DNA of 64,000 nucleotides from positions 75,756 to 139,755 of the forward strand of contig JAKLDG010000001.1 of NCBI GenBank assembly GCA_022703645.1. The letters run 5' to 3'. Below, piece after piece: positions 1 through 64,000 of this stretch (position 1 is the stretch's first letter; each line of letters starts with the position of its first letter). This DNA is from Patescibacteria group bacterium (lineage in GTDB: Bacteria; Patescibacteriota; JACPGU01). Both the position numbers and the translations under genes were made by a program. Below the pieces are notes generated by a model that was not told the origin of the DNA, ran no database searches, and was given only the letters and a program-made list of their open reading frames with translations.

Positions 1-138
1 ACCTGAACCGGAAGGACCCATAATCGCGATGAACTGTCCTTCGGGAATCGCAAAATCAATTCCATTTAGAACTGGAATTTCTTTTTCATCAACTATATAT
101 GACTTATGCAGATTTTTGACCTCAATAATATTAGACAT
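1..138 (-). CDS. ABC transporter ATP-binding protein (MacB/LolD-like), N-terminal part only; gene continues past the window start
   Basis: Reverse-strand translation from the ATG at 138 gives MSNIIEVKNLHKSYIVDEKEIPVLNGIDFAIPEGQFIAIMGPSGSG, a typical ABC ATPase N-terminus with the start of the Walker A motif. It lies 13 nt downstream of the membrane-fusion-protein gene on the same strand. Confidence 0.8.
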   Translation of the reverse strand, partial: MSNIIEVKNLHKSYIVDEKEIPVLNGIDFAIPEGQFIAIMGPSGSG

Positions 139-151
139 AAAATTCTCTAAA

Positions 152-1906
152 TTATTTCTTCGCTACCGGCGTTGCAATTTTATCTCCTTCTTTTAATCCA
201 AGAAGTAATTCAACATTGCCGTCAGATCCTACTAAACCGATTTCAATTTTCACTTCGTGTGAAGTTTTTCCGTCATCAGATACCAAGACAAAACTTTCGC
301 CGTCTTTCTTAATAATAGATCTTTGTGGAACAACTAGAACATTATCTTTTTTTGCTGTTCCGATAGTAATATTTGCAGTCATTCCGGATTTTGCCCTCTC
401 GTCATCCTTGATAAATTCAAAACTAACTTTGTATGTGGAAACCCCATCGATAACAGTTTCGGCCGGGTCAATTTTTACAACCTTTGCGTCAAATAAAGTA
501 TCAGATCCATAAGCATCGAGAGTAACTACAGCAGTATTATCAACTTTTATCTTTGCAATATCAGCCTCTGGTACGTTCGCTTCCATTTTGAATTTTGCAT
601 CAGTCATCACAGAAATCACCGGTTTGCTTGGTGAAGACATTTCACCCGCTTTCACATCCACTTTTGTAACAGTTCCGTCAATCGTAGTAGTGAGAACAGT
701 TTTTGCTAACATCGCAGAAGCTGAACCATATGAAGCTTGGGCAGACCTGATTTGCGCAGCTTGCGTGCTCATATTTGCTTCGATTTGTTTGACTGCCGCT
801 TCTTGGGCTTGGATAGCTTCAGCGGATGCTCCAGCTTTTTTGGTTACCATTTCCTGGTTGGCTAGATCCAGATTTGCATTTGCTTGGTTGAGAGCTGTTT
901 GCGCTGCATTAATCTGATTACTGTTCGTTATTTTTTGAGTATCAATACTTTTTATCTTTGCCGAAATCATAGACATTTGCGTTGTGGTACTCGTTCTTTC
1001 GAGAAGCAGACTTGCTTTTTCGCTCGCGGTCAAAGTAGATGAGCTAATAGGAATAGAATCAATTGTCGCGGATATTTTTTGCAGTGCGCTAAAAGTATCA
1101 TAGAGAGCTTTAGATGAGTTTAACTCATTGGGGGTTGCAATAGCTGTTGCTACTGAAGCTCTCGCTCCGCCAGTTGCGGAATTTATATATTGAAAAATCC
1201 AATTTCCTGCGTTAACACCGCCAACGAGAGCATTAACTGCCAAGGCTTTATTGCTTGAAATTAAACTTGAATCCTGATCGCCTGTATTAAAGTGAGCATA
1301 TTGAATATCAGTAATCACGCTTAAGGAATTCAACCCTGAGTTTACAGCGGTTGAAGCGCTATTGGCGCAATCGATGAAAACTTGCGTAAGGTTGTTGTCG
1401 GCACTTGCTTTTGCGTTTGCCAGATTTGTTACTGCATCATCAACCGCTCTTTTGGCGTTATCAATTTTTATCTGCGTCATAGCAATTTCTTCCGGTCGCG
1501 CGCCAGATTTGAGTTCATTAAGCCTGGCTCTTTGCGCATCGAGTTGCGCTTGGTATTGGGCTACCATACTTCTAGCAGCATCTACTCCGGCAGCAGCTTG
1601 CGCGACAGAAGATGAGACATCGCTGTTGCTGAGAGACGCTAGAACCGTTCCGCTGGTGACTTTGTCGCCAACTTTTACATTAACTCTTGCAACCTTACCG
1701 CTCGCTTCAAAGGCAAAGTCGATAGCTTCAGCCGGTTTTACTTTTCCCGTAACACTGACCTCTTGAGTAACATTTCCTTTTGAAATTGTATAATACTCAA
1801 ATTTTGGGGCGTTGTTTTTCTTTGAAATAGAAATAACAATTGATAAAATAATAATCACTAAAAATATTCCACCTCCAATTAAAAACCATTTTCGTTTTTT
1901 TAGCAT
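152..1906 (-). CDS. HlyD/MacA-family efflux transporter periplasmic adaptor (membrane fusion protein)
   Basis: N-terminal transmembrane anchor, then a biotin-lipoyl-like beta domain, a long Ala/Gln-rich coiled coil and a C-terminal beta-barrel (VVPQRSIIKKDGESFVLV). It sits in an operon with the ABC ATPase. An AAGGGA ribosome-binding site precedes the ATG. Confidence 0.8.
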   Translation of the reverse strand: MLKKRKWFLIGGGIFLVIIILSIVISISKKNNAPKFEYYTISKGNVTQEVSVTGKVKPAEAIDFAFEASGKVARVNVKVGDKVTSGTVLASLSNSDVSSSVAQAAAGVDAARSMVAQYQAQLDAQRARLNELKSGARPEEIAMTQIKIDNAKRAVDDAVTNLANAKASADNNLTQVFIDCANSASTAVNSGLNSLSVITDIQYAHFNTGDQDSSLISSNKALAVNALVGGVNAGNWIFQYINSATGGARASVATAIATPNELNSSKALYDTFSALQKISATIDSIPISSSTLTASEKASLLLERTSTTTQMSMISAKIKSIDTQKITNSNQINAAQTALNQANANLDLANQEMVTKKAGASAEAIQAQEAAVKQIEANMSTQAAQIRSAQASYGSASAMLAKTVLTTTIDGTVTKVDVKAGEMSSPSKPVISVMTDAKFKMEANVPEADIAKIKVDNTAVVTLDAYGSDTLFDAKVVKIDPAETVIDGVSTYKVSFEFIKDDERAKSGMTANITIGTAKKDNVLVVPQRSIIKKDGESFVLVSDDGKTSHEVKIEIGLVGSDGNVELLLGLKEGDKIATPVAKK

Positions 1907-2007
1907 GGTAAATTTCCCTTTCTTAGTTTATTTTTTACCCTATTATTTTGTTCTTAAATCCGTCTTTTGTCAATATCCAAGTATTTTTAGCCAAAAAAAG
2001 CTTCCCC

Positions 2008-2041
2008 TTGACAAAAATGGCTTAAATGTGCTAAAATCTTA
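2008..2041 (+). promoter_or_regulatory. sigma70-like promoter: TTGACA, 18 nt, TAAAAT
   Basis: cTTGACAaaaatggcttaaatgtgcTAAAATctt lies upstream of the secreted-protein gene and would give a 5' leader of about 155 nt. Confidence 0.5.
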
Positions 2042-2199
2042 ATATCACAGAATGGCAAGTTCTTTTATATTTGAGAAACAAAAATTATTCTAATTTCAGT
2101 GCGATCCTTTCTTTAAAGGTTTGAAATAAATTTAGGTATAAACTCGCCGTTGGCGGAAAAAATCTGAACTATCCTTAAATGGATGAAAGGAGAATCGCG

Positions 2200-3936
2200 A
2201 TGAAAAAATACGCGATGTTGGCAGTAGCAGTTCTGATGGTGTTTTTTGCGCTGGTGCAGTCTGCGAAGGCTGAGAAGATGATCCTGATCGGCCAGAATTA
2301 CGGCGCTGACGTAACACCATTGATCGAACCGGCTGGGTACAGTCTAACGAGTGAACGCTGGTCTTCGACTTGCATGAAAGAGAAGCCGAAGCATATCAGC
2401 GGAAGTCAATTTGAGATTGTAGGTTTCAAGCTCAAGTGCGGTACGCTATGCACATGCAGTTCGGAAGGTTTTCTTGAAGCCTACGACAATGGGTTGACAA
2501 CTGATCTGGGCGGCGATCTCGGCTATATCATTTCGGTACCTGCAGGAAAAGGCAAATATGATTACTATGCCATTTTCCGAAATGGAGATGATTCAGATTC
2601 TCAGTCGGCGGTACGCGAAGAAGATCAGACTGAAGAAGAAGCCCCCCCGGCGCCACCGGAAAAAACTCCGGAAAATACAACCGCGGCCGCTCTAAACCAG
2701 ACTGACGTGAAAACTGAATATCTGGTTTTTGGCATGGAATCCGAAGATGTCAATAAAGTGCTGAAAATGTTCAACTTTGATATCTGTTCTTCCGGCTGGC
2801 AAAAAGTATGCGTTTTGAAGGGCTATCCCAAGGAAAGTGGGAAGACATCCGAGGGCAAGACGCAGTATGAAGTTAGATACGTCGAACGCGATTGCAACTC
2901 TGCTCAGTCGAAAAAAGCCTTTTTCACTTGCTTTACTTATCAAGGTCAAGATGCTGGAGTGACAATTTCGATCGAGACCGGAAAACCGGGAATTTACGGG
3001 CTCTATGGGAGGATCAATCCGGATCTGAAGAAGAACACGGCTGACAACACAGAATCGAAGGCTCCTGCAGAAAATCAGGCGTCTGCGGCAAAAACTGTCT
3101 CCAGTGCAAAGACGATGGCAACTATCGAAAGAGTAGAGTCTTCGGATGGTGAATCTGAGGGTGGCGGAATACCGCTGAAATTATCGGGAAATGATTCCGA
3201 AGAATCAGAGACATCGTCAAAAGACCTACCGAAAAGCTTATTGATCGCAAAAGTTCCGGAAGCCAAGAGGGAGCTTATTGTCGAGTCCGAGAAAAAACAA
3301 GAAACGAAACCGGTTTCTGCTCCCGAATGTAATGCTACGTCCAGAATGTCAGTCTCTTGTTCGGATGTTTTAATCTCTCTGCTCGACAAGAAGGAAATGA
3401 AAGAAGCGATGGAATTCGCTGCTGCCCAGAAGAAAGATGCTATTATGGTTTATCAAACTTTAGCTGGAAACCGCAGAGTTCTGGGTGTTATGACGCAGGA
3501 AGACAAGAAACTCTATCATTTCTTCGGAGATTTTGGGCCAGAAGACGTGCTCAATCTCGAATGCACCTTTTCGCTCAATGAAGTTCGGCTTGCGATCCTC
3601 AAGATCAAAGGGGAGAAATTGAGTGAAAAGAATGAGATCGGGATATACTTCTCTTATAAAGTAACTGAAGAATCATCGGTCTCCTCGGAGGTCATCGAGC
3701 ATATCGAAAAAGCATCCGGACCGCTTGTGAAATTGAACTTCACTGATACGGATGGAATCGTTTTGGATATTGCGCGGGGCAAGAAGAGCGATAAAACATT
3801 CTCAGTCCCGATCTGCAATATCTATGATGTCAGATCGAAAAATGAGGCGGACACGAACGTCATCCTCGACCTTTATGACAATGCGGCTTGCGCGCCGATG
3901 AAAACAAAAAAAGGCGAGAAGATATCCGCTGAATGA
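2200..3936 (+). CDS. secreted hypothetical protein with a signal peptide and Cys-containing acidic domains
   Basis: Start chosen at the ATG at 2200, 8 nt after an AAAGGAG site. The N-terminus MKKYAMLAVAVLMVFFALVQSAKA is a classic signal peptide. The gene is visibly more GC-rich than its neighbours. I recognise no conserved domain. Confidence 0.6.
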   Translation: MKKYAMLAVAVLMVFFALVQSAKAEKMILIGQNYGADVTPLIEPAGYSLTSERWSSTCMKEKPKHISGSQFEIVGFKLKCGTLCTCSSEGFLEAYDNGLTTDLGGDLGYIISVPAGKGKYDYYAIFRNGDDSDSQSAVREEDQTEEEAPPAPPEKTPENTTAAALNQTDVKTEYLVFGMESEDVNKVLKMFNFDICSSGWQKVCVLKGYPKESGKTSEGKTQYEVRYVERDCNSAQSKKAFFTCFTYQGQDAGVTISIETGKPGIYGLYGRINPDLKKNTADNTESKAPAENQASAAKTVSSAKTMATIERVESSDGESEGGGIPLKLSGNDSEESETSSKDLPKSLLIAKVPEAKRELIVESEKKQETKPVSAPECNATSRMSVSCSDVLISLLDKKEMKEAMEFAAAQKKDAIMVYQTLAGNRRVLGVMTQEDKKLYHFFGDFGPEDVLNLECTFSLNEVRLAILKIKGEKLSEKNEIGIYFSYKVTEESSVSSEVIEHIEKASGPLVKLNFTDTDGIVLDIARGKKSDKTFSVPICNIYDVRSKNEADTNVILDLYDNAACAPMKTKKGEKISAE

Positions 3937-3973
3937 AATATTCTTGAAGTAACCATTTATTAAATATCTACAA

Positions 3974-4002
3974 CTGCCCCCGGGAACCGGGGGCAGTTTT
4001 TT
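3974..4002 (+). terminator. rho-independent terminator
   Basis: CTGCCCCCGG-gaac-CGGGGGCAG followed by TTTTTT. Confidence 0.8.
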
Positions 4003-4240
4003 AATTACCCTGAATTGTCATCCTCGAACTCTATTTTGTGCTTATAAAAATATAATAAAAAAAGCACAAAGAGAATATCAAGGATCTTTTCGCAGTAATA
4101 GGTGGTGTTTCTAATTAGCTCCCATAATTTGTTAGAAGATCAGAGTAGTTTCTATAAAAACATTTTAAAATTATCAAAAATGATATACAATAATTTTGCA
4201 TTTTGATTTTTGCATTTTTAATTATTAAACGAAAAATACT

Positions 4241-6031
4241 ATGAAACAAGAAAAAGCTTCACTCGATTCTATGCGTCATTCAACGAGCCATCTGATGGCA
4301 GCGGCAGTATTAAAATTATATCCTGATACGAAATTTGCGATCGGACCGTCAATCGAAGACGGTTTTTACTATGATTTCGAATTTAGTAAACCTTTGGTTG
4401 AAGAGGATTTAAAAAAGATTGAGAAAGAAATGATTGATATTAAGAATAAAAAACACGCGATAGTTGGTAAACAGATTAGTTTTGATGAAGCTAGAAAACT
4501 TTTTAAAGATCAGCCTTACAAATTGGAACTAATTGATGGACTCGAAAAAGATGGCGAAAAAGAAGTTTCGGTTTACGAGCTTGGGAACTTTATTGATCTC
4601 TGTAAAGGTCCGCATCTGGACAACACCGAAAAAATCGGAGCATTTAAATTGATGTCATTAGCTGGCGCATATTGGCGAGGTGATGAAAAAAATAAGATGT
4701 TAACGCGTATTTATGGTACGGTTTTCCCAACCAAGGAAGAACTTCACAAGCACTTGGAATTAATCGAAGAAGCGAAGAAAAGAGACCACAGAAAATTAGG
4801 TCGTGAGCTCGATCTATTTCATATCGATGATCAAGTTGGGCTCGGGCTACCACTTTGGCATCCAAAGGGCGCGATGCTTTGGCGCGTAATCGAAGATTTT
4901 TGGTATAAAGAGCATCTGAAAAATGGCTATCAATTAGTCCGCTCTCCTCATATTGGCAACAGACGTCTTTGGGAAACTTCGGGTCACTGGGGTTTTTATA
5001 ATTCCAGCATGTACCCACCAATGGAAGTAGGGCAATCGCTTGAAGAAAGACAAGAAGGAAAGAAAGCGGAAGTAAGCGAAGAATATCTTTTGAAACCAAT
5101 GAATTGTCCTTTTCATGTTCAGATCTATAAAAATGATTTACGATCTTATCGAGAACTTCCAATGCGATGGGCGGAATGCGGAACGGTATATAGATTTGAA
5201 AAAAAAGGTGAATTATCAGGACTTACTCGTGTTCGTGGTTTTACCCAAGATGATGCGCATATAGTTTGTGCTAAAGAGCAAGTCGAAGAAGAATTGGAAA
5301 AGGTAGTTGATTTTATATTATTTATCTATAAATCATTCGGTTTCGATATCGAAAGTGTGAAAGTTTATCTTTCAGTACGTGATCCAGAGATTAAAAAATA
5401 TGCCGGTACTGACGAGGGATGGGCATTAACAGAAAGTGTGCTTGAAAAAGTCGCAAAGAAAAAAGGTTTAAATTATGATAAAGATATTGGTGGAGCAGTT
5501 TTCTATGGACCAAAATTGGATTTCAAAATCAAGGATTCTCTTGGACGTGAATGGCAATGCTCAACCCTTCAATTTGATTTCAATCTTCCAGAAAGATTTG
5601 ATATGACTTTCAAAAATGCGAAAGGCGAAGATGAAAGACCATATATGTTACATCGCGCGCTATTTGGGTCTTACGAAAGATTCATAGGTTTGTTAATTGA
5701 GCACTATGCAGGGGCATTTCCTTTCTGGCTGGCTCCTGTTCAGATAAAGGTTTTGCCGGTAAATGATAAGCTCAGTGATTACGTCAATGAAGTTGTCGCG
5801 AAATTACAAGCACAAGAATATCGTGTCGAAGTAGATAATAAGGAAGAATCTCTTGGCAAAAAAATCCGCAACGCTGAAATGGAAAAAGTGCCATATATGC
5901 TGGTAATTGGGGATAAAGAAAGAGATGAAGGGGTGGTTGCGGTTCGTTCGAAAAAAGATGGGGACATCGGGTCTTTGGATGTAGAAGAATTTATTGTGAA
6001 AATCAAAAAAGAAATAGAAGAGAAGAAATAG
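4241..6031 (+). CDS. thrS: threonyl-tRNA synthetase (lacks the N-terminal TGS domain)
   Basis: RHSTSHLMAAAV matches the HxxxH motif of the ThrRS second additional/editing domain, followed by a class II catalytic core and an anticodon-binding domain. It aligns with E. coli ThrRS from about residue 70. Confidence 0.9.
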   Translation: MKQEKASLDSMRHSTSHLMAAAVLKLYPDTKFAIGPSIEDGFYYDFEFSKPLVEEDLKKIEKEMIDIKNKKHAIVGKQISFDEARKLFKDQPYKLELIDGLEKDGEKEVSVYELGNFIDLCKGPHLDNTEKIGAFKLMSLAGAYWRGDEKNKMLTRIYGTVFPTKEELHKHLELIEEAKKRDHRKLGRELDLFHIDDQVGLGLPLWHPKGAMLWRVIEDFWYKEHLKNGYQLVRSPHIGNRRLWETSGHWGFYNSSMYPPMEVGQSLEERQEGKKAEVSEEYLLKPMNCPFHVQIYKNDLRSYRELPMRWAECGTVYRFEKKGELSGLTRVRGFTQDDAHIVCAKEQVEEELEKVVDFILFIYKSFGFDIESVKVYLSVRDPEIKKYAGTDEGWALTESVLEKVAKKKGLNYDKDIGGAVFYGPKLDFKIKDSLGREWQCSTLQFDFNLPERFDMTFKNAKGEDERPYMLHRALFGSYERFIGLLIEHYAGAFPFWLAPVQIKVLPVNDKLSDYVNEVVAKLQAQEYRVEVDNKEESLGKKIRNAEMEKVPYMLVIGDKERDEGVVAVRSKKDGDIGSLDVEEFIVKIKKEIEEKK

Positions 6032-6072
6032 AATATTTGTTCTAAAAGCCATTTTTTGGTAAAATATTTCTC

Positions 6073-7497
6073 ATGAAATACTTTCTTTATATTACAGGTT
6101 GCGATATGAATTATAGCGATGCCGAGCGAATCGCCACGGTTTTTAATGAACACGGATTTTCTTTAGCTTCAAGCGAAGGCGAGTCTGATATTATTGTTGC
6201 TGTCGCTTGTTCGGTTAGAGAAAAAGCGGTACATAAGATTTATGGAAAGGTTGAGAAATGGAGGAAGATCAATAAAACAAGAAATCAAGAAAACAAAAAA
6301 ACAAAAATCATGGTTACGGGGTGTGTCTTACCGCATGATAAGAAGAAGCTGGAGGAGAAGGTTGAACTGGTATTCGAAATTAAAGAAATTGAGAAATTAA
6401 GAAATTTCTTACAAAAAATTTCCAATTTTCAATTTTCAATTTCCAATAAATTTTCAATGACCAATGACCAATATTTAAGTATCAATCCTCAATACCATTC
6501 AAAATACTCTGTTTTCGTACCAATTATGACTGGTTGTGATAATTTTTGTTCATATTGCGCAGTGCCATATACGAGAGGAAGGGAAGTTAGCAGACCGCAA
6601 GAGGAGATCTTGGAAGAAATACGAAGCTTGGTTGAAGCCGGTTACAAAGAAATAACTTTGCTTGGGCAAAATGTGAATAGTTATGGGAAAATTCTCAATT
6701 CCCAATTCTCAATTCTCAATCAAATCTCAAATCACAATGATCAAAATTTGAAAATTGAAACATTGAAGAATTCAATGGAAATTGAAAATTGTAAATTGAA
6801 AATTAATAATCCATTTTTAACCCTTCTCAAACAAATTGACCAATTAGAAGGCAATTACTGGGTTCGATTTTATGCCAATCATCCAAAAGATATGAGCGAT
6901 GAGTTGATAAATTTTTTGGTGCAATCAAAACATTTCTGCCATTATATTCACCTGCCTTTGCAATCTGGAGATGATGAGATTCTGAAGAAAATGAACCGGC
7001 ATTATACTGCTAAACAATACTTAGATCTAGTAAAAAAAATCCGCAAAAAAATTCCGGATGTTGTTTTGACAACGGATATAATTGTTGGATTTCCAGGAGA
7101 AGATGAGAAAGCATTTAACAACACGGTTGATGTTATGAAAAAATCCAAGTTTGATATGGCGTTTATCGCGGAGTATTCCACTCGTTCTGGTACGGTTGCG
7201 AGTAAACTGAATGACGATGTAACGCATGCCGAAAAAGAACGCAGAAAGAAGTATCTTAATGACGAGATCTTGGCAAAAAGTATTTTGGAAAATAACAAAA
7301 AAATGGTTGATAAAAAAGTAAGAATTTTGCTTTCAGGTATAGATAATAAAGGATTTTTGAAAGGAAAAACTGCAGGATTGAAAGATGTAAAAATACCTTT
7401 CGTGAAAACCGAACATACGACCGAAATTGGCGATTTTATCGACGTGGTAATTACGAAAGCTGGAAGTTGGGGTTTGGAAGGAAAGTTTCAAGAATAG
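6073..7497 (+). CDS. miaB: tRNA methylthiotransferase, MiaB family (radical SAM plus TRAM domain), carrying two in-frame repeat insertions
   Basis: UPF0004 N-terminal domain, a CDNFCSYCAVPY radical-SAM CxxxCxxC motif and a C-terminal TRAM domain. Low-complexity inserts ISNFQFSISNKFSMTNDQ and KILNSQFSILNQ...ENCKLKINNP are encoded by the intergenic repeat family. A TGGTAAAAT -10 box lies 7 nt before the ATG. Confidence 0.85.
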   Translation: MKYFLYITGCDMNYSDAERIATVFNEHGFSLASSEGESDIIVAVACSVREKAVHKIYGKVEKWRKINKTRNQENKKTKIMVTGCVLPHDKKKLEEKVELVFEIKEIEKLRNFLQKISNFQFSISNKFSMTNDQYLSINPQYHSKYSVFVPIMTGCDNFCSYCAVPYTRGREVSRPQEEILEEIRSLVEAGYKEITLLGQNVNSYGKILNSQFSILNQISNHNDQNLKIETLKNSMEIENCKLKINNPFLTLLKQIDQLEGNYWVRFYANHPKDMSDELINFLVQSKHFCHYIHLPLQSGDDEILKKMNRHYTAKQYLDLVKKIRKKIPDVVLTTDIIVGFPGEDEKAFNNTVDVMKKSKFDMAFIAEYSTRSGTVASKLNDDVTHAEKERRKKYLNDEILAKSILENNKKMVDKKVRILLSGIDNKGFLKGKTAGLKDVKIPFVKTEHTTEIGDFIDVVITKAGSWGLEGKFQE

Positions 7498-7502
7498 TAA
7501 AA

Positions 7503-7526
7503 GGGCCGCGATAGCGGCCCTTTTGA
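7503..7526 (+). terminator. rho-independent terminator
   Basis: GGGCCGC-gata-GCGGCCC followed by TTTTG. Confidence 0.75.
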
Positions 7527-7590
7527 ATGGACTTTGAGAATCTTCAATAAAAAATCTATTAGTATGCCGATTTCAATTTGTTAACCTCGA

Positions 7591-8052
7591 TTAACAGCGA
7601 GCTTGAATTCCGATGTGTTGAAGCGCTCCTCTGTGGCGCGGGTGCAATCTTTCTTTAATCGGCTGCGTAGTTTCGGTTTTTTCGTCGCTGATTTGCGTGA
7701 CGATATTGGCGCCTGAATTGATAAGCCGGAGAAATCTGCTGGGAATCCAGTAGTTTTTCTTTGTTTTGATATCCACCGCTCCGAGTTCGCAGAGTTCGTT
7801 ATTCTCTTTCTTAAGTCTCGGTTGCAGGCAGCGCACTTTTCCGCTGGCAATAAAAACATGTCCCTTTTTGAATTCATCGAAGGTGCGAGTTTTCCCCGAG
7901 CAGTCAACAAAGTTATCAAAAAGGATGTAATGCCTCTGTCCTCCTTTGATTTCCTCGATCTGCGATACCCCTCCTTCATAGAAGAATTTTTCTCTCGGGA
8001 TCTCATTCACCATCTCTTTTAAAGTGCGCCGGCCTTCCTGCTTTTCTACCAT
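7591..8052 (-). CDS. hypothetical protein; a GC-rich gene lying between miaB and miaA
   Basis: A strong GGAGG site sits 7 nt upstream of the ATG. GC content is clearly above the local background. No family recognised. The overlapping alternative frame 7581..8006 is considered spurious. Confidence 0.5.
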   Translation of the reverse strand: MVEKQEGRRTLKEMVNEIPREKFFYEGGVSQIEEIKGGQRHYILFDNFVDCSGKTRTFDEFKKGHVFIASGKVRCLQPRLKKENNELCELGAVDIKTKKNYWIPSRFLRLINSGANIVTQISDEKTETTQPIKERLHPRHRGALQHIGIQARC

Positions 8053-8172
8053 ACACTTACCTCCTCAGTTAGAATTTTGTGGCAGTTGTATTGTATGGCA
8101 TATTGGTTATATAGTCAAGGGAAAAGGATGCCTTTATGAAGCAAATTTTAGAGATTGTGGTATAATATTAAT

Positions 8173-9123
8173 ATGGTGGAAAAAGATAACGAAATGCCAA
8201 AAATCATTGTTGTGTGCGGACCGACCGGGAGTGGGAAAACATCCTTGGCTGTACAGCTGTGCAAAAAATTCAATGGAGAAATTATTAATGCGGATAGCCG
8301 GCAAGTTTATCGAGAAATGGATATAGGGACGGGGAAGGGGGAAGTTAAAAGTGAAAAGTTAAAAGTGAAAAGTTTTGGAGTGCCTTCGGCACAATATTTA
8401 GAAGGGGTCAGAATTCATTTAGTAAATATTATTGAACCGAATAATAGGTATACCGTTGGGCAGTTTAAGATTAACGCGGAAGAGGCGATTGCGGATATTA
8501 TTTCGAGAGGAAAAGTTCCATTTATAGTTGGAGGTACGGGGATGTATATTGATGCGTTAGTGGATAATTTTCAATTTTCAAGTTTCAATTTTCAATCAAT
8601 TTCCAATAATCAATTCTCAATCAAAGAAAAAAGCTTAGAAGAATTGGTTAAACTTTTAGAAAAACTAGACCCGCAGGCGTTAAACGTTGTCGATCTGAAA
8701 AACCGCCGCCGTGTTGAACACGCTATTGAAGTTTGTTTGGCTACTGGAATTCCTTTTAGTAAACAGCGAACAAAGGGTGAGAGAAAATATAAAGTATTGA
8801 AATTGGCTCCCTTAGTTTCGCTCGAGCGTGAAAAGTTATATGAAAAAATAAATAAGCGGGTTGATGAGATGATTGAACAGGGGCTGGAAAATGAGGTTAA
8901 ATCGTTAGCAGAAAAATATGGTTGGGAGAGCGAGGCTATGACGGGTATCGGTTACCGTGAATTTCGCGATGAAAGCGATATCGAAAAGGTTAAGGATAAA
9001 ATTAAACAGGACACTCGCAACTATGCCAAGCGGCAAATGACTTGGTTTAAAAGAGATAAAGAAATAGGTTATATAGACCTAAAGAAAGCGGAGATGTTGG
9101 TAAAAGATTTTTTGAAAAAATAA
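8173..9123 (+). CDS. miaA: tRNA dimethylallyltransferase with two in-frame repeat insertions
   Basis: KIIVVCGPTGSGKTS P-loop and QVYREMDIGTGK motif. The start is taken at the ATG at 8173, 6 nt after the extended -10 box TGGTATAAT; the alternative start is the ATG at 8194. Inserted peptides: GEVKSEKLKVKSFGVPSAQYLE and DNFQFSSFNFQSISNNQFS. Confidence 0.8.
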   Translation: MVEKDNEMPKIIVVCGPTGSGKTSLAVQLCKKFNGEIINADSRQVYREMDIGTGKGEVKSEKLKVKSFGVPSAQYLEGVRIHLVNIIEPNNRYTVGQFKINAEEAIADIISRGKVPFIVGGTGMYIDALVDNFQFSSFNFQSISNNQFSIKEKSLEELVKLLEKLDPQALNVVDLKNRRRVEHAIEVCLATGIPFSKQRTKGERKYKVLKLAPLVSLEREKLYEKINKRVDEMIEQGLENEVKSLAEKYGWESEAMTGIGYREFRDESDIEKVKDKIKQDTRNYAKRQMTWFKRDKEIGYIDLKKAEMLVKDFLKK

Positions 9124-9146
9124 TTCATTCATGTTACATTGGGAGT

Positions 9147-10673
9147 ATGTCATTAGCCAAACTTTATTCTGCGACAGTCGTGGGATTGGATGCCGAACCT
9201 ATCGAGGTTGAGGTAGATATTTCTTCTGGAAAAATAATGTTCAATCTCGTGGGGTTGCCGGATAAAGTTGTTGAGGAATCAAAAGAGCGCGTCCGTTCGG
9301 CTGTAAAAAATTCAGACACTACTTTTCCAATGAAGCGCATTACAGTCAATCTTGCTCCGGCCGATATCCGCAAAGAAGGACCGGTTTTTGATCTTGCGAT
9401 TGCAGTTGGGATATTATCCGCGAGCAAACAAGTCGAATTTGATTTTACCAAAACCATCATTCTTGGTGAATTGTCTCTGGATGGAACACTGCGCGCTATT
9501 AAAGGAGTTCTTCCAATTACCGCAATGGCTATCGAGCAAGGATACGAAAAAGTATTTTTGCCTTATGATAATCTCGAAGAAGCGCGGATTTTACCAGGAT
9601 TAGAAATTTACCCTTTGAAAAATCTGAAAGAATTAGTTGATCATTTTAATGGAACAGCATTGGTTATCCCGGTTGTTTCTGGCGGAATATTGGAAAAAGA
9701 AGTTATCGAAGAAAGTAAGTTTGATTTCTCATTCGTGAAAGGTCAGGATCAAGCAAAAAGAGCGCTCGAAATCGTGGCGGCGGGCGGGCACAATATTCTC
9801 ATGAATGGTCCGCCCGGAAGCGGCAAAACACTACTTTCAAGATCACTGCCAACAATTCTACCCGCAATGACGCTGGAAGAAATGCTCGAAGTAACAAAAA
9901 TTCATAGTGTTTCAGGAATATTGCCGGAAGGCGAAGCGCTGGTTCGAACCCGTCCTTTTCGCGCGCCGCATCACACCAGTTCTGCCGTTTCGATAGTTGG
10001 TGGAGGAGCTTTCCCAAAACCAGGCGAAATATCTCTCGCACACCGTGGGATTCTTTTTCTGGACGAATTACCGGAGTTTCCAAGATTTGTCCTGGAAGTC
10101 CTGCGGCAGCCGCTGGAAGACGGTGTGGTGAATGTTTCCAGAGCTAGCGGCGCAGTCTGTTTCCCAGCGAAATTTATCCTTGTAGCTGCGCAAAATCCCT
10201 GTCCTTGCGGGTACTTGACAGATCCAGTAAAGCAATGCACTTGTTCTTCTTCAACCATCGCCAGATATCAGAAGAAGATTTCCGGGCCTCTGCTGGATCG
10301 CATTGATCTGCACATTGAGGTTCCAAGAGTAGAATATTCAAAACTTGCTTCTACTGAATCAGGTGAGGCTTCAGCATCGATCCGAAAACGCGTTGAAGCA
10401 GCGCGTAAAATTCAACAGGAAAGATTCAGGAGCAACAAAAGTAAAATATTTTCCAATAGCGAAATGGGTTCGGACGAGGTAATTAAGTATTGCATTCTTG
10501 ATGAAGGCGCAAAAGCGCTGATCAAAAATGCGGTGAGTCAAATGCATCTTTCTGCGCGCGTTTACCATCGGTTGCTCAAGATTTCCCGAACCATCGCGGA
10601 TCTTGATAGCAGCGATATTATAGAACAAAAACATATTGCAGAAGCATTGCAATATAGAGTGAGAGAGAAATAA
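9147..10673 (+). CDS. comM: YifB/ComM-family Mg-chelatase-like AAA+ ATPase
   Basis: N-terminal Lon-protease-like domain, then an AAA+ core (GPPGSGKT) and the C-terminal ChlI-type domain. Full length, about 508 aa. Confidence 0.85.
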   Translation: MSLAKLYSATVVGLDAEPIEVEVDISSGKIMFNLVGLPDKVVEESKERVRSAVKNSDTTFPMKRITVNLAPADIRKEGPVFDLAIAVGILSASKQVEFDFTKTIILGELSLDGTLRAIKGVLPITAMAIEQGYEKVFLPYDNLEEARILPGLEIYPLKNLKELVDHFNGTALVIPVVSGGILEKEVIEESKFDFSFVKGQDQAKRALEIVAAGGHNILMNGPPGSGKTLLSRSLPTILPAMTLEEMLEVTKIHSVSGILPEGEALVRTRPFRAPHHTSSAVSIVGGGAFPKPGEISLAHRGILFLDELPEFPRFVLEVLRQPLEDGVVNVSRASGAVCFPAKFILVAAQNPCPCGYLTDPVKQCTCSSSTIARYQKKISGPLLDRIDLHIEVPRVEYSKLASTESGEASASIRKRVEAARKIQQERFRSNKSKIFSNSEMGSDEVIKYCILDEGAKALIKNAVSQMHLSARVYHRLLKISRTIADLDSSDIIEQKHIAEALQYRVREK

Positions 10674-10675
10674 AA

Positions 10676-10702
10676 AAAGAGAGGCTTGGCCTCTCTTTTT
10701 TT
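10676..10702. terminator. bidirectional intrinsic terminator
   Basis: AAAAAAGAGAGGC-ttgg-CCTCTCTTTTTTT lies between convergent genes. Confidence 0.8.
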
Positions 10703-11018
10703 ATTTCACGTTCTGCAAGATATTGAAAAGCTTTGTCGCGATGCTTAGTAGAAATCCTGTTTGACGGTCGATGAAGTAGATGATTATAAACATTACGATA
10801 ACCGAGATTATCAGGGTGAGCGAAAGCCTGATATCTTTTTTTATTAACGCAAATTCACTCACTTCTTTATCAGAAATCGTTATAGGTTTCGTAGCTGTTG
10901 TGGCAGCGCTAAATGTTGAAGCGAATCCGGTCGGTGCGCCAACGCCAGATACACCTTGGGTGCCTGATTGAATTTGTGATTTGATGAGTTGTTTGAGAGC
11001 CTTGTTTTTCTTAGACAT
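10701..11018 (-). CDS. small hypothetical membrane protein
   Basis: The first ATG (MSKKNK) is at 11018; the longer ORF begins with TTG. There is one C-terminal transmembrane helix. Confidence 0.45.
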   Translation of the reverse strand: MSKKNKALKQLIKSQIQSGTQGVSGVGAPTGFASTFSAATTATKPITISDKEVSEFALIKKDIRLSLTLIISVIVMFIIIYFIDRQTGFLLSIATKLFNILQNVK

Positions 11019-11202
11019 CGTTGTTTTTTTAATAGTATTCGGTGCGATAAAGATATTGTAGAGCAAAAATGATGGTAAATCAATAAACAAAATTGTTAAA
11101 TGGTTACATTGCTACATTGCTAAGGGGGTGGGTAGGTACTGTTAAAAGTTTAAAGAATAATGTAGTAATTCAACAATGTGGCCATGTTAAGCCATAAAAG
11201 TA

Positions 11203-11231
11203 TTGACAAGAATAGAAAAGTATGCTAATAT
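11203..11231 (+). promoter_or_regulatory. sigma70 consensus-like promoter: TTGACA, 17 nt, TAATAT
   Basis: TTGACAagaatagaaaagtatgcTAATAT. A second TTGACA occurs at 11269. Confidence 0.5.
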
Positions 11232-11417
11232 ATGCATATAGTACAATATTTAAGACATAATGTATATATTGACAAAATATTAAAAATTGGCGATATTACT
11301 GCCTTTCATCTAGGAAAAATTAAAAAGACGGCTTTTAAATAATATTTATACCGTCGCCTATGAAGGGTAGCAATCTCGTCAATTTTTTAAAAAATTATCA
11401 CCTGAGGAGGTGAGAAC

Positions 11418-11519
11418 ATGGAAGCAGTAATTCCTTTCGCGATACCGATATTTGGTGTGTTCGTGTGGCATATGTTTACGTGCAGACCAAAACATCCCGG
11501 GCATGTAATCCGCCCGTAA
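11418..11519 (+). CDS. small ORF 1 (33 aa, hydrophobic N-terminus)
   Basis: GAGGAGGTG lies 6 nt before the ATG. Product: MEAVIPFAIPIFGVFVWHMFTCRPKHPGHVIRP. Confidence 0.4.
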   Translation: MEAVIPFAIPIFGVFVWHMFTCRPKHPGHVIRP

Positions 11520-11544
11520 AAAACAATCGGGAGGTGGTGGAGGT

Positions 11545-11688
11545 ATGTGTCAACAATGTCCAAAAGAGAAACGCGAAGGATGCTCATTTCTGCTTGATGC
11601 GGAAACGAGCAATCTCGCAGCGGGGGGAATTGATTTTTGCCTCGCAGAACACGAGATGAAGAATGTACGGAAACGCGCAGTAGCATGA
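11545..11688 (+). CDS. small ORF 2 (47 aa, CxxC-containing)
   Basis: GGGAGGTGGTGGAGGT lies immediately upstream of the ATG. Product: MCQQCPKEKREGCSFLLDAETSNLAAGGIDFCLAEHEMKNVRKRAVA. Confidence 0.4.
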   Translation: MCQQCPKEKREGCSFLLDAETSNLAAGGIDFCLAEHEMKNVRKRAVA

Positions 11689-11719
11689 AAAAATCAGAAA
11701 TGGAAAGGATGTGGAGGAA

Positions 11720-11806
11720 ATGTCAAATTTGGAAATTGCTGAGGTGGTTGCTGAAGAATTCGACATCACCATTCAAGAGGCATTGAGCATAATTCTTTCG
11801 AAGTAG
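11720..11806 (+). CDS. small ORF 3 (28 aa, acidic helical peptide)
   Basis: AAAGGATGTGGAGGA lies upstream. Product: MSNLEIAEVVAEEFDITIQEALSIILSK. Confidence 0.3.
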   Translation: MSNLEIAEVVAEEFDITIQEALSIILSK

Positions 11807-11831
11807 TTCTGATCACCCGAAAAGGGTTTTA

Positions 11832-11858
11832 AACCGCCTAGTAAAGGCGGTTTTTTAT
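11832..11858 (+). terminator. rho-independent terminator
   Basis: AACCGCC-tagtaaa-GGCGGTT followed by TTTTTATTTT. Confidence 0.8.
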
Positions 11859-11885
11859 TTTACCAAAAAATGATAGAATGAAGTT

Positions 11886-13937
11886 ATGTTTGTAGATATA
11901 GCCGTTAATACAAAAAGCTCAAAGCGTGATGATCTTTTTACCTACTCTATTCCTTCCGAATTAGAGAAAGATATTTTAGTGGGTCAAATGGTGATGATTC
12001 CGTTAGGCTCCAGAAAGGTGAATGGAATTATCATAAAAATTCACGATAAAAAACCTACGTTTAAAACGAAAGATATCGAGAAAATCATCGAACCAATCCC
12101 GATAATTGACGATAAACAAGTTCAATTAGCTTATTTTATCTCAGAGCATTATTGGTGCGGATTTTCTCAAGCGTTGTTTCATATGATACCGGCGAATTTA
12201 CGTAAAAGGAAGACGGCGATTTTTAAGAATTTAGAATCTAAAATAACAAATCTAGGAATGAAAGACAAGATTCTAGCTTCTAGATTCCAGCTTCAATTAA
12301 CTTCCCAACAGCAAAAAGCTCTCAAAAAAATTAACGATGCTTTGAATAGTAAAAAACCCGCAACATTTCTCCTCCACGGTGTTACGAATAGCGGTAAGAC
12401 AGAAGTATATCTACGCGCTTTTGCTCAAGCTTTGGAATCTGGAGGTAGCGGAATTTTTATCGTTCCGGAAATTTCTCTAACCCCGCAAAGCCTGGCAAGA
12501 TTTGAAGAAGTTTTTGGAAAAGACGGTGTTGCGCTAGTGCACAGCCAAATGAGTATTTCCCAAAGGCTAAAAACTTGGATAGAAATAAAAACCGGTAAGA
12601 AAAAAATTGTGGTTGGGTCGCGCAGCGCGGTATTTTCGCCGGTAAAAAACTTAAAAATCATGATTGTCGATGAAGAACATGATCTGATTTCTTTCAAATC
12701 CGATCAAACACCAAGATATGAACTTCACACGGTGGCAGAAAAATTGGCGCAGCTTTCGGGTGCAGTTTTGGTTTTTGGTTCGGGTACGCCACTGGTAACC
12801 AGTTACAAACGCGTGATAGATGGTGAGTGGGAGTATCTTTCAATCTCCGAAAGGGTTGATGGTTCACTTCCACCTCAAATCAAAGTTGTAAATATGGAAG
12901 AGGAAAAGCCAAATGGTGGAGACGGGATATTCAGCGAGTATTTCATCAAGGCTCTTGATATGGTGCTCAAAAATGGCAAACAGGCACTGTTATTCTTAAA
13001 TAGACGCGGAATGGCATCATTTATAATTTGTAATGATTGCAAGAAGATTTCGATGTGCGAGCAGTGCGATTCAGCACTCGTATTTCATTCCATAGATAAT
13101 AAAATGTGGTGCCATCATTGCGGGAGAAAATATCTGCCGCCAACCAGATGCGAAATTTGTGGAGGATTAGATTTTCGATTTCTTGGAAAAGGTACGGAAA
13201 AAATCGAGGAAGAAATCAAAAAGTATTTTCCAGATACCAGAATTGCGCGCATGGATCGCGATACAATGATTGATGATCGAGCTTATGATGAAATTTTTGA
13301 AAAATATAAAAAAGGCGAAATAGATATTCTTGTCGGGACTCAGATGATCGTGCACGGCTGGGATATTCCATCGGTAGATCTGGCGGCTGTTATTTCAATT
13401 GATGAATCACTTCTTATACCCGATTATACTTCAGAGGAAAAGGTTTATGAGCTGGTTACTCAGCTGGCTGGACGTACTGGTAGAAGTAGCGCCAGGGGGC
13501 TTTTAGTTCTGCAGACCGCTACGCCTGATATTTGGATATTTGACACGATCCAGAAAGGCGACTATCTATCTTTTGTTAAAAGGGAACTTCTGACCCGGGA
13601 AAAATTCGGTTATCCGCCATTTGGTCAGCTGATTAAATTGTCAATGTCCGGTTTTGACCGAACTGTGATTGAAAAAAAAGCGATAGAATTATTTGGAAAG
13701 TTGCAGGAAATTAAAAATAAATTAGGAGAAATTAAGGTAGAAATTATCGGGCCGATTAGCCCCTTAGTTGAACGTAAATACGGGAGATACTGGAAAAACA
13801 TAATCATAAAAACAAAAAATCAATCCCCCTTCACTAAAGTTACGGAGGACAGGGAAAACAAAAAATTAATTGAGGGATTATTGAACATGGTACCGAAAGA
13901 ATGGGTTATTGATGTAGATCCGATATCATTATTATAG
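11886..13937 (+). CDS. priA: primosomal protein N' (replication restart helicase PriA)
   Basis: N-terminal 3'-DNA-binding domain, Walker A GVTNSGKT, a DEEH box (IVDEEHD), Cys4/Cys4 zinc fingers (CNDCKK...CEQC...CHHCG...CEICG) and a helicase C-terminal domain. TGATAGAAT lies 6 nt before the ATG. Confidence 0.9.
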   Translation: MFVDIAVNTKSSKRDDLFTYSIPSELEKDILVGQMVMIPLGSRKVNGIIIKIHDKKPTFKTKDIEKIIEPIPIIDDKQVQLAYFISEHYWCGFSQALFHMIPANLRKRKTAIFKNLESKITNLGMKDKILASRFQLQLTSQQQKALKKINDALNSKKPATFLLHGVTNSGKTEVYLRAFAQALESGGSGIFIVPEISLTPQSLARFEEVFGKDGVALVHSQMSISQRLKTWIEIKTGKKKIVVGSRSAVFSPVKNLKIMIVDEEHDLISFKSDQTPRYELHTVAEKLAQLSGAVLVFGSGTPLVTSYKRVIDGEWEYLSISERVDGSLPPQIKVVNMEEEKPNGGDGIFSEYFIKALDMVLKNGKQALLFLNRRGMASFIICNDCKKISMCEQCDSALVFHSIDNKMWCHHCGRKYLPPTRCEICGGLDFRFLGKGTEKIEEEIKKYFPDTRIARMDRDTMIDDRAYDEIFEKYKKGEIDILVGTQMIVHGWDIPSVDLAAVISIDESLLIPDYTSEEKVYELVTQLAGRTGRSSARGLLVLQTATPDIWIFDTIQKGDYLSFVKRELLTREKFGYPPFGQLIKLSMSGFDRTVIEKKAIELFGKLQEIKNKLGEIKVEIIGPISPLVERKYGRYWKNIIIKTKNQSPFTKVTEDRENKKLIEGLLNMVPKEWVIDVDPISLL

Positions 13938-13963
13938 GGGCAGGTTTGAAACCTGCGCCCCTA
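13936..13963. repeat. GC-rich hairpin repeat GGGGCAGGTTTGAAACCTGCGCCCC, overlapping the priA stop codon
   Basis: The same hairpin sequence recurs at 42291..42319 inside a coding region. Confidence 0.7.
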
Positions 13964-13967
13964 CCTA

Positions 13968-13995
13968 TTGACTCGATTTTTAATTAATATATAAT
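13968..13995 (+). promoter_or_regulatory. sigma70-like promoter: TTGACT, 16 nt, TATAAT
   Basis: TTGACTcgatttttaattaataTATAAT sits directly upstream of the ORF-free GC-rich region. Confidence 0.5.
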
Positions 13996-14002
13996 CTAAT
14001 TA

Positions 14003-14494
14003 CATCGGCCGAATTCAAGATGCTCAGAAGTTGTCGTTCGTTTATGAGGCCCCCAGCTTACATAGAAAAAAGAACGATTCGAAACTTATCAAGAAGAGCA
14101 ATAAGGCCGAACACTACGTCGTTATTTTCAAGGCTTAAAAGAGTTTTGAAATGCATTAATTAAAGTTTTGACATGAAAAATCAATCATTTCTGGGGGCCC
14201 AAGAAAATTGGCTGAAGGGCATTCCTTAAAAAAGAGTACCTTTCGGCTGATAGGTTTATCCTCTTTTTAGAGGAGCGGGTTTTTAGGGGATGGACTGCCG
14301 ATCACAGTATTGCACGATCGAATGTACGCATAAAATAGTTTAGCGTCAGATGACGGCAGGAAAGATTTTTTATCCGTAGTACGGTCGCCAAAGAGCTGCT
14401 TGAGCGTAGGGCTCGCGACCACGTTTTACAAGGGGCCGAATGCCCCCCAAACTCTGTGCGCCGAGGATTCCTCGGCGCACTTTCATTTACTTTT
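14003..14494 (+). ncRNA. candidate structured ncRNA of unknown class, about 490 nt
   Basis: No ORF of 60 aa or more on either strand across 13938..14576, in an otherwise gene-dense window. GC is elevated. It has its own promoter and an intrinsic terminator. Long-range complementarity: GAGGCCCCCAG at 14046 pairs with CTGGGGGCC at 14191, and CTGCCG at 14295 pairs with CGGCAG at 14356, plus several local hairpins. No RNase P, tmRNA or SRP signature motifs were found. Confidence 0.35.
14456..14494 (+). terminator. rho-independent terminator
   Basis: GTGCGCCGAGG-att-CCTCGGCGCAC followed by TTTCATTTACTTTT. Confidence 0.8.
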
Positions 14495-14576
14495 CCCGGC
14501 CTTTTATGTTATAATATCAGGGAATAATTAAACAATAAAGCAAGAAATCAAAAAAAACAATAAATCAATATATTTC

Positions 14577-15035
14577 ATGAATAAATATAAATTAGTTGAA
14601 ACGAAAGATATAAAAAAGATCCCGAAGATTTTGCGAGAAAAATCAAAAGAAATTACCGAGATTACCCCGGAGCTATTAGATTTAGCCAAACAAATGAAAA
14701 AAATAATGAAAGAAAATAAAGGAGTAGGTATATCGGCAATTCAGGTTGGAGTGCCAGTACGTATGTTGGTAGTGAAAAATTGCGGTCAGGATATGATTTT
14801 TATTAATCCCGATATAATCCGTATGAGCAGACATGAAGTAGTTTACTCCGAAGGCTGTCTCAGTTTTCCGGAAGTTTTTCGCGAAATTAGCAGGCCTGAG
14901 AAAATTAAAGTTAAAGCAAAAAATGAAAATTTTGAAGATTTAGAGATCGAAGCGGAAGGATTGGTAGCGAGAACACTAGAACACGAAATTGATCACTTGA
15001 ATGGGATAGTGTTTTTGGATAGGGTAGGTGATTAG
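14577..15035 (+). CDS. def: peptide deformylase
   Basis: GVGISAIQVG, EGCLSFP and HEIDHLNG motifs. An extended -10 box TGTTATAAT lies at about 14503. Confidence 0.9.
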   Translation: MNKYKLVETKDIKKIPKILREKSKEITEITPELLDLAKQMKKIMKENKGVGISAIQVGVPVRMLVVKNCGQDMIFINPDIIRMSRHEVVYSEGCLSFPEVFREISRPEKIKVKAKNENFEDLEIEAEGLVARTLEHEIDHLNGIVFLDRVGD

Positions 15036-15086
15036 TAGATAGTAGATGGTAGTTAGGTTTTCTAGCTGCTAACTACTAACTACTAA
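15034..15086. repeat. imperfect palindrome between def and fmt: TAGTAGATAGTAGATGGTAGTTAGG ... CTAACTACTAACTACTA
   Basis: Seen directly. It could be an intercistronic stem-loop. Confidence 0.5.
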
Positions 15087-15094
15087 AACTTAGA

Positions 15095-16060
15095 ATGATC
15101 AATAAAAAAGAAATTAAACTTGTTTTCATGGGTACACCCGAATTTTCCGCTAAGATTTTAGATGGCCTTCTGAACGATGGCTATGATATTATCGGTGTTA
15201 TTACTGAACCGGATAAGCCAACAGGAAGAAAAATGGAGGTTTTGCCTACTCCGGTAAAAAAATTCGCGCTCGAAAAAGGGTTAAAATTATTTCAGCCATC
15301 TACTAAAGCCGAAGTTCAACTTACAACTTACAACTTACAACCTGATATAGTTGTGGTGGCCGCATATGGTAAAATCATAACAGCTGAAACTTTGGAAATC
15401 CCTAAATACGGTTGTGTGAATTTTCACGCGTCGCTTTTGCCAGCCCTTCGCGGTCCTTCGCCAGTTCAATCCGCTATACTTGAAGGACTAGATAAAACCG
15501 GTGTTACGATAATGATAATGGATGAAAATATGGATACAGGGCCAATGTTATCTCAGGTTGAAATCACACTTGATTCTAATGAAACCGCAACTACTTTACG
15601 GGCAAAAATGTTAGAGAAGGGATTGCCCTTGCTTCTTAAAACACTCAAAGAATATATCGCAGGGGAAATTAAACCCAAAAAACAAGAAAACAAAAAAGCG
15701 ACTTATTGTAAAATGATAAATAAGGAAGATGGTAGGGTTGATTTTAGCAGTAGTGCGGAGATTGAAGAAAGAAAAACCCGCGCTTTCAATGAATGGCCTG
15801 GGGTATACGCTTTTTTCGGTGAAAAAAGGATTAAGTTCTTGGAAGTTGGGTTGAGCGGTGGAAACACTTCTGCCACAAATGACCAATTTTCAAATTACAA
15901 AAATGGAGAGGTTTTTTTGGATGTGAACGGTGATGTGTGTGTTTCATTTGCGCAAGGATATTGGGTGATTAATCGACTTCAGCTCGAAGGGAAAAAAGAA
16001 ACGACCGCTCATGAATTTCTGAACGGTCATAAAAGCATCATTGGTTCAATACTTAGATAA
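15095..16060 (+). CDS. fmt: methionyl-tRNA formyltransferase
   Basis: N-terminal formyltransferase domain (KLVFMGTPEFSAKIL, HASLLP) and a C-terminal domain. A tandem CAACTTA x3 repeat is encoded in-frame as QLTTYNLQ. Confidence 0.9.
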   Translation: MINKKEIKLVFMGTPEFSAKILDGLLNDGYDIIGVITEPDKPTGRKMEVLPTPVKKFALEKGLKLFQPSTKAEVQLTTYNLQPDIVVVAAYGKIITAETLEIPKYGCVNFHASLLPALRGPSPVQSAILEGLDKTGVTIMIMDENMDTGPMLSQVEITLDSNETATTLRAKMLEKGLPLLLKTLKEYIAGEIKPKKQENKKATYCKMINKEDGRVDFSSSAEIEERKTRAFNEWPGVYAFFGEKRIKFLEVGLSGGNTSATNDQFSNYKNGEVFLDVNGDVCVSFAQGYWVINRLQLEGKKETTAHEFLNGHKSIIGSILR

Positions 16061-16205
16061 AAAATATTATAAAAATATTAATCCAAAGCATCTTCAATAT
16101 TTCTTAAATATTTTTTTCATATTTGGTAATATTTCCTGAGTGCGACAAATTTGAAATATGACAAAATATTATTTTAGAAAAAACTTTTAAATGTTGTCTA
16201 CCGTT

Positions 16206-17180
16206 CTAATTCATTACCTCAAATATCTCATTTCTTCTCACAAAACTTTTTAAGAAATTCAACATAGAAATAGTTTTTATTTGGCTGGTGTTCTCATCTA
16301 TTGCTTTTAATTTCCTGTCTTGTTGGACGTTCGTAAGGTCAAAGCTATACCATCCTTCTTTAGAAAAAAGTCTATTTGGCGGATACATAAAAGAGTTTTG
16401 CAGTAATTTTTTTTGTGCGGGATAGAGCGAATAATGAACGAGATAAGAATATACTTTTGGATTGTTCTCTTGACCGATCAAAGATTTTACCAGAAATTGA
16501 TAACTTGCAGAATGATCCGGATGTCGGTCACGTAGGTGGGAAACGAAAATAATGTTTGGTTCAAAGTTCTTAATAATTTCTTTCAGATCATTTACGACAT
16601 TGATTCCGAGGTGCTGTTGTTTTGGTATGTATGTACCTGTGTACGGACTATAATTAAACCTTGTTGCTTTTGATGTATATGCTGCTCTATAGTATGTCGT
16701 TAACATTGGATTAAGCCCTCCATCAGGGAATCCAAGATAAATCAGATTGTCATCTGTCAGTCCAAGGTCATTTGTAGCCTTTTTCCCCTCTGCCATTCTT
16801 TGTTCGCCCAGAGCAACAAATTCATTTGGGTCAAGATTGAGATTCCTTTTTTCACTAATAATTGCTCCGACAGCGTCGTCACCATTGGTCATATAAACCA
16901 CTTTAACTGCCGCACCTTTGCTAACCGCTTCCTGAATCACTCCTCCGGTAGCAATAATCTCATCATCAATATGCGGAGAGATGATTAATATTTTATCATT
17001 CGAAGTAATATCGGGAAGATCGGAAAGAGAACCTTTATTTAGCAGATAACCACCAAGCATTCCCAGCCCGAAAAACCAGAAAGCATAAAGAATCGCTACG
17101 AAAACCAAAAACTTTCTGTAACGATGAGCTAACTTTAAAGACCCTTTCAAAAAAGCTTTGAAATGATTAAACGGTGTCAT
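16206..17180 (-). CDS. PIG-L/LmbE-family N-acetylglucosaminyl deacetylase with an N-terminal membrane anchor
   Basis: ISPHIDDEIIATGG and HPDH motifs characteristic of LmbE-like deacetylases. There is an N-terminal transmembrane helix. Confidence 0.7.
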   Translation of the reverse strand: MTPFNHFKAFLKGSLKLAHRYRKFLVFVAILYAFWFFGLGMLGGYLLNKGSLSDLPDITSNDKILIISPHIDDEIIATGGVIQEAVSKGAAVKVVYMTNGDDAVGAIISEKRNLNLDPNEFVALGEQRMAEGKKATNDLGLTDDNLIYLGFPDGGLNPMLTTYYRAAYTSKATRFNYSPYTGTYIPKQQHLGINVVNDLKEIIKNFEPNIIFVSHLRDRHPDHSASYQFLVKSLIGQENNPKVYSYLVHYSLYPAQKKLLQNSFMYPPNRLFSKEGWYSFDLTNVQQDRKLKAIDENTSQIKTISMLNFLKSFVRRNEIFEVMN

Positions 17181-17370
17181 CTATTATTGCTATTTATTTT
17201 TATTTTATTGTAGCACAATTATACAAAAACAACCAGAAATGAGAAGGTATTTTTATTTATTGACTTTTAGCCATTTTTGCCTTAGAATATCTTATGTGCG
17301 AGATGCATCGCCGGTTTTTTTTATTTATAGCGATTCCTCGCATGGAATATAATTTATATAAAAGAAAAAA

Positions 17371-17850
17371 ATGCTAAGAATTAAATTAGTTAAAACAGGG
17401 AAAAAAGACCGTCCAACATGGCGCGTGGTTGTTGTTGAAAAAACTAGAACTGGCAAAGGCGCAGTTACTGACTATATTGGTAACTATAATCCGCATCTTC
17501 ATCCAAAGGAATTTAAACTCGATATAGAGAAATATGACAAATGGGTAGGCAGCGGTGCACAACCAACTGATACAGTAAAAAGATTAAAAGGGAAAATGAT
17601 TGATAAGACAAAAGATTATCAAAAGGAAGTTGAGATAAAGGTATATAAGAGCAAGAAACCAGAGGAAGCAAAGAAAGAAGCTCCAAAGCCGGCAGAGAAG
17701 AAGGAAGAAACTAAAGAGGAAATTGGAGAAATTAAGGGAGAACCGGTTGTAGAGGATGAAAATGTGCAGACTGAAAATGTAGAGGCGAACGGCGGTTCGT
17801 CTGAAGAAACAGTTGTTGAAGATAAAAAAGCTGAAGAGAAAGCCGAATAA
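17371..17850 (+). CDS. rpsP: 30S ribosomal protein S16 with a Lys/Glu-rich C-terminal extension
   Basis: MLRIKLVKTGKKDRPTWRVVVVE...NYNPH matches the S16 family. There are about 80 extra charged residues at the C-terminus. Confidence 0.9.
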   Translation: MLRIKLVKTGKKDRPTWRVVVVEKTRTGKGAVTDYIGNYNPHLHPKEFKLDIEKYDKWVGSGAQPTDTVKRLKGKMIDKTKDYQKEVEIKVYKSKKPEEAKKEAPKPAEKKEETKEEIGEIKGEPVVEDENVQTENVEANGGSSEETVVEDKKAEEKAE

Positions 17851-17951
17851 AAGTAGCTTTACATTTTTTTGCAGATTGCTACTATGAGTATAGTATCGGT
17901 ATCTGATCGATAGGGTCGAGCTACTACAAATAAAAATGTAGGATTAAAGAA

Positions 17952-18257
17952 ATGGAAGATATCAAACTTTTAGAAACGATAGTGAAAGCTATCGTTGCTA
18001 ATCCTGACAAGGTAAAGATTGAAAGAAAAGTTGATGAGATGGGAGTGTTGTTGGAGCTTTTGATCGATCCTTCTGATATGGGGACTATTATCGGAAAAGA
18101 AGGAAAGACGGCAAAAGCTTTAAGGACAATTCTAAGAGCTTTTGGCGCAAAAAACCAAGCTCGAATCAACCTCAAGATCATCGAGCCAGAAGGTTCTATG
18201 AGACCTCCTCGACCAGCTCCATCTGCGCTTGAGTCAGCGCTTAGCAATGATATATAA
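17952..18257 (+). CDS. KH-domain RNA-binding protein (KhpA/YlqC family)
   Basis: KH fold with GxxG (IIGKEGKTAKAL). It has the conserved position downstream of rpsP. Confidence 0.75.
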   Translation: MEDIKLLETIVKAIVANPDKVKIERKVDEMGVLLELLIDPSDMGTIIGKEGKTAKALRTILRAFGAKNQARINLKIIEPEGSMRPPRPAPSALESALSNDI

Positions 18258-18275
18258 TTTAAGAATTACAAATTA

Positions 18276-18304
18276 AAAATCCCTACACAAGTAGGGATTT
18301 TTAA
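18276..18304 (+). terminator. rho-independent terminator
   Basis: AAAAATCCCTAC-acaa-GTAGGGATTTTT. Confidence 0.8.
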
Positions 18305-18358
18305 TTTGTAATAAAAAAATCCCATTTTGATTTTGTGTTTTTAGTATATAATAAAATC

Positions 18359-18946
18359 ATGATAGCAAGTATAAGAGGTCAGGTAACATTAATCAAAGAA
18401 ACATATATAGTTGTCGAGACAGGTGGGATCGGCTACAAAGTTTTTGTTGCCGGTTCAGTGCTAACCGCGAGCCGTCTTGGCGAAGAAGTGTCGCTAAATA
18501 TTTACCACAATATTACCGAGAGTTCGCAAGCACTTTACGGTTTCCATACCACTGATGAGCAGGAATTTTTTGAAATGCTCTTAACCATAAATGGTATTGG
18601 ACCAAAAGTAGCAATTAGCGTCTTGAATGCTGCATCTCTGAACGATATTCGCGAGGCGGTGATATCAAATAACCCTGAAATTCTCACAAATATTTCCGGA
18701 ATTGGCAAAAAGACTGCCGAGAGGATAGTGTTGGAACTGAAAAATAAAATCACGATCGGTGATGTTCGCCCTATTGGTACGAAATCCATTGATGTCGGTT
18801 CGCATGCAAATATGGATGTCTATGAAGCTCTGATAAAACTCGGTTATAATGCAGTAGAAGCCAGAACGGCTCTGAAGATGGTTGATCAATCTATAAAAGA
18901 ACCGGAAAAGAAGCTTAAAGCAGCGTTGAAGAGTCTGGGGAGATAA
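18359..18946 (+). CDS. ruvA: Holliday junction DNA helicase RuvA
   Basis: OB-fold N-terminus (MIASIRGQVT) and two helix-hairpin-helix motifs (INGIGPKVA, ISGIGKKTAERI). The start is taken at the ATG at 18359, 6 nt after a TATATAAT -10 box; the longer ORF begins with GTG. Confidence 0.85.
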   Translation: MIASIRGQVTLIKETYIVVETGGIGYKVFVAGSVLTASRLGEEVSLNIYHNITESSQALYGFHTTDEQEFFEMLLTINGIGPKVAISVLNAASLNDIREAVISNNPEILTNISGIGKKTAERIVLELKNKITIGDVRPIGTKSIDVGSHANMDVYEALIKLGYNAVEARTALKMVDQSIKEPEKKLKAALKSLGR

Positions 18947-19094
18947 TAATATAAAATTTCCTTGTGTTTTTCTGATTTTTTTGCTAAAATGTTTATAACA
19001 ATCAATAATCCTTTTTCCTTGCATAACCAAGTGCAGGGCATTAGACCAAAGAAAGGACTCTTCTTCGCGTAAAGCTATGAAGGGTAAATATAAA

Positions 19095-19814
19095 ATGAAG
19101 CAGTACGAAATTACTTTTATTGTTAGTGAAAACTATAACGAAGACAAGGCGAAGTCAATCGCCAAAGAAGTTCGTGAGTTAATTGAATCTCGCGGCGGGA
19201 AAATAGAAAAAGACGTTTTTTGGGGCAAGAGAAAACTTGCTTATAAAATAGCCAAGAATACATTCGGCTATTATTTTGTTTTTGTATTTGTAATAGATAG
19301 TGTTAAAGTTAACTCGCTTAATCGAGATCTAAACCTGAATGAGAAAATTATGCGCTACTTGATTGGTGACTATATAGAAAATACATCATTCTTTGAAGAA
19401 GTCGGAACCAAGAAAAAAGAAGGTGGACAAAAACCGGACTTCAATAAATCAAGAAAGCAAGAAATCAACAAATCAAAGAAACGAGAAATCAAGGAAGAAA
19501 TTGAAGAAGTTCCAGTAGAGAAAGTTAAGGAGGAAGCTCCGGAAATTAAAATTGAGACCCCAGAAGTTATTGAAGAGCCAGTAGAAACCAAAGAGGAGAT
19601 TGAAGAAACAAAGGAAAAAATTCCAGAAGAAATTTCTGAAAAGAAATTAGAGGAAGAGGAAATTAAGGAAGTACCTGAAATTATTGAAGAGAAAAAAGAG
19701 GTTAAAGAGGAAAAAGAAGAAGAGGAACAGCCAAAGAGAAAGAAAATGACAGATGACGAGAGAAAAGCAGCTTTAGATGCAAAATTAGCAGAATTATTGA
19801 AGGATGAGGAGTAA
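19095..19814 (+). CDS. rpsF: 30S ribosomal protein S6 with a Glu/Lys-rich repetitive C-terminal extension of about 130 aa
   Basis: MKQYEITFIV...GKRKLAYKI is the S6 core. A long EEIKE-type tail follows. Confidence 0.85.
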   Translation: MKQYEITFIVSENYNEDKAKSIAKEVRELIESRGGKIEKDVFWGKRKLAYKIAKNTFGYYFVFVFVIDSVKVNSLNRDLNLNEKIMRYLIGDYIENTSFFEEVGTKKKEGGQKPDFNKSRKQEINKSKKREIKEEIEEVPVEKVKEEAPEIKIETPEVIEEPVETKEEIEETKEKIPEEISEKKLEEEEIKEVPEIIEEKKEVKEEKEEEEQPKRKKMTDDERKAALDAKLAELLKDEE

Positions 19815-19932
19815 GAAATTTTCATTTCTCAATTCTCAATTCACAATAAATTCTCAATGATTCAATGGTCAAATATTAAGAACTGCAAAATTGTAAAATT
19901 GATTGAAAATTGGAAATTGGAAATTGAAAATT
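19815..19932. repeat. MITE-like AT-rich palindromic repeat (TTTTCAA 7-mer family), full copy
   Basis: Left arm TTCTCAATTCTCAATTCACAAT; right arm GATTGAAAATTGGAAATTGGAAATTGAAAATT, the inverted repeat of the left arm. Nearly identical to the copy at 27393..27512, which is in inverse orientation. Confidence 0.8.
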
Positions 19933-19994
19933 AAAAAAAATTTAGATATATAACATTATTAGTAAGAGTTCCAAACAATTAGAAGGGAATTACT

Positions 19995-20489
19995 ATGTTG
20001 AGTTTAAATCGCGCGCAAATTATTGGGAATTTAACAAGAGATCCAGAACTTCGCTATACTCCAAATGGTCAGGCTGTCGCATCTTTTGCAGTAGCAACAA
20101 ACAGAGTCTGGGTAGATGCATCAGGAGAAAAGAAAGAAGCAGCAGAATTCCACGATGTAGTTACTTGGGGGAAATTAGCGGAAATCTGTGGGCAAATATT
20201 GTCTAAAGGCAGAAAAGTATATATTGAAGGACGTCTTCAAACTAGAACTTGGGAAGGCCAAGATGGGGTAAAGAGACAAAAGACCGAGATAGTTGCTGAA
20301 AACATGTTAGTTTTAGACAAGCCAAAAGAAGGGACTGCGGCAGGTAACGCATATGGCGCTGCAGCAAGCAATAGTGCTCCAGTTAGCGATCCAGGTATCG
20401 GGGGAGTTCCAATGCAAGACAGCAGCGCGTCAGTTGATGTGGGAATGAGTGGAAATGCAGAAGTAAACTTGGATGATATACCATTCTAA
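19995..20489 (+). CDS. ssb: single-stranded DNA-binding protein
   Basis: OB fold (RAQIIGNLTRDPELRYTPNGQ), a Gly/Ala-rich linker and the acidic C-terminal tail DDIPF. Confidence 0.9.
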   Translation: MLSLNRAQIIGNLTRDPELRYTPNGQAVASFAVATNRVWVDASGEKKEAAEFHDVVTWGKLAEICGQILSKGRKVYIEGRLQTRTWEGQDGVKRQKTEIVAENMLVLDKPKEGTAAGNAYGAAASNSAPVSDPGIGGVPMQDSSASVDVGMSGNAEVNLDDIPF

Positions 20490-20516
20490 AAATCACGAAG
20501 CGATTTTTAGAAAATA

Positions 20517-20590
20517 CTAATATCTAAATTCTAAATCCTAAATTTGAAAATTAGAATTTTAGATTTGTTTAGAGATTAGATATTAGTGCT
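20517..20590. repeat. AT-rich palindrome: CTAATATCTAAATTCTAAATCCTAAATTT, loop, AGAATTTTAGATTTGTTTAGAGATTAGATATTAG
   Basis: Seen directly, between ssb and rpsR. Confidence 0.6.
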
Positions 20591-20661
20591 TAGAATTTTG
20601 ACAGTTAACATTGATAAACAGTAATAAAGAAATAATCTTTTAGAAATAATAATATAATCGC

Positions 20662-20868
20662 ATGAAAAACAAAATTTGTGTTTTTTGTTCAAAAGGAATC
20701 AAAGAAGTTGATTATAAGCAGGTAGAAGTCTTAAAAAGATCCACTTCTTTTCTTGGAAAAATCGAAACCAGGAGAAGAACCGGTGCTTGTGCTTATCACC
20801 AAAGACGCCTTGCCCAAGCTATAAAGCGAGCAAGACATCTGGCTTTAGTTCCATATATAAACAGATAG
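20662..20868 (+). CDS. rpsR: 30S ribosomal protein S18
   Basis: CVFCSKGIKEVDYK...AYHQRRLAQAIKRARHLAL. It is in the conserved rpsF-ssb-rpsR cluster. Confidence 0.9.
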   Translation: MKNKICVFCSKGIKEVDYKQVEVLKRSTSFLGKIETRRRTGACAYHQRRLAQAIKRARHLALVPYINR

Positions 20869-20957
20869 AATATTAATAATCTCAAATGTAATATGTTAAA
20901 TGTTAAATCTCTGGTATGGTTTTGATATTTTACATTTAAGATCTAACATAAAAATTT

Positions 20958-21512
20958 ATGCAGATGACCGACCTGAAACCAGGTATCAAGATTGAATACA
21001 ACGGCGCTCCACACGAGGTAATAAGCGCCAATTTTTCGCGTTCTTCCCAATCAAAAGGATTTATGACGACCCGTTTGCGCAATCTAATTGCGGGCAATGT
21101 TTTTGAAGTAGTATTCCGCGATCGCGATACTATAAATGGGGTGGAAATGGATAAAAGAAAAACGCAGTTTCTCTATAAAGAAGGAGAAAACTTTGTTTTT
21201 ATGGATAATAACACATTTGAACAATTTGAAATAAAAGACAGCATTCTTGGTGAAAAAAGCGGTTTTCTGAAAGACGGAATGGATGTTGAAATAATGATTT
21301 ACAAAGATGCTCCAATTTCAGTAGAATTGCCAGCAAAGGTTACATTGAAAATTATTCAAACTGAACCTGGAATCAAATCTGCTACAGCTTCCGATGTCCG
21401 CAAACCAGCTATCGTAGAAACTGGTTATAAATTAACAGTTCCAGCATTCATAAACGAGGGCGATATGATAAGAATCAATACGAGTACTGGAGAATACGTC
21501 GAACGTGCGTAG
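20958..21512 (+). CDS. efp: elongation factor P
   Basis: Three-domain EF-P (KPGIKIEYNGAPHEV, KDAPISVELP, C-terminal OB domain). Confidence 0.85.
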   Translation: MQMTDLKPGIKIEYNGAPHEVISANFSRSSQSKGFMTTRLRNLIAGNVFEVVFRDRDTINGVEMDKRKTQFLYKEGENFVFMDNNTFEQFEIKDSILGEKSGFLKDGMDVEIMIYKDAPISVELPAKVTLKIIQTEPGIKSATASDVRKPAIVETGYKLTVPAFINEGDMIRINTSTGEYVERA

Positions 21513-21524
21513 GCACGTTCTAGT

Positions 21525-21571
21525 TTAAAGTTAAAAGTGTAAAGTTCAAAGTTTTGGAGTCGCTTCGCGAC
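21525..21571. repeat. Repeat family C: AAAGTTAAAAGTGTAAAGTTCAAAGTTTTGGAG plus hairpin GTCGC-TTCG-GCGAC
   Basis: Related copy at 8341..8392 with the hairpin GTGCC-TTCG-GGCAC; the stem differs by compensatory changes around the same TTCG loop. Confidence 0.65.
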
Positions 21572-21762
21572 GATATTAATAAAATACAAAAAAATGCTAA
21601 AAAAATTGCTGAATTTTTTGAAAAAACTTTTTAACTTCCAAGCTAGTTCATATAAAGGAAATCTGAAGGATAGACCAACTGATTTTATTGATGATTAATT
21701 GAAAAATGAAGTATTGTTAAAACTGTCTTTTTGAGGCGGTTTTTTTGTGCTATAATTTTCCT

Positions 21763-22944
21763 ATGGTAAATATACAAAACCCAGTTAGTTCAACCTGGAT
21801 TTTTGCTGTTATCTTTGGGATAGCGCTGATTTTTTCTATACGGCGCGACAAGCTGAGGGATTTTTTTCCTATTTCGACCACCGAAGAGTTGAAGGGGTTG
21901 GCAATTCTTACGGTTATATTTGGCCATATTGGGTACTTTCTTGTCTCAGACCAGAGGTTTCTCTATCCATTGTCAATTGCTTCCGGTGTCGGGGTTGATC
22001 TTTTTCTTTTTCTCTCGGGATTCGGATTAACAGTCAGTACACTAAAGAAAAGTACTTCTATTGCGAAATTCTACCTTAAAAGATTACCAAGATTATTTGT
22101 TCCTTTTTGGATCGTCTTGACACTGCTCTTTCTAATCGATTTTTTCTTTTTAAAGGTTTCCTATCCTTGGGATTATATAGTAAGATCTTTTTTTGGAATT
22201 TTTACCAGGGCAAACATCTATATAGATATCAATTCACCGCTGTGGTATTTCACGGTTATTTTGTTCTATTATCTGGTTTATCCAATGGTTTTTTCGAAAA
22301 AGGCACCTTGGGTTTCCGCGCTTGTTATTTACCTTATAACATATTTGGTAGTGTTCCAGATTAATCCTTCGGTGATTTCACAGGTAAAAAACCTTTATCA
22401 AGTACACCTTCTTGCCTTCCCTCTTGGAATTGTCGCGGGATGGGGTTACTACAAAAGGGGTGCGATCAACGACTGGATGGCAAATTTGGTTGATCAGTAC
22501 AAAGCAAAAAATAAGAAGTTTTTCAATTTAGCAGCGAAAATGGCAAGGATTTCTTCAGTCAGAAATCTAAAAAAGAACCTATTTATTTCTTTCCGCTATT
22601 TTATTATGGCTCTAATGATTGTTGCAATATTATATACTTCGGTAAATTCTGGTGTTGGCAACCTTGATATTGTCGGCTATATCAGTATGGTAACAGTGTT
22701 AGTAGTTTTTGCGCTATTTGTTTTAAAGAAAATCGATTTTAAACTGCTTAGCCTTTTAGGTGTTTACAGCTATGAAATATACTTATTACACTGGCCAATA
22801 CTCCTAAGATTCAATGGTCTCTATAAATGTTTCCCGGCATGGTTAGCAACAGTTCTTTACCTTTTGATATTCTTGAGCCTTGCATGGGTTTTGCATAAAA
22901 TTACAGAAAAAATCTTAAGAAGAAAACTAGTAAAGTTAAAATAA
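21763..22944 (+). CDS. acyltransferase family 3 (OafA-like) integral membrane protein
   Basis: About 10 transmembrane helices with an LKGLAILTVIFGHIGYF motif. The start is at the ATG 6 nt after a TGTGCTATAAT -10 box. Confidence 0.7.
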   Translation: MVNIQNPVSSTWIFAVIFGIALIFSIRRDKLRDFFPISTTEELKGLAILTVIFGHIGYFLVSDQRFLYPLSIASGVGVDLFLFLSGFGLTVSTLKKSTSIAKFYLKRLPRLFVPFWIVLTLLFLIDFFFLKVSYPWDYIVRSFFGIFTRANIYIDINSPLWYFTVILFYYLVYPMVFSKKAPWVSALVIYLITYLVVFQINPSVISQVKNLYQVHLLAFPLGIVAGWGYYKRGAINDWMANLVDQYKAKNKKFFNLAAKMARISSVRNLKKNLFISFRYFIMALMIVAILYTSVNSGVGNLDIVGYISMVTVLVVFALFVLKKIDFKLLSLLGVYSYEIYLLHWPILLRFNGLYKCFPAWLATVLYLLIFLSLAWVLHKITEKILRRKLVKLK

Positions 22945-23081
22945 GTTTATGGTTTCTATATTTAATTTGGCAAAAATAATTTCAAATTAGGCGATTTTTG
23001 TTTTGATAAAATATTATAGTCCCTCGGACTTACTCGGGACATTTTTATTCTTATGTAGTATAATTGTATTAAGGAGTAAAA

Positions 23082-23813
23082 ATGAAAAAACGCCTTGATA
23101 TGCTTGTTTTTGAAAAAGGATTAGCTGATTCTCGTGAGAAAGCTCAGCGACTAATTATGGCTGGGTCAATTTCGCTTAACGGCAAAAAAGAAACCAAACC
23201 TGGATCAAGGTTTGATGAAGATGCTAAGATTGAGGTTGTTGAAAAACAAAGATACGTAGGTCGCGGAGCAGAAAAGCTTGGGAAGGCTGCCAATGTGTTC
23301 CAAATCGATTTTAAAGGCAAAACAGTAGCTGACATTGGTTCATCAACCGGAGGTTTTACTGACTTCGCGCTTCAACATGGAGCCAAGAAGGTTTTTGCGA
23401 TAGATGTTGGTCGCGGCCAGCTGGCTTGGACGCTGCGTAACGACAAAAGAGTTGTGGTAATGGAGGAGACGAATTTTAAAGATGTGAAAGAGTTACCGGA
23501 GAGAATTGATATTTTTGTTATTGACGTGTCATTTATTTCGGTTAAAAGGATTTTAGAAAATATTTCAAAATATTTCAAAATATTTAATAATATTCAAATA
23601 ATATTACTTTTCAAACCACAGTTTGAAGCAGGCAAGGCGATTGCCGATAAATACAAAGGGGTAATAAAAGATCCTGATATTCATGAGAGTCTTCTCGCAG
23701 ATTTCCGACTCTGGTGTATAGAGAATGGGTTTGAGATACGTGGAGAGGTTGAATCGCCAATTAAAGGTAGCAAAGGGAACACTGAGTTTTTATTCCATTT
23801 AAAAATAATTTAA
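23082..23813 (+). CDS. tlyA: TlyA-family rRNA 2'-O-methyltransferase (S4 domain plus FtsJ fold)
   Basis: S4 RNA-binding N-terminus, SAM-binding DIGSSTGGFTD motif and an AAGGAG ribosome-binding site. It contains the in-frame low-complexity insert ENISKYFKIFNNIQII, encoded by a (CAAAATATTT)n repeat. Confidence 0.8.
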   Translation: MKKRLDMLVFEKGLADSREKAQRLIMAGSISLNGKKETKPGSRFDEDAKIEVVEKQRYVGRGAEKLGKAANVFQIDFKGKTVADIGSSTGGFTDFALQHGAKKVFAIDVGRGQLAWTLRNDKRVVVMEETNFKDVKELPERIDIFVIDVSFISVKRILENISKYFKIFNNIQIILLFKPQFEAGKAIADKYKGVIKDPDIHESLLADFRLWCIENGFEIRGEVESPIKGSKGNTEFLFHLKII

Positions 23814-23928
23814 TTTTCAATTTCCAATTTTCAGTTTTCAATAAATTTCCAATGATTCAATGAACCAATATTGAGAATTGCAAAATTATTACATTGATTG
23901 AAAATTGAGAAATGATAATTGAAAATTT
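23812..23928. repeat. MITE-like AT-rich palindromic repeat, diverged full copy
   Basis: AATTTTCAATTTCCAATTTTCAGTTTTCAAT...CATTGATTGAAAATTGAGAAATGATAATTGAAAATTT. It abuts the tlyA stop and the next gene's start. Confidence 0.75.
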
Positions 23929-24471
23929 ATGCTATTATATGCTTCAAAATTAGTCGGGAAAAACATTATCGATTCTTTAACGTTGCATAAAATTGGTACG
24001 ACCGGCAGTATTATAATTGACCCGAATAATGGTCAGGTATTGGCTTTTACTCTTAATAAAAAATTCTTTTGGGAGAAACCATTAATACTAACAATGCAGG
24101 ATGTCTCAGGGGCATATATAGATGGTATAGTAGTGAGAAGCATAGAAAGCATAGTTCCAATAGATGAGGTTGTGCGGGTAAAAAAGGTTTGGGATCAAAA
24201 GATTTTTCTACTAAAAGCTAGGGTTACTACGCAGAATGGTAATCGAATCGGCTATATTGAGGACTTTATTTTTGATACAGTAGATGGGCGTCTCGCAACG
24301 ATAGTCGTCAAGAAGTTGTTTTCAGGAGAGAGGAGAATTATAAATGCAAACCGAATTATTTCGATTGATAGATATGGTGTCGTAGTCCGCGATCTGCTTG
24401 GAAAAGTGGAATTCACGCCCTCGAGCAAAAAGATCAAGGGGGAGGTTGGTTTTTCTCCCGCGGTAGAATAG
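23929..24471 (+). CDS. PRC-barrel domain protein (two tandem PRC-like units)
   Basis: The pattern LVGKNIID...IGTTGSIIIDPNNGQVLAFTL appears twice, which is typical of the PRC barrel. Confidence 0.5.
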   Translation: MLLYASKLVGKNIIDSLTLHKIGTTGSIIIDPNNGQVLAFTLNKKFFWEKPLILTMQDVSGAYIDGIVVRSIESIVPIDEVVRVKKVWDQKIFLLKARVTTQNGNRIGYIEDFIFDTVDGRLATIVVKKLFSGERRIINANRIISIDRYGVVVRDLLGKVEFTPSSKKIKGEVGFSPAVE

Positions 24472-24476
24472 ATCTA

Positions 24477-25622
24477 TTATTTTGCTTTCTCTCTTTTCAC
24501 CTTTTCTGATAAAGATTTTATGATCTGTCCGAAAGATATCAGGAAGAATGCGAATATTATTATCCAACCGACTATCGGTATTAGACCCAAAATCATTGTT
24601 AGGATCGCACCGATTGCGCAAACCTTCCAATCGATAGGGTATTCTTTTGTTTTATTCATCTGCTTGGTTAGTAGACTACCGATTAGCAGTGAACTTAATA
24701 TTGAAGCGAGTATCAATAACGCGATGTAGATAAGCATGCAAATAATTCCGATGTTTGTTCCGATTGCCGAGAAAATCAAAGCGATAAAGATTACCGGGAT
24801 GATTATCAAGGAAATAAATCCCCAAACTAAGGCCGAAACTGGGCTTGATAGCGCTTTTTGTACGAAGCTCTTTGTTGGCTTAACGCTAAAATATGTGATT
24901 AGGAGCAGTGTCAGGAATAGAGAAATCAGTTTTAATAGGATACTAAATACCGCCATGCCTGTGGTCATCCCATAAATTTTATATTGTTTCTCAGTCTTTT
25001 TGAAATCAATTCCGCCGATGATCTTGGCGTTTGGAGATATAGTAGCTTCTTTGGTTGAAGAATAGATTAATTTACCGCCAATGACAGCGCCGTCTCCAAT
25101 CGTAAGGTTTGCTACACCATCAATCTGTAGGTCTTTTGCTATTTCTCCATTGATAACAATTTTTTCACCGATAACTCTGGCATTTCCAGAAACTTTTCCA
25201 TCGATATTTACCTGACTTCCTGCCGCCACCAAGTCGCCAAAAACGCCCGCATCCTTACTTAGTTTTACCGTTCCACCAACTGCAACCAAGTCTTCAGTAA
25301 CTTTGCCATTGACGATGACATTTCCACCGGCAACCCGGGCGCTTTGTCCGACGTCATTATTTAGTGTTACATTTCCACCAGCAGCAAGCAGGCCTTTTTC
25401 GATATTAGCGTTAATATCAATATTGCCGCCTGCGGTTACGAGATCGCCCAGTACGGCATTGCGGATATCAACATTTGAACCTGCGGTGTAAAGATTGCGA
25501 ACCTTATCATCTTTGCCCACGGTAACACTTCCAGTTTCATCCGGAGTTTTGAAATCAGCAGCAAATGCGATGCTTGGGATTAATAATAAAGAAAGGAACA
25601 CAGCGAAAAGAATCTTCTTCAT
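24477..25622 (-). CDS. secreted polymer-forming (bactofilin-like) beta-helix repeat protein with a C-terminal multi-transmembrane domain
   Basis: Signal peptide, then about 10 G-x-V-x-x-G-x-V repeats (DLVTAGGNIDINANI, DLVAVGGTVKLSKDA and similar), then four transmembrane helices. Confidence 0.5.
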   Translation of the reverse strand: MKKILFAVFLSLLLIPSIAFAADFKTPDETGSVTVGKDDKVRNLYTAGSNVDIRNAVLGDLVTAGGNIDINANIEKGLLAAGGNVTLNNDVGQSARVAGGNVIVNGKVTEDLVAVGGTVKLSKDAGVFGDLVAAGSQVNIDGKVSGNARVIGEKIVINGEIAKDLQIDGVANLTIGDGAVIGGKLIYSSTKEATISPNAKIIGGIDFKKTEKQYKIYGMTTGMAVFSILLKLISLFLTLLLITYFSVKPTKSFVQKALSSPVSALVWGFISLIIIPVIFIALIFSAIGTNIGIICMLIYIALLILASILSSLLIGSLLTKQMNKTKEYPIDWKVCAIGAILTMILGLIPIVGWIIIFAFFLISFGQIIKSLSEKVKREKAK

Positions 25623-25715
25623 TTTTGTTCTGTTAATAATAAAAATATGCTTAAGTTAGTGTTTTCTTGATTATACAGCATTGAAAAAGAGCTGTCAAAA
25701 ATACGGAAAATCAAA

Positions 25716-25745
25716 AGCCGCCGGTTTTTAATAAAACCGGCGGCT
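25716..25745 (-). terminator. intrinsic terminator downstream of groEL
   Basis: AGCCGCCGGTTTT-aat-AAAACCGGCGGCT, with a T-run on the minus strand. Confidence 0.75.
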
Positions 25746-25767
25746 GTTTTGTTCTTTAAATTAATTT

Positions 25768-27512
<1,745 letters not shown>

Positions 27513-27803
27513 TTACTTAATTATTGCTAATACATCCGACTCGGATAAAATGAATAGCTCCTCGTCTTCATTTTTTATAGCGGTAGGGGAATATTTCGTA
27601 AATAGAACTTTATCACCAACCTTGACTTCCATAGGAAGCAGTTTTCCTTCAGCTGTTATTTTTCCTTTTCCAACTGCAATTACCTCTCCTTTTTGCGGCA
27701 AGTCAGCAGATATGGTTTCCGGGATAACAATTCCCGATTTTGATTCTATTTTTTCCTTGATAGGGCGGACAACAATTTTGTCTTTTAGCGGTACGAGATT
27801 CAT
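27513..27803 (-). CDS. groS: co-chaperonin GroES
   Basis: MNLVPLKDKIVVRPIKEKIESKSGIVIPE... An AGGAGA ribosome-binding site is present. Confidence 0.95.
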   Translation of the reverse strand: MNLVPLKDKIVVRPIKEKIESKSGIVIPETISADLPQKGEVIAVGKGKITAEGKLLPMEVKVGDKVLFTKYSPTAIKNEDEELFILSESDVLAIIK

Positions 27804-27822
27804 GTGGTTCTCCTATAATCAA

Positions 27823-28755
27823 TTAATTATAATTTGATAAATCATGGATCACTTTATTCCAGTCCTTCGTTTGCAATCTTTTCCAATTATTAACATGAAA
27901 TTTTAAAAGATGGTCATTAAATATAACCGAAAATGGGTTTCCCAATTTTTCCTGTTTTTTTGCAATCATTTTCGTCTGCAAGTACCTAAAAAAGTTCTCA
28001 AAGATTTTTGGTTGGAAAAGCAGCGAAAGGGCATTCCTTACGGATTTTGCCAAAAGAGGCTGTCTGAAATTGATAAAATAATCGGTGATGAAATGGCTTG
28101 AATTTGGCAGATACTTTTTTATCCATTCATTTTCTTTTTTATATTTTTGAAAAGTCTTATCATAGTCTAGAATCGGCGCGTTTTCGGCAATCCAGAAGGG
28201 CAGGAAAAACTCTCTATCTTTTGGTGCCAAGTAATCGATATTCATCTCACTTTCTGATAAGTACATACTTAGGCATACTCTCTTGGCAACTTTTCTGCCC
28301 TGTCTTTTTAATCTGAAAATCCAAAGCAGTGTGCTTGAAAGAAGTTTTACAGTCCAAATCTTATCTTTTTGCGTAATGATTAAAAAATCAATATCACTAT
28401 CTTTATCACAATTAAATCGTGCCAGGGAATTATTTACAATAACTGATTTAATAAAAGGCAGATAAGATAAAATCCGCGCGGCACGAATAGCCCTATTCCA
28501 AAGCTTTTCCGAAATATCGTATCTTTTCTGGCGGATATCAAGATAGTGGCTCTTCCCTGGTAAAAAATAAAAACCATTTTTTTCTTCTATTTCTCCACGT
28601 CTAATCAATTCATCCAACCTCAAGATCACATGATCGATGGTCGCTTGGTAGCAAAAAAGATAGCGCCAGACTTCAAAAAAAGTTGGCGGGTGTTGGTAGG
28701 TATCAAAATAGTGTACCGTGAAAAGGATTGCTTGATCAATATTCGTGACTTTCAT
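27823..28755 (-). CDS. hypothetical protein with a nucleotidyltransferase-like motif
   Basis: DKDSDIDFLII resembles the GS-x(n)-[DE]-x-[DE] pattern of the Pol-beta-type nucleotidyltransferase fold. Otherwise unrecognised. Confidence 0.35.
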   Translation of the reverse strand: MKVTNIDQAILFTVHYFDTYQHPPTFFEVWRYLFCYQATIDHVILRLDELIRRGEIEEKNGFYFLPGKSHYLDIRQKRYDISEKLWNRAIRAARILSYLPFIKSVIVNNSLARFNCDKDSDIDFLIITQKDKIWTVKLLSSTLLWIFRLKRQGRKVAKRVCLSMYLSESEMNIDYLAPKDREFFLPFWIAENAPILDYDKTFQKYKKENEWIKKYLPNSSHFITDYFINFRQPLLAKSVRNALSLLFQPKIFENFFRYLQTKMIAKKQEKLGNPFSVIFNDHLLKFHVNNWKRLQTKDWNKVIHDLSNYN

Positions 28756-28860
28756 ACTGGTATTATAGCAAAAAAAGGCTTAAAGTGCGAGTAGTTTTAA
28801 AAAATATTGGTATTGCCGCAAAAACATAGTATACTTTAATAAAATCAGTAACTATTTTTT

Positions 28861-29796
28861 ATGAAGAAAACTATTTTGACCGGGTTTCAACCGACAGGCG
28901 CAATTCATATTGGGAATTATCTTGCTGTAATGGCAGGGATTAGGCAGCAGCAAGAACAATATGATTGCTATTTTTTTATTGCAGATTGGCATTCTTTAAC
29001 AGTTGATTATAAGGTTGAAGAAAAAAGAGCAATGATTAAAGATCTGATAGCGATACTTCTTGCTTCAGGATTGGATCCGGAAAAATGTGTATTTTTCCGT
29101 CAATCAGATATTCTGGAGCATGCTGAGTTGGCGTGGTATTTCAATTGTGTGACTCCAATATCATTTCTGGAGAGAATGACGCAATACAAAGATAAAGCAG
29201 CTAAGAATGTGAAAAATATTAATGCTGGGCTAATGCTTTACCCCGTGTTAATGGCTGCTGATATTCTAATGTATGATTCTGACCTCATTCCAGTTGGTGT
29301 GGACCAAGTTCAACACATTGAGCTAGCCCGTGATACGGCAAAATTTTTCAATAATAGATTTGGCGAAACTTTTAAAGCACCGGAACCACTTCTTACCGAC
29401 ATGCCAAAGATTATGAGTCTTACCGAACCGACAAAAAAAATGAGTAAAAGCGATAATCCTAAGTCCGCGATTTTAGTTGCGGATGAACCGGAAGTGATAA
29501 TGGAAAAAATCAAGAAAGCCACAGCTGATGAAGTTGGAATAAGTAATTTATTGGGACTTGGAAAAAAATTTATCAAAAACTTTGACGCGGCTGACTACAA
29601 AGATAATAATCTGAAGTTAAAAACAGAATTAGCGCAAGGGTTGGCAGACTATTTTGCTGAAATTCGCGAGAAAAGAAAAGAGTGGTTGACAAAAGATGCG
29701 GAAATCGAGAAAATATTAGCAAAAGGCGCAGAAAAAGCGCGTTCTATTGCGCAGAAAAAAATGGATGATGTAAGAAGAAAAGTGGGGTTAAAATAA
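28861..29796 (+). CDS. trpS: tryptophanyl-tRNA synthetase
   Basis: Class I HIGH motif (TGAIHIGN) and KMSKS motif (KKMSKSD). Confidence 0.9.
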   Translation: MKKTILTGFQPTGAIHIGNYLAVMAGIRQQQEQYDCYFFIADWHSLTVDYKVEEKRAMIKDLIAILLASGLDPEKCVFFRQSDILEHAELAWYFNCVTPISFLERMTQYKDKAAKNVKNINAGLMLYPVLMAADILMYDSDLIPVGVDQVQHIELARDTAKFFNNRFGETFKAPEPLLTDMPKIMSLTEPTKKMSKSDNPKSAILVADEPEVIMEKIKKATADEVGISNLLGLGKKFIKNFDAADYKDNNLKLKTELAQGLADYFAEIREKRKEWLTKDAEIEKILAKGAEKARSIAQKKMDDVRRKVGLK

Positions 29797-29815
29797 TTTA
29801 ATATTAAAACAAAAA

Positions 29816-30412
29816 ATGTTTAGTGAAAAACAATCGCAAGATGAAAGACCAAATCTTGATGAGAAAATAAAAAAATTAGGTTTAAACGAATCTCTCAAAG
29901 AAATAAAAGAGGTTTCTGCGCAAATTGAAGCGCTTGGACTTTTTCATAATGAAGAATTTATAACGCTTTCGAGTGATAAAGATGAAAAAGTCGGACAATA
30001 CTCCAAGGAAGGGGAGTTAAGTAAAGAAGAAAGGGCTAATTATAAACATCTAATGGAATTGCGTAAAAAGCTTATTTTTCGTGCATTAAAGCTTCTGTAT
30101 GATGAATATAACAAAGGAGGTGGTGCGAGCATTACACGTGAGCAAGCTTTTTTATTAGTTCAGTTTACTAGAGTAAAAATGAACGCCCTTTTTGGTAGCG
30201 AACAAGGGACATTGCCGTCATGGAAACAGGATCTTCAACTACAAGCCGAGATAAGATTGCACGAACTTGAACATTTTGCTTCATCAAAACCCTTATCTCG
30301 AGAAAAACAAAATGAGACATTGTGGCAATATGGTTTTATAAATCAAGAAGAATATAGTAAAGAGTCGAAAGAAATAGAGAAATTAAAAGAGCTCCAAAAA
30401 GAAGCTGCTTAA
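29816..30412 (+). CDS. hypothetical protein
   Basis: ORF only. Charged, helical, no recognised domain. Confidence 0.4.
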   Translation: MFSEKQSQDERPNLDEKIKKLGLNESLKEIKEVSAQIEALGLFHNEEFITLSSDKDEKVGQYSKEGELSKEERANYKHLMELRKKLIFRALKLLYDEYNKGGGASITREQAFLLVQFTRVKMNALFGSEQGTLPSWKQDLQLQAEIRLHELEHFASSKPLSREKQNETLWQYGFINQEEYSKESKEIEKLKELQKEAA

Positions 30413-30415
30413 TTA

Positions 30416-31831
30416 TTAATCGAGCTCTTTTTCGAAATGTATTTCAGGATACTTAAGTAATTCTGTTTTAAGTATCTTTTTTATTTGTTGTAGGTCTTGT
30501 TCAGTTCTACCTTCAGCTCTGGCAATTAGAACCGGTTCAGTGTTACTTTGACGCACCAGACACCAACCGTTGTCAAATATGACTCTAGCGCCATCAATAT
30601 CCAGCACTTTGTATTTTTCTTTAAATGAAGCGACGATTTTTGCCACTGTCTCGGTTTTTTTTGATTCTTCGCATTCAAGTCTTAATTCTGGAGTTGCATA
30701 GTATTTTGGAATTGTAGCGAGAATCTGAGACAAAGTTTCTTTAGTCTTAGACAGTATCTCGTAAATCCTTGCTCCGGCATACATAGCATCGTCATAGCCA
30801 TTATTTCCGCGGTCTGCAAAGAATATATGTCCGCTCATTTCCCCTGCCAATAACGCTCCTTCCTCTTTCATTTTGGATTTAATCAAGGAGTGGCCGGTTT
30901 TCCAGATAATCGGCACGCCTCCATGTTGGACAATATCATCGGTTACGGCTTGAGAAGCTTTCACTTCTGTTATAACTTTTGCTCCAGGGGACTCTTCAAG
31001 CGTCTGGCGGGAAAGAATCGTTAAGATCTGGTCGCCATACATAATCTCGCCCTTTTCCGTTACTAATCCGATTCGATCCGCATCTCCGTCAAAAGCGATA
31101 CCAAAATCAGCATTTACCTCAGCCACTTTTGCGATCAAATCAGTCAAGTTTTTTGGAATAGTTGGGTCAGCAATATGATTGGGAAAATTTCCGTCAGGTT
31201 CTTCGTAAAGATTCACGGGCGGATAGCTACCCACCCCTACAATATTTTCATAGAGTTTTTTCCCAACGACACTGCCAACGCCATTGCCATAATCAATAAC
31301 CATCTTTAGTTTCTTATCACCGAGTTTTATATTTTTCAAAACATTTTCAATATAGGCGTCATAGATATTGATTTGTTGGTTTTCGATTGGTAGGAATTGA
31401 TTACTATCAATCCCTACGGAGAATGAATCGTTTTGAATTATTTCTAATAATTTTTGCAGGTTTTCCCCATAAAAAGGTTGGTAGTCGAATGTTACCTTGC
31501 AGCCATTAAAATCTTTTGGGTTATGACTGGCGGTGATCATCATACCGTTTCCACAAGCAAGATGATAAGAGGAGAAATAGAAAACAGGTGATGCTACTAG
31601 TCCTATGTCTAAAACTGCTATTCCGGTCGCATTCAAACCTTCTGTTACGGCTTTTGCGAATTGGGGAGAGGTCAATCTAGCATCTCGTCCAACGATACAT
31701 TGAGATTGGCCGTTTTGTTTTAGGATAGTTCCAAAAGCCATGCCAATGACTTTCATCTTTTCTGTGTCTAAGTCCTTGTCATTCAGGCCGCGGATATCAT
31801 ATGTGCGGAAAATATGGGGATTAATCTGCAT
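30416..31831 (-). CDS. phosphomannomutase/phosphoglucomutase (alpha-D-phosphohexomutase family)
   Basis: Active-site TASHNP, metal-binding FDGDADR and the sugar-binding GEMSGH motif. Confidence 0.85.
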   Translation of the reverse strand: MQINPHIFRTYDIRGLNDKDLDTEKMKVIGMAFGTILKQNGQSQCIVGRDARLTSPQFAKAVTEGLNATGIAVLDIGLVASPVFYFSSYHLACGNGMMITASHNPKDFNGCKVTFDYQPFYGENLQKLLEIIQNDSFSVGIDSNQFLPIENQQINIYDAYIENVLKNIKLGDKKLKMVIDYGNGVGSVVGKKLYENIVGVGSYPPVNLYEEPDGNFPNHIADPTIPKNLTDLIAKVAEVNADFGIAFDGDADRIGLVTEKGEIMYGDQILTILSRQTLEESPGAKVITEVKASQAVTDDIVQHGGVPIIWKTGHSLIKSKMKEEGALLAGEMSGHIFFADRGNNGYDDAMYAGARIYEILSKTKETLSQILATIPKYYATPELRLECEESKKTETVAKIVASFKEKYKVLDIDGARVIFDNGWCLVRQSNTEPVLIARAEGRTEQDLQQIKKILKTELLKYPEIHFEKELD

Positions 31832-31929
31832 GGTTATTTCTTATTGATAATCATTTGTATTAGATAGTACCTTAATAATATAGTTAATATATAGCCAGTT
31901 TGTTATTAGTAATCATTATCAATAATAAA

Positions 31930-32685
31930 CTACTTTTTTGGTAAAGATATAAAAAAGGTCGTTCCTTTTTTTAATTTAGATTCAAACCAAACTTTTCCAC
32001 CGTGGCCTGACACAATCTCATTGACTATATAAAGTCCGAGTCCAGTACCGCCGGAATTTGTGAGAACCGCATTATCGCAGCGATAAAACTTTTCAAAAAT
32101 CTTTTTTTGTTGTGATTTTGGTATTCCAATACCATCATCCTTTATTTTTATCAATACCTTTTTTGCTGTTTCTTTGCAATTAATCTTTACCGTACCGCCA
32201 TCCTTGGAATATTTGACGGCATTATTCACAATATTCTGAAGCGCCTGTTGGATTTTTTCCCTATCGGTTAATATATGGATTGGTTTTTTTGCATTTTGTT
32301 TATAAACAATTTTAACATCTTTGGTATCGCCGGTGATCATCTGCTCTTCGATCACTTTTGCGATTAGATTGGTTAGATTGACTTTTTCAAAAACATAATC
32401 GAATTTACGATGCATGTCTATTCGCGAAATCGTTAATAGGTCTCCGATCAGACGCGACATATTTGAGACACTAACATTTATATCTTGGAGAAAATCTTTT
32501 TGATCAGCAGTTAAATTTTCCAGAGAGCTTTTTTTCATCAATTCAATAGACCACCGAATGGCAGTCAAGGGTGTGCGAAGCTGATGAGAGGCTATAGAAA
32601 CGAATTCATTTTTGGCATTTTCAACCTCTTGAATCTGGGCGAGAAGCTCTTCTCGTGACGGTTGTCTAGGAATATTTAAATTCAT
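31930..32685 (-). CDS. sensor histidine kinase, cytoplasmic (HisKA plus HATPase_c)
   Basis: H-box ASHQLRTPLTAI, an N box and the G2 box GGTGLGLYIV. Confidence 0.8.
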   Translation of the reverse strand: MNLNIPRQPSREELLAQIQEVENAKNEFVSIASHQLRTPLTAIRWSIELMKKSSLENLTADQKDFLQDINVSVSNMSRLIGDLLTISRIDMHRKFDYVFEKVNLTNLIAKVIEEQMITGDTKDVKIVYKQNAKKPIHILTDREKIQQALQNIVNNAVKYSKDGGTVKINCKETAKKVLIKIKDDGIGIPKSQQKKIFEKFYRCDNAVLTNSGGTGLGLYIVNEIVSGHGGKVWFESKLKKGTTFFISLPKK

Positions 32686-32689
32686 ATAG

Positions 32690-33040
32690 TTAGTTTTGGG
32701 ATTCTATTGCTGTTGGTAATTCTTGTCCGGCAGTGCTATTTGGCGCTACTGTTAATGTAAGGAATGCAAAAATGGCTATCAAAAACAATAATATAAAAAG
32801 AAAAATAAAACTAATCTCTCTTTTCAGTTTATAAACTTTTATTTCTTCTTTGGGCAAGCCTTTGGTTTTCTTAATGAAAAGATAGCTGGGCAGAGAAATC
32901 AAGAAGAAATATACCTCAACTATAATAAGCCAGAGGCAGAGAAGGGTCGTTGCGAGATTGCCGGCCATGCGGATTTTTTCTTTGATCCGATAGATGTAGC
33001 TTGAAGTCTTCAAAATCTGATTGAGCCAAAATTTTTCCAT
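32690..33040 (-). CDS. small membrane protein (2 transmembrane helices)
   Basis: ORF with two hydrophobic helices. It lies between the response regulator and the kinase on the same strand. Confidence 0.45.
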   Translation of the reverse strand: MEKFWLNQILKTSSYIYRIKEKIRMAGNLATTLLCLWLIIVEVYFFLISLPSYLFIKKTKGLPKEEIKVYKLKREISFIFLFILLFLIAIFAFLTLTVAPNSTAGQELPTAIESQN

Positions 33041-33047
33041 TTTGTTT

Positions 33048-33407
33048 TTATTTTATCTTTAGTATCTTATTGATCTTTTTTGTAATTTCGGAAAGGTTTG
33101 TTGCTGATTTTATGAAATAATCTATTGCGCCAAGCTTTGTTGCCCGAGCTTTATCTTCATCTTGAGATAGGTTTGTTAGCACAATAACCGGCACTTTAGT
33201 TTTTAATTTTTCTAAGAATTCAAAGCCGTTCATTTTCGGCATCAGCAGGTCGAGGAGTATTAAGTCCGGTTTCGCTTTCTTACAAACTTCTATCCCTACA
33301 GCTCCGTTTTCCGCTGAAAAAACTTGAAAACCAGCAGAGAGTAACTCCATATTAAGAGCTTTCATTAATATTTGGTCGTCTTCGACGACAAGTATTTTTT
33401 TATTCAT
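33048..33407 (-). CDS. single-domain response regulator (CheY-like receiver)
   Basis: Receiver domain with the Asp pocket (VVEDD, LLDLLMP, K near the C-terminus). The start is at the ATG 6 nt after TGTTATAAT. Confidence 0.8.
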   Translation of the reverse strand: MNKKILVVEDDQILMKALNMELLSAGFQVFSAENGAVGIEVCKKAKPDLILLDLLMPKMNGFEFLEKLKTKVPVIVLTNLSQDEDKARATKLGAIDYFIKSATNLSEITKKINKILKIK

Positions 33408-33448
33408 GTTTTTATTATAACAAATCAAATGATTTTGGAAAGATATGT

Positions 33449-34123
33449 TTATTTTTTCTTCTTTGTTATATTCGGTTTTTTTATGTAAAGGGGGAGTGCT
33501 TGAGTTGCTGGCTTTAACTTATTATTGATAATCATTTGCAATAAATAATCAATCCTATTTAACGACGAAACGCTCATAAATTCATTGGAACCCCATGATC
33601 CGCAATGTTTTTTCTGCAGATCGCCAACGGTTAGATCTTCTTTCTTGATCCTATTTGGCAGGTTATTTACGACATCGACAATCTCTATTTTTCCAATCAT
33701 CTTCCCTCTTATAAATCGCGCGAAAAAGACTTCGGTATTTGAAGCAGAAAGAATGGAAACGACATTATTAATCTCTTTTGGTACTTGTGCTGTCAATGTG
33801 TCAATTGAATAAACCGGCACTTTTAACGCATAGCTAATCGTATTTGCGATTACGACTCCAGTCCGAACGCCCGTGAATGTTCCAGGCCCGTTAATAACAC
33901 CGACAGCAGTTAGTTTTTCTGGAGTGACACCCGTAAGGGTGTTTTCTTTTTTTGACATCCTTACGGATGTCATTCCAGATTCCTTTTCTATAAATTTTTT
34001 AATGATTCCAATAATCTTCCGGTTGTTTTCCGGATTGGATTCGATAGTTTTGGTTTGTAGCTTCTTTCCATCCCATAAACCGATTGCTGTTGGGTTGATT
34101 GTAGTATCGATTAATAATATCAT
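33449..34123 (-). CDS. tsaB: tRNA threonylcarbamoyladenosine biosynthesis protein TsaB
   Basis: MILLIDTT...GPGTFTGVRTGV motif of the inactive Kae1 paralog. The longer ORF starts with TTG at 34141. Confidence 0.75.
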   Translation of the reverse strand: MILLIDTTINPTAIGLWDGKKLQTKTIESNPENNRKIIGIIKKFIEKESGMTSVRMSKKENTLTGVTPEKLTAVGVINGPGTFTGVRTGVVIANTISYALKVPVYSIDTLTAQVPKEINNVVSILSASNTEVFFARFIRGKMIGKIEIVDVVNNLPNRIKKEDLTVGDLQKKHCGSWGSNEFMSVSSLNRIDYLLQMIINNKLKPATQALPLYIKKPNITKKKK

Positions 34124-34127
34124 TTTT

Positions 34128-34565
34128 TTATTTTTTACCAAAGTTCTCCACTATCCATTTTTTACCTTTTTGTACTACTTTATGGCCTTCTTTTTTTAGC
34201 GCGGACTTTTGGAACATTATTCCGCCTGGGTATTTATCGTTCAATTCTCCGCCGGTTTTGAGGGTTCTCCAATAGGGGATTCCAAGATCAGCTTCTTCGG
34301 AAGCATTTGCCGCTATCCAGGTAAAAATACCGGTTGTAAGCGGACAGCCAGCTTCGGCTTTGTATTTCTTAGCAATCTTTGTCCGGATATCGCCCGTTGT
34401 GATCACTTTTCCTTTTGGGACTTTTTTCATTATTGCCGCAACATCTTCAGGGCAAGGGATAGCAAGCGTTTTACCGCCCCATCTTTTTGCTTTGTTTCCG
34501 CTAAGTTTTACGACTTTTGGCAAGTCGCCTTTTTTCTTTAATTTTTCAAGCCAAGTTGGTTTCAT
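34128..34565 (-). CDS. MGMT/ATL-family (alkyltransferase-like) protein with PYWRT in place of the PCHRV active site
   Basis: The C-terminus IPYWRTLKTGGEL parallels MGMT's IPCHRVVGSNGSLGGY, with Cys replaced by Tyr-Trp as in ATL proteins. This assignment is tentative. Confidence 0.4.
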   Translation of the reverse strand: MKPTWLEKLKKKGDLPKVVKLSGNKAKRWGGKTLAIPCPEDVAAIMKKVPKGKVITTGDIRTKIAKKYKAEAGCPLTTGIFTWIAANASEEADLGIPYWRTLKTGGELNDKYPGGIMFQKSALKKEGHKVVQKGKKWIVENFGKK

Positions 34566-34598
34566 GGTAAAATTTTTAATTTTATAATTTTATAATTT

Positions 34599-35030
34599 TT
34601 AAAAAATGGTTATTTTTCTCTTATTTTCGTCTAACGATTCAAAACATAAATCAATCTTTTTCTCGGGTAGAATTTCGGAAATTTTATCAGCCCATTCGAT
34701 AGCGATAATATTATGTGGGTCTGACCAGATTTCTTCAACTCCCAAGTCCAAAGCTTGTTCGGGTTCGGTTAAGCGGTAAACATCTAAGTGATAAAAATTC
34801 TTGATTCTTGATTTTTTATTCATGATTCTATACTGTTTCATCAAAACGAATGTTGGGCTGGTTACGTTTTCTTTAACTCCTAATGCCTTTGCCAAAGCTT
34901 GGATAAAGGTCGTTTTTCCCGTTCCCAGGTTTCCATAGAGACACAAAATCTCACCGCCTTTCAATTTTTTGGCAAAATCGGAGGCGATTTTTTGTGTTTG
35001 CTTGCGAGATTTAGAGGTAAATTTTTGCAT
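34599..35030 (-). CDS. tsaE: tRNA threonylcarbamoyladenosine biosynthesis ATPase TsaE
   Basis: P-loop GNLGTGKTT and the SPTF motif. TGATAGAAT lies 6 nt before the ATG. Confidence 0.85.
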   Translation of the reverse strand: MQKFTSKSRKQTQKIASDFAKKLKGGEILCLYGNLGTGKTTFIQALAKALGVKENVTSPTFVLMKQYRIMNKKSRIKNFYHLDVYRLTEPEQALDLGVEEIWSDPHNIIAIEWADKISEILPEKKIDLCFESLDENKRKITIF

Positions 35031-35055
35031 GAGAATATTCTATCACAAAAAAGAC

Positions 35056-36768
35056 TTATTTTCTCAACTTTATTGCTGCTTCAACTAAACCCACAAAAAG
35101 CGGGTTTGGGGAGAGAGGTCGAGAAGTGAATTCAGGATGGAATTGAGAGGCCATGAAAAATGGGTGATCTTTTAGCTCCAAGATCTGCATAATATTTTCT
35201 CCCGGCGCACGTCCTGAAAAGATAATGCCGTTTTCTTCAAACTTTTTTATGTATTTTGGGTTACATTCGTAGCGGTGGCGGAATCTTTCGTGAATGGTTG
35301 TCTTGCTGCCATATAGTTTATATACTTGCGAATCCTTTTTCGCATCGATATCTCTTCCTCCTAATCGCATTGATCCGCCGAGCTGATCAATATTTTTTTG
35401 TCCTGGCAAGATATCTACAACGGGATAAGGAGTTTCTTTATTCATTTCAGTAGAATTAGCATTCTTTAACCCACAAACATTTCTGGCAAATTCGATCAAG
35501 GCGATTTGAAAACCTAAGCAGAGTCCAAGATAGGGAATTCCGTTCTCCCGCGCATACCTCACACATTCAATTTTTCCTTCGGTTCCTCTTTTACCAAATC
35601 CACCAGGTACTATGAGTGCATCAATGCTTTTTAATTCAGAAAGAGCCGGTTTGCCACCATTCTCAATCTTCGTGGTTTCTATCCACTTTATATCAATATC
35701 AGTATCTAGATACGCTCCGCAGTGTTCCAGGGCCTTTATAATACTCGCATATGAATCACGCAGCCCCGTATATTTTCCTGCGATTCCGACAGTCGCTTTG
35801 TTCTTTTTCTTTTTCAGAACCTTCTGTGTGAAATCATCCCATGCATAATTGCCCGCCTTATCTTCTTTTGCTTTGCTGTCGAGCCCGAGTAGTTTCATCA
35901 CTTCGATCTCAAGTTTCTCCTCCCGCATCATTTTTGGTATAAGATAGATGCTTTCCACATCATGCATAGAAAAAACTCTTTCAACGGGAACATTAGTATA
36001 AATACTGATTTTTTCTTTTACCTTTTCTGTTACTGGATTCTCTGCCCGGCAGGCGATAATATCCGGGTGAATTCCCTTTTCCATTAATAGCCTGATGCCC
36101 AGTTGGGCGGCTTTGCTTTTTTGCTCTCCCAAGAACCCTGGTTCAAGCACATAGGTGAGAGCTGCGAAACAGACATTGCCGCGTCCTTCTTCGTAGCTCA
36201 ATTCCCTCAAGGCCTCGACATAATGCGAATTTTCAATATCTCCAATCGTTCCGCCGACTTCTACCAGCACTACATCAGCTCCGGAACTCATTGCTAGCTC
36301 TCTTAAATGACGCTTTATCTCCCCAGTAACATGCGGGATAAATTGAACATCGCGTCCAAGATATTCTCCTTTTCTTTCGCGCTCAAAAATTTTGCTGAAT
36401 ATCTGTCCATTGGTAACAAAACACTGGCGGTTCAGGTTTTTATCCATCATGCGCTCATAAGTTCCCAGATCCATATCACATTCTGTTCCGTCATCTAATA
36501 CAAAGACCTCGCCATGCCGGTAAGGATTAAGCGTGCCAGAATCGATATTCAGATAACCTTCCATTTTTATCGGCATGCATTTCAAACCTTGATTTTCGAG
36601 CAGTTTTGATAGCGAAGAAGAAAATATCCCCTTGCCCAGTCCGGACATAACTGTTCCGGTCACAATAACAAATTTAGTCTTTCCTTTCTTGTAGCCATCC
36701 GGAATTGGCGTGTAGAATTCATGTTCTTCGGTCTTACTAGCGAGCTGTTCAAGTTCTCTTTTTTTCAT
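35056..36768 (-). CDS. pyrG: CTP synthase
   Basis: Synthetase domain (FVIVTGTVMSGLGKG) and a glutamine amidotransferase domain (GLCLGFQ). An AAGGAG ribosome-binding site is present. Confidence 0.9.
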   Translation of the reverse strand: MKKRELEQLASKTEEHEFYTPIPDGYKKGKTKFVIVTGTVMSGLGKGIFSSSLSKLLENQGLKCMPIKMEGYLNIDSGTLNPYRHGEVFVLDDGTECDMDLGTYERMMDKNLNRQCFVTNGQIFSKIFERERKGEYLGRDVQFIPHVTGEIKRHLRELAMSSGADVVLVEVGGTIGDIENSHYVEALRELSYEEGRGNVCFAALTYVLEPGFLGEQKSKAAQLGIRLLMEKGIHPDIIACRAENPVTEKVKEKISIYTNVPVERVFSMHDVESIYLIPKMMREEKLEIEVMKLLGLDSKAKEDKAGNYAWDDFTQKVLKKKKNKATVGIAGKYTGLRDSYASIIKALEHCGAYLDTDIDIKWIETTKIENGGKPALSELKSIDALIVPGGFGKRGTEGKIECVRYARENGIPYLGLCLGFQIALIEFARNVCGLKNANSTEMNKETPYPVVDILPGQKNIDQLGGSMRLGGRDIDAKKDSQVYKLYGSKTTIHERFRHRYECNPKYIKKFEENGIIFSGRAPGENIMQILELKDHPFFMASQFHPEFTSRPLSPNPLFVGLVEAAIKLRK

Positions 36769-36874
36769 AAAAAAATATCTCCTTTCAAACCTTAATAATT
36801 TTGTATGGGGTTTTTTTGGGAGATTACAATATCACTATTTTACTATTAAGACAAAAAAGCGCAAGATACTTTTT

Positions 36875-36897
36875 GGGGCGGGGATAATCCCCGCCCC
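36875..36897. repeat. GC hairpin GGGGCGGGGAT-AA-TCCCCGCCCC; a possible terminator
   Basis: Perfect 10-bp stem. It belongs to the TAGGGGC...GCCCCTA hairpin family. Confidence 0.6.
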
Positions 36898-36904
36898 TAT
36901 AAAT

Positions 36905-37669
36905 TTATTTCACTACATATGTCAAATTCATTGTTACCGTGATCTCCTGTTGTCCGGTTTGGATATCCGGTGCGCTTACAGCTGATCCGCCTCCCATTCC
37001 TGTTGCCTTATCGGCTGTTGCATACATTGGGACAGGAGAGCTGACTCCGCTACCTTCGTAAACGTTTATCAATTTACCAAGTTTTAGCCCTGAAGACGAA
37101 GCCATGTCGTTTGCTTTGGTCTTTGCTTTTTCAATAGCAGATTTCATGGCCTCATTTTTTGCCTTGTCTGGGTTATCAACGCTGAAAGTTAGCTGGCTGA
37201 CAGAATTCGCTCCCAAAGATGTGGCTTTTTGAATTGCCTGGCTAATCTTGGTAAAATCTCTTATCTTTAAAGTTACATTTTGAGTTAATGTATAGCCATC
37301 AATGAAGCTACCTTTATTATCTGTATAATTATATTTTGGTGAAAGATTATAGCTGCTGGTTTGAATATCTTTCTCATCAATTCCCAGAGCTTTCAACTCT
37401 TTAATGATGTTATTCATTTTGTCATTGTTTGCTGAAACGACTTCTTCGGACTTTACCCCTTCCGAGATTAATCCAAGTTGCGCAACAGCGACATCTGGGG
37501 CGACATAGGACTTGCCTTCGCCACTGACAGTAATTGTCCTTGGTTGCATATTATTCGCTCCCATGAAGCCGATATATATTGCGATAGCGCAGCCGACAAT
37601 TATTTCAATTAGCACGATTAGAACCAATACGTAAAGGCGGTTTGAGAGATCAAAACGTTTAGTTTCCAT
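36905..37669 (-). CDS. SIMPL-domain (BP26/OMP28-like, DUF541) protein
   Basis: Transmembrane anchor plus the SIMPL signature ITVSGEGKSYVAPDVA. Confidence 0.7.
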   Translation of the reverse strand: METKRFDLSNRLYVLVLIVLIEIIVGCAIAIYIGFMGANNMQPRTITVSGEGKSYVAPDVAVAQLGLISEGVKSEEVVSANNDKMNNIIKELKALGIDEKDIQTSSYNLSPKYNYTDNKGSFIDGYTLTQNVTLKIRDFTKISQAIQKATSLGANSVSQLTFSVDNPDKAKNEAMKSAIEKAKTKANDMASSSGLKLGKLINVYEGSGVSSPVPMYATADKATGMGGGSAVSAPDIQTGQQEITVTMNLTYVVK

Positions 37670-37728
37670 TTGAAATCCTTTCTAAAAAGTTAATTATTTA
37701 TTGATATTTTTACTTAAATTTAAAGTCT

Positions 37729-37854
37729 TGGAAAATTTTCAATTTTCAATTCTCAATTTCCAATCAATGTGTCAATTCTTCAATTTCTAAATTTTAATTC
37801 ATTGATTCATTGAAAATTCAATGAAAATTGTAAATTGTAAAATTGAAAATTTCC
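37729..37854. repeat. MITE-like AT-rich palindromic repeat, copy flanking the GerMN gene (downstream side)
   Basis: About 95% identical to the copy at 38787..38902 in direct orientation. Confidence 0.8.
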
Positions 37855-37856
37855 TT

Positions 37857-38750
37857 CTATGGTTGTAATATATCTTCGGTTCTTCCACCTATTGAAATAA
37901 CAACATTTTTTACGGTTCCGAACTGTTTGAGCGTCTCAGTAATCTGAGCGCGGATAGCTGAAACTTTACATGAACCGCCGACACCAGCTTGCAGCATATC
38001 ATCGAAATCAGCAGTTGCGGTATAGTTTTTTATCGTTACACTATTTAGTTTAACCCCAGTATTTATTGAGGAATAAAATCCGTTCTTGGCTTCATCTTTT
38101 GTTGGGCCTTTTAGCAGTTCTTGCAATGCCACATTTGCAGTATCTTTTGCCCAGCCGACTCTGCGAGTGGTTTCAAAAACTTTATTGCAATTCATTGTAT
38201 TCGGGTCTTTGATAGAATTGCTAAAATATACTTTTATATACATAGACTGCACATAACCGAATTTGACCGGAATAGTAACTTTATCTATTTCAGAACCATC
38301 TTTCGCGGAATACTGAAAAACTTCTAAAATTCCATCGGATCCTTTTGGTTGAGGGTAATTCATCTCTTTATTAAATAAATTAAATTCTCCAGCATCTCCC
38401 GGCAAAGTCATTCCAGATTCTTCTGCGAGAATATTCCCGCCTTTTTCTTTCAATCTTACTATATATGTCGATTCAAATACCCGCGCTTCTCCTAATATTT
38501 TCAAAGGCAGCCCAATAGTCTCGCCTTTTTTTGGTGAGAAAATATGGATATTTGTTGAACTATTATCACTTGTTATGGTCTTGTCCACTGTCGATAAATC
38601 CTGCGTGCTCTCCTTTGTTTGTTCTTGAGTAGTTGTTTGCGCGGCATCTTTTTTGGTAACCGCAGAAAAATAACCCATATAAGCTACAATAGCAAGAAGA
38701 CAGATGACGAGGATGATGATTAAGATGGCTTCAAGGTTGGTTTTCTTCAT
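37857..38750 (-). CDS. GerMN-domain protein (Ig-like domain plus GerMN, membrane-anchored)
   Basis: The C-terminus VALQELLKGPT...GGSCKVSAIRAQITETLKQF is the GerMN signature. There is an N-terminal transmembrane helix. Confidence 0.65.
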   Translation of the reverse strand: MKKTNLEAILIIILVICLLAIVAYMGYFSAVTKKDAAQTTTQEQTKESTQDLSTVDKTITSDNSSTNIHIFSPKKGETIGLPLKILGEARVFESTYIVRLKEKGGNILAEESGMTLPGDAGEFNLFNKEMNYPQPKGSDGILEVFQYSAKDGSEIDKVTIPVKFGYVQSMYIKVYFSNSIKDPNTMNCNKVFETTRRVGWAKDTANVALQELLKGPTKDEAKNGFYSSINTGVKLNSVTIKNYTATADFDDMLQAGVGGSCKVSAIRAQITETLKQFGTVKNVVISIGGRTEDILQP

Positions 38751-38786
38751 AAGTTTATTATAGCAGAAATATTGTTTATTACTAAT

Positions 38787-38902
38787 AAATTTTCAATTCT
38801 CAATTTCCAATCAATGTCTCAATTTTCCAATTTCTAAAAAGTTAATTCATTGATTCATTGAAAATTCAATGAAAATTGTAAATTGTAAAATTGAAAATTT
38901 CC
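38787..38902. repeat. MITE-like AT-rich palindromic repeat, copy flanking the GerMN gene (upstream side)
   Basis: See 37729..37854. It abuts the DUF456 stop codon. Confidence 0.8.
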
Positions 38903-39388
38903 TTATTTATTTATTACAAAAAAGACAAAAAGGAAAACGAATATTACGGCTAAAACTAATGTTGCAACCATACCCACAATTGACCCAATCAATCCACCCG
39001 TGGCAGCTTTGGCCGCCCTTTCTTTGTTTCCATGATTGAGAATCTCAGCGACCAAAATTCCAAGGAATACTCCCACAAGTCCGCCGAAAGGAGGAAGCAG
39101 AAGCGTTCCGATGATCATACCGATGATTCCAAAAAACATCGATTTCTGCGCTGCTCCTCCATACTTGGCTCCAAGCATTCCAGTTAGGTAATCATTAAGC
39201 ATAGATATTAGGGCGATGCCTGCTAAAACTCCCAATTCCCATGGTTGTAATCTTTCAAACTTATCAATAAACCCATAAATAAGGGAAATTATAAACATAT
39301 AAAGCAGCCCTGGGATAGGAAGAAATATACCAGCAAAACCAGGTAGGAGAAGAATGACAAAACCAATAAATATAATCATTTGGCTCAT
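38903..39388 (-). CDS. DUF456-family membrane protein
   Basis: Four-transmembrane protein with the PGFAGIFLPIPG and GGLVG motifs typical of DUF456. Confidence 0.6.
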   Translation of the reverse strand: MSQMIIFIGFVILLLPGFAGIFLPIPGLLYMFIISLIYGFIDKFERLQPWELGVLAGIALISMLNDYLTGMLGAKYGGAAQKSMFFGIIGMIIGTLLLPPFGGLVGVFLGILVAEILNHGNKERAAKAATGGLIGSIVGMVATLVLAVIFVFLFVFFVINK

Positions 39389-39416
39389 GGTTTCATTTTA
39401 GACCACAATCTTTTAT

Positions 39417-40337
39417 TTATTTCTTATAATATTTAATTACATCCTTAACATCTTTTGCTGTTACTCTTGGAGTTTTGATTTTTTTCTTATCAACATTTTC
39501 CAGTTTTACCTTTGCGCAAGCTTCGTCGATCAGATCGATGGCTTTATCGGGATAATTTCTATCTTTAAGGTATATTTTTGATAAGCTGATTGCTGCGTTA
39601 ATGGCTCCATCTTCAATTATCACATTATGGAATTTCTCAAATTTTGCGCGGCTTCCCATTAAAATCTCTTTAGTGTCTTTCGCATTTGGTTCATCCACAT
39701 AAACGGGTTGAAAACGTCGCTCCAGCGTTACGTCGCTTTTGATATATTTATCAAATTCACCTGCTGTTGTAGCACCAACCATCTGTAAATCTCCACGGGC
39801 AAGGGCGGGTTTGAAAATATCCTCTGCTTTAATAGCGCCTTCTGCGCCGCCGGCGGAGATTAACATGTGCACTTCATCGACGAAAAGAATAATACTTCTG
39901 TTTGCTGAAGTAATTTCTTGCATTAATTTTTTAACTCTTTCTTCAAATTCACCGCGGTATTTCGTTCCGGAAACCATTTCAGAGATATCCAGAACATAAA
40001 CTTTTTTATCTAATAATTCCTGAGGAACCTGCCCGGCTGCAATTTTTTGCGCTAATCCTTCTACGATTGCCGTTTTACCAACACCGGCTTTACCGATCAG
40101 AATAGGATTGTTTTTTGACCTTCGGGAAAGGATTTGGATAACGCGCGTTATCTCATCTTTTCTGCCGATTACCGGATCAAGTTTTCCTGATTTTGCGAGT
40201 TGGGTTAGTTCTTTGGTGAACATTCCTAAAACTGATCCACCACCTTTAAAGCTATCTTTTTTATAAATTATAATAAATATGATAGTGGCTATTACGAATA
40301 CTACAATCCCCGGATTTAGGCTTGATAGAAATTCCAT
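39417..40337 (-). CDS. membrane-anchored AAA+ ATPase resembling the D1 domain of ClpA/ClpB (Hsp100)
   Basis: N-terminal transmembrane helix, Walker [10 protein letters not shown], Walker B ILFVDEVH and a sensor region. There is no second AAA domain and no ClpP-binding loop. Confidence 0.65.
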
Positions 40338-40368
40338 TTTCTCTCCTTTTAATTTTTGTATTTATTTT

Positions 40369-41469
40369 TTAGATTCCCGAAAAAGCAATCGTAACGGTCA
40401 TGTTTGATTCTTTGAAATTATCGTATTTTTGTCCAACGTAGAATATTGTATTGAATGTAATATTGTTTCCGGATTTTGCAATATTGGAAATCTCAAGCCT
40501 ATTATATTCGCTTCTTGCTCCAGAGTAGCTACCGGTAGTTCTTTTTGTTTTTGAATCCCAAATGGCAGTGTAATTCGTATAGTTCGTTTTCAGATTAATA
40601 TTTACCGCCAGACGACTCTTACTTAGCAAACTACTTGGTATTGGCGCGGTGTGGCTGACAATCTTTGTGCTACTTAATCCAGTACAATTATTTTTTGTCA
40701 AGAATGCTAAGCCAGTATTATCTGTTGGGCAGGCGCCTCCTTTTCCTGATACCGGTTTTAATTCGTATGTACAAGTAATGGTATTGCCACTTGATTTACA
40801 TACAGAGCTTGCACTCGATCCAGGAGTGGTTATGGTCCCAGCGTTAGGCGCTATTATAACACCATTATTAGTAGTATTTGTTGTAGGGGCGATAATTGAA
40901 CCCTCGCTTTTCTGGTTAGTGCTTACGCTGGCGCAGGTGCTTGGAGGCACGGGTCCATAGATAGTTTTTTGTGTTCTATTTCCGTTAAAATATCCTTGCG
41001 TAGGTTTATTCCAACTTTTTATCCATGTCCAGTCATTATAATAGGTTTTTGTTTCGCCCCATTTCTTTTTATAATATACGCGGGCTGAAGCACCTGTTAC
41101 ATTACCTTTTTTATCAGTTGTTTTCATAACAGTGATAGCTTTCATATAAAATGAATATGGCCCTTCACCATAGCTAGTATATGTTGAGCCGCTCATTGTG
41201 GCTGTCGGGCTGGCCATAGGGTAGTATTTCTTGAGTTCATTTGTGACGTCACAATTCGTGATAGAGGCAAGAGGATCTGAATTGTTTTTAACTGTGAAGG
41301 GAATTGTCTTATTCGTTGTCGCCTGAGTTTTAATTTTTGCTTGCGCCGCAGGAGTTAGTTTGATCGTTGCTGCTGCATAAGATAGTCCCGCAATACCAAG
41401 TATAGCTGCGCCAACCAAAATAGTGGTTTTTGTCGTTACTTTCGTTTGTAATTTTTGTTTTTTTGACAT
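40369..41469 (-). CDS. secreted Thr/Ser/Asn-rich hypothetical protein
   Basis: Signal/anchor at the N-terminus, low-complexity and Cys-containing. No recognised domain. Confidence 0.45.
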   Translation of the reverse strand: MSKKQKLQTKVTTKTTILVGAAILGIAGLSYAAATIKLTPAAQAKIKTQATTNKTIPFTVKNNSDPLASITNCDVTNELKKYYPMASPTATMSGSTYTSYGEGPYSFYMKAITVMKTTDKKGNVTGASARVYYKKKWGETKTYYNDWTWIKSWNKPTQGYFNGNRTQKTIYGPVPPSTCASVSTNQKSEGSIIAPTTNTTNNGVIIAPNAGTITTPGSSASSVCKSSGNTITCTYELKPVSGKGGACPTDNTGLAFLTKNNCTGLSSTKIVSHTAPIPSSLLSKSRLAVNINLKTNYTNYTAIWDSKTKRTTGSYSGARSEYNRLEISNIAKSGNNITFNTIFYVGQKYDNFKESNMTVTIAFSGI

Positions 41470-41601
41470 GCCAAAATATTAATAATATTAACAGGTATTT
41501 CCTGCTTACGATCATTGTATATTCTGTGTGAGTTTAGTCAAGAGGTAAAAACAATTAAACAAAAAAGAAAAAAACAAGAAAACAAGAATTCAGAAAAAAG
41601 A

Positions 41602-42006
41602 TTAAGAGCCGCGTATTTTTTTGGCAGTTTCTTCAAGAGAAGTATCCTTGAAATCACTTTTTGGCCAGGTGTCGAGTCCATCATTTGTAAATCGCGGAAT
41701 GATATGGAAATGGAGATGAAAAACTGTTTGTTGAGCATCAATCCCGCTGGCATTCATCAGATTTACTCCTGTTGCGCCAAGGTCTTGCTTTATTAAACTT
41801 GAAACCTTTTTCAGCGCAGCAGTTATTTCTTTCAAATATTCATCATCTGCATCAAAGATATCCATGCAGTGCTTTTTGGGGATTACCAATGTGTGGCCTT
41901 TTGCAATAGGGTTAACATCTAAGAAAGCTAATACGTGATCGTTTTCCCAGATCTTGTGAGCTGGGATTTCTCCTGCAACGATTTTACAAAAAATACAATT
42001 TTCCAT
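41602..42006 (-). CDS. HIT-family (histidine triad) hydrolase
   Basis: HLHFHIIPR histidine triad. The start is at MENCIFCKIV; the longer ORF would overlap the upstream gene. Confidence 0.8.
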   Translation of the reverse strand: MENCIFCKIVAGEIPAHKIWENDHVLAFLDVNPIAKGHTLVIPKKHCMDIFDADDEYLKEITAALKKVSSLIKQDLGATGVNLMNASGIDAQQTVFHLHFHIIPRFTNDGLDTWPKSDFKDTSLEETAKKIRGS

Positions 42007-42049
42007 TTTTATTAAATTATTAATATTATCTTTTTGCTTTATTGTTTTC

Positions 42050-43762
42050 TTAATTAATTGTCTTAACCATATATGTATCTTCAAGTTTATATCCGATTTT
42101 TTTATAATATTCACGCGCTCCAACTCCGGAAATTACAGCGATTTTTTTATAACCCGCTTTCCTCGCTATTTGTTCAGCTTGGACAATTAAATTCTTACCA
42201 AGTCCCTTATGCTGCTTCGCGTCTTCTCCGATTTGTCCAACGTCGAGAGCCTGACCATATGTATGGACTTCACGAATGATAGCGGTTTCTGTAGGGGCAG
42301 GTTTGAAACCTGCCCCTACGGGTAGGCGTAACCGTAATAATGCATATAAATGAGAATGATTATCAATAAGTTCAAGGAATACTTCTTCACCGCCGGAGGC
42401 ATTGTATTCGATCTTATTTAATTTGGGCGTATACAATACGCCCCTACGAGATATTTTTGTTTTGTTGATTTCTTGTTCATTTGTTTCTTTGTCCTTGATT
42501 TCACGGCAACGGATACACTGGCACTGCCAACCCTCTTTTTGCGAATGATTATCAATAAGCTGTCTTAGATTTGTGGTTTTATTCCCTGCGATGATACTCT
42601 CTTCTGGAATATCGCGGATGAGGCGGCTGATGCGAACATATGGCGGAATGATCTTTTTTATATCACAAATTAGCTTTAGAAGTTGTTTATCTGTGTAGGC
42701 TTTATATTTTTTTTCTTTCCAGAGTTTATACAGATCAGAATCTTTGACAACAACGCAGGGATAAATTTTCAACTGATCCGGCTGGAAGTCTTGGCTAGAA
42801 AACAGGTCTTTAAACATTTGTAGGTCTTTCTTCAGATTTGAACCATAGAGTCCCGGCATCATATGATAGGAAACTTTAAATCCAAAGTCCTTCATAAGTT
42901 TGGTAGCGCGGATAGTTTCAGATACATCGTGTCCTCTGCGGTTCTTTTTCAACACTTCATTGTAGATACTCTGAACACCAATCTCGATACGGGTTGCGCC
43001 CATATCACGAAATTTCACAAGTTCTTTTTCAGTAATCAGATCAGGACGAGTTTCGAGAGTGAGACCGATAACTCGAGATTTGGTGGATTCATTTTTTGAT
43101 TGTTCAATCTGTAGCTGTCGTTTTAGTTCAACTAAATTCAACTTGCTATCTTGATATCTTGTTATCTTGTTTTTTTTCTTCTTTTGATAATTGATCATTG
43201 GGAATTGATTGAAAATTGAAAATTGAAAATTGTTGCAAGCCCTATAACATTCTTTCACAAACCAATATTGGTATTTAGTAGGCAGAGCATTAAAACTTCC
43301 TCCCATGATAATCAACTCAATCTTGTCCGTGGAGTGCCCGGATTTTTCGAGCGCAGTGAGACGAATTTCAATTTGGCGATAAGGATCAAAATCTGCGAGA
43401 ATAGCGCGCATCACAGCAGGCTCATTGGACAAATAAGATTTAGGCATATTCTTTTCGGTTGGACAATATAAACAATTTCCCGGGCAACCGTATTCCTTAG
43501 TCAGCACGGAAACAACGGCTACTCCCGAAAGGGTGCGCATTTTTGCTTTTCGCAATAATCTTTCAATATCTGAGTTTTTCTTAACCTTTTTCTTTTTCAG
43601 TAATTCTTCATAAACCTGAGTTAGCCCGTAGTTTGGCAGAGAATCTATCTTAAACTGCGTACTAATCTCGTTTTTCAGTATCATAAAATCGCGCAGCTTT
43701 GTTATTCCCCGTTCGCAAGCGCGAATAATCAGTTCTTGTTTTGCATTATTTATACTCTGCAT
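42050..43762 (-). CDS. Elp3-like radical-SAM plus GNAT protein (tRNA wobble-uridine modification family), with in-frame repeat insertions
   Basis: CPGNCLYCP radical-SAM cluster motif and a C-terminal GNAT domain (QHKGLGKNLIVQAEQIARKAGYKKIAV). The insert NNFQFSIFNQFP derives from the 7-mer repeat. The insert VGAGFKPAPT is encoded by the GC hairpin at 42291..42319. Confidence 0.75.
   Translation of the reverse strand: MQSINNAKQELIIRACERGITKLRDFMILKNEISTQFKIDSLPNYGLTQVYEELLKKKKVKKNSDIERLLRKAKMRTLSGVAVVSVLTKEYGCPGNCLYCPTEKNMPKSYLSNEPAVMRAILADFDPYRQIEIRLTALEKSGHSTDKIELIIMGGSFNALPTKYQYWFVKECYRACNNFQFSIFNQFPMINYQKKKKNKITRYQDSKLNLVELKRQLQIEQSKNESTKSRVIGLTLETRPDLITEKELVKFRDMGATRIEIGVQSIYNEVLKKNRRGHDVSETIRATKLMKDFGFKVSYHMMPGLYGSNLKKDLQMFKDLFSSQDFQPDQLKIYPCVVVKDSDLYKLWKEKKYKAYTDKQLLKLICDIKKIIPPYVRISRLIRDIPEESIIAGNKTTNLRQLIDNHSQKEGWQCQCIRCREIKDKETNEQEINKTKISRRGVLYTPKLNKIEYNASGGEEVFLELIDNHSHLYALLRLRLPVGAGFKPAPTETAIIREVHTYGQALDVGQIGEDAKQHKGLGKNLIVQAEQIARKAGYKKIAVISGVGAREYYKKIGYKLEDTYMVKTIN
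42291..42319. repeat. GC-rich hairpin GTAGGGGCAGGTTTGAAACCTGCCCCTAC located in-frame inside the Elp3-like CDS
   Basis: Perfect 13-bp stem. The same sequence occurs after priA at 13936..13963. Confidence 0.75.
43195..43243. repeat. 7-mer repeat segment (AATTGAAAATTGAAAATTGAAAATTG) in-frame in the Elp3-like CDS
   Basis: Its orientation matches the gene strand, so it is read as NFQFSIFNQF. Confidence 0.7.
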
Positions 43763-43841
43763 ACTTCTTATTTTACCACTTTCTCTTGCAAAAACCAGTA
43801 GTTAAAGTAAAATTAAGGAAATATTAGTAATAATTATATAT

Positions 43842-45185
43842 ATGAAAAAAATTGTTTTAGTTTTTGCTTTGCTTGCAGCAGTTTTGATTCCAATGGCAGC
43901 CAAGGCCGATGGGGGGATTATGCCGCCGCCAAACTACTGGATTCATGAGACGGATCAAAAGGCAGTTATCGTTTCAGAAAATGGGGTTGAGACATTAGTT
44001 CTATCGACTAGTTTTCAGGGAGATGCCAAAGATTTTGCTTGGATTGTGCCAACTCCAAGCAAACCGGAAGTGATGAAGGGCGCAGTGAAGATTTTTGAAG
44101 CGCTGGAAGATTATACCCGCGTTTCTTATGGTGATGGCAGGATTTATAATAGTCTGCCGCTTGGGTTAGAGTCTTCAGTACCAGCTCCGGCAGTTAATGT
44201 CATCGAAGAAAAAAAGATTGGTATTTATGATATCACGGTTTTGGAAGCCAATGACAAAGAAGCGCTTTATACTTGGCTCAAAGAAAAAGGCTACAATTAT
44301 CCTGAATATGGCAAGACTATTTTGGACGATTATATCCAAAACAGGTGGTTCTTCACGGCAGTAAAAATAAATTCGCAAGATCTGGCCTACGCTTCGGTAG
44401 ATCTCAAAAGCGGTACTATTACACCGCTAAAACTGGTTTTTGCTACGGATAAAATAGTGTATCCATTGAAAATTTCTTCTATCACTATGGCAAACCCGAA
44501 AGTAAACGGTGATACACCTGTGAGCTCAATAGAAAGTTCGTCCAGTAGTGGAACAGCAACTAACACAAAAGAAATAGTTGCGGTACCACCAAATACAGTT
44601 ATCCCAAGCAATTATATGGATGTAAAATTGTATGTTTTTGCCGATCACAAAAAACAGATTGACGGATTTACGACTAAATACGCGAACTGGGTGGATGCAA
44701 AAACGATTTCCGGATTTGCTCTCGATGATAATGGAAATGCTTGGTATTCTCCAAAAAAAGAGATGTTTCTAACAGTGCTTTATGATAATATGAGTACCCG
44801 CGATATGAAGACTGACGTATTTCTGACAAATGCGCAGGATAATGATACTATCCCGCCTTCGCAGTTCTGGGTGTATGTATTAGCCACAATTGCCGTACTA
44901 TTAATTATTATTATTTCTCCATTTGGGCTTTTCTATATTATTCTAATGCTCTTGGTGATTTTCCTTAGATCTAAAATAACTAAGATATTCTTCTTATTAT
45001 TCCAAGGAATAATTGCCCTATTTGGCGTGGTAGTATCGATAGTACTTTCCTTTGAGCTAGGCCAAGGATATTCTGACCCTTATAGCTCCCTGCCAGTATT
45101 AATTGCTGCTGCGTTAACAACGGTTGCTATGGTTGTAGGTATGGTATTGGAAATAGTTCTAGGAAAGAAAAAAGGTAAATTATAA
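43842..45185 (+). CDS. secreted/membrane hypothetical protein (signal peptide, C-terminal transmembrane helices; possibly DUF2330-like)
   Basis: Signal peptide MKKIVLVFALLAAVLIPMAAKA, a central beta-rich region and three C-terminal transmembrane helices. Confidence 0.45.
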   Translation: MKKIVLVFALLAAVLIPMAAKADGGIMPPPNYWIHETDQKAVIVSENGVETLVLSTSFQGDAKDFAWIVPTPSKPEVMKGAVKIFEALEDYTRVSYGDGRIYNSLPLGLESSVPAPAVNVIEEKKIGIYDITVLEANDKEALYTWLKEKGYNYPEYGKTILDDYIQNRWFFTAVKINSQDLAYASVDLKSGTITPLKLVFATDKIVYPLKISSITMANPKVNGDTPVSSIESSSSSGTATNTKEIVAVPPNTVIPSNYMDVKLYVFADHKKQIDGFTTKYANWVDAKTISGFALDDNGNAWYSPKKEMFLTVLYDNMSTRDMKTDVFLTNAQDNDTIPPSQFWVYVLATIAVLLIIIISPFGLFYIILMLLVIFLRSKITKIFFLLFQGIIALFGVVVSIVLSFELGQGYSDPYSSLPVLIAAALTTVAMVVGMVLEIVLGKKKGKL

Positions 45186-46970
45186 TTTCGATCCGCTAAA
45201 GCTTCCATTACAACCAACACTGACTCCTTGGGTGCTTACATGAACAGTGAATGTACCGGAAACGCTGGTGCCATTAAAATTAAATATCTGCTGAACGGTT
45301 CCCATGCCGGAAAGATTCATTGACCAAACGGCTCTACCGCTGGAATTGATTTTTGCGCTCTGACCATCTCCAAAGTACACAACATTATTTTTGACGGTCA
45401 AACTATCATCGAATACTCCAAGGTTTCCAAGATTAACGCCTGGTACATTTGTGCCACAGTTTCCGTAGCTGTATCTTACGTTGTAATTACCGTTAAAAGA
45501 AACTGGCGTTGGAGTTGGTGTTGGGCTTGGATTTGGGTTTGGAGTAGGAATTATTTTTGGGACCACCACAGGAGCTTTTGGAACCAGTCCAAGTTCTGGA
45601 CAACCAGTACCACCACCGGCATAAGTTCGTCCGGAATAAGTCATAAATTCCCAGCATCCGCCGATTTTGCAATTATATCCACCTTCGGTGGTTGGTAGTC
45701 TTTCTTTGGTCAAAGAAGATGGGTCAGGATCTCCGCCACGCGATTTACAACTATTCCGGAAAGCTTCAACTCTCGGAGGAAATTGAGGCGCTACATTTGG
45801 TTCTGCCGGAGTGATTCCTACGCCACCTAATGGAAGAACGTCTAAACCCTCTCCAATCGGTTGAAAAGAATTGTTCCAATCAGCAGTAGTCGTTTCAGGC
45901 GCAGCTGGTCCGACAGTATAATTTTTCTGCGCAATAGCTCTGGCTTTGCCAACCGAATCTCTAGATTGAGCAAGACAAATGCTTTTACCTCCGCTAGTTG
46001 GGAAACAAATGCTTCTTGTTCGTATTACCGCAGCACCGGTTCGAGTTGCCGCATAGGCAGGAGTTACGATAGTTCCTTGCGCGTAAGATTGGTAAGTCTC
46101 TATAGAAGTGAAAAAATGATCGAGCGTGGTAAGACGCGCAGCAATAAAGCGCAATTTGTCCCGATTCTGATTTTTCAGAGCATCGAGTCCTAAATCTCTC
46201 AATGTTGCAATGTCCTCTACATTATTTCCAAATAAACCCCTGATCCATGAATCAGAAACCAGAATCTCAAATTTTTCCGGTTCATCTGATAGAGCTGTCC
46301 AGCTAGCATAATCTTTCGCGCCGACAATTTTATCCGCCCATGCCGATACGGAATCAACGTAGCCTTTCAATTCTGAAGGATAAGAAACTTCATTCAATCG
46401 CGTTTTTTCTGCCGCCGCAGCATCAGTAACGTTTTGCAGCGTTACTCCGGAAACTGGCAGCGATCCCTGTTTCATAATTGTATCGCCAAGCAATTTTGCT
46501 GCGGAAATTTCAGTGACTTTATCTTGGATAAAACTAACTCTGCTCGCAATTTGGTTATATTTGTATGAGCGGTATGATAGAAATGATACCAAAATAACCA
46601 ATATCAACAAAACTAAAGCAATCAAGGCAATCTTCGGTTTTTTTATCCCGGCTTTAACCAATTTTTTTATTAATGCAAAAATACCGATCACTATAAATAC
46701 AATCAATGCAATCCCAATCAATCCATAAATAGCACTTTGCTGATCGTTAGAAGACATAATTAGGTAAGGGACCACCATTATGATTAAAAAAATACCCAAA
46801 GCAACAAGACACCCATTCCCTTGTTTCTTTTTTTTCGCGAGAACCGCTTTATCATCAACTGTTTTAATGTCTTCTTTCTTCTCTCCCGCATCTTTTTTTA
46901 CAGGATCACCGCACTTCGGACAAAATTTTGATTGCGCCGAAATTTTTGCACCGCAATTAGAACAAAACAT
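45180..46970 (-). CDS. zinc-ribbon membrane protein with a large extracytoplasmic domain and a Pro/Thr linker
   Basis: N-terminal CSNCG...CPKCG zinc ribbon, two transmembrane helices, a PTPNPNPSPTPTPTP linker and a beta-rich C-terminus. Confidence 0.5.
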   Translation of the reverse strand: MFCSNCGAKISAQSKFCPKCGDPVKKDAGEKKEDIKTVDDKAVLAKKKKQGNGCLVALGIFLIIMVVPYLIMSSNDQQSAIYGLIGIALIVFIVIGIFALIKKLVKAGIKKPKIALIALVLLILVILVSFLSYRSYKYNQIASRVSFIQDKVTEISAAKLLGDTIMKQGSLPVSGVTLQNVTDAAAAEKTRLNEVSYPSELKGYVDSVSAWADKIVGAKDYASWTALSDEPEKFEILVSDSWIRGLFGNNVEDIATLRDLGLDALKNQNRDKLRFIAARLTTLDHFFTSIETYQSYAQGTIVTPAYAATRTGAAVIRTRSICFPTSGGKSICLAQSRDSVGKARAIAQKNYTVGPAAPETTTADWNNSFQPIGEGLDVLPLGGVGITPAEPNVAPQFPPRVEAFRNSCKSRGGDPDPSSLTKERLPTTEGGYNCKIGGCWEFMTYSGRTYAGGGTGCPELGLVPKAPVVVPKIIPTPNPNPSPTPTPTPVSFNGNYNVRYSYGNCGTNVPGVNLGNLGVFDDSLTVKNNVVYFGDGQSAKINSSGRAVWSMNLSGMGTVQQIFNFNGTSVSGTFTVHVSTQGVSVGCNGSFSGSKL

Positions 46971-47146
46971 AAGTTTTAATTTACTTATAAATATATTAAA
47001 TTACTTACGTTTATTCTATCATAAAATAAAAAATAGTTGTAAATGGTTTATTATAAAAAAATCAGCTGCCATTCTTCTCTTCCGGTTTAAGTTCGGTGCA
47101 CCAGAGAATTTCGCAAAGAAAATTCTTTTTTGGTATAATGAGAGTT

Positions 47147-47869
47147 ATGGAAAATATTAAAGACGATATTCGAAAAGGATACGATATTATTTCAAGAAGT
47201 TTCTGTCATACCAGAAACTATCTTTGGCGTGAGATGGAGCCGATTCGGGATTTAGTTACTGAAGGCGAAGTGCTGGATCTTGGATGTGGAAATGGGAGGC
47301 TTTATGAACTCTTTGCTAATAATCCGAAAATTCAATACACGGGAGTTGATTTCAGCGAAAAATTAATCGAATTTGCAAGATCGCGCTATGTTACAAAAGA
47401 CTTTGAGAGCAAAAGAAAAGACTTACCAGAGCAGAAAGGTCCGACGCCAAAGTTTATCATCGCAGATATTACAGAATTTGAAATTAAGCCGAAGACCTAT
47501 AATCTGATTGCGCTAATAGCTTCATATCATCATATCCCTGATAGGAAAGAGCGCTTGGAATTATTAAAAAAAGTTCATGATGGTTTGAAAGAAAACGGAA
47601 CGGCTATTATTACCATCTGGAATCTATGGAATAGCAAAACGATTCTAAAAGTTTTAGATTCCTGGAAAAGAAAAATATTGAGGCAAGAGAGAGGTGGGAT
47701 GTTTGATATTTTCTATCCTTTCAATGATAATGGCACGATTGTTTACCGCTATTATCGGATGTTTAGCAGGCGAGCTATTCGAAAAGAATTAAAAAAGTAT
47801 TTCATTATTACGAAAGAGGAGAAATGGAAGAAGGGGCAGAACCTGCCATTTTATTTAAAAGCCAAGTAA
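47147..47869 (+). CDS. class I SAM-dependent methyltransferase
   Basis: VLDLGCGNGR motif I. The start is at the ATG 7 nt after TGGTATAAT; the longer ORF begins at 47096. Confidence 0.7.
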   Translation: MENIKDDIRKGYDIISRSFCHTRNYLWREMEPIRDLVTEGEVLDLGCGNGRLYELFANNPKIQYTGVDFSEKLIEFARSRYVTKDFESKRKDLPEQKGPTPKFIIADITEFEIKPKTYNLIALIASYHHIPDRKERLELLKKVHDGLKENGTAIITIWNLWNSKTILKVLDSWKRKILRQERGGMFDIFYPFNDNGTIVYRYYRMFSRRAIRKELKKYFIITKEEKWKKGQNLPFYLKAK

Positions 47870-47939
47870 AGGCAGGATATTGGATATTGAATATTAGACA
47901 TTTTGGTTTACAATAGTTCTGTGGTAAACATTAAATTTT

Positions 47940-49538
47940 ATGCAAAAAGTTATAGATAAGATATCACAAGTTGGGAGTAATGCGATTATTATCGCGGCGG
48001 CTTCTTTGGCCAGCCGTCTGCTTGGAATTTTCCGAGACAGAGTTCTGGCTTCCGAATTTGGCGCAGGACAAACACTAGATACATATTATTCTGCTTTCAG
48101 GATTCCTGATCTGATTTTCAATCTTCTAATTCTTGGCGCTTTATCATCGGCGTTTATACCGGTTTTTTCAAAATTATTCTTCAAAGATGAAAAAGCGGCT
48201 TGGAAAATGGTGGGGAATTTCATTAATGTGGTTTTAAGCGTTCTCGTGGTTGCAATGATAGTGGTTTTTATTTTTGCGCCTTGGTTAATGAAGTTAATTA
48301 GTCCCGGATTTAATACGGTTCAACTCGAGGACGTTACCATGCTTACCCGCATAATGCTTCTCTCCCCGCTTTTCTTTGCGGTTTCATCAATTATCGGTGG
48401 AGTACTAAATAGCCTTGGCCGTTTCTTTGTTTACTCGCTGGCACCGATACTTTATAACATTGGTATAATAATCGGCGCGCTGTATCTGGTTCCGCTCTGG
48501 GGAATTTCAGGTCTTGCTTGGGGAGTGGTGTTTGGAGCAATGGCGCATATGTTGGTTCAAACTCCGACATTTTTCAAAGCCGGATTTAGAATTCAGAAAG
48601 TATTTGATTATAAAGAAAAATATCTTTTGAGAATTATAAAATTGATGCTGCCGGTTACTATTGGGCTGGCGGTCGTGCAAATAAATCTACTGGTTGACAA
48701 TATTATCGGTTCGACACTGGAGAATGGAAGCATCGCGATCATAAATCTGGCAACGAATATTATTAGTATGCCGGTTGGGCTGGTGGGAATATCATTTGCG
48801 GTGTCGGTTTTTCCGGTTCTCTCTTATGCGTATTCGCAGAAAAAGGAAGATGTTTTTGTCGAAAATTTTGTCAGTACTTTCAAAATGATACTATTCCTCA
48901 TTATTCCATCGATGATTTTTGCAATTATTTTCCGCGCGCATATCGTGCGTATATTACTTGGTGCCGGTCTTTTCAATGTGAGCAACACTATTTGGACCAG
49001 CCGTACTCTCGGATACATGGCATTCGGATTAGTAGCGCAAGCCTTGATACCATTCTTGACTCGTGCTTTTTATGCTTCAGGAGATACCAAGACTCCGGTA
49101 AAAATAGTTTTTATTTCCGTGTTAGTGAACGTTGTTGCGAGCATTTTCTTTACCAAAGTTCTTGATTACAAAGTAGTGGGGTTAGCTCTTTCTGCTACGA
49201 TCGCAGCTTTTGTAAATGTATTTTTCCTGCTAGGGCTCTTAACGAAAAAATTTCATCATATTGATTTCAATAGACTTTTTATGGCAACAGGGGAATATCT
49301 GGCTTTCAGTATAATTGCCGGGCTGGCTTCTTATGGAACGCTATATTTTATCGAGCCTTATTTCTATACGATCCGAACCATCGGTCTGATTGGTCAGACA
49401 GCAATAGCAGTCTTCGTCGGAGTATTCGTCTATTTACTCCTATCAACTATTTTCAAATCAAAAGAAGCGCAGAAATTTACGGACTCTTTTGCGGGAATTT
49501 TCAGGAGGTTGTCGGGAATAGGTAAAGAATTGGGGTAG
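47940..49538 (+). CDS. murJ: lipid II flippase MurJ (MviN)
   Basis: 14-transmembrane MOP-superfamily protein (AASLASRLLGIFRDRVLASEFGAG). Confidence 0.85.
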   Translation: MQKVIDKISQVGSNAIIIAAASLASRLLGIFRDRVLASEFGAGQTLDTYYSAFRIPDLIFNLLILGALSSAFIPVFSKLFFKDEKAAWKMVGNFINVVLSVLVVAMIVVFIFAPWLMKLISPGFNTVQLEDVTMLTRIMLLSPLFFAVSSIIGGVLNSLGRFFVYSLAPILYNIGIIIGALYLVPLWGISGLAWGVVFGAMAHMLVQTPTFFKAGFRIQKVFDYKEKYLLRIIKLMLPVTIGLAVVQINLLVDNIIGSTLENGSIAIINLATNIISMPVGLVGISFAVSVFPVLSYAYSQKKEDVFVENFVSTFKMILFLIIPSMIFAIIFRAHIVRILLGAGLFNVSNTIWTSRTLGYMAFGLVAQALIPFLTRAFYASGDTKTPVKIVFISVLVNVVASIFFTKVLDYKVVGLALSATIAAFVNVFFLLGLLTKKFHHIDFNRLFMATGEYLAFSIIAGLASYGTLYFIEPYFYTIRTIGLIGQTAIAVFVGVFVYLLLSTIFKSKEAQKFTDSFAGIFRRLSGIGKELG

Positions 49539-49600
49539 TTATAATATAAAGGTTATAAAATGGGGTGCAAAAATCCCATTTTTTTGATAGAATGGTATTT

Positions 49601-51442
49601 ATGGATAACATAAGAAATTTTTGTATTATAGCGCATATCGATCACGGGAAGTCAACTTTGGCTGACCGATTATTGGAGTTGACTGGAACGGTGAGTAAAC
49701 GCGATATGAAGGCGCAGCTTCTTGATTCGATGGATCTGGAGCGCGAAAGAGGTATAACGATAAAACTTCAGCCCGCACGAATGGACTATCATTACGAAAT
49801 GACAAATGACAAATTTCAAATGTCAAATCAAATCCAAAATCCAAATGTCAAAAAGGGGAAGTTTATTCTTAACCTGATAGACACACCGGGGCATGTGGAT
49901 TTTGGTTATGAAGTCAGCCGATCGCTGGCTGCTGTTGAAGGGGCGCTACTAATCGTAGACGCTGCGCAAGGGATCCAGGCGCAAACGCTGGCCAATGCTT
50001 ATCAAGCGCAAGATCAAGGACTCGTAATGATTCCAGTAATAAATAAAATCGACCTGCCGGCTGCAGAACCGGAAAAGGTGGCGAATGAATTAATTAATAC
50101 TTTTGGATTTAAAAAAGAAGAAATGATTTATGTGTCGGCCAAGACTGGACAGGGCGTTGACGAAGTTCTGGACGCGATAGTTGAGAGAATCCCAGCACCT
50201 ACTGGAAATGCGACAGGAGATCTACGCGCGTTAATTTTTGATTCAAAATATGATTCTTACCGCGGAGTTATCACTTATGTTCGTGTCGTTGATGGCGAGA
50301 TAAAAAGTGGCGATATTATAAACTTAATGTTTGCAAATAAAAAAACGGATGCTCTGGAAGTGGGTTATTTCAAACCGGAAATGGTGAAATCAGGAAAACT
50401 TTTGGCCGGGGAGATAGGTTACATCGTTACTTCGCTTAAAGACATATCTCTGGCCGGAGTAGGTGATACTGTAACTCTGGAAAAAACGAAGGAAACTGTC
50501 CAATCATTACCGGGCTATATGAAAGTGAAGCCGACAGTATTCGCGGGAATTTATCCGGCGGATAGCAATGATCTCAATAAACTTCGCGAAGGATTATCAA
50601 AGCTCAAAATGAATGACGCAGCGCTGGAATTTACGGGCGAAAACTCACCAGTCCTTGGACTTGGTTTTCGCGTTGGATTTCTAGGAATGCTTCACCTTGA
50701 TATTATAAAAGAACGTCTCGAGCGCGAGTTTTCCTTGGAACTTATTATCACACATCCGACAGTTGGTTATGAAATAGATCTGACGAATGGAGATAAAATT
50801 CGCACGAGTAACCCGGCAGATTTTCCGGGAGTTGATAGAATAAAATCGATTGCTGAACCTTGGGTACGTACGGAAATATTATTACCGAAAAGCTACGTCG
50901 GTCAGGTAATTGAAATGTTGGCGAGATACCGCGGGATATTTAAAGAGGTAAAATACTTAGATGAAAATAAAGCACTGATACTTTATGAAATTCCGCTGGC
51001 TGTAATGATTAAAGATTTTTATGACGATCTGAAGTCAGTTTCTTCCGGTTATGCTTCGCTAAACTACGAACACATCGGGCTTCGGGTAGGCGACCTAGTA
51101 AAAATGGATGTATTGCTTGCTGGTGATAAAATAGAATCACTGAGCCAAATAGTTGATCGGGGAGAAGCGCAGAAATTGGGGAATGAGATAGTAAGCAAGC
51201 TCAAAAAATTAATTCCAAAACAGATGTTTGAGGTTTCAATCCAAGCCGCAATCGGTTCAAAAATATTAGCGCGTGAAAATATGTCGGCAATGAAAAAAGA
51301 TGTTGCAGGATATCTGTACGGAGGCGATCGAACTCGAAAAGATAAACTCATAAATAAGCAAAAAGAAGGCAAAAAAAAGATGAAGGCGCTCGGACGAGTG
51401 AATGTGCCGAGCTCGGTATTCTTGGATTTGATGAAGAAATAG
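49601..51442 (+). CDS. lepA: elongation factor 4 (LepA) with an in-frame low-complexity insertion in the G domain
   Basis: IRNFCIIAHIDHGKSTL and NLIDTPGHVDF motifs. The start is at MDNIRNF, 7 nt after TGATAGAAT. The insert EMTNDKFQMSNQIQNPNVKKGKF comes from an AAATGAC/AAATCCA 7-mer repeat at 49795..49860. Confidence 0.85.
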   Translation: MDNIRNFCIIAHIDHGKSTLADRLLELTGTVSKRDMKAQLLDSMDLERERGITIKLQPARMDYHYEMTNDKFQMSNQIQNPNVKKGKFILNLIDTPGHVDFGYEVSRSLAAVEGALLIVDAAQGIQAQTLANAYQAQDQGLVMIPVINKIDLPAAEPEKVANELINTFGFKKEEMIYVSAKTGQGVDEVLDAIVERIPAPTGNATGDLRALIFDSKYDSYRGVITYVRVVDGEIKSGDIINLMFANKKTDALEVGYFKPEMVKSGKLLAGEIGYIVTSLKDISLAGVGDTVTLEKTKETVQSLPGYMKVKPTVFAGIYPADSNDLNKLREGLSKLKMNDAALEFTGENSPVLGLGFRVGFLGMLHLDIIKERLEREFSLELIITHPTVGYEIDLTNGDKIRTSNPADFPGVDRIKSIAEPWVRTEILLPKSYVGQVIEMLARYRGIFKEVKYLDENKALILYEIPLAVMIKDFYDDLKSVSSGYASLNYEHIGLRVGDLVKMDVLLAGDKIESLSQIVDRGEAQKLGNEIVSKLKKLIPKQMFEVSIQAAIGSKILARENMSAMKKDVAGYLYGGDRTRKDKLINKQKEGKKKMKALGRVNVPSSVFLDLMKK

Positions 51443-51493
51443 GGAGAAGGGTTTAGGGTATAGGTTGCAGGGTTTAGAATATAGGTATTTGTA

Positions 51494-51519
51494 GGGGCGA
51501 GCCGTTGGCTCGCCCTTTG
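51494..51519. terminator. GC hairpin terminator GGGGCGAGCC-gttg-GGCTCGCCC followed by TTT, between convergent genes
   Basis: Seen directly. Same hairpin family as 13936 and 42291. Confidence 0.65.
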
Positions 51520-51553
51520 AATTGGGCGGCTCACCGATCCGCTCGTACAGATA

Positions 51554-51799
51554 TTATTCAGATTCCTTTACAAATTTGAATCTTGGGACTTTCTTGCCCT
51601 CGAATTCTATTTTTTCCAGAAACATTTCAGTCGGGCGAACCCAGAGAGCGTTTGGGTCAAATTGTTCTGATTCATAGAGAGCGCGGTAAACAACAAATTT
51701 CTCGAGAGTTTCGGAGTGATAAGCCAATCCGATTACTTTATAGAGATTGCCTTTGTAATGCTGGTAAATGCCAGTTTTAGTTTTATTCAATAAGTTCAT
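51554..51799 (-). CDS. DUF1653-domain protein
   Basis: The YQHYKGNLYKVIGLAYHSETLEKFVVYRALY...WVRP pattern is typical of DUF1653. Confidence 0.7.
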   Translation of the reverse strand: MNLLNKTKTGIYQHYKGNLYKVIGLAYHSETLEKFVVYRALYESEQFDPNALWVRPTEMFLEKIEFEGKKVPRFKFVKESE

Positions 51800-52679
51800 A
51801 AGCTAATTTTTTTAATTGCTGACGCCAAAAAATATTTTGTGGGTTTCTTTCTTCACCGAAATTATTAAAAGGTTTCTTTTGCCAAGGATCGGCGACGATC
51901 TGTTCTTCATCTTCCGGTTCTAAAACGGCTTTTTCTATTGTCAAGAAAGATTCGACGCCATTTATATTTGGGGGCTCTTTTTTGATTAATTGGTTTACAT
52001 CATCTTTTGCGGTGTTGTAGTAATGCCGGGAGGCGCTAAACCATTCAGAATACACTGTTGAGCTCGGATAAGTTTTTTCAAAAAGAAGACTTGCGAAAAC
52101 CAGAGTTATCCCAGAGACCATAACTTCATCTATAATACAGATTTTTTTATGTTTAAATTTTTCCCCAAAAGTGGAAACCAGGTTTTTTTGAAGATTTTTT
52201 ACTCTTTCTTTACTGAGATCGCCTGTTTTTTCTGTTCCGATATTTACAAAACTAATTCTTGGTTTTGGCTCTCCGAGATATATAGCTTCCCAAGATTTTG
52301 ATATAAAATATCCAATTAACCTCGCGCTTTTATCTAGGAAAACCAGCTCTTCTATCCCCTTTTCATGTGCCGCTTCTACAATCTCTCTTGCTCTTAGTTT
52401 GAATTGTTCCCGCGTTTTTTCACTAATAAATATTGCGCGGTGTTCTATGTTGGAAAGAAATTTTTTTTCTTGTTTTATGCGAAGGGTTGCTGCCTCTTTA
52501 TTTATCTCTTTTGGATCAGTATTTTGAGGAAAATCTCCTTTTATCTTTTCTACAAGAGATAGTTCTTTTTTATGTTCCTCATCTTCTTCTGCTTGAGCAA
52601 AAAAATCTCTAAGTTCCAGAATGTCTCTTTTGATTCCGGGGCTTCCCATCGTTTCAAGATAATAATCAAAGTTAGACAT
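51783..52679 (-). CDS. hypothetical protein with a phosphoribosyltransferase-like motif
   Basis: ICIIDEVMVSGITL resembles the PRPP-binding loop of type I phosphoribosyltransferases. It overlaps both neighbouring genes by 8 and 17 nt. Confidence 0.4.
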   Translation of the reverse strand: MSNFDYYLETMGSPGIKRDILELRDFFAQAEEDEEHKKELSLVEKIKGDFPQNTDPKEINKEAATLRIKQEKKFLSNIEHRAIFISEKTREQFKLRAREIVEAAHEKGIEELVFLDKSARLIGYFISKSWEAIYLGEPKPRISFVNIGTEKTGDLSKERVKNLQKNLVSTFGEKFKHKKICIIDEVMVSGITLVFASLLFEKTYPSSTVYSEWFSASRHYYNTAKDDVNQLIKKEPPNINGVESFLTIEKAVLEPEDEEQIVADPWQKKPFNNFGEERNPQNIFWRQQLKKLAYELIE

Positions 52680-53733
52680 GTTTGTTTTTTATTTTTATAT
52701 TTACCACTGACATTCCTATTATTAATAAAATCAAAAGACTTAGTAAAGCGAAAAACTTGAAAACTGTTCCAGAAACCAAAGATATCCCAGCGAAAAAAGC
52801 GGTGATGGTCCAAAAGATAAAAACAACATTTCTTTTTGATATCCCAATATCAATCAATTTATGATGCAGGTGGTCTCGTCCTGCTGCCCAAGGTTTTTTG
52901 CCATGATAAATTCTGGCGGTAGCGACCCAAACACCGTCAAAAATCGGTAACCCCAAGACCAAAAACGCGGTTGCCATTTTACCACCGGAAACAATTGCCA
53001 GAGTAGCGAGCAAAAAACCTAGAAACATTGAACCGGTATCTCCCATAAACATTTTGGCAGGGTTTAGATTGAAAGGCAAAAAACCTAAAACTGCTCCCAA
53101 GGCAATAAGAGCAATGATAGCCGAAAGAGGTTGGCTAACAGTGCTTAACATACTCAATAAATAGATAGCAATAAAAGCGATCGCGGAAACACCTATGGCC
53201 AGTCCATCAAGACCATCAAGGAAATTTACCACATTAATCATTCCGACAATCCAGAGTAACGCTAGTAGGTCAGCAATAAGTGTAATATTATAAGTTATAC
53301 TATTAATAGTTATAATAGGAATTTGGATCTGATTGAGATAAATAAATCCTCCAAAGGGATTATTAATAAAAGTAATCCCTACGCCGGCAGCTATTACGGT
53401 TAGGCCAGCTAATATTTGTGCGATTAATTTGATGCTAGGATTTATTTTTTTACGATCATCAATAACCCCAGTAATAAATAAAATTATGGATCCAATAAAA
53501 AGCCCAAAAATGTATTTCAAATACGCGCCTTGTACCTGATTAAAATACAAAAAAGCGATCATTGATATCCAGAAAGCAAAAAACATAGCAATACCGCCGA
53601 GATTTGGAGTTGGTTTTATATGGATACGTCTTTCTTCATCTGGAATATCTAACCATTTTTTCCGAAGAGAAAGTTTGAGTATTGCAAAAGAGAAGAGAAG
53701 TGATAATATGGTTGTAATAATAAAATATTGCAT
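52672..53733 (-). CDS. MraY/WecA-family (glycosyltransferase family 4) polyprenyl-phosphate sugar-1-phosphate transferase
   Basis: VNFLDGLDGLA and DRxHxHHKL motifs (WecA/TagO-like), 10-11 transmembrane helices. Confidence 0.75.
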   Translation of the reverse strand: MQYFIITTILSLLFSFAILKLSLRKKWLDIPDEERRIHIKPTPNLGGIAMFFAFWISMIAFLYFNQVQGAYLKYIFGLFIGSIILFITGVIDDRKKINPSIKLIAQILAGLTVIAAGVGITFINNPFGGFIYLNQIQIPIITINSITYNITLIADLLALLWIVGMINVVNFLDGLDGLAIGVSAIAFIAIYLLSMLSTVSQPLSAIIALIALGAVLGFLPFNLNPAKMFMGDTGSMFLGFLLATLAIVSGGKMATAFLVLGLPIFDGVWVATARIYHGKKPWAAGRDHLHHKLIDIGISKRNVVFIFWTITAFFAGISLVSGTVFKFFALLSLLILLIIGMSVVNIKIKNKHV

Positions 53734-53790
53734 AATATATTGAAGTTTTTTGGTTTATATAAATAAAAATAAAAAAATTAATTTAATTTT

Positions 53791-54684
53791 ATGGGTAAGA
53801 AAAAAATTTTTATAATCATTGGCGTTGTAGTCGTTTTCATTGTTGTTATAGTTATTATAGCAAAATTATCATCAAGTACAACTTCGACTCCAGAAGTTGT
53901 AAATAATAGCTCAGCTCTGCCTGTTACAATAATTCTTGGAAAAGGCGTTGTAAATAAACAATTAGTAAATAAGACAGACGCATTTCTTGTGACAGATAAA
54001 GAAATAAACGCGGCAATTTATTATAATTCATTACCTGCCGGATCTCTAGTCGAATATCAATGGTATAATTTTCGCAGCGGAAAAAATATTGTGGTTACTC
54101 CGAGGATCACAACACGCACTACAGCAATACAGAGCTCAACTAATCCTGATTTCGCAAAGCTTACCAATGATGGTAAAAAGATTGTCTGGGGGCCAGGAGA
54201 ATACGCTTTTCGTATCGCCATAGATACTGTTGCGATAGATCCGGAAACAGGAAAAACATTAGCGCCAAAAAAGACTTTGTATGAAAGAAGATATAATGTC
54301 TATACTCAAACTGAAATGGATAAGATAAATACGATCAATGCTTTTACTTCTTTCAGCCTAACTACGGCGGTAGATACAAAAGGAAATTTAAAGGAAAAAT
54401 CCACGACTACTTTTTCACCAACGACATCTGATATTTATGCAGTTATCAAATACGACGGTATTCCAACACAAGCTCATTTTGAAGCAAAATGGATTTATCT
54501 TGCTGCTGACAGGCAAATAGACAGCTTTGATAAATATATATCCGGTAGCGGTTCTGTGGTATTTAATATAAATGCGAAAGAGGATATTTGGACGCCAGTA
54601 AAAGAATGGCCAAAAGGACAGTATCAATTGCAGTTGTTGATTAATGGAGAGGACTTCAAGAATATCGATTTCTCAGTTGAATAA
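53791..54684 (+). CDS. membrane-anchored hypothetical protein
   Basis: N-terminal transmembrane helix. No recognised domain. Confidence 0.4.
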   Translation: MGKKKIFIIIGVVVVFIVVIVIIAKLSSSTTSTPEVVNNSSALPVTIILGKGVVNKQLVNKTDAFLVTDKEINAAIYYNSLPAGSLVEYQWYNFRSGKNIVVTPRITTRTTAIQSSTNPDFAKLTNDGKKIVWGPGEYAFRIAIDTVAIDPETGKTLAPKKTLYERRYNVYTQTEMDKINTINAFTSFSLTTAVDTKGNLKEKSTTTFSPTTSDIYAVIKYDGIPTQAHFEAKWIYLAADRQIDSFDKYISGSGSVVFNINAKEDIWTPVKEWPKGQYQLQLLINGEDFKNIDFSVE

Positions 54685-54686
54685 TA

Positions 54687-54719
54687 AATCGCCCTCCGAA
54701 TCGGAGGGCGATTTATTTT
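54687..54719. terminator. bidirectional intrinsic terminator
   Basis: AAATCGCCCTCCGA-atc-GGAGGGCGATTT followed by ATTTT. Confidence 0.85.
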
Positions 54720-55224
54720 ACCAAATATGTATCTCATCTACCCTGGAATATTTCACAAGTTCATTGGGTTTAAACCAAAGCTTTAGTTCTCTTTTCGCGT
54801 CTTTCTCATCTGCCGAAGCGTGGATGATATTACGGACCGTTAGTGTATTATTATTCGCGTAGTCTTTGCTAATATGGCAATAATCCCCGCGAATAGTTCC
54901 AGGAGCTGATTCATTGGGATAGGTAGTACCGCACATTGCGCGTACAACCTTAATAGCTTCAACCCCTTCCAAGACTATTGCAATCACAACTCCTTCTGAT
55001 AGGTATTTAATTAATCCTTCAGCAATTACTTTTCCATGTCTGACAACCACATCATAGTAATGAGCTTCTGCTAATTTTCGGGAAGGTGCAAGCATTTTCA
55101 TACCGCAAATTTTTAAGCCTCTATTTTCAAACCGTTTTAAAATTTCTCCGACCAGTCCTCTTTCAACCCCATCAGGTTTTATCAGAACAAGGGTTTTGTA
55201 GCGGTGGATAGATAGGTCTTTCAT
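54718..55224 (-). CDS. ndk: nucleoside diphosphate kinase
   Basis: TLVLIKPDGV and NIIHASAD (active-site His) motifs. Confidence 0.85.
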   Translation of the reverse strand: MKDLSIHRYKTLVLIKPDGVERGLVGEILKRFENRGLKICGMKMLAPSRKLAEAHYYDVVVRHGKVIAEGLIKYLSEGVVIAIVLEGVEAIKVVRAMCGTTYPNESAPGTIRGDYCHISKDYANNNTLTVRNIIHASADEKDAKRELKLWFKPNELVKYSRVDEIHIW

Positions 55225-55246
55225 AAGAAAGGGATTTATTAGTAGT

Positions 55247-56185
55247 TTATTTTTTCTTTTTTAAGATTAGCAAGACAATAGTGGCGATGATAAATATTAA
55301 GGCGCTGATTAACTGCCCGAGCGTTAAATGCAAAAAGATTTTTGGCTCAATACGAACAAATTCAATTCCGAATCTTATTACTGAATATATCATTAAATAC
55401 AAAGCAAAAATCATACCAGCTTTTAATTTCTTCTTTTTCGCTAAGACTGCGAGAATGATAAATGCAACAAGAGATAAAATCGATTCATAGAGAAACACCG
55501 GATGGAAAAAAGAATCATTGCGATATTCCCAGGGGCGGTTGAAGGGTGTTATATACATTTTGAGAAAGAGGCGAGTCGGGTAGCCAATTAGTTCTTGGTT
55601 AAAGAAATTTCCCCAGCGTCCAAAAACCTGTCCAAGCAGCATGGCAGGCGCGAAGATGTCGAGAATTTTCCAAGTATTTAATTTTCTAATCTTGCAATAA
55701 ACCAGGATCGCGATGAATCCTAATAAAACGGCTCCATAGAGGGTAAGTCCTCCCTCCCAAATATTTAAAGTTTCAAGAGGATGTTTCAGGTAATAACTCA
55801 AGTTTAGCGCGACGAAAGCTAATCTGGCTCCGAGCATTCCAAAAACCGCGCCAATAAAAACCATGTTTACCGTATCGTCGAGACTTTCTCCTTCATCTCT
55901 TCCACGATAAAGCACGTAGATAAGAGAAGGGATAAAGCCGATAATGAAACAGATTCCGTACCAATGGACTTTGAATTGCGCGATCTGAAATGCTATGGGG
56001 TTAAGATTTATGTCATCGCTAAATACGCGCGCAACCCAGTAGGAAAAAAGTGAAAGGGCAGTTGCTGCCACGATGATCAATACAATTTTTGATATTTTTT
56101 TGGCCAAAGTTGGGTTGATCTTTCTGTGCTCAGGTTTCTTGGAAGTCTTTTTTAGGCTGATGTTTAAGTTTTTGTTTTTAGGCAT
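55247..56185 (-). CDS. lgt: prolipoprotein diacylglyceryl transferase
   Basis: FHPVFLYESI and GARLAFV motifs. A GGAGG ribosome-binding site is present. Confidence 0.8.
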   Translation of the reverse strand: MPKNKNLNISLKKTSKKPEHRKINPTLAKKISKIVLIIVAATALSLFSYWVARVFSDDINLNPIAFQIAQFKVHWYGICFIIGFIPSLIYVLYRGRDEGESLDDTVNMVFIGAVFGMLGARLAFVALNLSYYLKHPLETLNIWEGGLTLYGAVLLGFIAILVYCKIRKLNTWKILDIFAPAMLLGQVFGRWGNFFNQELIGYPTRLFLKMYITPFNRPWEYRNDSFFHPVFLYESILSLVAFIILAVLAKKKKLKAGMIFALYLMIYSVIRFGIEFVRIEPKIFLHLTLGQLISALIFIIATIVLLILKKKK

Positions 56186-56193
56186 ACTTCCTC

Positions 56194-57480
56194 CTATAGT
56201 TTAATTAATTTAAGATATTTGTTTTCTTGTTTTTTATCGATCGGAGCAACAATAACAAGATTTAGATTCTTTGGTTGGAATAACTCCCCCGCCATTTTTT
56301 TTAGATCTAAAGCCGTTACTTTTTTTATACTACGCGCGATGTTTTCTGGCAAGTCGATATCTTTTTCATAAAGCGCTTGGTTGGCGATATTTGCCGCCCA
56401 GGAAGATGAAGCTTCAATCGATAGATCAAGCCTACCCAGCTCAAAGTCTTTTGCTCTTTTGATATATTCAGGTTTTAAACCATTATTTTTAATTTCTTTT
56501 AATTTTTTTAGTATTGCCGATACGGACTCTTCTAATTTTGCGCAATTAACACCGGCGCTAATTACAAATGCTCCTGTCTCATCGAAACAACGAGTCCATG
56601 AAGAAATATCATAAACCAAGGCTCTTTTTTCCCTAATTTCGTCAAAAAGAATTGAGCTGGAATAGCCGCCGATAATTCGGGAAAGTAGATCAATCGTTGT
56701 ACGGTCATGATCTGATCGATTTCGTCCAAAAGCTCTAAATCCCATCAGTATATTGGCTTGCTGAGAATCTCTTTTATAAATCTTTACGAGAGGGCTGTCC
56801 TGTTTTAAAATAGTTTTTTCGCTGGTATTGAGAGAAGCTTTTTTGATCTTACCGAATTTTTTTGTTAATAACCCTTTTAGTTTTACTTCAGAAAACTTTC
56901 CGCCGACTGCGATGACAGTATTTTGCGCTGAATAAAATCGGTTCTTAAAGTTAATGAGGTCTTTGCGTGTCATTTTTTTTATCGAATCAATTGACCCAGC
57001 AATATCGCTTCCAAGAGGGTTTTTGCCGAAAATCAACTCCTCGAATTTCATAAAAGCATAATCGGCCGGCATATCGTCATACATTTTTATTTCCTCAATA
57101 ATCACGCCTTTTTCTTTCTCGATATCCTTAGTATCAAACCTAGAATTAAGTAAAATATCGGAGAGTATATCGACTCCCAGTTCAACTTTGCGCGCCGGCA
57201 AGGAAACATAATAGCCGGTAGTTTCTTTGCTGGTATAGGCATTGATGGTACCGCCGACCTGGTGAATTTCCTTTTTTATATCAGTTGACTTTAGGCGTTT
57301 TTTGGTGCCTTTAAAATTCATATGTTCAATGAAATGCGCAACCCCGTCAATTCCTATATTTTCGTAGCGTGATCCAACACGGAAAATAACATTTATAAAA
57401 ATACCCATTGTTTCTTTTTTGGGAACAGTGAAAACTCTTACTCCATTTGGCAGGCTATAGTGATTGTACTTGAGTTTCAT
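56194..57480 (-). CDS. M16-family (pitrilysin-like) zinc peptidase
   Basis: Inverted zinc motif HFIEH...E (GVAHFIEHMNFKG), followed by the M16 C-terminal domain. Confidence 0.75.
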   Translation of the reverse strand: MKLKYNHYSLPNGVRVFTVPKKETMGIFINVIFRVGSRYENIGIDGVAHFIEHMNFKGTKKRLKSTDIKKEIHQVGGTINAYTSKETTGYYVSLPARKVELGVDILSDILLNSRFDTKDIEKEKGVIIEEIKMYDDMPADYAFMKFEELIFGKNPLGSDIAGSIDSIKKMTRKDLINFKNRFYSAQNTVIAVGGKFSEVKLKGLLTKKFGKIKKASLNTSEKTILKQDSPLVKIYKRDSQQANILMGFRAFGRNRSDHDRTTIDLLSRIIGGYSSSILFDEIREKRALVYDISSWTRCFDETGAFVISAGVNCAKLEESVSAILKKLKEIKNNGLKPEYIKRAKDFELGRLDLSIEASSSWAANIANQALYEKDIDLPENIARSIKKVTALDLKKMAGELFQPKNLNLVIVAPIDKKQENKYLKLIKL

Positions 57481-57518
57481 AATTTAGTTTATTATATATA
57501 AACGTTGGTTGCCAAAAA

Positions 57519-57625
57519 ACTTTCAGTTTTCAATTTCCATTACAGGTATCGCTTCGCGATATATTAAATATAAGAATTGAATCATTGATAATTGATTGAG
57601 AATTGGAAATTGTAAAATTGAAAAT
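57519..57625. repeat. MITE-like AT-rich palindromic repeat copy containing an embedded ATCGC-TTCG-GCGAT hairpin
   Basis: TTTCAGTTTTCAATTTCCAT...GATTGAGAATTGGAAATTGTAAAATTGAAAATTT. It abuts the dut stop codon. Confidence 0.7.
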
Positions 57626-58054
57626 TTATCCGGTTGAACCAAATCCTCCTCTATTTTTATCATCCATTTTCTCTACTTGAATCAGTCCCACTTTTTCTAC
57701 CGGTAAGAACATTCCCTGCGCGATGCGTTCGCCTTTTTCTATTCTTACGATCTCATCAGTAAAATTATAAGCACAAAACAGCACCTCATCACTTTCTCCG
57801 CAATAGTCCTGATCGATAACGCCAATGTGATTTCCTTGAAATAATCCTTTTTTCTTTGCCAGAGAGCTGCGCGGAGAAATAAGAAAAACATAACCTTCCG
57901 GAGTTTTAACAATAATATTAAGAGGTACGAGCACGATTGACTTTGGCGCTACTTCAATATCGATTCTTGAATACAAATCAAAAGCTACAGAGCCAGCCGT
58001 TTGATAGGCAGGCAAGGGGAGGGAAGGGTCAATCAATTTAATTTGAACATTCAT
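57626..58054 (-). CDS. dut: dUTP diphosphatase
   Basis: GSVAFDL, RSSLA, GVIDQDYCGE and RGGFGSTG motifs. The start is chosen at MNVQIKL, 6 nt after a TATACT -10 box; the alternative ATG is 6 nt upstream at 58060. Confidence 0.8.
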   Translation of the reverse strand: MNVQIKLIDPSLPLPAYQTAGSVAFDLYSRIDIEVAPKSIVLVPLNIIVKTPEGYVFLISPRSSLAKKKGLFQGNHIGVIDQDYCGESDEVLFCAYNFTDEIVRIEKGERIAQGMFLPVEKVGLIQVEKMDDKNRGGFGSTG

Positions 58055-58198
58055 ACGCATAGTATAACTTGGAGAGACATAATATTCAAGGCATAAAAAA
58101 TGAAAATGTCTAATGTCTAATTTCTAAACAATTTCAAAAATAATTTCCAAATGTTTTTTTATGTTATAATATTTGTGCGACATAAATAATCCCAATCT

Positions 58199-59179
58199 AT
58201 GAATCTTAACGACCTGCTTCAGCAATTTCTCGAACATATCGAAGTTGAAAAAGGACGAAGCTTCAAGACGCAAGAAAACTACAAGCATTATCTACAAAGG
58301 TTTATCGACTTTGCGGCTGGTTTTGGCGTTAGTGACCCTGCTGCGATCGACCAAGATTTAATTCACCAATATAGACTCTATCTCAATCGTCTTAAAGATA
58401 AAAATTCTAGTGAAACTATCATGAAAGTAACACAGAATTACCATATTATAGCGCTTCGCGCATTTCTAAAATACTTGGCGAAAATAGATGTGAAAACACT
58501 ATCTGCGGAAAAGGTGGAATTGGCAAAACAAGAACAGCGCGAAGTTCATTTTCTTACACCCGAAGAATTGGATAGAATTATGATGGCTCCTTCGCTTTAT
58601 GAAGAAAACCCATTGAAACGTAAAAGAGATGAGGCGATTCTGCAGGTTTTATTTTCTACCGGTTTACGTGTTTCGGAATTAACAGGATTGAACCGCGACC
58701 AAGTTGATCTTACTCGCGGAGAATTTAGCGTTCGCGGAAAAGGTAGCAAACTTCGACTCGTATTTTTATCAAATGAAGCAAAAGAGGCTTTGCAAAAATA
58801 TATTGAAAGGCGCAAGGATAAAAATAAAGCGGTTTTTGTTCCACTGTATAAAGGGAAAAAACAAGCGGAGGAGCAGGAATTAAAATCAGAAAACCCTTCT
58901 TCGCATAAAGCTAAGAAGGGCAAGGAGGTTCGCCTGACGCCTCGATCTGTGCAGAGAATGATCAGCCGATATGCAAAGTTGGCAGGAATTGTGAAAGAAG
59001 TAACGCCGCATACGATGCGCCATTCCTTCGCAACAGATCTGCTCATGAATGGCGCCGATATCCGTTCTGTTCAAACTATGTTGGGACATTCTTCAATAAC
59101 TACGACACAGATCTATACGCATGTGACGAACCAACAGTTGAAGGACGTTCATAAGGCATTTCATAGTAAGAAGAAATAA
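58199..59179 (+). CDS. tyrosine recombinase, XerC/XerD family
   Basis: N-terminal SAM-like domain. The catalytic domain carries R...HTMRHSFAT...LGHSSITTTQIYTHV (the Tyr). A Lys/Glu-rich insert precedes the catalytic core. Confidence 0.8.
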   Translation: MNLNDLLQQFLEHIEVEKGRSFKTQENYKHYLQRFIDFAAGFGVSDPAAIDQDLIHQYRLYLNRLKDKNSSETIMKVTQNYHIIALRAFLKYLAKIDVKTLSAEKVELAKQEQREVHFLTPEELDRIMMAPSLYEENPLKRKRDEAILQVLFSTGLRVSELTGLNRDQVDLTRGEFSVRGKGSKLRLVFLSNEAKEALQKYIERRKDKNKAVFVPLYKGKKQAEEQELKSENPSSHKAKKGKEVRLTPRSVQRMISRYAKLAGIVKEVTPHTMRHSFATDLLMNGADIRSVQTMLGHSSITTTQIYTHVTNQQLKDVHKAFHSKKK

Positions 59180-59183
59180 AAAA

Positions 59184-59208
59184 GCGCGACCTAAAAGGTC
59201 ACGCTTTT
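59184..59208. terminator. intrinsic terminator between convergent genes
   Basis: GCGCGACC-taaaa-GGTCACGC followed by TTTT. Confidence 0.65.
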
Positions 59209-59214
59209 GAAGAT

Positions 59215-60993
59215 TTACAATGCTTTGGACCAACTGGCGAACGCGTCCCATTCTTCCATCGTGAAGTCGAGCTTATCAATCGCTTCTTTCATACTGAATT
59301 CGAGATTTAGAAAGGTAGTCACGCGGATCTTTTTGAATTTCTTAGGATTCGACTTCCACGTGCCTTTTTTGAAACCGAGCTTTTGAGCGCATGCCTGTTG
59401 AATGATATTCAGCTCATCCCAATTTTTCTGAAAGAATTCGCGGATTCTCGCGCATTTTTCGAATTGGTCTTTCAGATTTTCGGGACTGTTTGCGGTATCG
59501 CATCTTTCAGCTCCTACTCTCAAGTCAGTGTAGTTCAGTGGTGCTGCAGTCGGAGGTTCTTCATCGGTATTTTGTCTAATCAACACTTGCTTTTTTATTT
59601 CAATAGCAGACAGCAGCATTTCGATATCTTTGCGAAAAGCGTCGGCTTCGTCAGAAGTATCTTCCGCGATCTGTAAAAGTATTTCGTAAGCATAATTTTT
59701 TACTGCTGTATTGTCGCCTTTGCTATCATGGATAAGACCCATAAGTTCGAGTCTGAATGATTGAATAATATCCTTATCCAGTTTCGAATTCGCGGTTTCA
59801 TCTGTCGGTATTTCGGCAGGGGCTTCTTCGCTGATTTTAGCTCCTTCATTCAAGATTGCAGTTCTTATATAACCACACCTTAAACGCAGAGCGATAGCCT
59901 CAAATGAAGAGTCATGTTTGATTCCTTCCAGAATCTCAGCGGTCACTTCGAGAATGGTAGCGGGATTATCGGGGTTATTCGTGACGACTATATTGAGTGC
60001 TTTATCAAGCTCCGCAATATTGATATTCAGTGTTGCTGTCTGCTGTTCAGATGCGGTTTCCGGTTGAACGTTTTTTTCTGCTACCGGTTCAAAATAGTCG
60101 ATGAGATGTTTGACGCCTTCAGACCCATTATCTTTAAAGGACTCTTCGATAAGTTTCCTTGCCTGTTCAGTATCTTGAAGAATCATACCGGATTGAAACC
60201 CAATACTTCCATCCTGATAGAATAAGTCCGAGTTACACTTTGCGCCGAGAATCTTTTCCATTGCATGATTGAAGAGCTCTTTGCTCATGTCCGCTATATC
60301 GTACTTTACCGGTGCGGGTTCTTCGATCACGCTACTCAGCGCGTCGAATGCGTCGAGTAGTTCTTTTACTTCCGGAGAATCGTCATTCTGGAAAACAACA
60401 TGGGCTGATTTAATAATTCCCAACAGTACATCTTTTTCGCAATCAGGACGAGGGTTTTTCAGCTCTTCCAGCAAGTTTCTCCATACAACTATCATTTGAG
60501 CTTTGATATCGCCGGAAAGGGCAACAGTCTGCGTGGACCGTGTTGGATCTTCTGAATTACAGATCATAAGTTCCGCGGCAAGGAAGAGCGGAGTGTCGCA
60601 ATCTATACAGAATATATCGTACGATGAGTTTACGCATCCGCAGATTTTACAGATTCCGACAAATTCCATGTTTTTTTCGTATTCTGCGACTTCAAAAAGC
60701 GCTTGGTTGCATTCTTCGCAGAAAACCGCGCCGATCTTGTTTGCCGAACCGCAGAATCTGCATATAACGGCTTCATTCGCTGCCTGTTCTTTGAGGCTTT
60801 CTATCATCGCGCTTATGTTTTCTCTCAGAGTCCAGCTATCTCTACTTACGGACGCGGCTTTTTCCTGAATTTCCTTTCCTTGTTTCAGGTTCATGTACAG
60901 CAGGACCAATCCGATAATTCCGATGAAGATGAGCGCAATGACGCCCCAGTAAATCGTTAACTGGTTTCCAAGTGCAAGAAGATCTGGCATCAT
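59215..60993 (-). CDS. membrane-anchored double zinc-ribbon hypothetical protein
   Basis: N-terminal transmembrane helix, then CRFCGS...CEEC and CKICGC...CIDC zinc ribbons, then a long helical region. Confidence 0.5.
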   Translation of the reverse strand: MMPDLLALGNQLTIYWGVIALIFIGIIGLVLLYMNLKQGKEIQEKAASVSRDSWTLRENISAMIESLKEQAANEAVICRFCGSANKIGAVFCEECNQALFEVAEYEKNMEFVGICKICGCVNSSYDIFCIDCDTPLFLAAELMICNSEDPTRSTQTVALSGDIKAQMIVVWRNLLEELKNPRPDCEKDVLLGIIKSAHVVFQNDDSPEVKELLDAFDALSSVIEEPAPVKYDIADMSKELFNHAMEKILGAKCNSDLFYQDGSIGFQSGMILQDTEQARKLIEESFKDNGSEGVKHLIDYFEPVAEKNVQPETASEQQTATLNINIAELDKALNIVVTNNPDNPATILEVTAEILEGIKHDSSFEAIALRLRCGYIRTAILNEGAKISEEAPAEIPTDETANSKLDKDIIQSFRLELMGLIHDSKGDNTAVKNYAYEILLQIAEDTSDEADAFRKDIEMLLSAIEIKKQVLIRQNTDEEPPTAAPLNYTDLRVGAERCDTANSPENLKDQFEKCARIREFFQKNWDELNIIQQACAQKLGFKKGTWKSNPKKFKKIRVTTFLNLEFSMKEAIDKLDFTMEEWDAFASWSKAL

Positions 60994-61572
60994 AATTCAT
61001 TACCTCGACTTTCGTAGGATTTTTCAGGCCTTGCCTGATTATGAAGAATACAATTATTTTATTTTCACCTTTTTTGCAAAAGGGTTGAACAATGCTAAGA
61101 ATTAAAGTACATTTAATGGGTTAATTATAGAGGTTTTTTACCATGTTGTCAATGATAATCGCATAACAAAGCGGTTTTTAATCTATGTATAGCGATGTAT
61201 CTCCGCAGTATTATGATATATTGCGAGGGGAAATAATGTTTTTTTCAAAGTTAAAAAATGAGCGGAAACTTTATATTGATGGCATTGAAGATGAATAAAA
61301 ATAAAAAAACCGCTTAGTGTAAGCGACGTTTTTATGTCCTTATGGTGATAATGGCTTGAATAAGCAATAATATCAAAAAACTAGACCAGATAGTCTAGTT
61401 TTTTAGTTCATGTTATACCGAAAAATACCAAACAAACAATCATGGGGAGTTCCAGCATGGGAAGGGTAGCTTGCTTTAATGGGGCGGGGAGTGCTTGCTT
61501 CGCTTTATGTCTTTTTTGCTATGATTCTTGTATATTAAGTTCTCCCGTGGCTGGAAAGATTTTGAGATGTTC

Positions 61573-62826
61573 TTATTTCGCCAATAACCACTTCCAAAGA
61601 GGCAGGAAGGTTATTTTCTTGCCGTTGACCTGTTTTTCTTCTTCTCGGCCGTCAAAGACCAATATAGTGCCTTTATTGAGGTTGTATTTGTTCAGTGCTT
61701 CTAGTAATCCATTTATTTCTCTTTCTTTAGTTTCACTATTAGAAACATTGTCAGTCACTTGGATTGCTTCAACTATTTTTCTGCCCTCTTTTAATACAAA
61801 ATCACACTCATATTTATCCTTATGATAGAAAATCTCTTTATTTCTGTTCTTTAGTTCTATAAAAACAAGGTTTTCCAGTAGTTTCCCTTTGTTTTCTGAA
61901 AAAGCGAATGAAACAGCATTGACCAACCCTGTATCTATGGCATAAATCTTTCTATCGTTGATTATTTGCTTTTTTAACGAATAATCATATTTTGGAACGG
62001 AAAAATTGATGTATGATTCTTCCAAATAATCAATATAGCTTTTGACGGTAGAAACGCTATTGAATTCCAATACTTTCTTCAAATTATTAAAGCTGATTAA
62101 GGAAGAGATATTTGATAGCAGGTAAAGAGAAAGCTCTTTAAATGCTTTGGTTTCTTTGATATTAAATCTAATCAAAAGGTCTTTTATAAGAATGTCTTGA
62201 TAGATTTGGCGAAGTTCCGCCTTGTTTTTGCTTTTTACTATTTCAGGAAAACCGCCATATTCAATATACTCCTTTAAATACCTATTCATCAAAGACGATT
62301 CTTCGGTAGTATAATATTTTTTGGTTTCAAAACTTTTATATTTTAATAATTCTTGAAAGCTAAAAGGATAAAGTTCTATTTTTAAGTGCCTGCCAGTTAG
62401 AGAAGTGGCCAATTCCGAGCTTAATAGTTTTGCATTGCTTCCTGTAACGAATATCTTATATCCGTTGTCAAACAATCTTCTGACAAACTTTTCCCATCCA
62501 TAGACATTTTGGATTTCATCAAAGAAGAAAACTTTTTGTTTTCCATAGGCTTCAAGAAATATCTCATACAGAGTGGCAAAACCCTTATTTTCAAAGCCAA
62601 TCAAGCGGTCATCTTCAAAGTTGAGATAATAATATCCTTTATAGTTCTGTGATATTTGCTTGAGCAAGGTGGACTTTCCGCTTCTTCTTACCCCGCTGAT
62701 AACCGATATTTTCTTGTTTTCAAGAAAGCTCTTTGGTACTTCTCGGGGAATATAATCAAACCTTTTTTCAAAGGTTTTTCTTTGGTCTAGCACCACTTGC
62801 TCAATTATCTTTTTATCCAATGCCAT
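61573..62826 (-). CDS. COG1373-type AAA+ ATPase (AAA_14 plus DUF4143 architecture)
   Basis: Walker A GVRRSGKST, Walker B FFFDEIQ and a C-terminal DUF4143-like region. Confidence 0.7.
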   Translation of the reverse strand: MALDKKIIEQVVLDQRKTFEKRFDYIPREVPKSFLENKKISVISGVRRSGKSTLLKQISQNYKGYYYLNFEDDRLIGFENKGFATLYEIFLEAYGKQKVFFFDEIQNVYGWEKFVRRLFDNGYKIFVTGSNAKLLSSELATSLTGRHLKIELYPFSFQELLKYKSFETKKYYTTEESSLMNRYLKEYIEYGGFPEIVKSKNKAELRQIYQDILIKDLLIRFNIKETKAFKELSLYLLSNISSLISFNNLKKVLEFNSVSTVKSYIDYLEESYINFSVPKYDYSLKKQIINDRKIYAIDTGLVNAVSFAFSENKGKLLENLVFIELKNRNKEIFYHKDKYECDFVLKEGRKIVEAIQVTDNVSNSETKEREINGLLEALNKYNLNKGTILVFDGREEEKQVNGKKITFLPLWKWLLAK

Positions 62827-62872
62827 TGTATATTATTGGTTAATAGTATCCAATGCCATTGTATATTATTTT
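62819..62872. repeat. 33-bp tandem duplication spanning the ATPase start codon (CCAATGCCATTGTATATTATT x2)
   Basis: The upstream copy encodes only MALDTINQ-stop. Confidence 0.7.
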
Positions 62873-63070
62873 AACGGCTTTGTCAATATCTACTAATTTT
62901 GCTTAATAAACGCATTTAAAAAACGGTGATTTCAAAAAATTTTCGCAAATTTTTTAAACAATGCTTGATAGTTGGCAAGTAAGTATTTATTATTTTGTTT
63001 GTTTTTATTATAGTACCTTTTCTAATTTCTTAAAATAATTTATACTAGAAAGTGAAATAAAAAATTAGTT

Positions 63071-63757
63071 ATGAACAACAAAAAAATTGAAAAATTTATC
63101 AAGGAGCTTGCCAAACATGAGAGAGAAAAAACTTCTTATCAATTTGATGACTCTAGAAATAGCATTTTAATTACATCTGGACTTCATCTAAATTGGATTG
63201 GCGACTTTTTTTCTAATCCTAAAATAAAATGGGAAGAAAAGGAAATAGCTGTTGAGAAAATAAAATTTACAGGAACTAACCCGAAGATGAATGATATTCT
63301 TTTGAACCAATGCCATCGTTCTCCTAAAGAATTTAGAAAGCTAATCAAGGATAATCCTAAAATCAAAAAAGAATTTGAAAAATATGCTTCCTTTGGCAAT
63401 GAACCAATCCTTGTTAGAAAAGATGAAGATAACAAGGGATATTATAAGGTATTAGATGGTATGCACAGATTTGTTGGAGCTTCATTAAGTAATAAGCCAA
63501 AAATAAAAGTCTGGCTACCAATCAATGAAGATGAGGAACTGCCATATTGTGAACCCCATGTAGTTTATGACCTAATGCGAGGATATATGAGGCATGCAAA
63601 AGATAAAGAAGGGCAAAAAGAATTATACTATGCTCTAAAGCTTCTAAATCGCACTTATGCTAATGTTAATGATTTACTCAAAGGAAGATTAGGTGAGAAA
63701 TGGGTTTTAGATAAAGATGTGCAGAATATAATTAGAAAGGTTCTCAAGGAAAAATAA
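63071..63757 (+). CDS. ParB/Srx-fold (DGQHR-like) nuclease-domain protein
   Basis: YKVLDGMHRFVGA resembles the ParB-like nuclease / DGQHR signature (DGxHR). Confidence 0.45.
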   Translation: MNNKKIEKFIKELAKHEREKTSYQFDDSRNSILITSGLHLNWIGDFFSNPKIKWEEKEIAVEKIKFTGTNPKMNDILLNQCHRSPKEFRKLIKDNPKIKKEFEKYASFGNEPILVRKDEDNKGYYKVLDGMHRFVGASLSNKPKIKVWLPINEDEELPYCEPHVVYDLMRGYMRHAKDKEGQKELYYALKLLNRTYANVNDLLKGRLGEKWVLDKDVQNIIRKVLKEK

Positions 63758-63874
63758 ATTTTGTTCTAAATAGCTAAATCATTGATAATAACAAGCCAGA
63801 TTTGACAAATTGGCTTATTTGTGCTATTATTCTAGTGTATTTAAAAAATGCACATTGAAAAGGAGATGATATTG

Positions 63875-64000
63875 ATGAAAACCAAGTCCATAACCATTGC
63901 GGGGCTCGTGATGATTCTTGCTGGCATTGGGGTAATGGTTTTTTCCCAATGCATGGTAAAAGTGGATGGCAGTACCGCTTTCTGGAATTACAAGTGGGCG
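63875..64000 (+). CDS. hypothetical membrane/secreted protein, N-terminal fragment; gene continues past the window end
   Basis: AAAGGAGA lies 9 nt upstream of the ATG. The product MKTKSITIAGLVMILAGIGVMVFS... has a hydrophobic N-terminus. Confidence 0.45.
   Translation, partial: MKTKSITIAGLVMILAGIGVMVFSQCMVKVDGSTAFWNYKWA

Follow-up and report, generated by a model that had tools for sequence, protein, structure and literature searches.

Extended -10 boxes adjoining start codons point to probable leaderless promoters in a Patescibacteria genome segment

In the 64,000-nucleotide stretch of DNA analysed here (the window), which comes from an uncultured, ultra-small member of the Patescibacteria, the start codon of priA lies only six nucleotides downstream of a sequence resembling an extended -10 promoter box. 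This raises the question of whether such a box is a promoter whose transcript begins at the start codon itself, and whether the arrangement is shared by other genes in the window and by related genomes.

The priA site and its counterparts

On the plus strand the -10 box of priA, TGATAGAAT (11871-11879), is preceded by aaaa and followed by gaagtt (11880-11885) and the ATG (11886-11888). Just 5' of this putative promoter is a terminator-like hairpin with a T-run (AAACCGCC-tagta-GGCGGTTT, 11831-11859, plus strand; dG -17.1, z -4.6), which is itself preceded by three small ORFs led by Shine-Dalgarno (SD) sites and has a counterpart 5' of priA in two relatives, L149 and L150. A divergent extended -10 box, TGGTAAAAT, is situated on the minus strand at 11857-11865, back to back with that of priA. 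Of seven relatives, the six closest keep the PriA N-terminus, MF.xIAxNTKSS, from its first residue, and five relatives have a -10-like box 6-8 nt 5' of priA. In L149, and in L082, the one close relative recovered by a priA search of metagenome contigs, the spacing is 8 nt, so that a leader of 1-2 nt rather than none would be predicted there.

Ten genes with this arrangement, priA among them, had been listed in the initial annotation, and for all ten the box, the spacing and the ATG coordinate hold, with gene identities confirmed against NCBIfam and Pfam profiles. On the plus strand the others are miaB (TGGTAAAAT, 7 nt, ATG 6073; 6057-6075), miaA (TGGTATAAT, 6 nt, ATG 8173; 8158-8175, the longest ORF opening at TTG 8155), comM/yifB (TGTTACATT, 6 nt reading gggagt, ATG 9147; 9132-9149), ruvA (gtaTATAAT, 6 nt, ATG 18359; 18344-18361), an Acyl_transf_3 gene (TGCTATAAT, 6 nt, ATG 21763; 21748-21765, with a JGI call of 393 aa), a methyltransferase gene (TGGTATAAT, 7 nt, ATG 47147; 47131-47149) and lepA (TGATAGAAT, 7 nt, ATG 49601; 49585-49603). 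Those on the minus strand are tsaE (TGATAGAAT, 6 nt, ATG 35030; 35028-35045) and a response regulator gene (TGTTATAAT, 6 nt, ATG 33407; 33405-33422). The extended form of the box, with its TG, had been ascribed to all of them; most do have it, and ruvA does not.

Four more strong sites are new relative to that list, all on the minus strand: a radical-SAM gene (TGGTAAAAT, 7 nt, ATG 43762; 43760-43778), a Germane/Gmad2 gene (TGCTATAAT, 6 nt, ATG 38750; 38748-38765), a gene for a 310-aa hypothetical protein (TGCTATAAT, 6 nt, ATG 28755; 28753-28770) and a DUF456 gene (gtcTAAAAT, with no TG, 6 nt, ATG 39388; 39386-39403). About five candidates are weak, namely dut (agtTATACT, 6 nt, ATG 58054, with another ATG at 58060; 58052-58069, minus strand), a gene for a 366-aa hypothetical protein (tatTAATAT, 6 nt, ATG 41469; 41467-41484, minus strand), the ATGs at 53791 (plus) and 46970 (minus), and rpsR at 20662 (plus). 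Box-adjacent genes thus make up about 14 of the 60 genes of the window (~23%), or up to 19 with the weak boxes, and every box-adjacent start is an ATG. A total of 20 kb of flanking sequence in the same genome adds 2-3 cases among 28 genes (~10%), which is below the share in the window.

The weakest of the listed boxes is that of comM, with a poor -10 (TACATT), a GGGAG in the spacer 1 nt before the ATG, and a position 23 nt past miaA. It is nonetheless kept at 6 nt in L147, L149, L150 and L152, four of the five relatives with a comM locus, and the ComM start, MSLAK, is kept from residue 1 across the relatives. The DNA 5' of priA and comM diverges among the relatives, the box excepted.

Enrichment, spacing and start codons

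A count of the motif against shuffled sequence, which the initial annotation had put forward as a check, bears the pattern out in the window. TGNTANAAT (TGnTAnAAT) followed by N6-7-ATG occurs 11 times, against 0.62 +/- 0.77 expected from 300 dinucleotide shuffles (maximum 3), an enrichment of about 18-fold, and TGNTANNNT-N6-7-ATG occurs 17 times against 5.1 expected from dinucleotide shuffles. At the 60 public gene starts TGnTAnAAT is confined, within the range of 0-25 nt, to spacings of 6 nt (7 sites) and 7 nt (4 sites), and none of 1,784 non-start ATGs carries it (Fisher 2e-17). The loose form TAnnnT-N6-7-ATG is not enriched window-wide (85 observed, 94.5 expected), nor are scans for the classical -35/-10 consensus enriched over shuffles; the signal is carried only by the extended -10 box.

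For comparison we assembled six related CPR3/Microgenomates-like contigs with 132 called starts, reached through homologous proteins and the contigs that encode them. In these, TAnAAT occurs 15 times at a spacing of 6 nt and 0-1 times at the neighbouring spacings (Fisher 1e-16). Low-GC controls from outside the CPR (404 kb) hold 278 TGnTAnAAT boxes, of which a single one lies 6-7 nt before an ATG that begins an ORF of 100 aa or more. Per 100 kb, box-adjacent ATGs number 17.2 in the window, 7.8 in the relatives and 0.2 in the controls.

The start codons themselves are corroborated independently of the box at several genes. It had been claimed that the motif picks out true starts better than longest-ORF calls do, and public calls together with the ends of NCBIfam profiles agree with this for ruvA (195 aa), lepA (613 aa), miaA (316 aa) and the response regulator (119 aa), while dut, named in that claim as a possible case, stays ambiguous, with public calls that disagree (142 or 144 aa). 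The methyltransferase start (240 aa in the public call) agrees with the public call and the profile end as well, and at all five of these genes the longest-ORF call is too long. Profile position 1 falls on residue 1 for RuvA, the response regulator and YifB, and position 2 on residue 3 for LepA. There is a mild circularity in the public calls, since motifs of this kind may be built into some of the gene finders that produced them, but at 8 of the 11 TGnTAnAAT sites the ATG is the first of its ORF.

These results bear directly on the reading in which the pattern arises by chance or from base composition in an AT-rich genome, or else from miscalled start codons. A GC content of about 38% and the lack of enrichment of the loose motif would suit it, but the roughly 18-fold excess is confined to gene starts, is missing from the low-GC control loci and is conserved in relatives, and both N-terminal conservation and profile ends validate the start codons. 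We regard this reading as extremely improbable, and as effectively refuted by the shuffles, the spacing histogram, the relatives and the control loci.

Promoter anatomy and the predicted transcript 5' end

When the 14 strong sites are aligned, none departs from T-12, A-11 and T-7, and 12 have TG at -15/-14, the exceptions being ruvA and DUF456. The region from -16 to -21, 5' of the boxes, is T-rich, with a run of 5-8 T residues directly before the TG that in four cases doubles as the tail of an upstream terminator. No -35 consensus emerges from this alignment, and -35 matches of at least 4/6 are present at only 3-4 of the sites.

The distance from box to start codon is that between a sigma-70 -10 element and its transcription start, since a gap of 6 nt places the A of the ATG at position 7 after the box and a gap of 7 nt at position 8. 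The base at -1 is a pyrimidine at 15 of 15 window sites and, in the window and relatives together, at 37 of 39 box-adjacent starts versus 95 of 141 other starts (p=4e-4). In E. coli a start element of the form Y-1 R+1 Y+2 fixes the transcription start 7-8 bp after the -10 box, and the two co-localise at that distance in 93% and 79% of library variants (PMC12641261). The pyrimidine before the ATG would thus complete a Y-R-Y start signal whose centre lies 7-8 bp past the -10 box, and from the promoter geometry together with this Y-1 A+1 T+2 element we infer that the first base transcribed is the A of the start codon.

At four of the 14 strong sites a hairpin with a T-run lies immediately 5' of the box, so that transcripts from upstream should stop before it. 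Besides priA, these are lepA (aaatggggt/atcccattt plus T-run, 49558-49584, plus strand; dG -12.5, z -2.8), where the hairpin follows murJ and touches the -10 box, ruvA (GGGATTTTT...AAAAATCCC plus a T-rich tail, 18294-18323, plus strand; dG -9.0) and the Acyl_transf_3 gene, where the hairpin is weak (21719-21743). Fusion of terminator and promoter as a general rule was considered and rejected, as a convincing hairpin is present at only these 4 of 14. Searches of the whole window with Rfam at gathering thresholds and with ARAGORN returned no RNA genes, and no riboswitch or leader RNA accounts for the box-adjacent sites.

The absence of SD sites at these genes, claimed from the outset, extends to the relatives. 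Scoring GGAG, GAGG or AGGA at -18 to -4 as an SD, we find one at none of 39 box-adjacent starts versus 45 of 141 other starts in the window and relatives. It could be argued that TAnAAT is instead an A/U-rich translation element on a leadered mRNA, either of the group B type known from Bacteroidota or an S1-dependent enhancer. Many genes here lack an SD and have A/T-rich upstream regions, and CPR ribosomes are unusual, with a short bS1 and, in some CPR, no anti-SD (PMC9297842). However, what is conserved is a sigma-70 signature (TG at -15/-14 and the invariant T-12, A-11 and T-7) and not general A/U richness, and in four cases the motif directly follows a hairpin and T-run terminator. Moreover, the identical box is found at a distance of 26-170 nt from the starts of further genes downstream, a number of which have an SD, and this argues that it is a promoter and not a ribosome site. 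An example is TGATAAAAT (23004-23012, plus strand), 69 nt 5' of tlyA, which has the SD AAGGAG and would have a leadered promoter; other distal boxes are at 2029, 14507, 18982 and 58162 on the plus strand and at 17215, 47021 and 53862 on the minus strand. Group B motifs precede all genes, including those internal to operons (GeneMarkS-2; PMC6028130), whereas the motif described here is missing from tightly coupled genes, which we define by a gap of 8 nt or less or an overlap: tsaB, HIT and lgt have an SD and no box, and HK, hyp116, DUF1653 and hyp298 have neither. A role in translation on leadered mRNAs is accordingly quite unlikely in our estimation.

A further reading accepts the boxes as real promoters but makes leaderless transcripts a minor product, with expression mainly leadered or polycistronic from upstream and the boxes serving as secondary internal promoters. 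The genomic context speaks on both sides of this. Whereas 11 of the 14 strong sites are divergent from the upstream gene or more than 40 nt from it, comM, tsaE and DUF456 lie 23-28 nt past a same-strand gene, where leadered read-through transcripts could coexist; a terminator-like hairpin is upstream at only 4 of 14 sites; and the class of leadered genes without an SD suggests that initiation can do without one on leadered mRNAs. On the other hand, six of the 14 sites are divergent from their upstream neighbour and hence have no same-strand gene upstream, and a terminator directly precedes four. The exact 6-7 nt spacing and the pyrimidine at -1 are both conserved, and neither would be under selection if it did not matter where the transcript begins. 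We consider this reading unlikely.

The proposal that two initiation modes coexist fits in so far as both are present: about 14 of the 60 genes are box-adjacent and about 17 have SD-led leaders. As a description it is incomplete, since the remainder, about half of the genes, lack both an SD and a -10 box next to the start.

We therefore return to leaderless transcription as the favoured explanation. We think it likely that these boxes are extended -10 promoters that act independently of a -35 element and yield leaderless mRNAs; the indirect tests all favour leaderless transcription units, and the proposal, which is drawn from sequence, is supported by them. In this model a sigma-70-type promoter composed of a T-rich tract, TGn and TA(T/A/G)AAT, without a recognisable -35, would direct RNA polymerase to initiate at the first base of the start codon, an A located 7 or 8 bp past the -10 hexamer with a pyrimidine just before it. 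A transcript so started would begin with 5'-AUG and have neither a 5' UTR nor an SD, and by analogy with leaderless translation elsewhere it would be engaged at its 5'-terminal AUG by 70S ribosomes, or by 30S subunits with IF2 and fMet-tRNA.

Distribution among relatives and known systems

Judged by these comparisons, a clade of CPR3/Microgenomates-related Patescibacteria has conserved this arrangement, with gene-by-gene turnover. A wider, CPR-wide trait was considered and dropped: lepA is leadered in contigs of Parcubacteria and Peregrinibacteria, and a lepA search of genome contigs returned mostly distant taxa, the best being L002 (Saccharibacteria, 73% identity), in which the pattern is unclear. 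Assignment of the DNA to a Saccharibacterium was dropped on the same grounds. We lean, with some reserve, towards the view that the leaderless mode is a major and conserved one in this clade, used by ~10-25% of genes, and that it may be linked to a reduced ribosome. Reduced here refers to a short bS1 and missing proteins. The genes concerned would include core replication, repair and translation genes, some with promoters fused to a terminator T-tail.

The mechanism is known in other bacteria and is not new, but for the Patescibacteria/CPR lineage it has apparently not yet been described. In the literature searched, no paper connects CPR, Patescibacteria or Saccharibacteria with leaderless mRNAs, and a preprint on the TM7x transcriptome contains no analysis of transcription starts or promoters. 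Until now, leaderless expression on a substantial scale was familiar chiefly from Actinobacteria, Deinococcus-Thermus and archaea; if the proposal is true, substantial use of it extends to a large bacterial radiation with reduced ribosomes. For annotation, the box offers a simple rule for the right start codon in these genomes, and as a compact native promoter of ~20 bp (T-tract, TGnTAnAAT, N6, ATG) it could serve emerging genetic systems for Patescibacteria.

The closest parallel is group C of GeneMarkS-2, in which a Pribnow box lies 6-8 nt from the start and such genes are mixed with SD-led ones; examples are Mycobacterium tuberculosis, M. smegmatis, Streptomyces, Corynebacterium and Deinococcus deserti (PMC6028130), for which that paper cites Cortes 2013 and de Groot 2014. 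Shared features are a -10 box 6-8 nt before starts that lack an SD, those of first-in-unit genes in group C and presumably here, the presence of SD-led genes in the same genome, a share of ~20-40% of units and the improvement in start calling. The differences lie in the host, which is a member of the Patescibacteria/CPR with 35-45% GC and not a high-GC actinobacterium or Deinococcus; in the usual presence of an extended -10 (TGn) behind a T-tract with no evident -35; in the exclusive use of ATG, where mycobacteria use GTG too; and in the large third class of genes with neither signal. Leaderlessness is, moreover, a prediction from sequence here.

With the extended -10 promoters known from E. 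coli and Gram-positive bacteria, whose element is also termed the '-16 region' (TRTG), the boxes share a TG one base 5' of the hexamer, a weak or missing -35 and a Y-R-Y element 7-8 bp downstream at which transcription starts or, here, is predicted to start (PMC12641261). They differ from them in that the predicted +1 coincides with the start codon and that a T-run stands directly before the TG. Classical leaderless mRNAs of E. coli systems, such as lambda cI from PRM and Tn1721 tetR, have a 5'-terminal AUG, no SD and 70S/IF2-dependent initiation. The genes described here resemble these in their predicted 5'-terminal AUG without an SD. In contrast to lambda cI and tetR, which are isolated cases in an SD-dominated genome, they would represent a clade-conserved mode, proposed to operate genome-wide, and the leaderless-type set includes the housekeeping genes priA, lepA, ruvA, miaA, miaB and tsaE.

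Boxes adjacent to start codons

The focal site, at priA, consists of an extended −10 box TGATAGAAT (11871–11879), the spacer gaagtt and the ATG at 11886. The initial annotation listed ten genes with such a box 6–7 nt before the ATG, and a sequence check in the window recovered all ten, box, spacing and coordinate alike; NCBIfam and Pfam identify their products as MiaB, MiaA, YifB/ComM, PriA, RuvA, LepA, TsaE, a receiver-domain response regulator, a methyltransferase and an Acyl_transf_3 protein. We find four further strong sites on the minus strand, at a radical-SAM gene (43762), a Germane/Gmad2 gene (38750), a gene for a 310-aa hypothetical protein (28755) and a DUF456 gene (39388, without the TG), and about five weaker ones, at 41469 (−), 58054 (−, dut), 53791 (+), 46970 (−) and 20662 (+, rpsR). 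The priA box lies back-to-back with a divergent extended −10 box, TGGTAAAAT (−), the two having a 5-bp A/T tract in common (11857–11879).

Counting the motif against shuffled controls gives window-wide 11 occurrences of TGNTANAAT-N6-7-ATG versus 0.62 ± 0.77 expected (maximum 3; 300 dinucleotide-preserving shuffles) and 17 of the looser TGNTANNNT-N6-7-ATG versus 5.1; TAnnnT-N6-7-ATG by itself is not enriched over shuffles. Across 60 gene starts (public calls on the same DNA plus first-ATG ORF calls for four uncovered genes), TGnTAnAAT lies 6 nt (n=7) or 7 nt (n=4) from the start and at no other spacing over 0–25 nt. No box stands at 6–7 nt before any of the window's 1,784 other ATGs (Fisher 2e-17) or of its 209 intergenic non-start ATGs. 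The control loci (404 kb; low-GC, <45%; non-CPR) contain 278 TGnTAnAAT boxes, of which a single one falls 6–7 nt before the ATG of an ORF with 100 aa or more. Per 100 kb, start-adjacent boxes number 0.2 in these controls, 7.8 in relatives and 17.2 in the window. An origin by chance or as an annotation artefact is effectively excluded; the feature is real, statistically robust and phylogenetically conserved.

Out of sample, 20 kb of DNA flanking the window in the same genome (28 genes) contains two clear further cases, DUF134 (TGCTATAAT-7-ATG) and an amidase gene (hairpin, T-run, TGCTATTAT-6-ATG), and one case at 8 nt. On six contigs of relatives (L147–L152; PriA 52–68% identical; 132 publicly called starts pooled), TAnAAT matches 15 times at spacing 6 and 0–1 times at adjacent spacings (Fisher 1e-16), and TGnTAnnnT 12 times at spacing 6. 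The priA box keeps the 6-nt spacing in L147, L150 and L151; L149 and a further relative, L082, have it at 8 nt. Box-bearing gene sets differ in part between genomes: miaA has the box only in this genome, comM in most relatives, and def and uvrC in some. The spike at spacing 6 together with these partly different gene sets therefore indicates what is probably a clade-wide mode with turnover of genes. The lepA loci of a Parcubacterium, a Peregrinibacterium and a 'Saccharibacteria' MAG fail to show the feature clearly, and our proposal is limited to this clade and does not extend to all of the CPR.

Among named relatives, PriA is closest to that of a 'candidate division CPR3 bacterium' (68% identity), followed by a 'Candidatus Microgenomates bacterium' (52%), and the best LepA match (73%, Saccharibacteria label) comes from a locus without the feature; we therefore treat the organism as a presumptive CPR3/Microgenomates-like member of the CPR. 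The same population is present in JGI metagenomes 3300009776 and 3300025715. Three relatives have a GC-rich hairpin and T-run ending only ~3–15 nt 5' of the trmD ATG (L149 13750–13800; L151 13760–13807; L152 16030–16078), which would leave no space for a normal promoter or leader. L151 also encodes a bAvd and reverse-transcriptase pair resembling a diversity-generating retroelement (20026–21466), both genes with −10-like boxes 6 nt before the ATG.

Promoter anatomy and proposed leaderless initiation

When the 14 strong sites are anchored on the hexamer, every one has T-12, A-11 and T-7, an A at −9 and −8 is almost as constant, TG at −15/−14 occurs in 12/14 and a T-rich stretch spans −16 to −21, for a working consensus of TTTTTT-TGn-TA(T/A/G)AAT. 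No −35 consensus was found in this alignment, and generic −35/−10 scans show no enrichment versus shuffles. A pyrimidine directly precedes the ATG at 15/15 window sites and, with relatives included, at 37/39 box-adjacent versus 95/141 other starts (p=4e-4); together, this base, A(+1) and T(+2) make up a Y-R-Y 'start element'. Centred 7 or 8 bp past the −10 hexamer, such an element fixes the transcription start site (TSS) in E. coli libraries, with co-localisation of 93% and 79% respectively (PMC12641261), and these distances match exactly both spacings at the window sites. As originally claimed, box-adjacent starts lack a Shine-Dalgarno (SD) site (0/39 versus 45/141 other starts, window and relatives).

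The feature is accounted for by an already known mechanism. RNA polymerase holoenzyme would read the extended −10 element via sigma regions 3.0 and 2.4, a −35 element not being needed, and would initiate at the first base of the start codon; the mRNA would then carry 5'-AUG at its 5' end and be translated via the leaderless pathway. Our analysis demonstrates the motif, its spacing and enrichment, the missing SD sites, the conservation and the start codons; from these we infer the TSS and the translation pathway, and consider it likely that these promoters produce leaderless mRNAs. Leaderless transcripts might instead be a minor product beside read-through leadered mRNAs, which is plausible at comM, tsaE and DUF456, 23–28 nt past a same-strand gene, and improbable overall. 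A YchF-type GTPase is encoded about 5.4–6.5 kb past the window's 3' end (on locus L143, 15492–16565); E. coli YchF modulates translation of leaderless mRNA, according to work cited in PMC12641178, and we mention the gene as context and not as support.

The window has 43 TGnTAnAAT boxes, whose intergenic copies form two classes: eleven 6–7 nt from a start and about nine 26–170 nt upstream of genes (among them tlyA, hyp585, def, rpsF, PIG-L, xerC and a glycosyltransferase gene), some with a clear SD. Because of this second class, we regard the box as a probable promoter element serving leadered and start-adjacent positions alike. That it is an A/U-rich non-SD translation element is very unlikely, as the motif carries a sigma-70-specific signature, has distal copies 5' of other, partly SD-led genes and is missing at tightly coupled genes. 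At priA, lepA, ruvA and Acyl_transf_3 a hairpin and T-run stand immediately 5' of the box; the remaining ten strong sites have no convincing upstream hairpin, and we therefore reject terminator-promoter fusion as a general rule.

Start codons, classes of starts and neighbouring elements

Profile ends, public calls and N-terminal conservation bear out the shorter starts that the motif predicts, dut excepted. Profile alignments begin at residue 1 for RuvA, YifB and the response regulator, and LepA residue 3 aligns with profile position 2; public calls are 316 aa for miaA, 613 for lepA, 240 for the methyltransferase, 195 for RuvA, 119 for the response regulator and 393 (JGI) versus 399 (Logan) for Acyl_transf_3. 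For dut, put forward only as a possible case, the start is ambiguous (142 or 144 aa). In the six closest relatives the PriA N-terminus reads MF-x-x-IA-x-NTKSS, and ComM starts M(S/A)LAK(L/I)YS in 5/5 relatives having it; both are conserved from residue 1, and the DNA upstream is divergent save for the box.

The two initiation modes described initially, box-adjacent and SD-led, are both present (roughly 14–19 and 17 of 60 starts respectively), but about half of starts fit neither, for example thrS (4241), fmt (15095), rpsP (17371), efp (20958), trpS (28861) and murJ (47940), with plainly A/T-rich upstream regions. This half implies a third mode, presumably leadered and SD-independent.

A 795-nt stretch 5' of priA, empty in public annotation, contains three small ORFs (+) of 33, 47 and 28 aa (11418–11519, 11545–11688, ~11720–11806), each with a consensus GGAGG-type SD; the cluster is closed by the priA upstream hairpin, a terminator-like structure (11831–11853) just 5' of the promoter, and small SD-led ORFs precede priA in relatives too. 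The gene-free 639-nt priA–def gap (13938–14576) has a near-consensus promoter (TTGACT-16-TATAAT, 13968–13995), a strong 11-bp GC-rich hairpin (14456–14480) and no significant Rfam match, and could encode a small RNA or a small ORF missing from the annotation. Scans of the whole window for tRNA and tmRNA genes and for Rfam families gave no match.

A family of AT-rich palindromes, about 100–130 nt long and composed of heptamer arrays, (TYYCAAT)n ... (ATTGRRA)n, occupies intergenic positions, mostly directly past stop codons (19815–19940, 23814–23928, 27395–27512, 37730–37856, 38785–38902, 57520–57625); its members form long imperfect hairpins (dG −23 to −33 kcal/mol) and look MITE/REP-like. The same heptamer arrays also occur in frame within conserved genes (miaB 6417–6465 and 6690–6804; miaA 8566–8624; the radical-SAM gene 43184–43232), giving MiaB and MiaA low-complexity peptide insertions of the 'NFQFSISN' type; the ORFs remain open and NCBIfam matches split about the insertions.

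Relation to known systems

Among the articles covered by our literature search, none links leaderless mRNAs to CPR, Patescibacteria or Saccharibacteria. A CPR ribosome survey reports a short bS1 and partial anti-SD loss in Parcubacteria and does not discuss leaderless initiation (PMC9297842); TSSs for one Saccharibacterium are only indirectly inferred (PMC12641261). The feature helps annotation and promoter design for Patescibacteria, and the leaderless reading is easily testable via 5'-end mapping.

The box-start architecture resembles GeneMarkS-2 group C, in which first-in-operon genes have a Pribnow box 6–8 nt before the start and coexist with SD-led genes; the group is common among Actinobacteria (90%) and Deinococcus-Thermus (97%) and rare elsewhere (PMC6028130). 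The window differs from group C in its lineage, its low GC content (35–42%), the TGn extension and upstream T-tract of its box, the exclusive use of ATG and its large class of genes having neither signal.

Follow-up and report, generated by a model that had tools for sequence, protein, structure and literature searches.

Does the longest stretch of DNA between genes in a compact bacterial genome carry an RNA gene of its own, or is it the remnant of something else? The question is raised by a spacer in a window of 64 kb (the whole stretch of DNA that was analysed, whose numbering is followed here) from a member of the Patescibacteria (CPR), whose next relatives by PriA reach at most 73% identity, one of them being labelled candidate division CPR3. 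The genome is compact, with about 0.9 Mb in total and a contig of 867 kb. The spacer lies between priA (11886..13937, + strand) and def (14577..15035, + strand), the latter followed by fmt, and with its 639 nt (13938..14576) it is the longest intergenic region of the window. An earlier note, made from the letters of the DNA, had described it as an ORF-free, GC-elevated region with its own promoter, long-range helices and a terminator. The features so described were all found in the sequence, with coordinates slightly off in places, and the remark that spacers in this window are usually under 150 bp holds roughly, two further long gaps having proved to contain small genes. The reading that we prefer, to which we give about even chances, is that of an orphan non-coding transcription unit, in which a promoter would be followed by an RNA of about 487 nt and a terminator, carried on an insert of about 555 bp. 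We set out below the evidence for this reading together with the alternatives on which each piece of evidence bears.

The base composition of the spacer agrees with the elevated GC that had been noted. Its GC content (0.407) is the highest among the intergenic regions of the window longer than 120 nt, the rest of which range from 0.19 to 0.34. For the core of the spacer (14002..14494) the value is 0.44 against a coding mean of 0.389, and the maximum within the spacer, 0.51, is reached at 14300..14499. A spacer that is both long and GC-rich in an AT-rich genome is a classic signature of an RNA gene. Such outliers in GC and length have been used as predictors of non-coding RNA in the approach of the Breaker laboratory (e.g., PMC11109978). 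Promoter, terminator and the standing of the spacer as an outlier in length and GC all exceed chance expectation in this window, and the folding does so just moderately.

Promoter, terminator and the predicted transcript

The signals that delimit the putative unit all lie on the + strand.

13968..13995, + strand: sigma-70-type promoter, TTGACT-16-TATAAT, matching 11 of 12 consensus positions
near 14002, + strand: predicted start, placed from the promoter
14002..14488, + strand: predicted non-coding transcript of about 487 nt, its ends placed from promoter and terminator
14456..14494, + strand: intrinsic terminator with an 11-bp stem (9 G-C pairs), loop AUU and tail UUUCAUUUACUUUU; pair probability 1.0

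The promoter stands exactly where the earlier note had read it, and matches this good number six in the 64-kb window when both strands are counted. All five others of the same grade fall within intergenic DNA or at its border, and at least four aim at a neighbouring gene. The terminator, likewise claimed to be strong, consists of a perfect stem-loop at 14456..14480 (GTGCGCCGAGG-ATT-CCTCGGCGCAC, then TTTCATTTACTTTT). Including it, the window has five terminators with a perfect stem. Four are situated between genes or no further than about 60 nt from the end of one; the one considered here sits 519 nt beyond the stop codon of priA without an intervening ORF. A U-tail follows its stem on the + strand only, the - strand being without one. 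In quality, both signals match those at real genes of the window. A promoter and an intrinsic terminator are therefore found on the same strand and enclose no coding capacity, the arrangement by which a non-coding RNA gene is recognised, and it is from these two signals that we infer transcription and the ends of the transcript.

Coding potential of the region

As far as coding can be excluded, the region is non-coding. That 13938..14576 has no ORF of 60 aa or more on either strand was confirmed, the longest being 51 aa (- strand) and 47 aa (+ strand). The six frames of the region gave no match in Pfam, and a concatenated six-frame query gave none against 5.8 billion protein clusters at E<=10. 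The proteins encoded in the corresponding spacers of relatives left no trace in the region by tblastn, and an exact look-up of its six small ORFs found none called by any pipeline. Decaying pseudogene DNA, the alternative named in the earlier note, is thus unsupported by protein similarity in any frame; the remnant of an insertion, to which we return below, is the weaker form in which that idea survives. When genetic codes 4 and 25 were applied, a - strand ORF of 128 aa appeared; it was rejected, since code 11 gives a normal reading of the neighbouring genes and since both the promoter and the terminator belong to the + strand.

One small frame deserves separate attention, as it opens with the first AUG that the predicted transcript contains.

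14020..14163, + strand: 47-aa basic ORF, first AUG of the transcript, judged non-coding

It could be argued that the unit is an mRNA which encodes a small protein (this 47-aa peptide or the product of a different micro-ORF) and ends in a long structured 3' UTR. A 47-codon ORF at the first AUG of a transcript would arise with a chance that we estimate at about 4%, and small ORFs are carried by the inserts at the same junction in two relatives (L006 and L018). The ORF has no Shine-Dalgarno motif, which is not decisive since only 8 of the 51 genes in the window have one and many look leaderless. Its codon usage, however, speaks strongly against translation: with a score of -0.216 it falls below every one of 3000 47-codon segments sampled from real genes (mean 0.275, sd 0.13), and the four small genes known in the window also score higher, between 0.01 and 0.35. 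No homologue was found by phmmer among 1.84 billion representative proteins, just as none was found among the protein clusters mentioned above, and no pipeline calls it. The AUG at 14020 is paired in a helix of the predicted fold (P = 0.84), and the transcript would not be leaderless, unlike those of many genes in the window. We therefore regard a small-protein mRNA as very unlikely, and proceed with the non-coding reading.

Insertion at the priA-def junction

The priA neighbourhoods of eight relatives (PriA identity 63-73%) were compared with that of the window. In one of them (L098, PriA 64%) the priA-def junction is empty and only 80 nt long, and contains a conserved def promoter, CTTTTATGATATAATAT, overlapping the stop codon of priA. 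From this empty junction and the conserved promoter it follows that approximately 13938..14495 is an insert, and the same junction makes the boundaries of the transcription unit coincide with those of the insertion. A palindromic hairpin, the promoter, a body without ORFs and the terminator make up the whole of the insert, and two features mark its ends.

13937..13961, no strand assigned: palindromic hairpin GGGGCAGGTTTGAAACCTGCGCCCC at the left insert junction, its first base being the last of the priA stop codon
14486..14517, + strand: def's own promoter, TTTACT-18-TATAAT, outside the element; right boundary, where homology with relatives resumes

The seven other relatives have unrelated DNA at this junction, as follows.

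L001: tRNA-Asn, tRNA-Glu and a gene of 114 aa
L002/L003: membrane-like peptide of 117 aa
L004: Y1_Tnp/RAYT-like gene of 199 aa
L005: tRNA-Leu and two small genes
L006 and L018: small Shine-Dalgarno-led ORFs and a terminator, then a RAYT-like gene

These inserts share no similarity with the insert of the window or with each other. On the contig of P0003 two genes are called at this spot. Judged by such comparison of sequences, the element is a lineage-specific insertion of about 555 bp at a hypervariable priA-def junction. As a separate observation, the unrelated and apparently fast-changing DNA found at this junction in the relatives would be expected of junk or mobile DNA no less than of new genes.

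The conserved promoter at the right boundary also bears on a different explanation, namely that the structured RNA is a long 5' leader through which the def-fmt operon is regulated, an attenuator or riboswitch whose expression platform would be the 14456 terminator. The element is co-oriented with def and fmt and lies directly upstream of them, and a strong terminator after a structured RNA is what such a leader would have. On the other hand, def has its own promoter between this terminator and its start codon: the motif TTTTATGTTATAATAT (14502..14517) is kept in all relatives, including the one without an insert, so that relatives manage without the inserted DNA. No alternative pairing that would act as an anti-terminator to the terminator stem was seen, and no riboswitch or T-box model matched. 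A def leader has in our view only a slight chance of being correct.

The presence of Y1_Tnp/RAYT-like genes at the same junction in three relatives (L004, L006 and L018) raises another possibility, a non-autonomous derivative of the IS200/IS605 or REP/RAYT kind, similar to a PATE or MITE, that would depend on a Y1 transposase for its movement. Hairpins are indeed present at both ends of the insert, and the left one, which has no U-tract, has a near copy at 42294..42318. The ends of IS200/IS605-REP family elements share their hairpin, whereas the two end hairpins of this insert are unrelated in sequence. The copy at 42294 lies inside an Elp3-like coding sequence that shows no change of length against solved Elp3, no transposase remnant was detected, and no second copy of the insert body was found in the window or in any other scan. 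Such a mobile derivative is hardly to be expected here.

The insertion itself could be inert, and this is the main rival of a non-coding RNA unit. According to this explanation the DNA came from a mobile element or was a foreign fragment, its cargo gene was lost, the terminator was kept since it shields def from read-through out of priA, the promoter is leftover or fortuitous, and any transcript is functionless. It is in keeping with the hypervariable junction, where the inserts of relatives are mutually non-homologous, with the orphan status of the element, and with a GC content above the genome mean that could reflect foreign origin. As no U-tract follows the hairpin behind priA, transcripts of priA may likewise end at the 14456 terminator. 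However, the absence of any protein trace in any frame at E<=10 would require very deep decay, while the promoter (11/12) and the 11-bp terminator stem are pristine. Neither terminal inverted repeats nor target duplications of the insert were found, only AT-rich promoter look-alikes. From a genome as compact as this one (about 0.9 Mb) inert DNA would be expected to disappear, and the folding favours the + strand. Taking both sides together, we consider an inert remnant rather unlikely, and we continue with the orphan RNA unit, which draws support as a functional unit from the compactness of a genome in which inert DNA is not expected to persist.

Predicted fold of the RNA

When the terminator is included, the folding z-score against shuffled sequence is -4.2 to -4.45 for the + strand and -1.6 to -1.7 for the - strand; when it is left off, the values are -2.7 and -0.9, respectively. 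This asymmetry between the strands supports an RNA gene. The two halves differ: the 3' half reaches a z-score of -2.83, attained by 4.4% of 320 control windows of 250 nt, and the AT-rich 5' half, at -1.4, is barely structured. The folding signal predicted in this way is suggestive rather than exceptional, and modest without the terminator. With confident elements defined by a pair probability above 0.8, the predicted fold upstream of the terminator comprises the following.

14005..14110, + strand: long 5' hairpin domain of 105 nt, closed by UCGGCC/GGCCGA; helix P 0.81-0.91
14127..14150, + strand: hairpin UUCAAGGCUU-AAAA-GAGUUUUGAA, with three G-U pairs; P 0.96
14207..14251, + strand: 13-bp hairpin AUUGGCUGAAGGG / CCUUUCGGCUGAU, enclosing a further helix of 4 bp; P 0.94
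14260..14273, + strand: hairpin CCUCU-UUUU-AGAGG; P 0.97
14277..14424, + strand: GC-rich central 3' domain of ambiguous fold, with candidate helices
14295-300 / 14354-59, + strand: candidate helix CUGCCG/CGGCAG; P 0.4
14383-88 / 14415-20, + strand: candidate helix GGUCGC/GCGACC; P 0.6
14432..14446, + strand: hairpin GGGGC-CGAAU-GCCCC, then single-stranded CCAAACUCU; P 0.96

The 5' hairpin is predicted to bury the AUG at 14020 in the helix UGCUC/GAGCA and to expose an apical loop, CCCCA, at 14051..14055. Owing to its three G-U pairs, the hairpin at 14127..14150 would form on the + strand only. It may be added that several of the confident helices contain G-U pairs and hence belong to the + strand only. 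Two of the local hairpins listed above, at 14260..14273 and 14432..14446, are among those that the earlier note had pointed out. Its two longer pairings came out differently. For CTGCCG at 14295 both partners exist, with the second at 14354..14359 instead of 14356 and a pair probability of 0.4. For the long-range pairing of GAGGCCCCCAG (14046) with CTGGGGGCC (14191) the complementarity is real, with 9 perfect base pairs inside a 16-nt arm that matches at 81%, but the helix GGCCCCCAG/CUGGGGGCC (14048-56/14191-99) has an ensemble probability of only 8%. Forcing it costs +1.7 kcal/mol, and it is mutually exclusive with the better local 5' hairpin, with which it competes. Among the loops of the confident hairpins there is no GNRA or UNCG tetraloop. 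When the RNA was paired against 62 gene starts with duplexfold, the duplex energies equalled those of a reversed-RNA control, and no target emerged.

Known RNA families and homologues

The covariance-model check against Rfam that had been proposed with the first description was run. None of the 4227 models of Rfam 15 matched anywhere in the whole window at gathering thresholds, and sub-ranges of 901, 316 and 221 nt searched at E<=10 returned noise only, at 19.3 bits or less and far under gathering. For the loci of relatives, searched at gathering thresholds as well, this hunt for a matching family yielded nothing more than noise. At E<=10 no model of RNase P, tmRNA, SRP, 6S, OLE, ROOL, GOLLD, HEARO, raiA, T-box or riboswitch was among the matches, nor, in the three sub-ranges, was any group I or group II intron model including RF00028. 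ARAGORN found neither tRNA nor tmRNA in the region, and no tmRNA at 80% stringency either. Rfam and ARAGORN thus agree with the earlier failure to see RNase P, tmRNA or SRP motifs, and no known family is present; nor was a description of such an RNA found in the literature.

The suggestion of a highly divergent version of a known RNA finds no backing here. It would make the element a divergent universal RNA (RNase P RNA, tmRNA, SRP RNA or 6S RNA) or, in another form, a tRNA gene interrupted by a group I intron. The latter merits a word. Patescibacteria have group I introns at tRNA position 35/36 that are missed by standard tools (PMC13011429), and two relatives (L001 and L005) carry tRNA genes at this very junction, for which reason ARAGORN was also run with introns allowed. 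Nothing was returned at default or 90% stringency, and the lone call at 80%, whose acceptor stem does not pair and whose anticodon would be AUU, is implausible. The hairpin at 14432-46 resembles a T-arm, but its loop has 5 nt and no acceptor pairing comes after it. The insert shows no similarity to the tRNAs of the relatives. The chance that a universal RNA or split tRNA has been overlooked is accordingly close to nil.

Homologues were sought more widely. Searches with blastn and nhmmer against the loci of 11 relatives returned none, and the element is absent from the junctions of eight relatives together with their flanking DNA of roughly 100 kb. Against phages and plasmids blastn gave nothing meaningful. 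Pattern scans of viral contigs gave no homologue, the eight matches being chance palindromes in GC-rich phages, and the lone match in a metagenome scan was a chance one in a GC-rich coding sequence, the organism itself not being returned. Six degenerate patterns spread across the element found nothing in a genome-collection scan. This negative is a weak one, since the scans need exact patterns and the organism is missing from the collections scanned. The earlier note had taken a lack of conservation in relatives as a sign of decaying DNA; as far as this can be tested conservation is indeed lacking, the eight relatives being empty or unrelated at the junction. Three assemblies that bear the element (including L007 and L008, from the same organism) are 100% identical over 10 kb and consequently carry no population signal.

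These results and the fold bear together on the idea, also put forward at the outset, of an unrecognised conserved class of large, complex RNA akin to OLE, ROOL or GOLLD, whose fold would depend on long-range helices. A length of about 490 nt, elevated GC, lack of an ORF, and an own promoter and terminator would all suit it, as would the 9-bp GC-rich long-range complement at just 1.7 kcal/mol above the minimum free energy fold. No known family matches, and the insensitivity of the homologue searches leaves it some room. Nevertheless, the element is missing from eight relatives' loci and their flanks, its long-range helix is predicted with low probability, its confident hairpins lack the tetraloops, and its z-score is modest with a 5' half that is barely structured. 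The suggestion is therefore not borne out, and we do not take the element as a member of a conserved large structured RNA class, such membership having a small probability. Equally small is the probability of a bolder variant, in which CPR3-type Patescibacteria would have a structured RNA family so far unrecognised and the element would be its first member to be sighted, a self-contained mobile cassette of promoter, RNA and terminator whose transcript would toggle between two folds predicted to be nearly isoenergetic, the 5' hairpin or GGCCCCCAG/CUGGGGGCC. Homologues of such a family would be missed by pattern searches, as the lineage is barely sampled.

A proposed role for the element

If the orphan transcription unit is real, its working may be pictured as follows. 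RNA polymerase would start near 14002 from the near-consensus sigma-70 promoter and would halt at the terminator stem-loop, releasing an RNA of about 487 nt. At its 5' end this RNA would form a hairpin of 105 nt in which the only early AUG is buried; an AT-rich middle would follow, and the 3' part, of about 290 nt, would be GC-rich and full of hairpins. Function and mode of action are equally inferred: the RNA would most likely act in trans as an ordinary bacterial regulatory RNA specific to a strain or species, possibly through base pairing or protein binding by the exposed CCCCA loop at 14051-55 and by CCCCCCAAAC at 14443-52.

A real and functional element would be among the very few non-coding RNA genes proposed for CPR beyond the universal ones, and it would present the case of a streamlined 0.9-Mb genome gaining an RNA gene at an insertion hot spot. 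At present it is a candidate from a single organism, whose main use is as a mapping target for metatranscriptomes from the digester samples of origin and as a marker of the hypervariable junction.

Comparison with known systems

The element shares with OLE (RF01071), ROOL (RF03087) and GOLLD (RF01998) its length, its lack of ORFs and a GC content elevated relative to the genome. ROOL and GOLLD are often found near tRNAs or mobile DNA, and the priA-def junction holds tRNAs in relatives. It differs in being shorter than all three, in matching none of their covariance models at any threshold, and in that its candidate long-range helices are predicted below the level of the confident ones. Those classes are defined by covariation across many species, whereas the element stands without homologues found. 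In the GC and length approach (PMC11109978), to which it corresponds as an outlier in both respects among the intergenic regions of the window, regions stay candidates until covarying homologues are found, and here none have been.

With IS200/IS605 and REP-RAYT systems the element has in common that Y1_Tnp/RAYT-like genes occur at exactly this junction in relatives, and that the insert is bounded by hairpins and, like members of that family, shows neither target duplication nor inverted repeats at its ends. It departs from them in its dissimilar end hairpins, in having no transposase or remnant of one, and in that no further copies were detected.

Another parallel in outline is offered by species-specific bacterial sRNA or ncRNA genes that have a sigma-70 promoter and an intrinsic terminator, a long example being RNAIII of Staphylococcus aureus, which has 514 nt, encodes delta-haemolysin and is conserved across a genus. 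The small ORF of the element looks non-coding, unlike that for delta-haemolysin, and RNAIII occurs genus-wide whereas the element was found in one organism only. As in genes of this kind, a short non-conserved ORF lies near the 5' end and the phylogenetic range is narrow. Like RNAIII-like species-specific non-coding RNAs in general, the element would form an independent intergenic unit of about 500 nt with many hairpins and a C-rich apical loop.

The priA–def junction and its left edge

Within this CPR lineage the junction between priA and def (window 13938..14576) is hypervariable, as seen in a comparison of the window with the priA loci of seven relatives (L001, L002, L004, L005, L006, L018, and L098). 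In L098 the junction is empty, and everywhere else it is filled by DNA segments that are unrelated to one another. The fillings in the relatives include tRNA genes, RAYT-like Y1 transposase genes (L004, L006, and L018), and small ORFs that are led by Shine-Dalgarno motifs and possess their own promoter and terminator. The sole conserved part of the junction is the def promoter, TTTTATGTTATAATAT.

At the left edge of the insert in the window lies a near-perfect palindrome of 29 nt, TAGGGGCAGGTTTGAAACCTGC(G)CCCTAC, which is present in two copies (13935..13964 and 42292..42320) that differ by 3 mismatches over 25 nt, where the chance expectation is 0. The second copy lies within a gene for an Elp3-like radical-SAM/GNAT protein (42050..43762, − strand) and encodes PVGAGFKPAPTE there. 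Alignment to a solved Elp3 (6iaz_A) gave no length change at this segment of the protein, and thus this copy is no obvious in-frame insertion.

At the priA locus of a more distant relative (L101), whose PriA is 52% identical to that of the window, def and fmt are absent, and priA is followed by a 747-nt stretch (5023..5769, GC 0.44) with only one called gene (40 aa) and then by rpsP. This stretch has no similarity to the priA–def element of the window and may be a decayed gene.

Long gaps elsewhere in the window

The 796-nt gap upstream of priA (11091..11885) is not empty: three small ORFs, each with a strong Shine-Dalgarno motif, lie in it, and its AT-rich 5′ part (approximately 11173..11400) is 69–75% conserved in L002, L004, and L005. 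The second-longest gap of the greedy gene set (60994..61572; 579 nt, GC 0.337) is entered by a + strand ORF of 127 aa (61442..61825) and carries a perfect promoter directed at the gene 59215..60993, whose 5′ leader would therefore be about 120 nt long. Another apparent gap (20490..20957, 468 nt) contains a 68-aa gene that ORF lists cut off at 70–90 aa overlook.

Features located in the gaps

ATG at 11418, small ORF, 33 aa, strong Shine-Dalgarno
ATG at 11545, small ORF, 47 aa, Cys-rich, strong Shine-Dalgarno
ATG at 11720, small ORF, 28 aa, strong Shine-Dalgarno
11831..11853, terminator upstream of priA
20662..20868, rpsR-like (ribosomal protein S18) gene, 68 aa, identified by sequence
61152..61124, − strand, promoter TTGACA-17-TATAAT

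Gene starts and leaders

The rpsR-like gene appears to be leaderless, and a TATAAT ends 4 nt upstream of its ATG. The def gene is leaderless in L001, L002, and L004, but in L005 and in the window a leader of about 60 nt precedes it. Throughout the window, a Shine-Dalgarno-like motif is found at only 8 of the 51 gene starts, and many starts have a TATAAT-like box 4–10 nt upstream of the start codon; taken together, these features suggest widespread leaderless or Shine-Dalgarno-independent translation.

Follow-up and report, generated by a model that had tools for sequence, protein, structure and literature searches.

The occurrence of a single gene between two nearly identical direct repeats raises the question of how such an arrangement came about, and in particular whether the repeats mark the arrival of the gene at its present site. 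The locus, which centers on a gene with Gmad2 and GerMN (Germane) domains, was analyzed within a window of 64 kb, i.e., the whole stretch of DNA under study, from a Patescibacteria (CPR) bacterium. The genes, the two repeat copies (A and B) and a candidate promoter motif are given below in the order of their coordinates.

36905-37669, minus strand: SIMPL/DUF541 gene (Pfam, 4e-54)
37729-37856, plus strand: repeat copy A, a palindromic element in the GerMN-SIMPL spacer, after the GerMN stop codon and before the SIMPL start
37794-37856: 63-nt core of copy A, without a mismatch to 38842-38904; the crossover of the single-repeat junction contigs falls in this interval
37857-38750, minus strand: Gmad2 and GerMN (Germane) gene, 297 amino acids, with an N-terminal membrane anchor (Pfam, 9e-18 for each domain)
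38757-38765, minus strand: extended -10-like motif TGCTATAAT, 6 nt upstream of the GerMN ATG, read directly from the sequence; putative promoter element
38787-38904, plus strand: repeat copy B, a palindromic element between the DUF456 stop codon and the GerMN promoter/start
38842-38904: 63-nt core of copy B, matching 37794-37856 at every position
38903-39388, minus strand: gene for a DUF456 membrane protein (Pfam, 3e-29)

A repeat search of the region placed the two direct copies at 37741-37856 and 38788-38904, the palindrome of copy A reaching 37729 via one additional heptamer unit. In a global alignment, A and B are identical at 111 of 117 positions, and the differences (five mismatches and one 1-nt indel) are all confined to a central 26-nt stretch, with uninterrupted identity over 30 nt and 63 nt on its two sides; the A-specific center of copy A reads TTAAAATTTAGAAATTGAAGAATTGACAC. 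No nucleotide separates the end of copy A from the GerMN stop codon, and copy B shares 2 nt with the DUF456 stop codon. The first-pass annotation of this DNA had described two direct, about 95% identical copies that bracket the GerMN gene and abut the stop codons of the GerMN and DUF456 genes, and this description proved accurate in both respects. It overlooked that each copy is itself a hairpin and that the pair is part of a dispersed family. On the transcribed strand, A and B each form a long imperfect hairpin, with minimum free energies of -35 and -32 kcal/mol (z of about -5 versus dinucleotide shuffles), and in the family orientation both are antisense to the flanking genes. Probes for the arms (a 31-mer and a 29-mer, with up to three mismatches allowed) gave 0 matches in 100 dinucleotide shuffles, a chance expectation of zero.

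A profile constructed from A and B detected seven full and three partial copies in the window, which together occupy about 1.6% of its bases. The family element is a non-coding, AT-rich palindrome of about 115 nt (each full copy measuring about 110-130 nt), the arms of which consist of AATTTTC-type heptamer units. Its ends read AATTTTCAATT... and ...AATTGAAAATT; terminal inverted repeats are present, and the entire element folds as a hairpin. In addition to A and B, the following copies were found.

6412-6490, plus strand: partial, one-arm copy, in frame in the inter-domain linker of miaB (..NFQFSISNKF..)
6685-6814, plus strand: copy G, in frame within miaB
8563-8620, minus strand: partial copy, in frame within miaA (VDNFQFSSFNFQSISNNQFS)
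19812-19932, minus strand: copy D, after the rpsF stop and before the ssb start
23811-23927, minus strand: copy C, after the stop of a TlyA-like methyltransferase gene; the following gene starts 1 nt away
27393-27515, plus strand: copy E, following the groES stop and preceding the ribosome-binding site/start of groEL
43183-43232, plus strand: partial copy, in frame in an Elp3-like radical-SAM gene at 42050-43762 (NNFQFSIFNQF)
57518-57631, plus strand: copy F, after the dUTPase stop and ahead of the M16 peptidase start, with a GC-containing central mini-palindrome

For all six intergenic copies of the window, the distance from a stop codon to the start of the element is -3 to 0 nt, and the core operons that hold copies include rpsF-ssb (copy D) and groES-groEL (copy E). 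Copies D and E, 7.5 kb apart, are 98% identical, such that high pairwise identity is not peculiar to the pair around the GerMN gene. These two copies are inverted relative to each other and could mediate inversion of the segment between them; both operons are intact as assembled. An eighth full copy (H) is located on the same contig, just left of the window (L030, 12493-12605), where it fills exactly the spacer between the stop codon of an ABC ATPase gene and the ATG of an FtsX permease gene, with 0 nt to both and consequently no space for a ribosome-binding site. Copy H is in the sense orientation, opposite to the other intergenic copies. Antisense orientation relative to the genes, which was observed for six of six intergenic copies in the window and for 12 of the 14 scorable intergenic copies across genomes, is thus a tendency and not a rule.

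The remainder of the window consists of housekeeping genes. No transposase was detected among the window proteins scanned with Pfam, and no integron integrase among the window proteins scanned. Inspection of the flanks of the seven copies gave no consistent, definable target-site duplication, since the ends of the elements merge into A/T runs and stop codons. With neither a transposase nor a target-site duplication identified, mobility of the element is inferred only from its dispersed distribution and from presence/absence among relatives, as described below.

The geometry of the locus, direct repeats bracketing one gene, would by itself be in keeping with the suggestion of the first-pass annotation that the GerMN gene arrived by repeat-mediated capture, or by duplication of a gene-plus-repeat unit, of which the repeats would be the footprint. 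GerMN homologues with 55-74% amino acid identity were therefore placed on their contigs and compared with the window. Throughout this range of identity, the GerMN gene of the relatives lies between the DUF456 and SIMPL genes or adjoins the DUF456 gene. The order DUF456-GerMN-SIMPL(-PyrG)-TsaE occurs in L005, L006 and L011, with occasional additional genes; in L009 the GerMN gene is followed by a DHH-family gene and not by SIMPL, and on L004 and L008, both short contigs, only DUF456-GerMN is visible. In L008, the closest relative (74% amino acid identity), the spacer between the DUF456 and GerMN genes consists of 12 nt (TTTTGCTATAAT) and carries no repeat. The spacer of L011 is 4 nt long and likewise free of the repeat, as are the corresponding regions of L005 and L009. 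The exact GerMN protein was recovered from contig Ga0116154_10000039 (244.7 kb) of JGI 3300009776 and from sibling assemblies, and the gene is retained on at least seven long contigs (0.2-1 Mb).

Capture or duplication is very improbable in the light of these comparisons: the GerMN gene adjoins DUF456, and usually SIMPL, in relatives that are free of the repeats, while the repeats themselves belong to a dispersed family. Moreover, the window contains no second copy of the GerMN gene, and the family alignment shows no flanking gene sequence duplicated beyond the ends of the elements. Its conservation without repeats in L008, L011, L005 and L009 also speaks against a variable cassette, being the outcome that the first-pass annotation had itself named as refuting one. 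Judged from gene order, the GerMN gene is an old, conserved resident of the locus and not a captured cassette.

The spacers around the GerMN gene are nevertheless filled in some relatives and empty in others. L004 (70% amino acid identity) carries copies of the same family at both flanks of the GerMN gene, at 1725-1880 and 2853-2966. Both copies contain the same nested GC-rich insert of about 30 nt at the same position, which is absent from A and B; the copies therefore group by genome and not by position, a pattern for which a simple one-off insertion would not account. In L006 (55%), the same two spacers are occupied by unrelated long hairpins (5868-6001 and 6867-7040), one of which contains GC, the other being an AT-rich, ATTTGAG-periodic palindrome. 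By protein identity, the GerMN tree is ((window, L008), L004), and the repeats are present in the window and in L004 and absent from L008. This topology implies loss of the repeats from L008 or, alternatively, their independent gain at these two spacers. At orthologous sites, therefore, presence/absence polymorphism is observed: the spacer between DUF456 and GerMN holds a copy in the window and in L004 but is empty in L008, and a loop of MiaB is likewise filled or empty among relatives.

The motif TGCTATAAT also occurs directly before the GerMN ATG in the repeat-free relative L008 (at about 282-293). As it is common to both, copy B would be situated between the DUF456 stop codon and the likely GerMN promoter. 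Its position 0-6 nt before the ATG, in both the window and L008, hints at a near-leaderless GerMN transcript from its own promoter. A promoter/terminator scan at the repeats themselves gave nothing beyond the expectation from shuffles.

Taken together, copies A and B are probably two members of a dispersed, non-coding family of AT-rich palindromes of about 115 nt, similar in nature to MITEs and Rickettsia palindromic elements (RPEs), that flank an old syntenic GerMN gene. The family is new, of a known type, and apparently unreported in Patescibacteria. Its history may be envisaged as the colonization of the genome of this Patescibacteria (CPR) bacterium by a palindromic family, the copies of which would settle in intercistronic spacers that are otherwise very short, beginning at the stop codon of the upstream gene or a few bases from it, and occasionally in frame inside permissive protein loops. 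A selfish repeat would be expected to survive where it is least harmful, namely after stop codons and in surface loops of proteins. Copies A and B would then merely happen to fill adjacent spacers on either side of the GerMN gene, and their 95% identity would be explained if they were members of the same young subfamily or had been homogenized with each other. As a by-product, the locus would have acquired a 116-nt direct repeat, with a perfect core of 63 nt, that could serve as a substrate for RecA-type deletion of the GerMN gene.

The position of imperfect palindromes directly after the stop codon of each gene bears a superficial likeness to integrons, in which case the elements would be attC-like sites and the DUF456, GerMN and SIMPL genes cassettes excised by an integron integrase. 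The attC sites are imperfect palindromes of 57-141 nt with core sites R'' (RYYYAAC) and R' (GTTRRRY). Both core sites are absent from A and B on either strand, and the window encodes a single tyrosine recombinase, a Xer-like one (58199-59179) about 20 kb away. The same element also occupies the groES-groEL and rpsF-ssb spacers and is found in frame in MiaB, and the genes that it flanks here are syntenic core genes in the relatives. The single-repeat junction described below does resemble the product of cassette excision, yet in view of the above an integron is even more improbable than capture of the gene.

Alternatively, the hairpins could be selected RNA or DNA signals, such as 3'-end protection, RNase III sites or attenuators, with A and B serving as 3' signals of the GerMN and DUF456 genes. 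The strict placement of the copies (-3 to 0 nt from the stop codon), the shared orientation relative to transcription of 12 of 14 scorable intergenic copies and the unrelated long hairpins in the same two spacers of the distant relative L006 are all consistent with such a role, as is, by analogy, the effect on translation of E. coli REPs situated 15 nt or less from a stop codon (PMC12306157). This reading is nonetheless unlikely, since the closest relative L008 and several others have no hairpin in the GerMN spacers and covariation is almost lacking. For an alignment of 10 copies, RNAalifold yielded -7.3 kcal/mol and a two-sided change in one pair only, the alignment being ambiguous owing to the heptamer arms. 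Furthermore, A, B and C differ from D, E and F as to which strand folds better, copy H is oriented the other way, and the copies in frame argue for opportunistic insertion. The elements also display neither a terminator-like GC stem with a T-run nor an Rfam match: no match with E<=1 was obtained at 37600-39000, and at the gathering threshold no RNA family (no tRNA, riboswitch or leader) was detected in the entire 64-kb window. In view of the near-absent covariation, the ambiguous alignment and the inconsistent folding strand, no RNA function is claimed. Intrinsic terminators were also considered as a candidate and rejected, as the terminator scan revealed no GC-rich stem followed by a T-run at A or B, and copies are located inside the groESL and rpsF-ssb operons.

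The copies within coding sequences bear on the preferred reading of A and B as members of an opportunistic palindromic family. The miaB ORF (6073-7497, 474 amino acids) is continuous through both of its in-frame copies. Copy G encodes GKILNSQFSILNQ...KINNPF directly after the conserved LLGQNVNSY motif of MiaB, where about 43 residues are found versus about 12 in the solved MiaB structure (7mjz), i.e., about 30 residues are added. The one-arm copies in miaA and in the Elp3-like gene encode NFQFS-type peptides. Compared with the solved Elp3 (6iaz), the Elp3-like protein carries an insertion of about 33 amino acids that includes NNFQFSIFNQF, while the miaA copy and the first miaB copy (6412-6490) cause no net change of length in the structure alignments. 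That the hosts MiaB, MiaA and Elp3 are all tRNA-modification enzymes may be coincidence or may reflect tolerant loops.

The MiaB homologues of Patescibacteria vary from 404 to 575 amino acids. An alignment of the closest homologues includes the insert-free alleles P0129 and P0147, together with proteins in which differing, genome-specific, palindrome-derived peptides occupy the same two sites. The two inserts in the MiaB of L029 (10349-10426 and 10667-10744), for example, are 88% identical to each other and belong to another palindromic family. The recurrence of inserts at the same sites suggests either insertion hotspots or homogenization within genomes. Several other housekeeping proteins of the window are longer than their Pfam domains, with about 40 additional residues each within ThrRS (4241-6031; in the core) and PIG-L (16206-17180), and long charged tails are present in S6 (19077-19814) and S16 (17371-17850). 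This additional length may represent insertions of other repeat families.

A broader model may be proposed, in which genome-specific palindromic families of Patescibacteria would, in different lineages, repeatedly occupy the same permissive sites (the first bases after stop codons and the two surface sites of MiaB), their copies being replaced or homogenized in each genome in an RPE-like concerted evolution that would add peptides to tRNA-modification enzymes and create recombination substrates able to delete genes, GerMN among them. We regard this generalization as plausible, with the balance tilted slightly against it.

With the cassette-capture reading of the GerMN gene removed, a deletion polymorphism takes its place as a testable reading. 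The first-pass annotation had also predicted that the gene could be deleted by recombination between the repeats. The exact DUF456 and SIMPL proteins were looked up in assemblies, and three contigs were found to connect the two genes across a single repeat.

L026: ENA ERZ795055, 980 nt, coverage 2.3
L027: JGI 3300009771, 955 nt
L028: ENA ERZ27257480, 888 nt

All three contigs contain the DUF456 stop codon, one hybrid repeat and SIMPL, in this order. They are 100% identical to the window from 39458 or 39482 to 38842 and from 37856 to 37455 or 37523, and the two matching parts overlap by exactly the shared 63-nt core, inside which the crossover is located. The single hybrid repeat is the expected product of recombination between A and B. 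In addition, two contigs of SRR5007146 (Logan), L003 and L024, break inside the repeats, as is usual when both branches are present. A population in which the GerMN gene is variable, with a natural deletion allele generated by RecA-type recombination between A and B, would be compatible with the dispersed-family explanation of the repeats.

Several points weigh against such an allele. The junction contigs are short (888-980 nt) and of low k-mer coverage (about 2.3x), and their ends (37455 versus 37456) and contig ranks are nearly identical, which suggests that a single read set, probably of one sample, was assembled twice or three times. Were a de Bruijn assembler to miss or clip both branches on the GerMN side, the same chimera would result, for which a rough estimate is about 10% per low-coverage sample. 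The gene is, moreover, retained on the long contigs mentioned above and conserved across relatives. The prediction of the first-pass annotation is thus borne out as far as the junction itself is concerned, which was found in three contigs, although collapse of the repeats during assembly would look the same. On balance a natural deletion allele is possible but tentative, and the odds are somewhat against it. If the junction is real, the repeats drive real gene loss. In either case, the contigs that end in repeats and the junction contigs indicate that such repeats break or mis-join metagenome assemblies, and such elements are likely to cause fragmentation and false gene-absence calls in Patescibacteria MAGs.

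The distribution of the family extends beyond this genome. A degenerate 32-nt pattern matched nine JGI metagenome contigs. Full-length members, as detected by the family profile, are carried by the metagenomic CPR contigs L018, L019 (three copies in 13.6 kb), L021 and L022, and shorter or partial matches by L014/L015, L016/L020 and L017; L021 derives from the same metagenome as L006. Most of the scorable copies on the JGI contigs directly adjoin a stop codon and are antisense to the genes. Small GC-rich hairpins, e.g., GCCCCAAAAGGGGTCCCGAGTATACGAGGGA, are nested in AT-rich elements in the L004 copies, in L022 (2026-2165) and in L019 (6436-6590). Among species-representative genomes, the 32-nt degenerate pattern retrieved no more than two half-copies, from contigs in the bins of a Saccharibacteria MAG and a 'Bdellovibrionales' MAG; this collection evidently does not include the source genome. 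A search of the literature found no report of such elements in Patescibacteria/CPR, which is not proof of novelty.

The genomes of Patescibacteria are tiny and streamlined, with minimal spacers. A repeat that accounts for 1.6% of the window and resides in core operons and in tRNA-modification enzymes is thus unexpected baggage in such a genome.

Several known systems resemble the features described here in part. The single-repeat junction resembles direct-repeat deletion by RecA or slippage, in that a lone hybrid repeat remains and the crossover lies in the longest perfect stretch (63 nt), but the evidence here is at the level of contigs, which could represent assembly collapse. REPs are GC-rich stems of 20-40 nt with GTAG/CGTC heads, mobilized by RAYT transposases. 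Membership in the REP/REPIN class was considered and rejected, as GTAG/CGTC is absent from A and B on either strand and the elements are AT-rich and about 115 nt long; no RAYT was seen in the window. The likeness to the REP/BIME/REPIN sequences of proteobacteria consists in palindromes located at the 3' termini of genes and within operons that act as recombination substrates, and the extragenic REP palindromes of E. coli are in many cases 15 nt or less from a stop codon (PMC12306157).

The MITEs (Correia/NEMIS, ERIC, RUP, BOX, SPRITE and the QMITEs of Coxiella) are similar in size, in their terminal inverted repeats and in their multi-copy intergenic spread, whereas here neither a target-site duplication nor a parent IS was identified. 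The present elements are shorter than 300 bp, non-coding and dispersed in multiple copies, possess terminal inverted repeats and exhibit presence/absence polymorphism, all of which are defining traits of MITEs. Intragenic in-frame copies also occur occasionally among MITEs, which are hotspots of homologous recombination (PMC10969869).

The RPEs are likewise palindromic, non-coding, dispersed repeats of about 100-150 bp in a reduced AT-rich genome (PMC10969869), and palindromes lying in frame have been described in Rickettsia, Coxiella and enterobacteria (PMC10969869). As in the present family, they are both intergenic and inserted in frame in unrelated housekeeping genes, adding a peptide while the ORF is kept (here in MiaB, Elp3 and MiaA). 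The family described here differs in its host (Patescibacteria), in its arms of heptamer units and in that its copies are mostly intercistronic and flush with a stop codon. No sequence relationship to the RPEs was noticed, and, the host phylum being a different one, the family is regarded as an analogue and not as a member. The palindromic repeat of this genome parallels in this manner the Rickettsia palindromic elements of another lineage with reduced genomes.

Follow-up and report, generated by a model that had tools for sequence, protein, structure and literature searches.

Two genes that face apart in AT-rich DNA, one encoding a DUF4143-type ATPase and the other a protein with a DGMHR motif, raise the question of whether they act together as a small defence or mobile-element-derived module, as an earlier note on this locus proposed, or whether each has to be understood by itself. 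The locus lies in a 64,000-nucleotide stretch of Patescibacteria DNA (the window), to which all coordinates refer unless another sequence is named.

RESULTS

Composition and surroundings of the divergent pair

Both open reading frames exist, the ATPase gene on the minus strand (61573..62826, 417 aa) and the ParB-like gene on the plus strand (63071..63757, 228 aa). The AT-rich character of the surroundings was evident from a GC fraction of 0.195 at 62917-63070 against 0.378 for the whole window. GC was 0.32 in the ATPase cassette and 0.31 in the ParB-like ORF, and for both genes the GC and GC3 values were only mildly under the window mean. Nine terminator-like hairpins were found where 2.0 +/- 1.5 were expected, and in line with the claim of several bidirectional terminators, two hairpins (61309-61327 and 61374-61405) were predicted on either strand, the second of which (12-14 bp stem) lies outside the ATPase cassette and is probably where the ATPase transcript ends. 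GC skew indicated neither a terminus nor an island boundary, a tRNA scan found none, and Rfam gave no match for the whole window at the gathering threshold or for 60900-64000 at E <= 1.

The two upstream genes serve here as context only. The first (58199..59179, plus strand; Pfam Phage_integrase, 4e-42) fell under the equivalog cut-offs for XerD (229.2 vs 329.6), XerC (228.4 vs 335.15), and XerA (215.4 vs 220) and, judged by its sequence, encodes a generic Xer-like tyrosine recombinase. Because 50%-identical counterparts occur in other Patescibacteria (loci L026, L027, and L031), it is probably a housekeeping Xer rather than the mark of a mobile element for which it had been taken. The second (59215..60993, minus strand) encodes the expected zinc-ribbon protein, of 592 aa, although the double zinc ribbon match is weak (Pfam DZR, 6e-4, below the cut-off) and neither PADLOC nor PHROG gave a match.

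The ATPase belongs to a candidate defence family

The description of the minus-strand product as a DUF4143-type ATPase was confirmed by Pfam, which placed AAA_14 (PF13173, 1.1e-38) at residues 38-161, followed by DUF4143 (PF13635, 6.4e-22) at residues 216-357. The protein is a STAND-like AAA+ NTPase of COG1373, and a defence-system scan with PADLOC matched it over its full length to the candidate family PDC-S01 (model PDLC04787, 7.3e-117; residues 24-416 aligned to positions 9-408 of the 412-position profile). Alignment A2 revealed invariant residues in the Walker A motif G45..K51-S52-T53 (62668..62694; G45, R47, R48, K51, S52, and T53), in the Walker B motif FFFDE with D103-E104 (62515..62529; F102, D103, and E104), and in the C-terminal domain (Y334, E340, D342, F343, and Q356), all encoded on the minus strand. 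In the AF2 model (pLDDT 85.8, pTM 0.84), residues 299-409 (61600..61932), which include E340-C-D342 (61801-61809), follow an alpha-beta-beta-beta-alpha-beta order. The putative assignment of this part as PD-(D/E)xK-like rests on the listing of DUF4143 among PD-(D/E)XK families (PMC3424549; see also PMC12988326). A winged-helix-like segment at residues 226-296 (61939..62151) is a candidate DNA reader. Searching the PDB by sequence yielded no match, and the sequence matches to nSTAND3 and ATPase_2 remained under the Pfam cut-offs.

A cassette present in one genome and missing from its sister

The ATPase gene forms part of a self-contained 1351-bp minus-strand cassette (61566..62916), in which a single ORF is accompanied by its promoter and by two operator-like palindromes. 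This cassette is precisely missing from a sister CPR3 genome (L001), which keeps the ParB-like gene: positions 61512-61565 align to L001 9817-9870 and positions 62917-63758 to L001 9874-10688, and the blocks that match 61565 and 62917 are separated there by 3 nt. Since the comparison of occupied and empty sites is clean, the unit gained or lost is the promoter and ORF alone. The cassette may have landed upstream of the ParB-like gene, in a region of which 61512..61565 would be the displaced distal part that it cuts off, or it may have been lost from the sister genome; a deletion there instead of an insertion here could also produce the polymorphism. Neither a target-site duplication nor a recombinase that would explain movement of the cassette was found.

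Nucleotide similarity to the closest homologues was likewise limited to the cassette, covering 61567-62894 in L044 (80%), 61576-62886 in L043, and 61571-62787 in L041, and the closest ATPase homologues reside in unrelated contexts, beside HicAB, HEPN-MNT, or glycosyltransferase genes. Relatives of about 60% identity occur in Moranbacteria, Parcubacteria, Bacteroidales, and Thermoplasmatota. An apparent tRNA 3' end adjoining the L044 cassette was not confirmed by ARAGORN, the apparent tRNA being cut by the contig end.

The ParB-like gene is inherited vertically and stands alone

The 228-aa protein has an N-terminal ParB/Srx fold with an arginine-containing nucleotide-binding motif (AF2 model, pLDDT 94.8). 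Its DGMHR motif (residues 129-133; 63455..63469, plus strand), in which D129, G130, H132, and R133 are invariant, aligns with the GERRxR box of ParB, with VIDGVHRF of SbnI (a DGVHR motif), and with positions 43-82 of TIGR00180. By analogy with PadC, ParB, SbnI, and SerK, the protein most likely binds or uses an NTP. The family comprised 156 clusters among 1.84 billion representatives, and the labels of the 65 homologues, where named, were all Patescibacteria or unassigned. This small branch of the ParB/Srx superfamily, confined to Patescibacteria and lacking a Pfam model, offers a modest lead into the biology of these reduced bacteria. Occasional linkage to xer was also observed in the family, as were rare fusions to ferredoxin and FemAB domains.

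The conserved region upstream of the gene (62917..63070, plus strand), at whose first base the homology with L001 resumes, contains a promoter-like TTGATA-17-TATTAT (62965-62993). Nucleotide identity to L001 was 87.1% for the ParB-like block and 86.0% for the syntenic acetyltransferase-NUDIX-HD-amidase housekeeping block. The ParB-like gene is vertically inherited, stand-alone, and unrelated to the ATPase cassette. In the PADLOC scan the protein had no match, tblastn against phages and plasmids was likewise negative, and a search of PHROGs returned one weak ParB-like match (0.0035).

When the neighbours of 32 loci were clustered as possible operon partners, only Xer (5 loci) and lineage-specific synteny emerged. 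One possibility is that the ParB-like protein cooperates with the Xer recombinase in maintaining the chromosome, perhaps as a DNA-binding NTP switch of the ParB/Noc kind close to the dimer-resolution site. An Xer-type gene at most 4 kb away in 5 of 32 distinct loci (in varying orientations), a tight co-directional row of Xer, a 495-aa protein, and the ParB-like protein in P0002, and about 200 columns aligned by Foldseek with ParB, Noc, and KorB are consistent with such a partnership. However, the Xer-linked loci represent only two to three lineages and the neighbours in most loci are unrelated (NUDIX, HIT, methyltransferase, or glycosyltransferase genes, for example), while no HTH family was matched and the Foldseek TM-scores were about 0.25. 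We regard the partnership as unlikely.

The two genes do not form a module

The co-occurrence data bear directly on the proposed module. In none of the 31 other distinct loci of the ParB-like gene did an ATPase homologue occur within 6 kb, and none of the 83 loci of ATPase homologues carried a ParB-like gene. With co-occurrence lacking in either direction, and with a sister genome in which the ParB-like gene has no ATPase beside it, the two genes do not constitute a module. A small module of the two genes, serving defence or belonging to a mobile element and tied to the nearby recombinase, would agree with the adjacent, divergent arrangement, with the fit of the ATPase to PDC-S01, and with a GC content below that of the neighbours. 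ParB/Srx-fold proteins, for example DndB and DUF262, are moreover found in some defence systems. Against it stand not only the missing co-occurrence and the clean junction in the sister genome but also the absence of PADLOC, DndB, DGQHR, phage, or plasmid matches for the ParB-like protein and the Xer counterparts in other Patescibacteria described above. This reading is already largely refuted, and we consider it very improbable. The ATPase does match the candidate family, but the locus is no defence island; no further genes of PADLOC type occur close by. The flagged pair is no new defence system, and the original lead is closed. The locus is probably best described as two independent genes facing apart, an accessory and putatively autorepressed ATPase cassette and an unrelated, vertically inherited ParB-like gene.

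Paired palindromes over the ATPase promoter

A promoter scan gave a score of 11/12 to the ATPase promoter (62858..62886, minus strand), which consists of TTGACA (62886..62881), a 17-nt spacer, and TACAAT (62863..62858); the layout TTGACA-17-TAC(A/T)(A/C)T is also present in L041, L043, and L044. The start region of the gene had been described as tandemly duplicated at 62819..62872, a hint at recent rearrangement. The repeat is real and occupies 62814-62837 and 62847-62870 as an exact 24-nt direct repeat, 33 nt from start to start (0 matches in 100 shuffles), but a recent rearrangement it is not, because the two-copy architecture with its 33-nt spacing occurs in about 40% of sampled relatives. 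Each copy carries a 19-bp imperfect palindrome, and the two palindromes stand 33 bp apart. On the minus strand, the distal copy, O1 (62847..62870), reads AATAATATACAATGGCATTGGATA with the core TATACAATG-G-CATTGgATA and overlaps the -10 box, and the identical proximal copy, O2 (62814..62837), overlaps the start codon (ATG GCA TTG GAT, M A L D).

The recurrence of this arrangement was assessed in 76 homologue promoters (40-84% protein identity) with a strict ungapped repeat test. A significant paired repeat, reached in at most 1 of 100 shuffles, was present in 31 of the 76, and repeats of at least 15/18 were found in 37% of ATPase-family promoters compared with 7%, 0%, and 3% of control regions. 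Among the 29 loci with the strongest repeats, 23 had a spacing of 33 nt, a pattern with a chance probability of about 3e-32. Palindrome identity averaged 16.0/18 inside one locus against 11.5/18 between loci, revealing a locus-specific sequence. Homologues at 68-84% identity retain the same promoter-repeat layout with copies that share locus-specific bases, and the two-copy layout with 33-nt spacing but differing sequences extends to homologues of about 43% protein identity. The position of the palindromes relative to the promoter varies by subfamily, those of the window centring on the -10 box and ATG and some others on the -35 box and +1; the TCTCATTGACAATGAGA type is the palindrome of another subfamily than that of the window.

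Two further repeats were rejected. A 13-mer with one mismatch at 63307-63319, within the ParB-like gene, is at chance level and not counted as a third operator (4 matches vs 1.8 expected, reached in 10/100 shuffles), and inverted copies of ATGGCATTG near 61279 share an exact matching core of just 9 nt and were taken as chance.

DISCUSSION

A possible autoregulatory switch

We infer from the sequence comparison that the paired palindromes are autoregulatory operators of the ATPase gene. In this scenario, the ATPase protein would bind both palindromes, probably through its winged-helix segment and as a dimer or higher oligomer. Bound at O1, it would cover the -10 box together with the likely start of transcription, predicted near 62851, and bound at O2, the ATG; the 33 bp between the palindromes would correspond to about three helical turns. 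Such binding would repress the protein's own promoter and hold down the level of a potentially harmful ATPase-nuclease. Beyond this, a common guess is that the ATPase performs ATP-dependent recognition and cleavage of invading DNA. More generally, and tentatively, as a view that may well hold but that we would stop short of calling probable, COG1373/PDC-S01 proteins could be sequence-specific DNA binders encoded in minimal cassettes of promoter and ORF, each self-repressed through two cognate palindromes 33 bp apart that diversify with the protein. We found no description of promoter palindromes or cassette boundaries for COG1373/PDC-S01 in the open-access literature.

The palindromes might instead be bound by a host regulator, or act as promoter elements, with the ATPase not being the binder at all. 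Operator similarity gave a partial r of 0.285 with the HTH segment and 0.25 with the AAA+ module in a Mantel-type test; because it follows whole-protein divergence, the winged helix is not singled out as the reader, which leaves room for another protein, and in some subfamilies the -35 hexamer itself is inside the palindrome. Yet the palindromes vary among cassettes and move with the cassette across phyla and contexts, so that a host factor would need to change with each cassette, and the cassette has no other conserved neighbour gene. This alternative appears unlikely.

Slightly less credible still is an action of the repeats at the level of RNA or translation, either by translational coupling to a mini-ORF or by an mRNA palindrome that masks the ATG. 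The upstream copy does form a mini-ORF of 8 codons (MALDTINQ*), with its stop 9 nt ahead of the main ATG, a mini-ORF of this length has the same end position in the window, L043, and L041, and the main ATG is not preceded by a Shine-Dalgarno-like sequence. However, the mini-ORF would go untranscribed from the ATPase promoter because the conserved -10 box overlaps its ATG. L044 has CTG where that ATG stands, and the two palindromes of other subfamilies are found 30-90 nt upstream of the ATG, where they often include the -35 box. That the 24-nt repeat is a functionless tandem duplication or slippage product of recent origin, as the complete identity of the two copies here might suggest, is scarcely believable in view of the same two-copy, 33-nt layout in relatives down to about 43% protein identity, with differing sequences and enrichment over controls.

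The paired palindromes offer a testable feature of a very abundant family. Two cassette-specific palindromes, for the most part 33 bp apart, in about 40% of the sampled promoters lead to the prediction that COG1373/PDC-S01 proteins read specific DNA. If this is true, it would provide the first mechanistic handle on the PDC-S01 family and would hint that the recognition of particular palindromic DNA belongs to the role of its proteins.

Comparison with known systems

Among defence candidates of prokaryotes, PDC-S01/COG1373 ATPase-nucleases reportedly rank fourth in abundance. One count puts them at about 29,500 instances in bacteria and 10,000 in archaea and describes validation of their defence role as pending (PMC12988326). 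The single PDC-S01 gene assayed in E. coli did not figure among the candidates protective against T7, T5, or T4 (bioRxiv 10.1101/2024.09.26.614923). The window ATPase has the same AAA_14 and DUF4143 domains and a full-length HMM match, and it would resemble the family in the fusion of an ATPase to a putative PD-(D/E)XK-type domain (PMC12988326, PMC3424549). Like the family it is prone to horizontal transfer, its relatives of about 60% identity being those in the groups named above. This copy of a common single-gene defence candidate lies outside a defence island, its neighbours having no PADLOC matches above noise, and any defence role would be that of a candidate. Some ATPase homologues adjoin HEPN-MNT or HicAB pairs. 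Compared with the STAND NTPases (Avs, NLR NB-ARC, CED-4/Apaf-1) and the archaeal ATPase_2 proteins PABY2304 (2qen) and SSO1545 (2fna), it lacks a sensor repeat domain and carries a putative effector-like PD-(D/E)xK domain at its C-terminus within only 417 aa.

The 228-aa protein superposes over about 70-95 residues with members of the ParB/Srx superfamily, among them the CTP-binding ParB, Noc, KorB, and PadC, the serine kinases SbnI and SerK, and sulfiredoxin, whereas its N-terminal 60 residues and C-terminal helices are family-specific. The protein matches no Pfam family. It differs from partition ParB in its TIGR00180 score (20.6 bits vs a cut-off of 58.45), in having no Pfam ParBc match at E <= 0.1, and in its neighbourhood, where Xer alone recurs among the 32 loci and no ParA partner was noted. 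The catalytic cysteine of sulfiredoxin (G-C-H-R) is replaced by methionine. A D-G-x-H-R type motif on a ParB/Srx core is a feature shared with DndB/DGQHR and DUF262 (DGQQR) proteins. The earlier likening to DndB holds for the fold but goes no further, as no DndB or DGQHR model in Pfam, NCBIfam, or PADLOC matched at E <= 0.1 and no ParB-like locus had dnd or dpt neighbours.

Paired palindromic operators are known at autorepressed genes of toxin-antitoxin systems and at the controller genes of restriction-modification systems. The arrangement in the ATPase cassette is similar in that two palindromes on the same DNA face lie over the core promoter of the putative binder's gene, with a sequence specific to each variant. 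In contrast to those controllers, which are small dedicated repressors, the presumed binder in the window would be a large ATPase-nuclease.

Locus organization

The 417-aa COG1373 ATPase (61573..62826, minus strand) and the 228-aa ParB-like ORF (63071..63757, plus strand) diverge across very AT-rich intergenic DNA (GC 0.195 at 62917-63070). Upstream of the pair lie a Xer-type tyrosine recombinase (58199..59179) and a 592-aa protein (59215..60993, minus strand) with a weak double zinc-ribbon match but without family assignment, whose gene is preceded by a perfect sigma-70-type promoter (TTGACA-17-TATAAT, 12/12; 61124..61152, minus strand). Terminator-like hairpins were enriched (9 versus 2.0 ± 1.5 expected), two of them, at 61309-61327 and 61374-61405, being called as terminators on both strands; the former directly follows an unannotated 37-aa ORF, MYSDVSPQYYDILRGEIMFFSKLKNERKLYIDGIEDE (61185..61298, plus strand). 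The earlier note had described this locus accurately, as the ORFs, recombinase, zinc-ribbon protein, repeat, hairpins, and AT-rich DNA were all present. In named sources, the exact ATPase protein is labelled Patescibacteria/candidate division CPR3, a label shared by the nearest ParB-like homologue.

A defence-candidate ATPase on an accessory cassette

The ATPase carries AAA_14 (1.1e-38) and DUF4143 (6.4e-22) domains in Pfam and matches, over its full length, the single-gene defence candidate PDC-S01 (PADLOC, PDLC04787, 7.3e-117). Its AF2 model (pLDDT 85.8, pTM 0.84) comprises an AAA+ core (residues 38-165), a helical lid (174-220), a winged-helix-like segment of three helices and two strands (226-296), and an alpha-beta-beta-beta-alpha-beta C-terminal domain (299-409), in which E340, D342, and Q356 are invariant in the homologue alignment. 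DUF4143 is included in the list of PD-(D/E)XK families (PMC3424549), and PDC-S01, in which an ATPase is joined to a PD-(D/E)XK member, ranks fourth commonest among prokaryotic defence candidates, with repeated inter-domain transfer and defence validation pending (PMC12988326). A single PDC-S01 gene tried in E. coli B fell outside the four candidates protecting against T7, T5, or T4 (bioRxiv 10.1101/2024.09.26.614923). This is a very large family, with 7957 of the 8000 candidates scored falling at E < 1e-30, and relatives at ~60% identity carry the labels Moranbacteria, Parcubacteria, Bacteroidales, and Thermoplasmatota. The ATPase thus adds one more member to a known defence-candidate family that awaits validation; the defence link drawn in the earlier note stands as family membership and not as a demonstration of activity.

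Initial comparison with L001, a sister CPR3 contig whose ParB-like protein is 95% identical to that of the window, revealed only two common DNA blocks, one covering the ParB-like gene and the region upstream of it (window 62917-63758, 87.1% identity) and the other a downstream acetyltransferase-NUDIX-HD-amidase block (86.0%). A later local alignment matched window 61512-61565 to L001 9817-9870, which sits 3 nt from the point matching window 62917. Because the flanking matches lie 3 nt apart there, the segment from 61566 to 62916 (1351 bp) is present in the window and cleanly absent in L001; the block whose presence or absence the earlier note had singled out is thus missing at a clean junction as regards the ATPase, with the ParB-like gene kept. 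The limits of DNA similarity to the loci of the closest ATPase homologues, namely 61567-62894 for L044 (80%), 61576-62886 for L043, and 61571-62787 for L041, are in independent agreement with these boundaries. The surroundings of these homologues are unrelated to those of the window, consisting of a glycosyltransferase and HicA/HicB in L041 (HicAB at L041:6030-6492), two HEPN/NTase_sub_bind-MNT pairs in L043 (L043:4289-5747), and an apparent tRNA end in L044 (L044:1-90). The ATPase is an accessory cassette in this genome. A deletion in the sister genome could also account for the 1351-bp difference; no target-site duplication was seen, and the unit contains no recombinase.

The tRNA-like end in L044, just upstream of the ATPase cassette, resembles the 3' half of a tRNA gene (..GGTTCGAGCCCCAC..) and received no call by ARAGORN, the candidate gene being cut at the contig end. 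Some family members (L043, L041) occupy defence/TA-rich neighbourhoods, which the window's copy does not. Downstream of the ParB-like gene, two sister genomes also differ (L011:10688-12390 versus L001:10688-15336), one carrying a 194-aa hypothetical gene and an APH kinase and the other UCP014422, methyltransferase, HhH-GPD, TPR, and DUF218 genes. With variable segments on both sides, the ParB-like gene thus occupies a conserved islet. Upstream of it in L001 lies a 163-aa serine recombinase (L001:8883-9470) with a resolvase catalytic domain only, which may be frameshifted because an HTH-like coding stretch (..LTVRDIAKRFNVSHTTILNHINS) continues past its called stop.

Paired palindromes at the ATPase promoter

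The start of the ATPase gene bears an exact 24-nt direct repeat (62814-62837 and 62847-62870, with starts 33 nt apart), no equivalent of which appeared when the window was shuffled 100 times. Along the coding strand, the order is TTGACA, 17 nt, TACAAT (within the distal copy), and then the proximal copy with the ATG, each copy forming an imperfect palindrome, TATACAATG-G-CATTGgATA. The same layout was found in homologues at 84, 79, and 68% protein identity, and the two copies of a locus were more alike than copies of other loci: counted by eye, within-locus identity was 24/24, 19/23, 20/23, and 19/23 for the window and its three closest homologues, versus 14-15/23 between L041 and the window.

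A wider survey took in 80 more homologue loci (40-62% identity); alignment of 77 upstream regions revealed in many of them two copies of a 17-20-bp palindrome varying in sequence by subfamily (e.g., TTCTCATTGACAATGAGA, TTTGGTCTnnnAGACCAAA, CTATTGnAAATAG, AGTATATTTTGGCAAAATATACT). Of 76 non-identical promoters, 31 had a best 18-nt direct repeat that no more than 1 of 100 dinucleotide shuffles reached, and repeats of at least 15/18 occurred in 37% of promoters, against control rates of 7% in sequence past the stop codon, 0% within the gene, and 3% at a far-upstream position. In the 29 strongest cases, identity was 16.0/18 within a locus versus 11.5/18 with the best-matching copy from elsewhere, and 23 cases had a spacing of 33 nt, the others having 32 nt (two), 23 nt (three), or 38 nt (one), a pattern with a chance of ~3e-32 under a uniform offset. 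The duplicated start, which had been read as a hint of recent rearrangement, is instead a family feature recurring, mostly with 33-nt spacing, among homologue promoters.

Given a spacing fixed at roughly three helical turns, the cassette-specific sequence, the palindromic symmetry, and the overlap with the core promoter, the palindromes have the appearance of putative paired operators. The upstream copy contains a mini-ORF of 8 codons that is kept in 3/4 close loci; the overlap of its ATG with the -10 box speaks against translation. If the palindromes are operators, the ATPase itself would be the most economical binder of both, since no other gene travels with the cassette, and we infer that it may bind through its winged-helix segment. 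The helix-3 signature varies with operator class; in a Mantel-type test, operator similarity followed whole-protein divergence (partial r 0.285 for the HTH and 0.25 for AAA+), so the test does not identify the reading domain. This two-palindrome, 33-bp promoter architecture of COG1373/PDC-S01 genes, no description of which was found in the searchable literature, is the most useful outcome of the analysis, as it predicts, in a form open to direct testing, that these proteins bind specific DNA sequences and regulate their own genes.

Relationship between the two genes

No ATPase homologue occurred within ~6 kb of the ParB-like gene in 31 other distinct loci (the sample comprising 4 loci reached through protein look-ups and 28 in species-representative genomes), and no ParB-like gene was near the ATPase in 83 ATPase loci (mean 2.4 kb total flank). 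The ParB-like block differs from the sister genome to the same degree as the syntenic housekeeping block does (87.1% versus 86.0% identity), which fits vertical descent; phage and plasmid collections held no relatives of its product. Its neighbours vary (NUDIX, HIT, methyltransferases, glycosyltransferases, a resolvase), and the sole recurrent one is a Xer-type recombinase, in 5/32 loci and varied orientations, a suggestive association from only 2-3 lineages. A Xer-type gene lies <4 kb from the ParB-like gene in loci L026, L027, L031, and L017, in the P0002 contig, and in the window; the P0002 contig has a tight co-directional row of Xer, a 495-aa gene, and the ParB-like gene, the last two overlapping. 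The ATPase and the ParB-like gene are not partners, and the proposal that the divergent pair forms one small defence or mobile-element module survives only for the ATPase, as an accessory cassette of a defence-candidate family.

The ParB-like protein

The 228-aa protein matched no family in Pfam or PADLOC, and its ParB matches were weak (TIGR00180, 3e-4, 20.6 bits versus a cut-off of 58.45, residues 111-150; PDB ParB, 0.04; PHROG ParB-like, 0.0035). It has 65 homologues of ~225 aa, labelled, where named, CPR3, Uhrbacteria, Falkowbacteria, Terrybacteria, or Patescibacteria, and a profile search of 1.84 billion representatives yielded 156 clusters at E ≤ 1e-3 and 38 at E ≤ 1e-30. Among the invariant positions are G37, W42, G68, D129, G130, H132, R133, E161, H163, Y166, and D167; C81 and C160 are ≥90% conserved.

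A Gracilibacteria MAG (L036:5977-6852, JBKBWQ010000001.1) encodes in one ORF a family member with a C-terminal single-cluster 4Fe-4S ferredoxin domain (Fer4_13, 1.2e-11), its DGMHR decayed to DGMYM; taken together with the conservation of C81 and C160, this fusion hints at a link to redox. In the representative library, the 532-aa protein P0187, known from its protein sequence, joins a FemAB-family/GNAT domain (~120-293) to a full ParB-like domain (308-531) and may be either a genuine fusion or two genes merged in gene calling. The library also contains (P0226-P0333 and P0248/P0251/P0276) a more distant ~260-aa group without a Pfam family, matching profile positions ~32-223 of the ParB-like family, and a few giant proteins (1037-3449 aa) with 3-4 copies of the core motif region.

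The AF2 model was confident (pLDDT 94.8), and Foldseek against PDB returned ParB/Srx-superfamily matches throughout the list (ParB, PadC, Noc, KorB, SbnI, SerK, Srx, Atu1540), with query-normalised TM-scores of only ~0.25. The best PDB match of the profile, SbnI, was not significant (E = 0.24) and aligns PILV..G.Y.V(I/L)DG(V/M)HRF. The ParB/Srx core is real, so that this half of the ParB/DGQHR label in the earlier note holds, whereas DndB/DGQHR membership was not supported. The gene is a resident one, from a small uncharacterised branch of the ParB/Srx superfamily, unrelated to the ATPase. Unlike sulfiredoxin, the protein lacks the catalytic cysteine of GCHR, reading GMHR at this position, and by analogy our best guess is that it may bind NTP, as do PadC, ParB, SbnI, and SerK.
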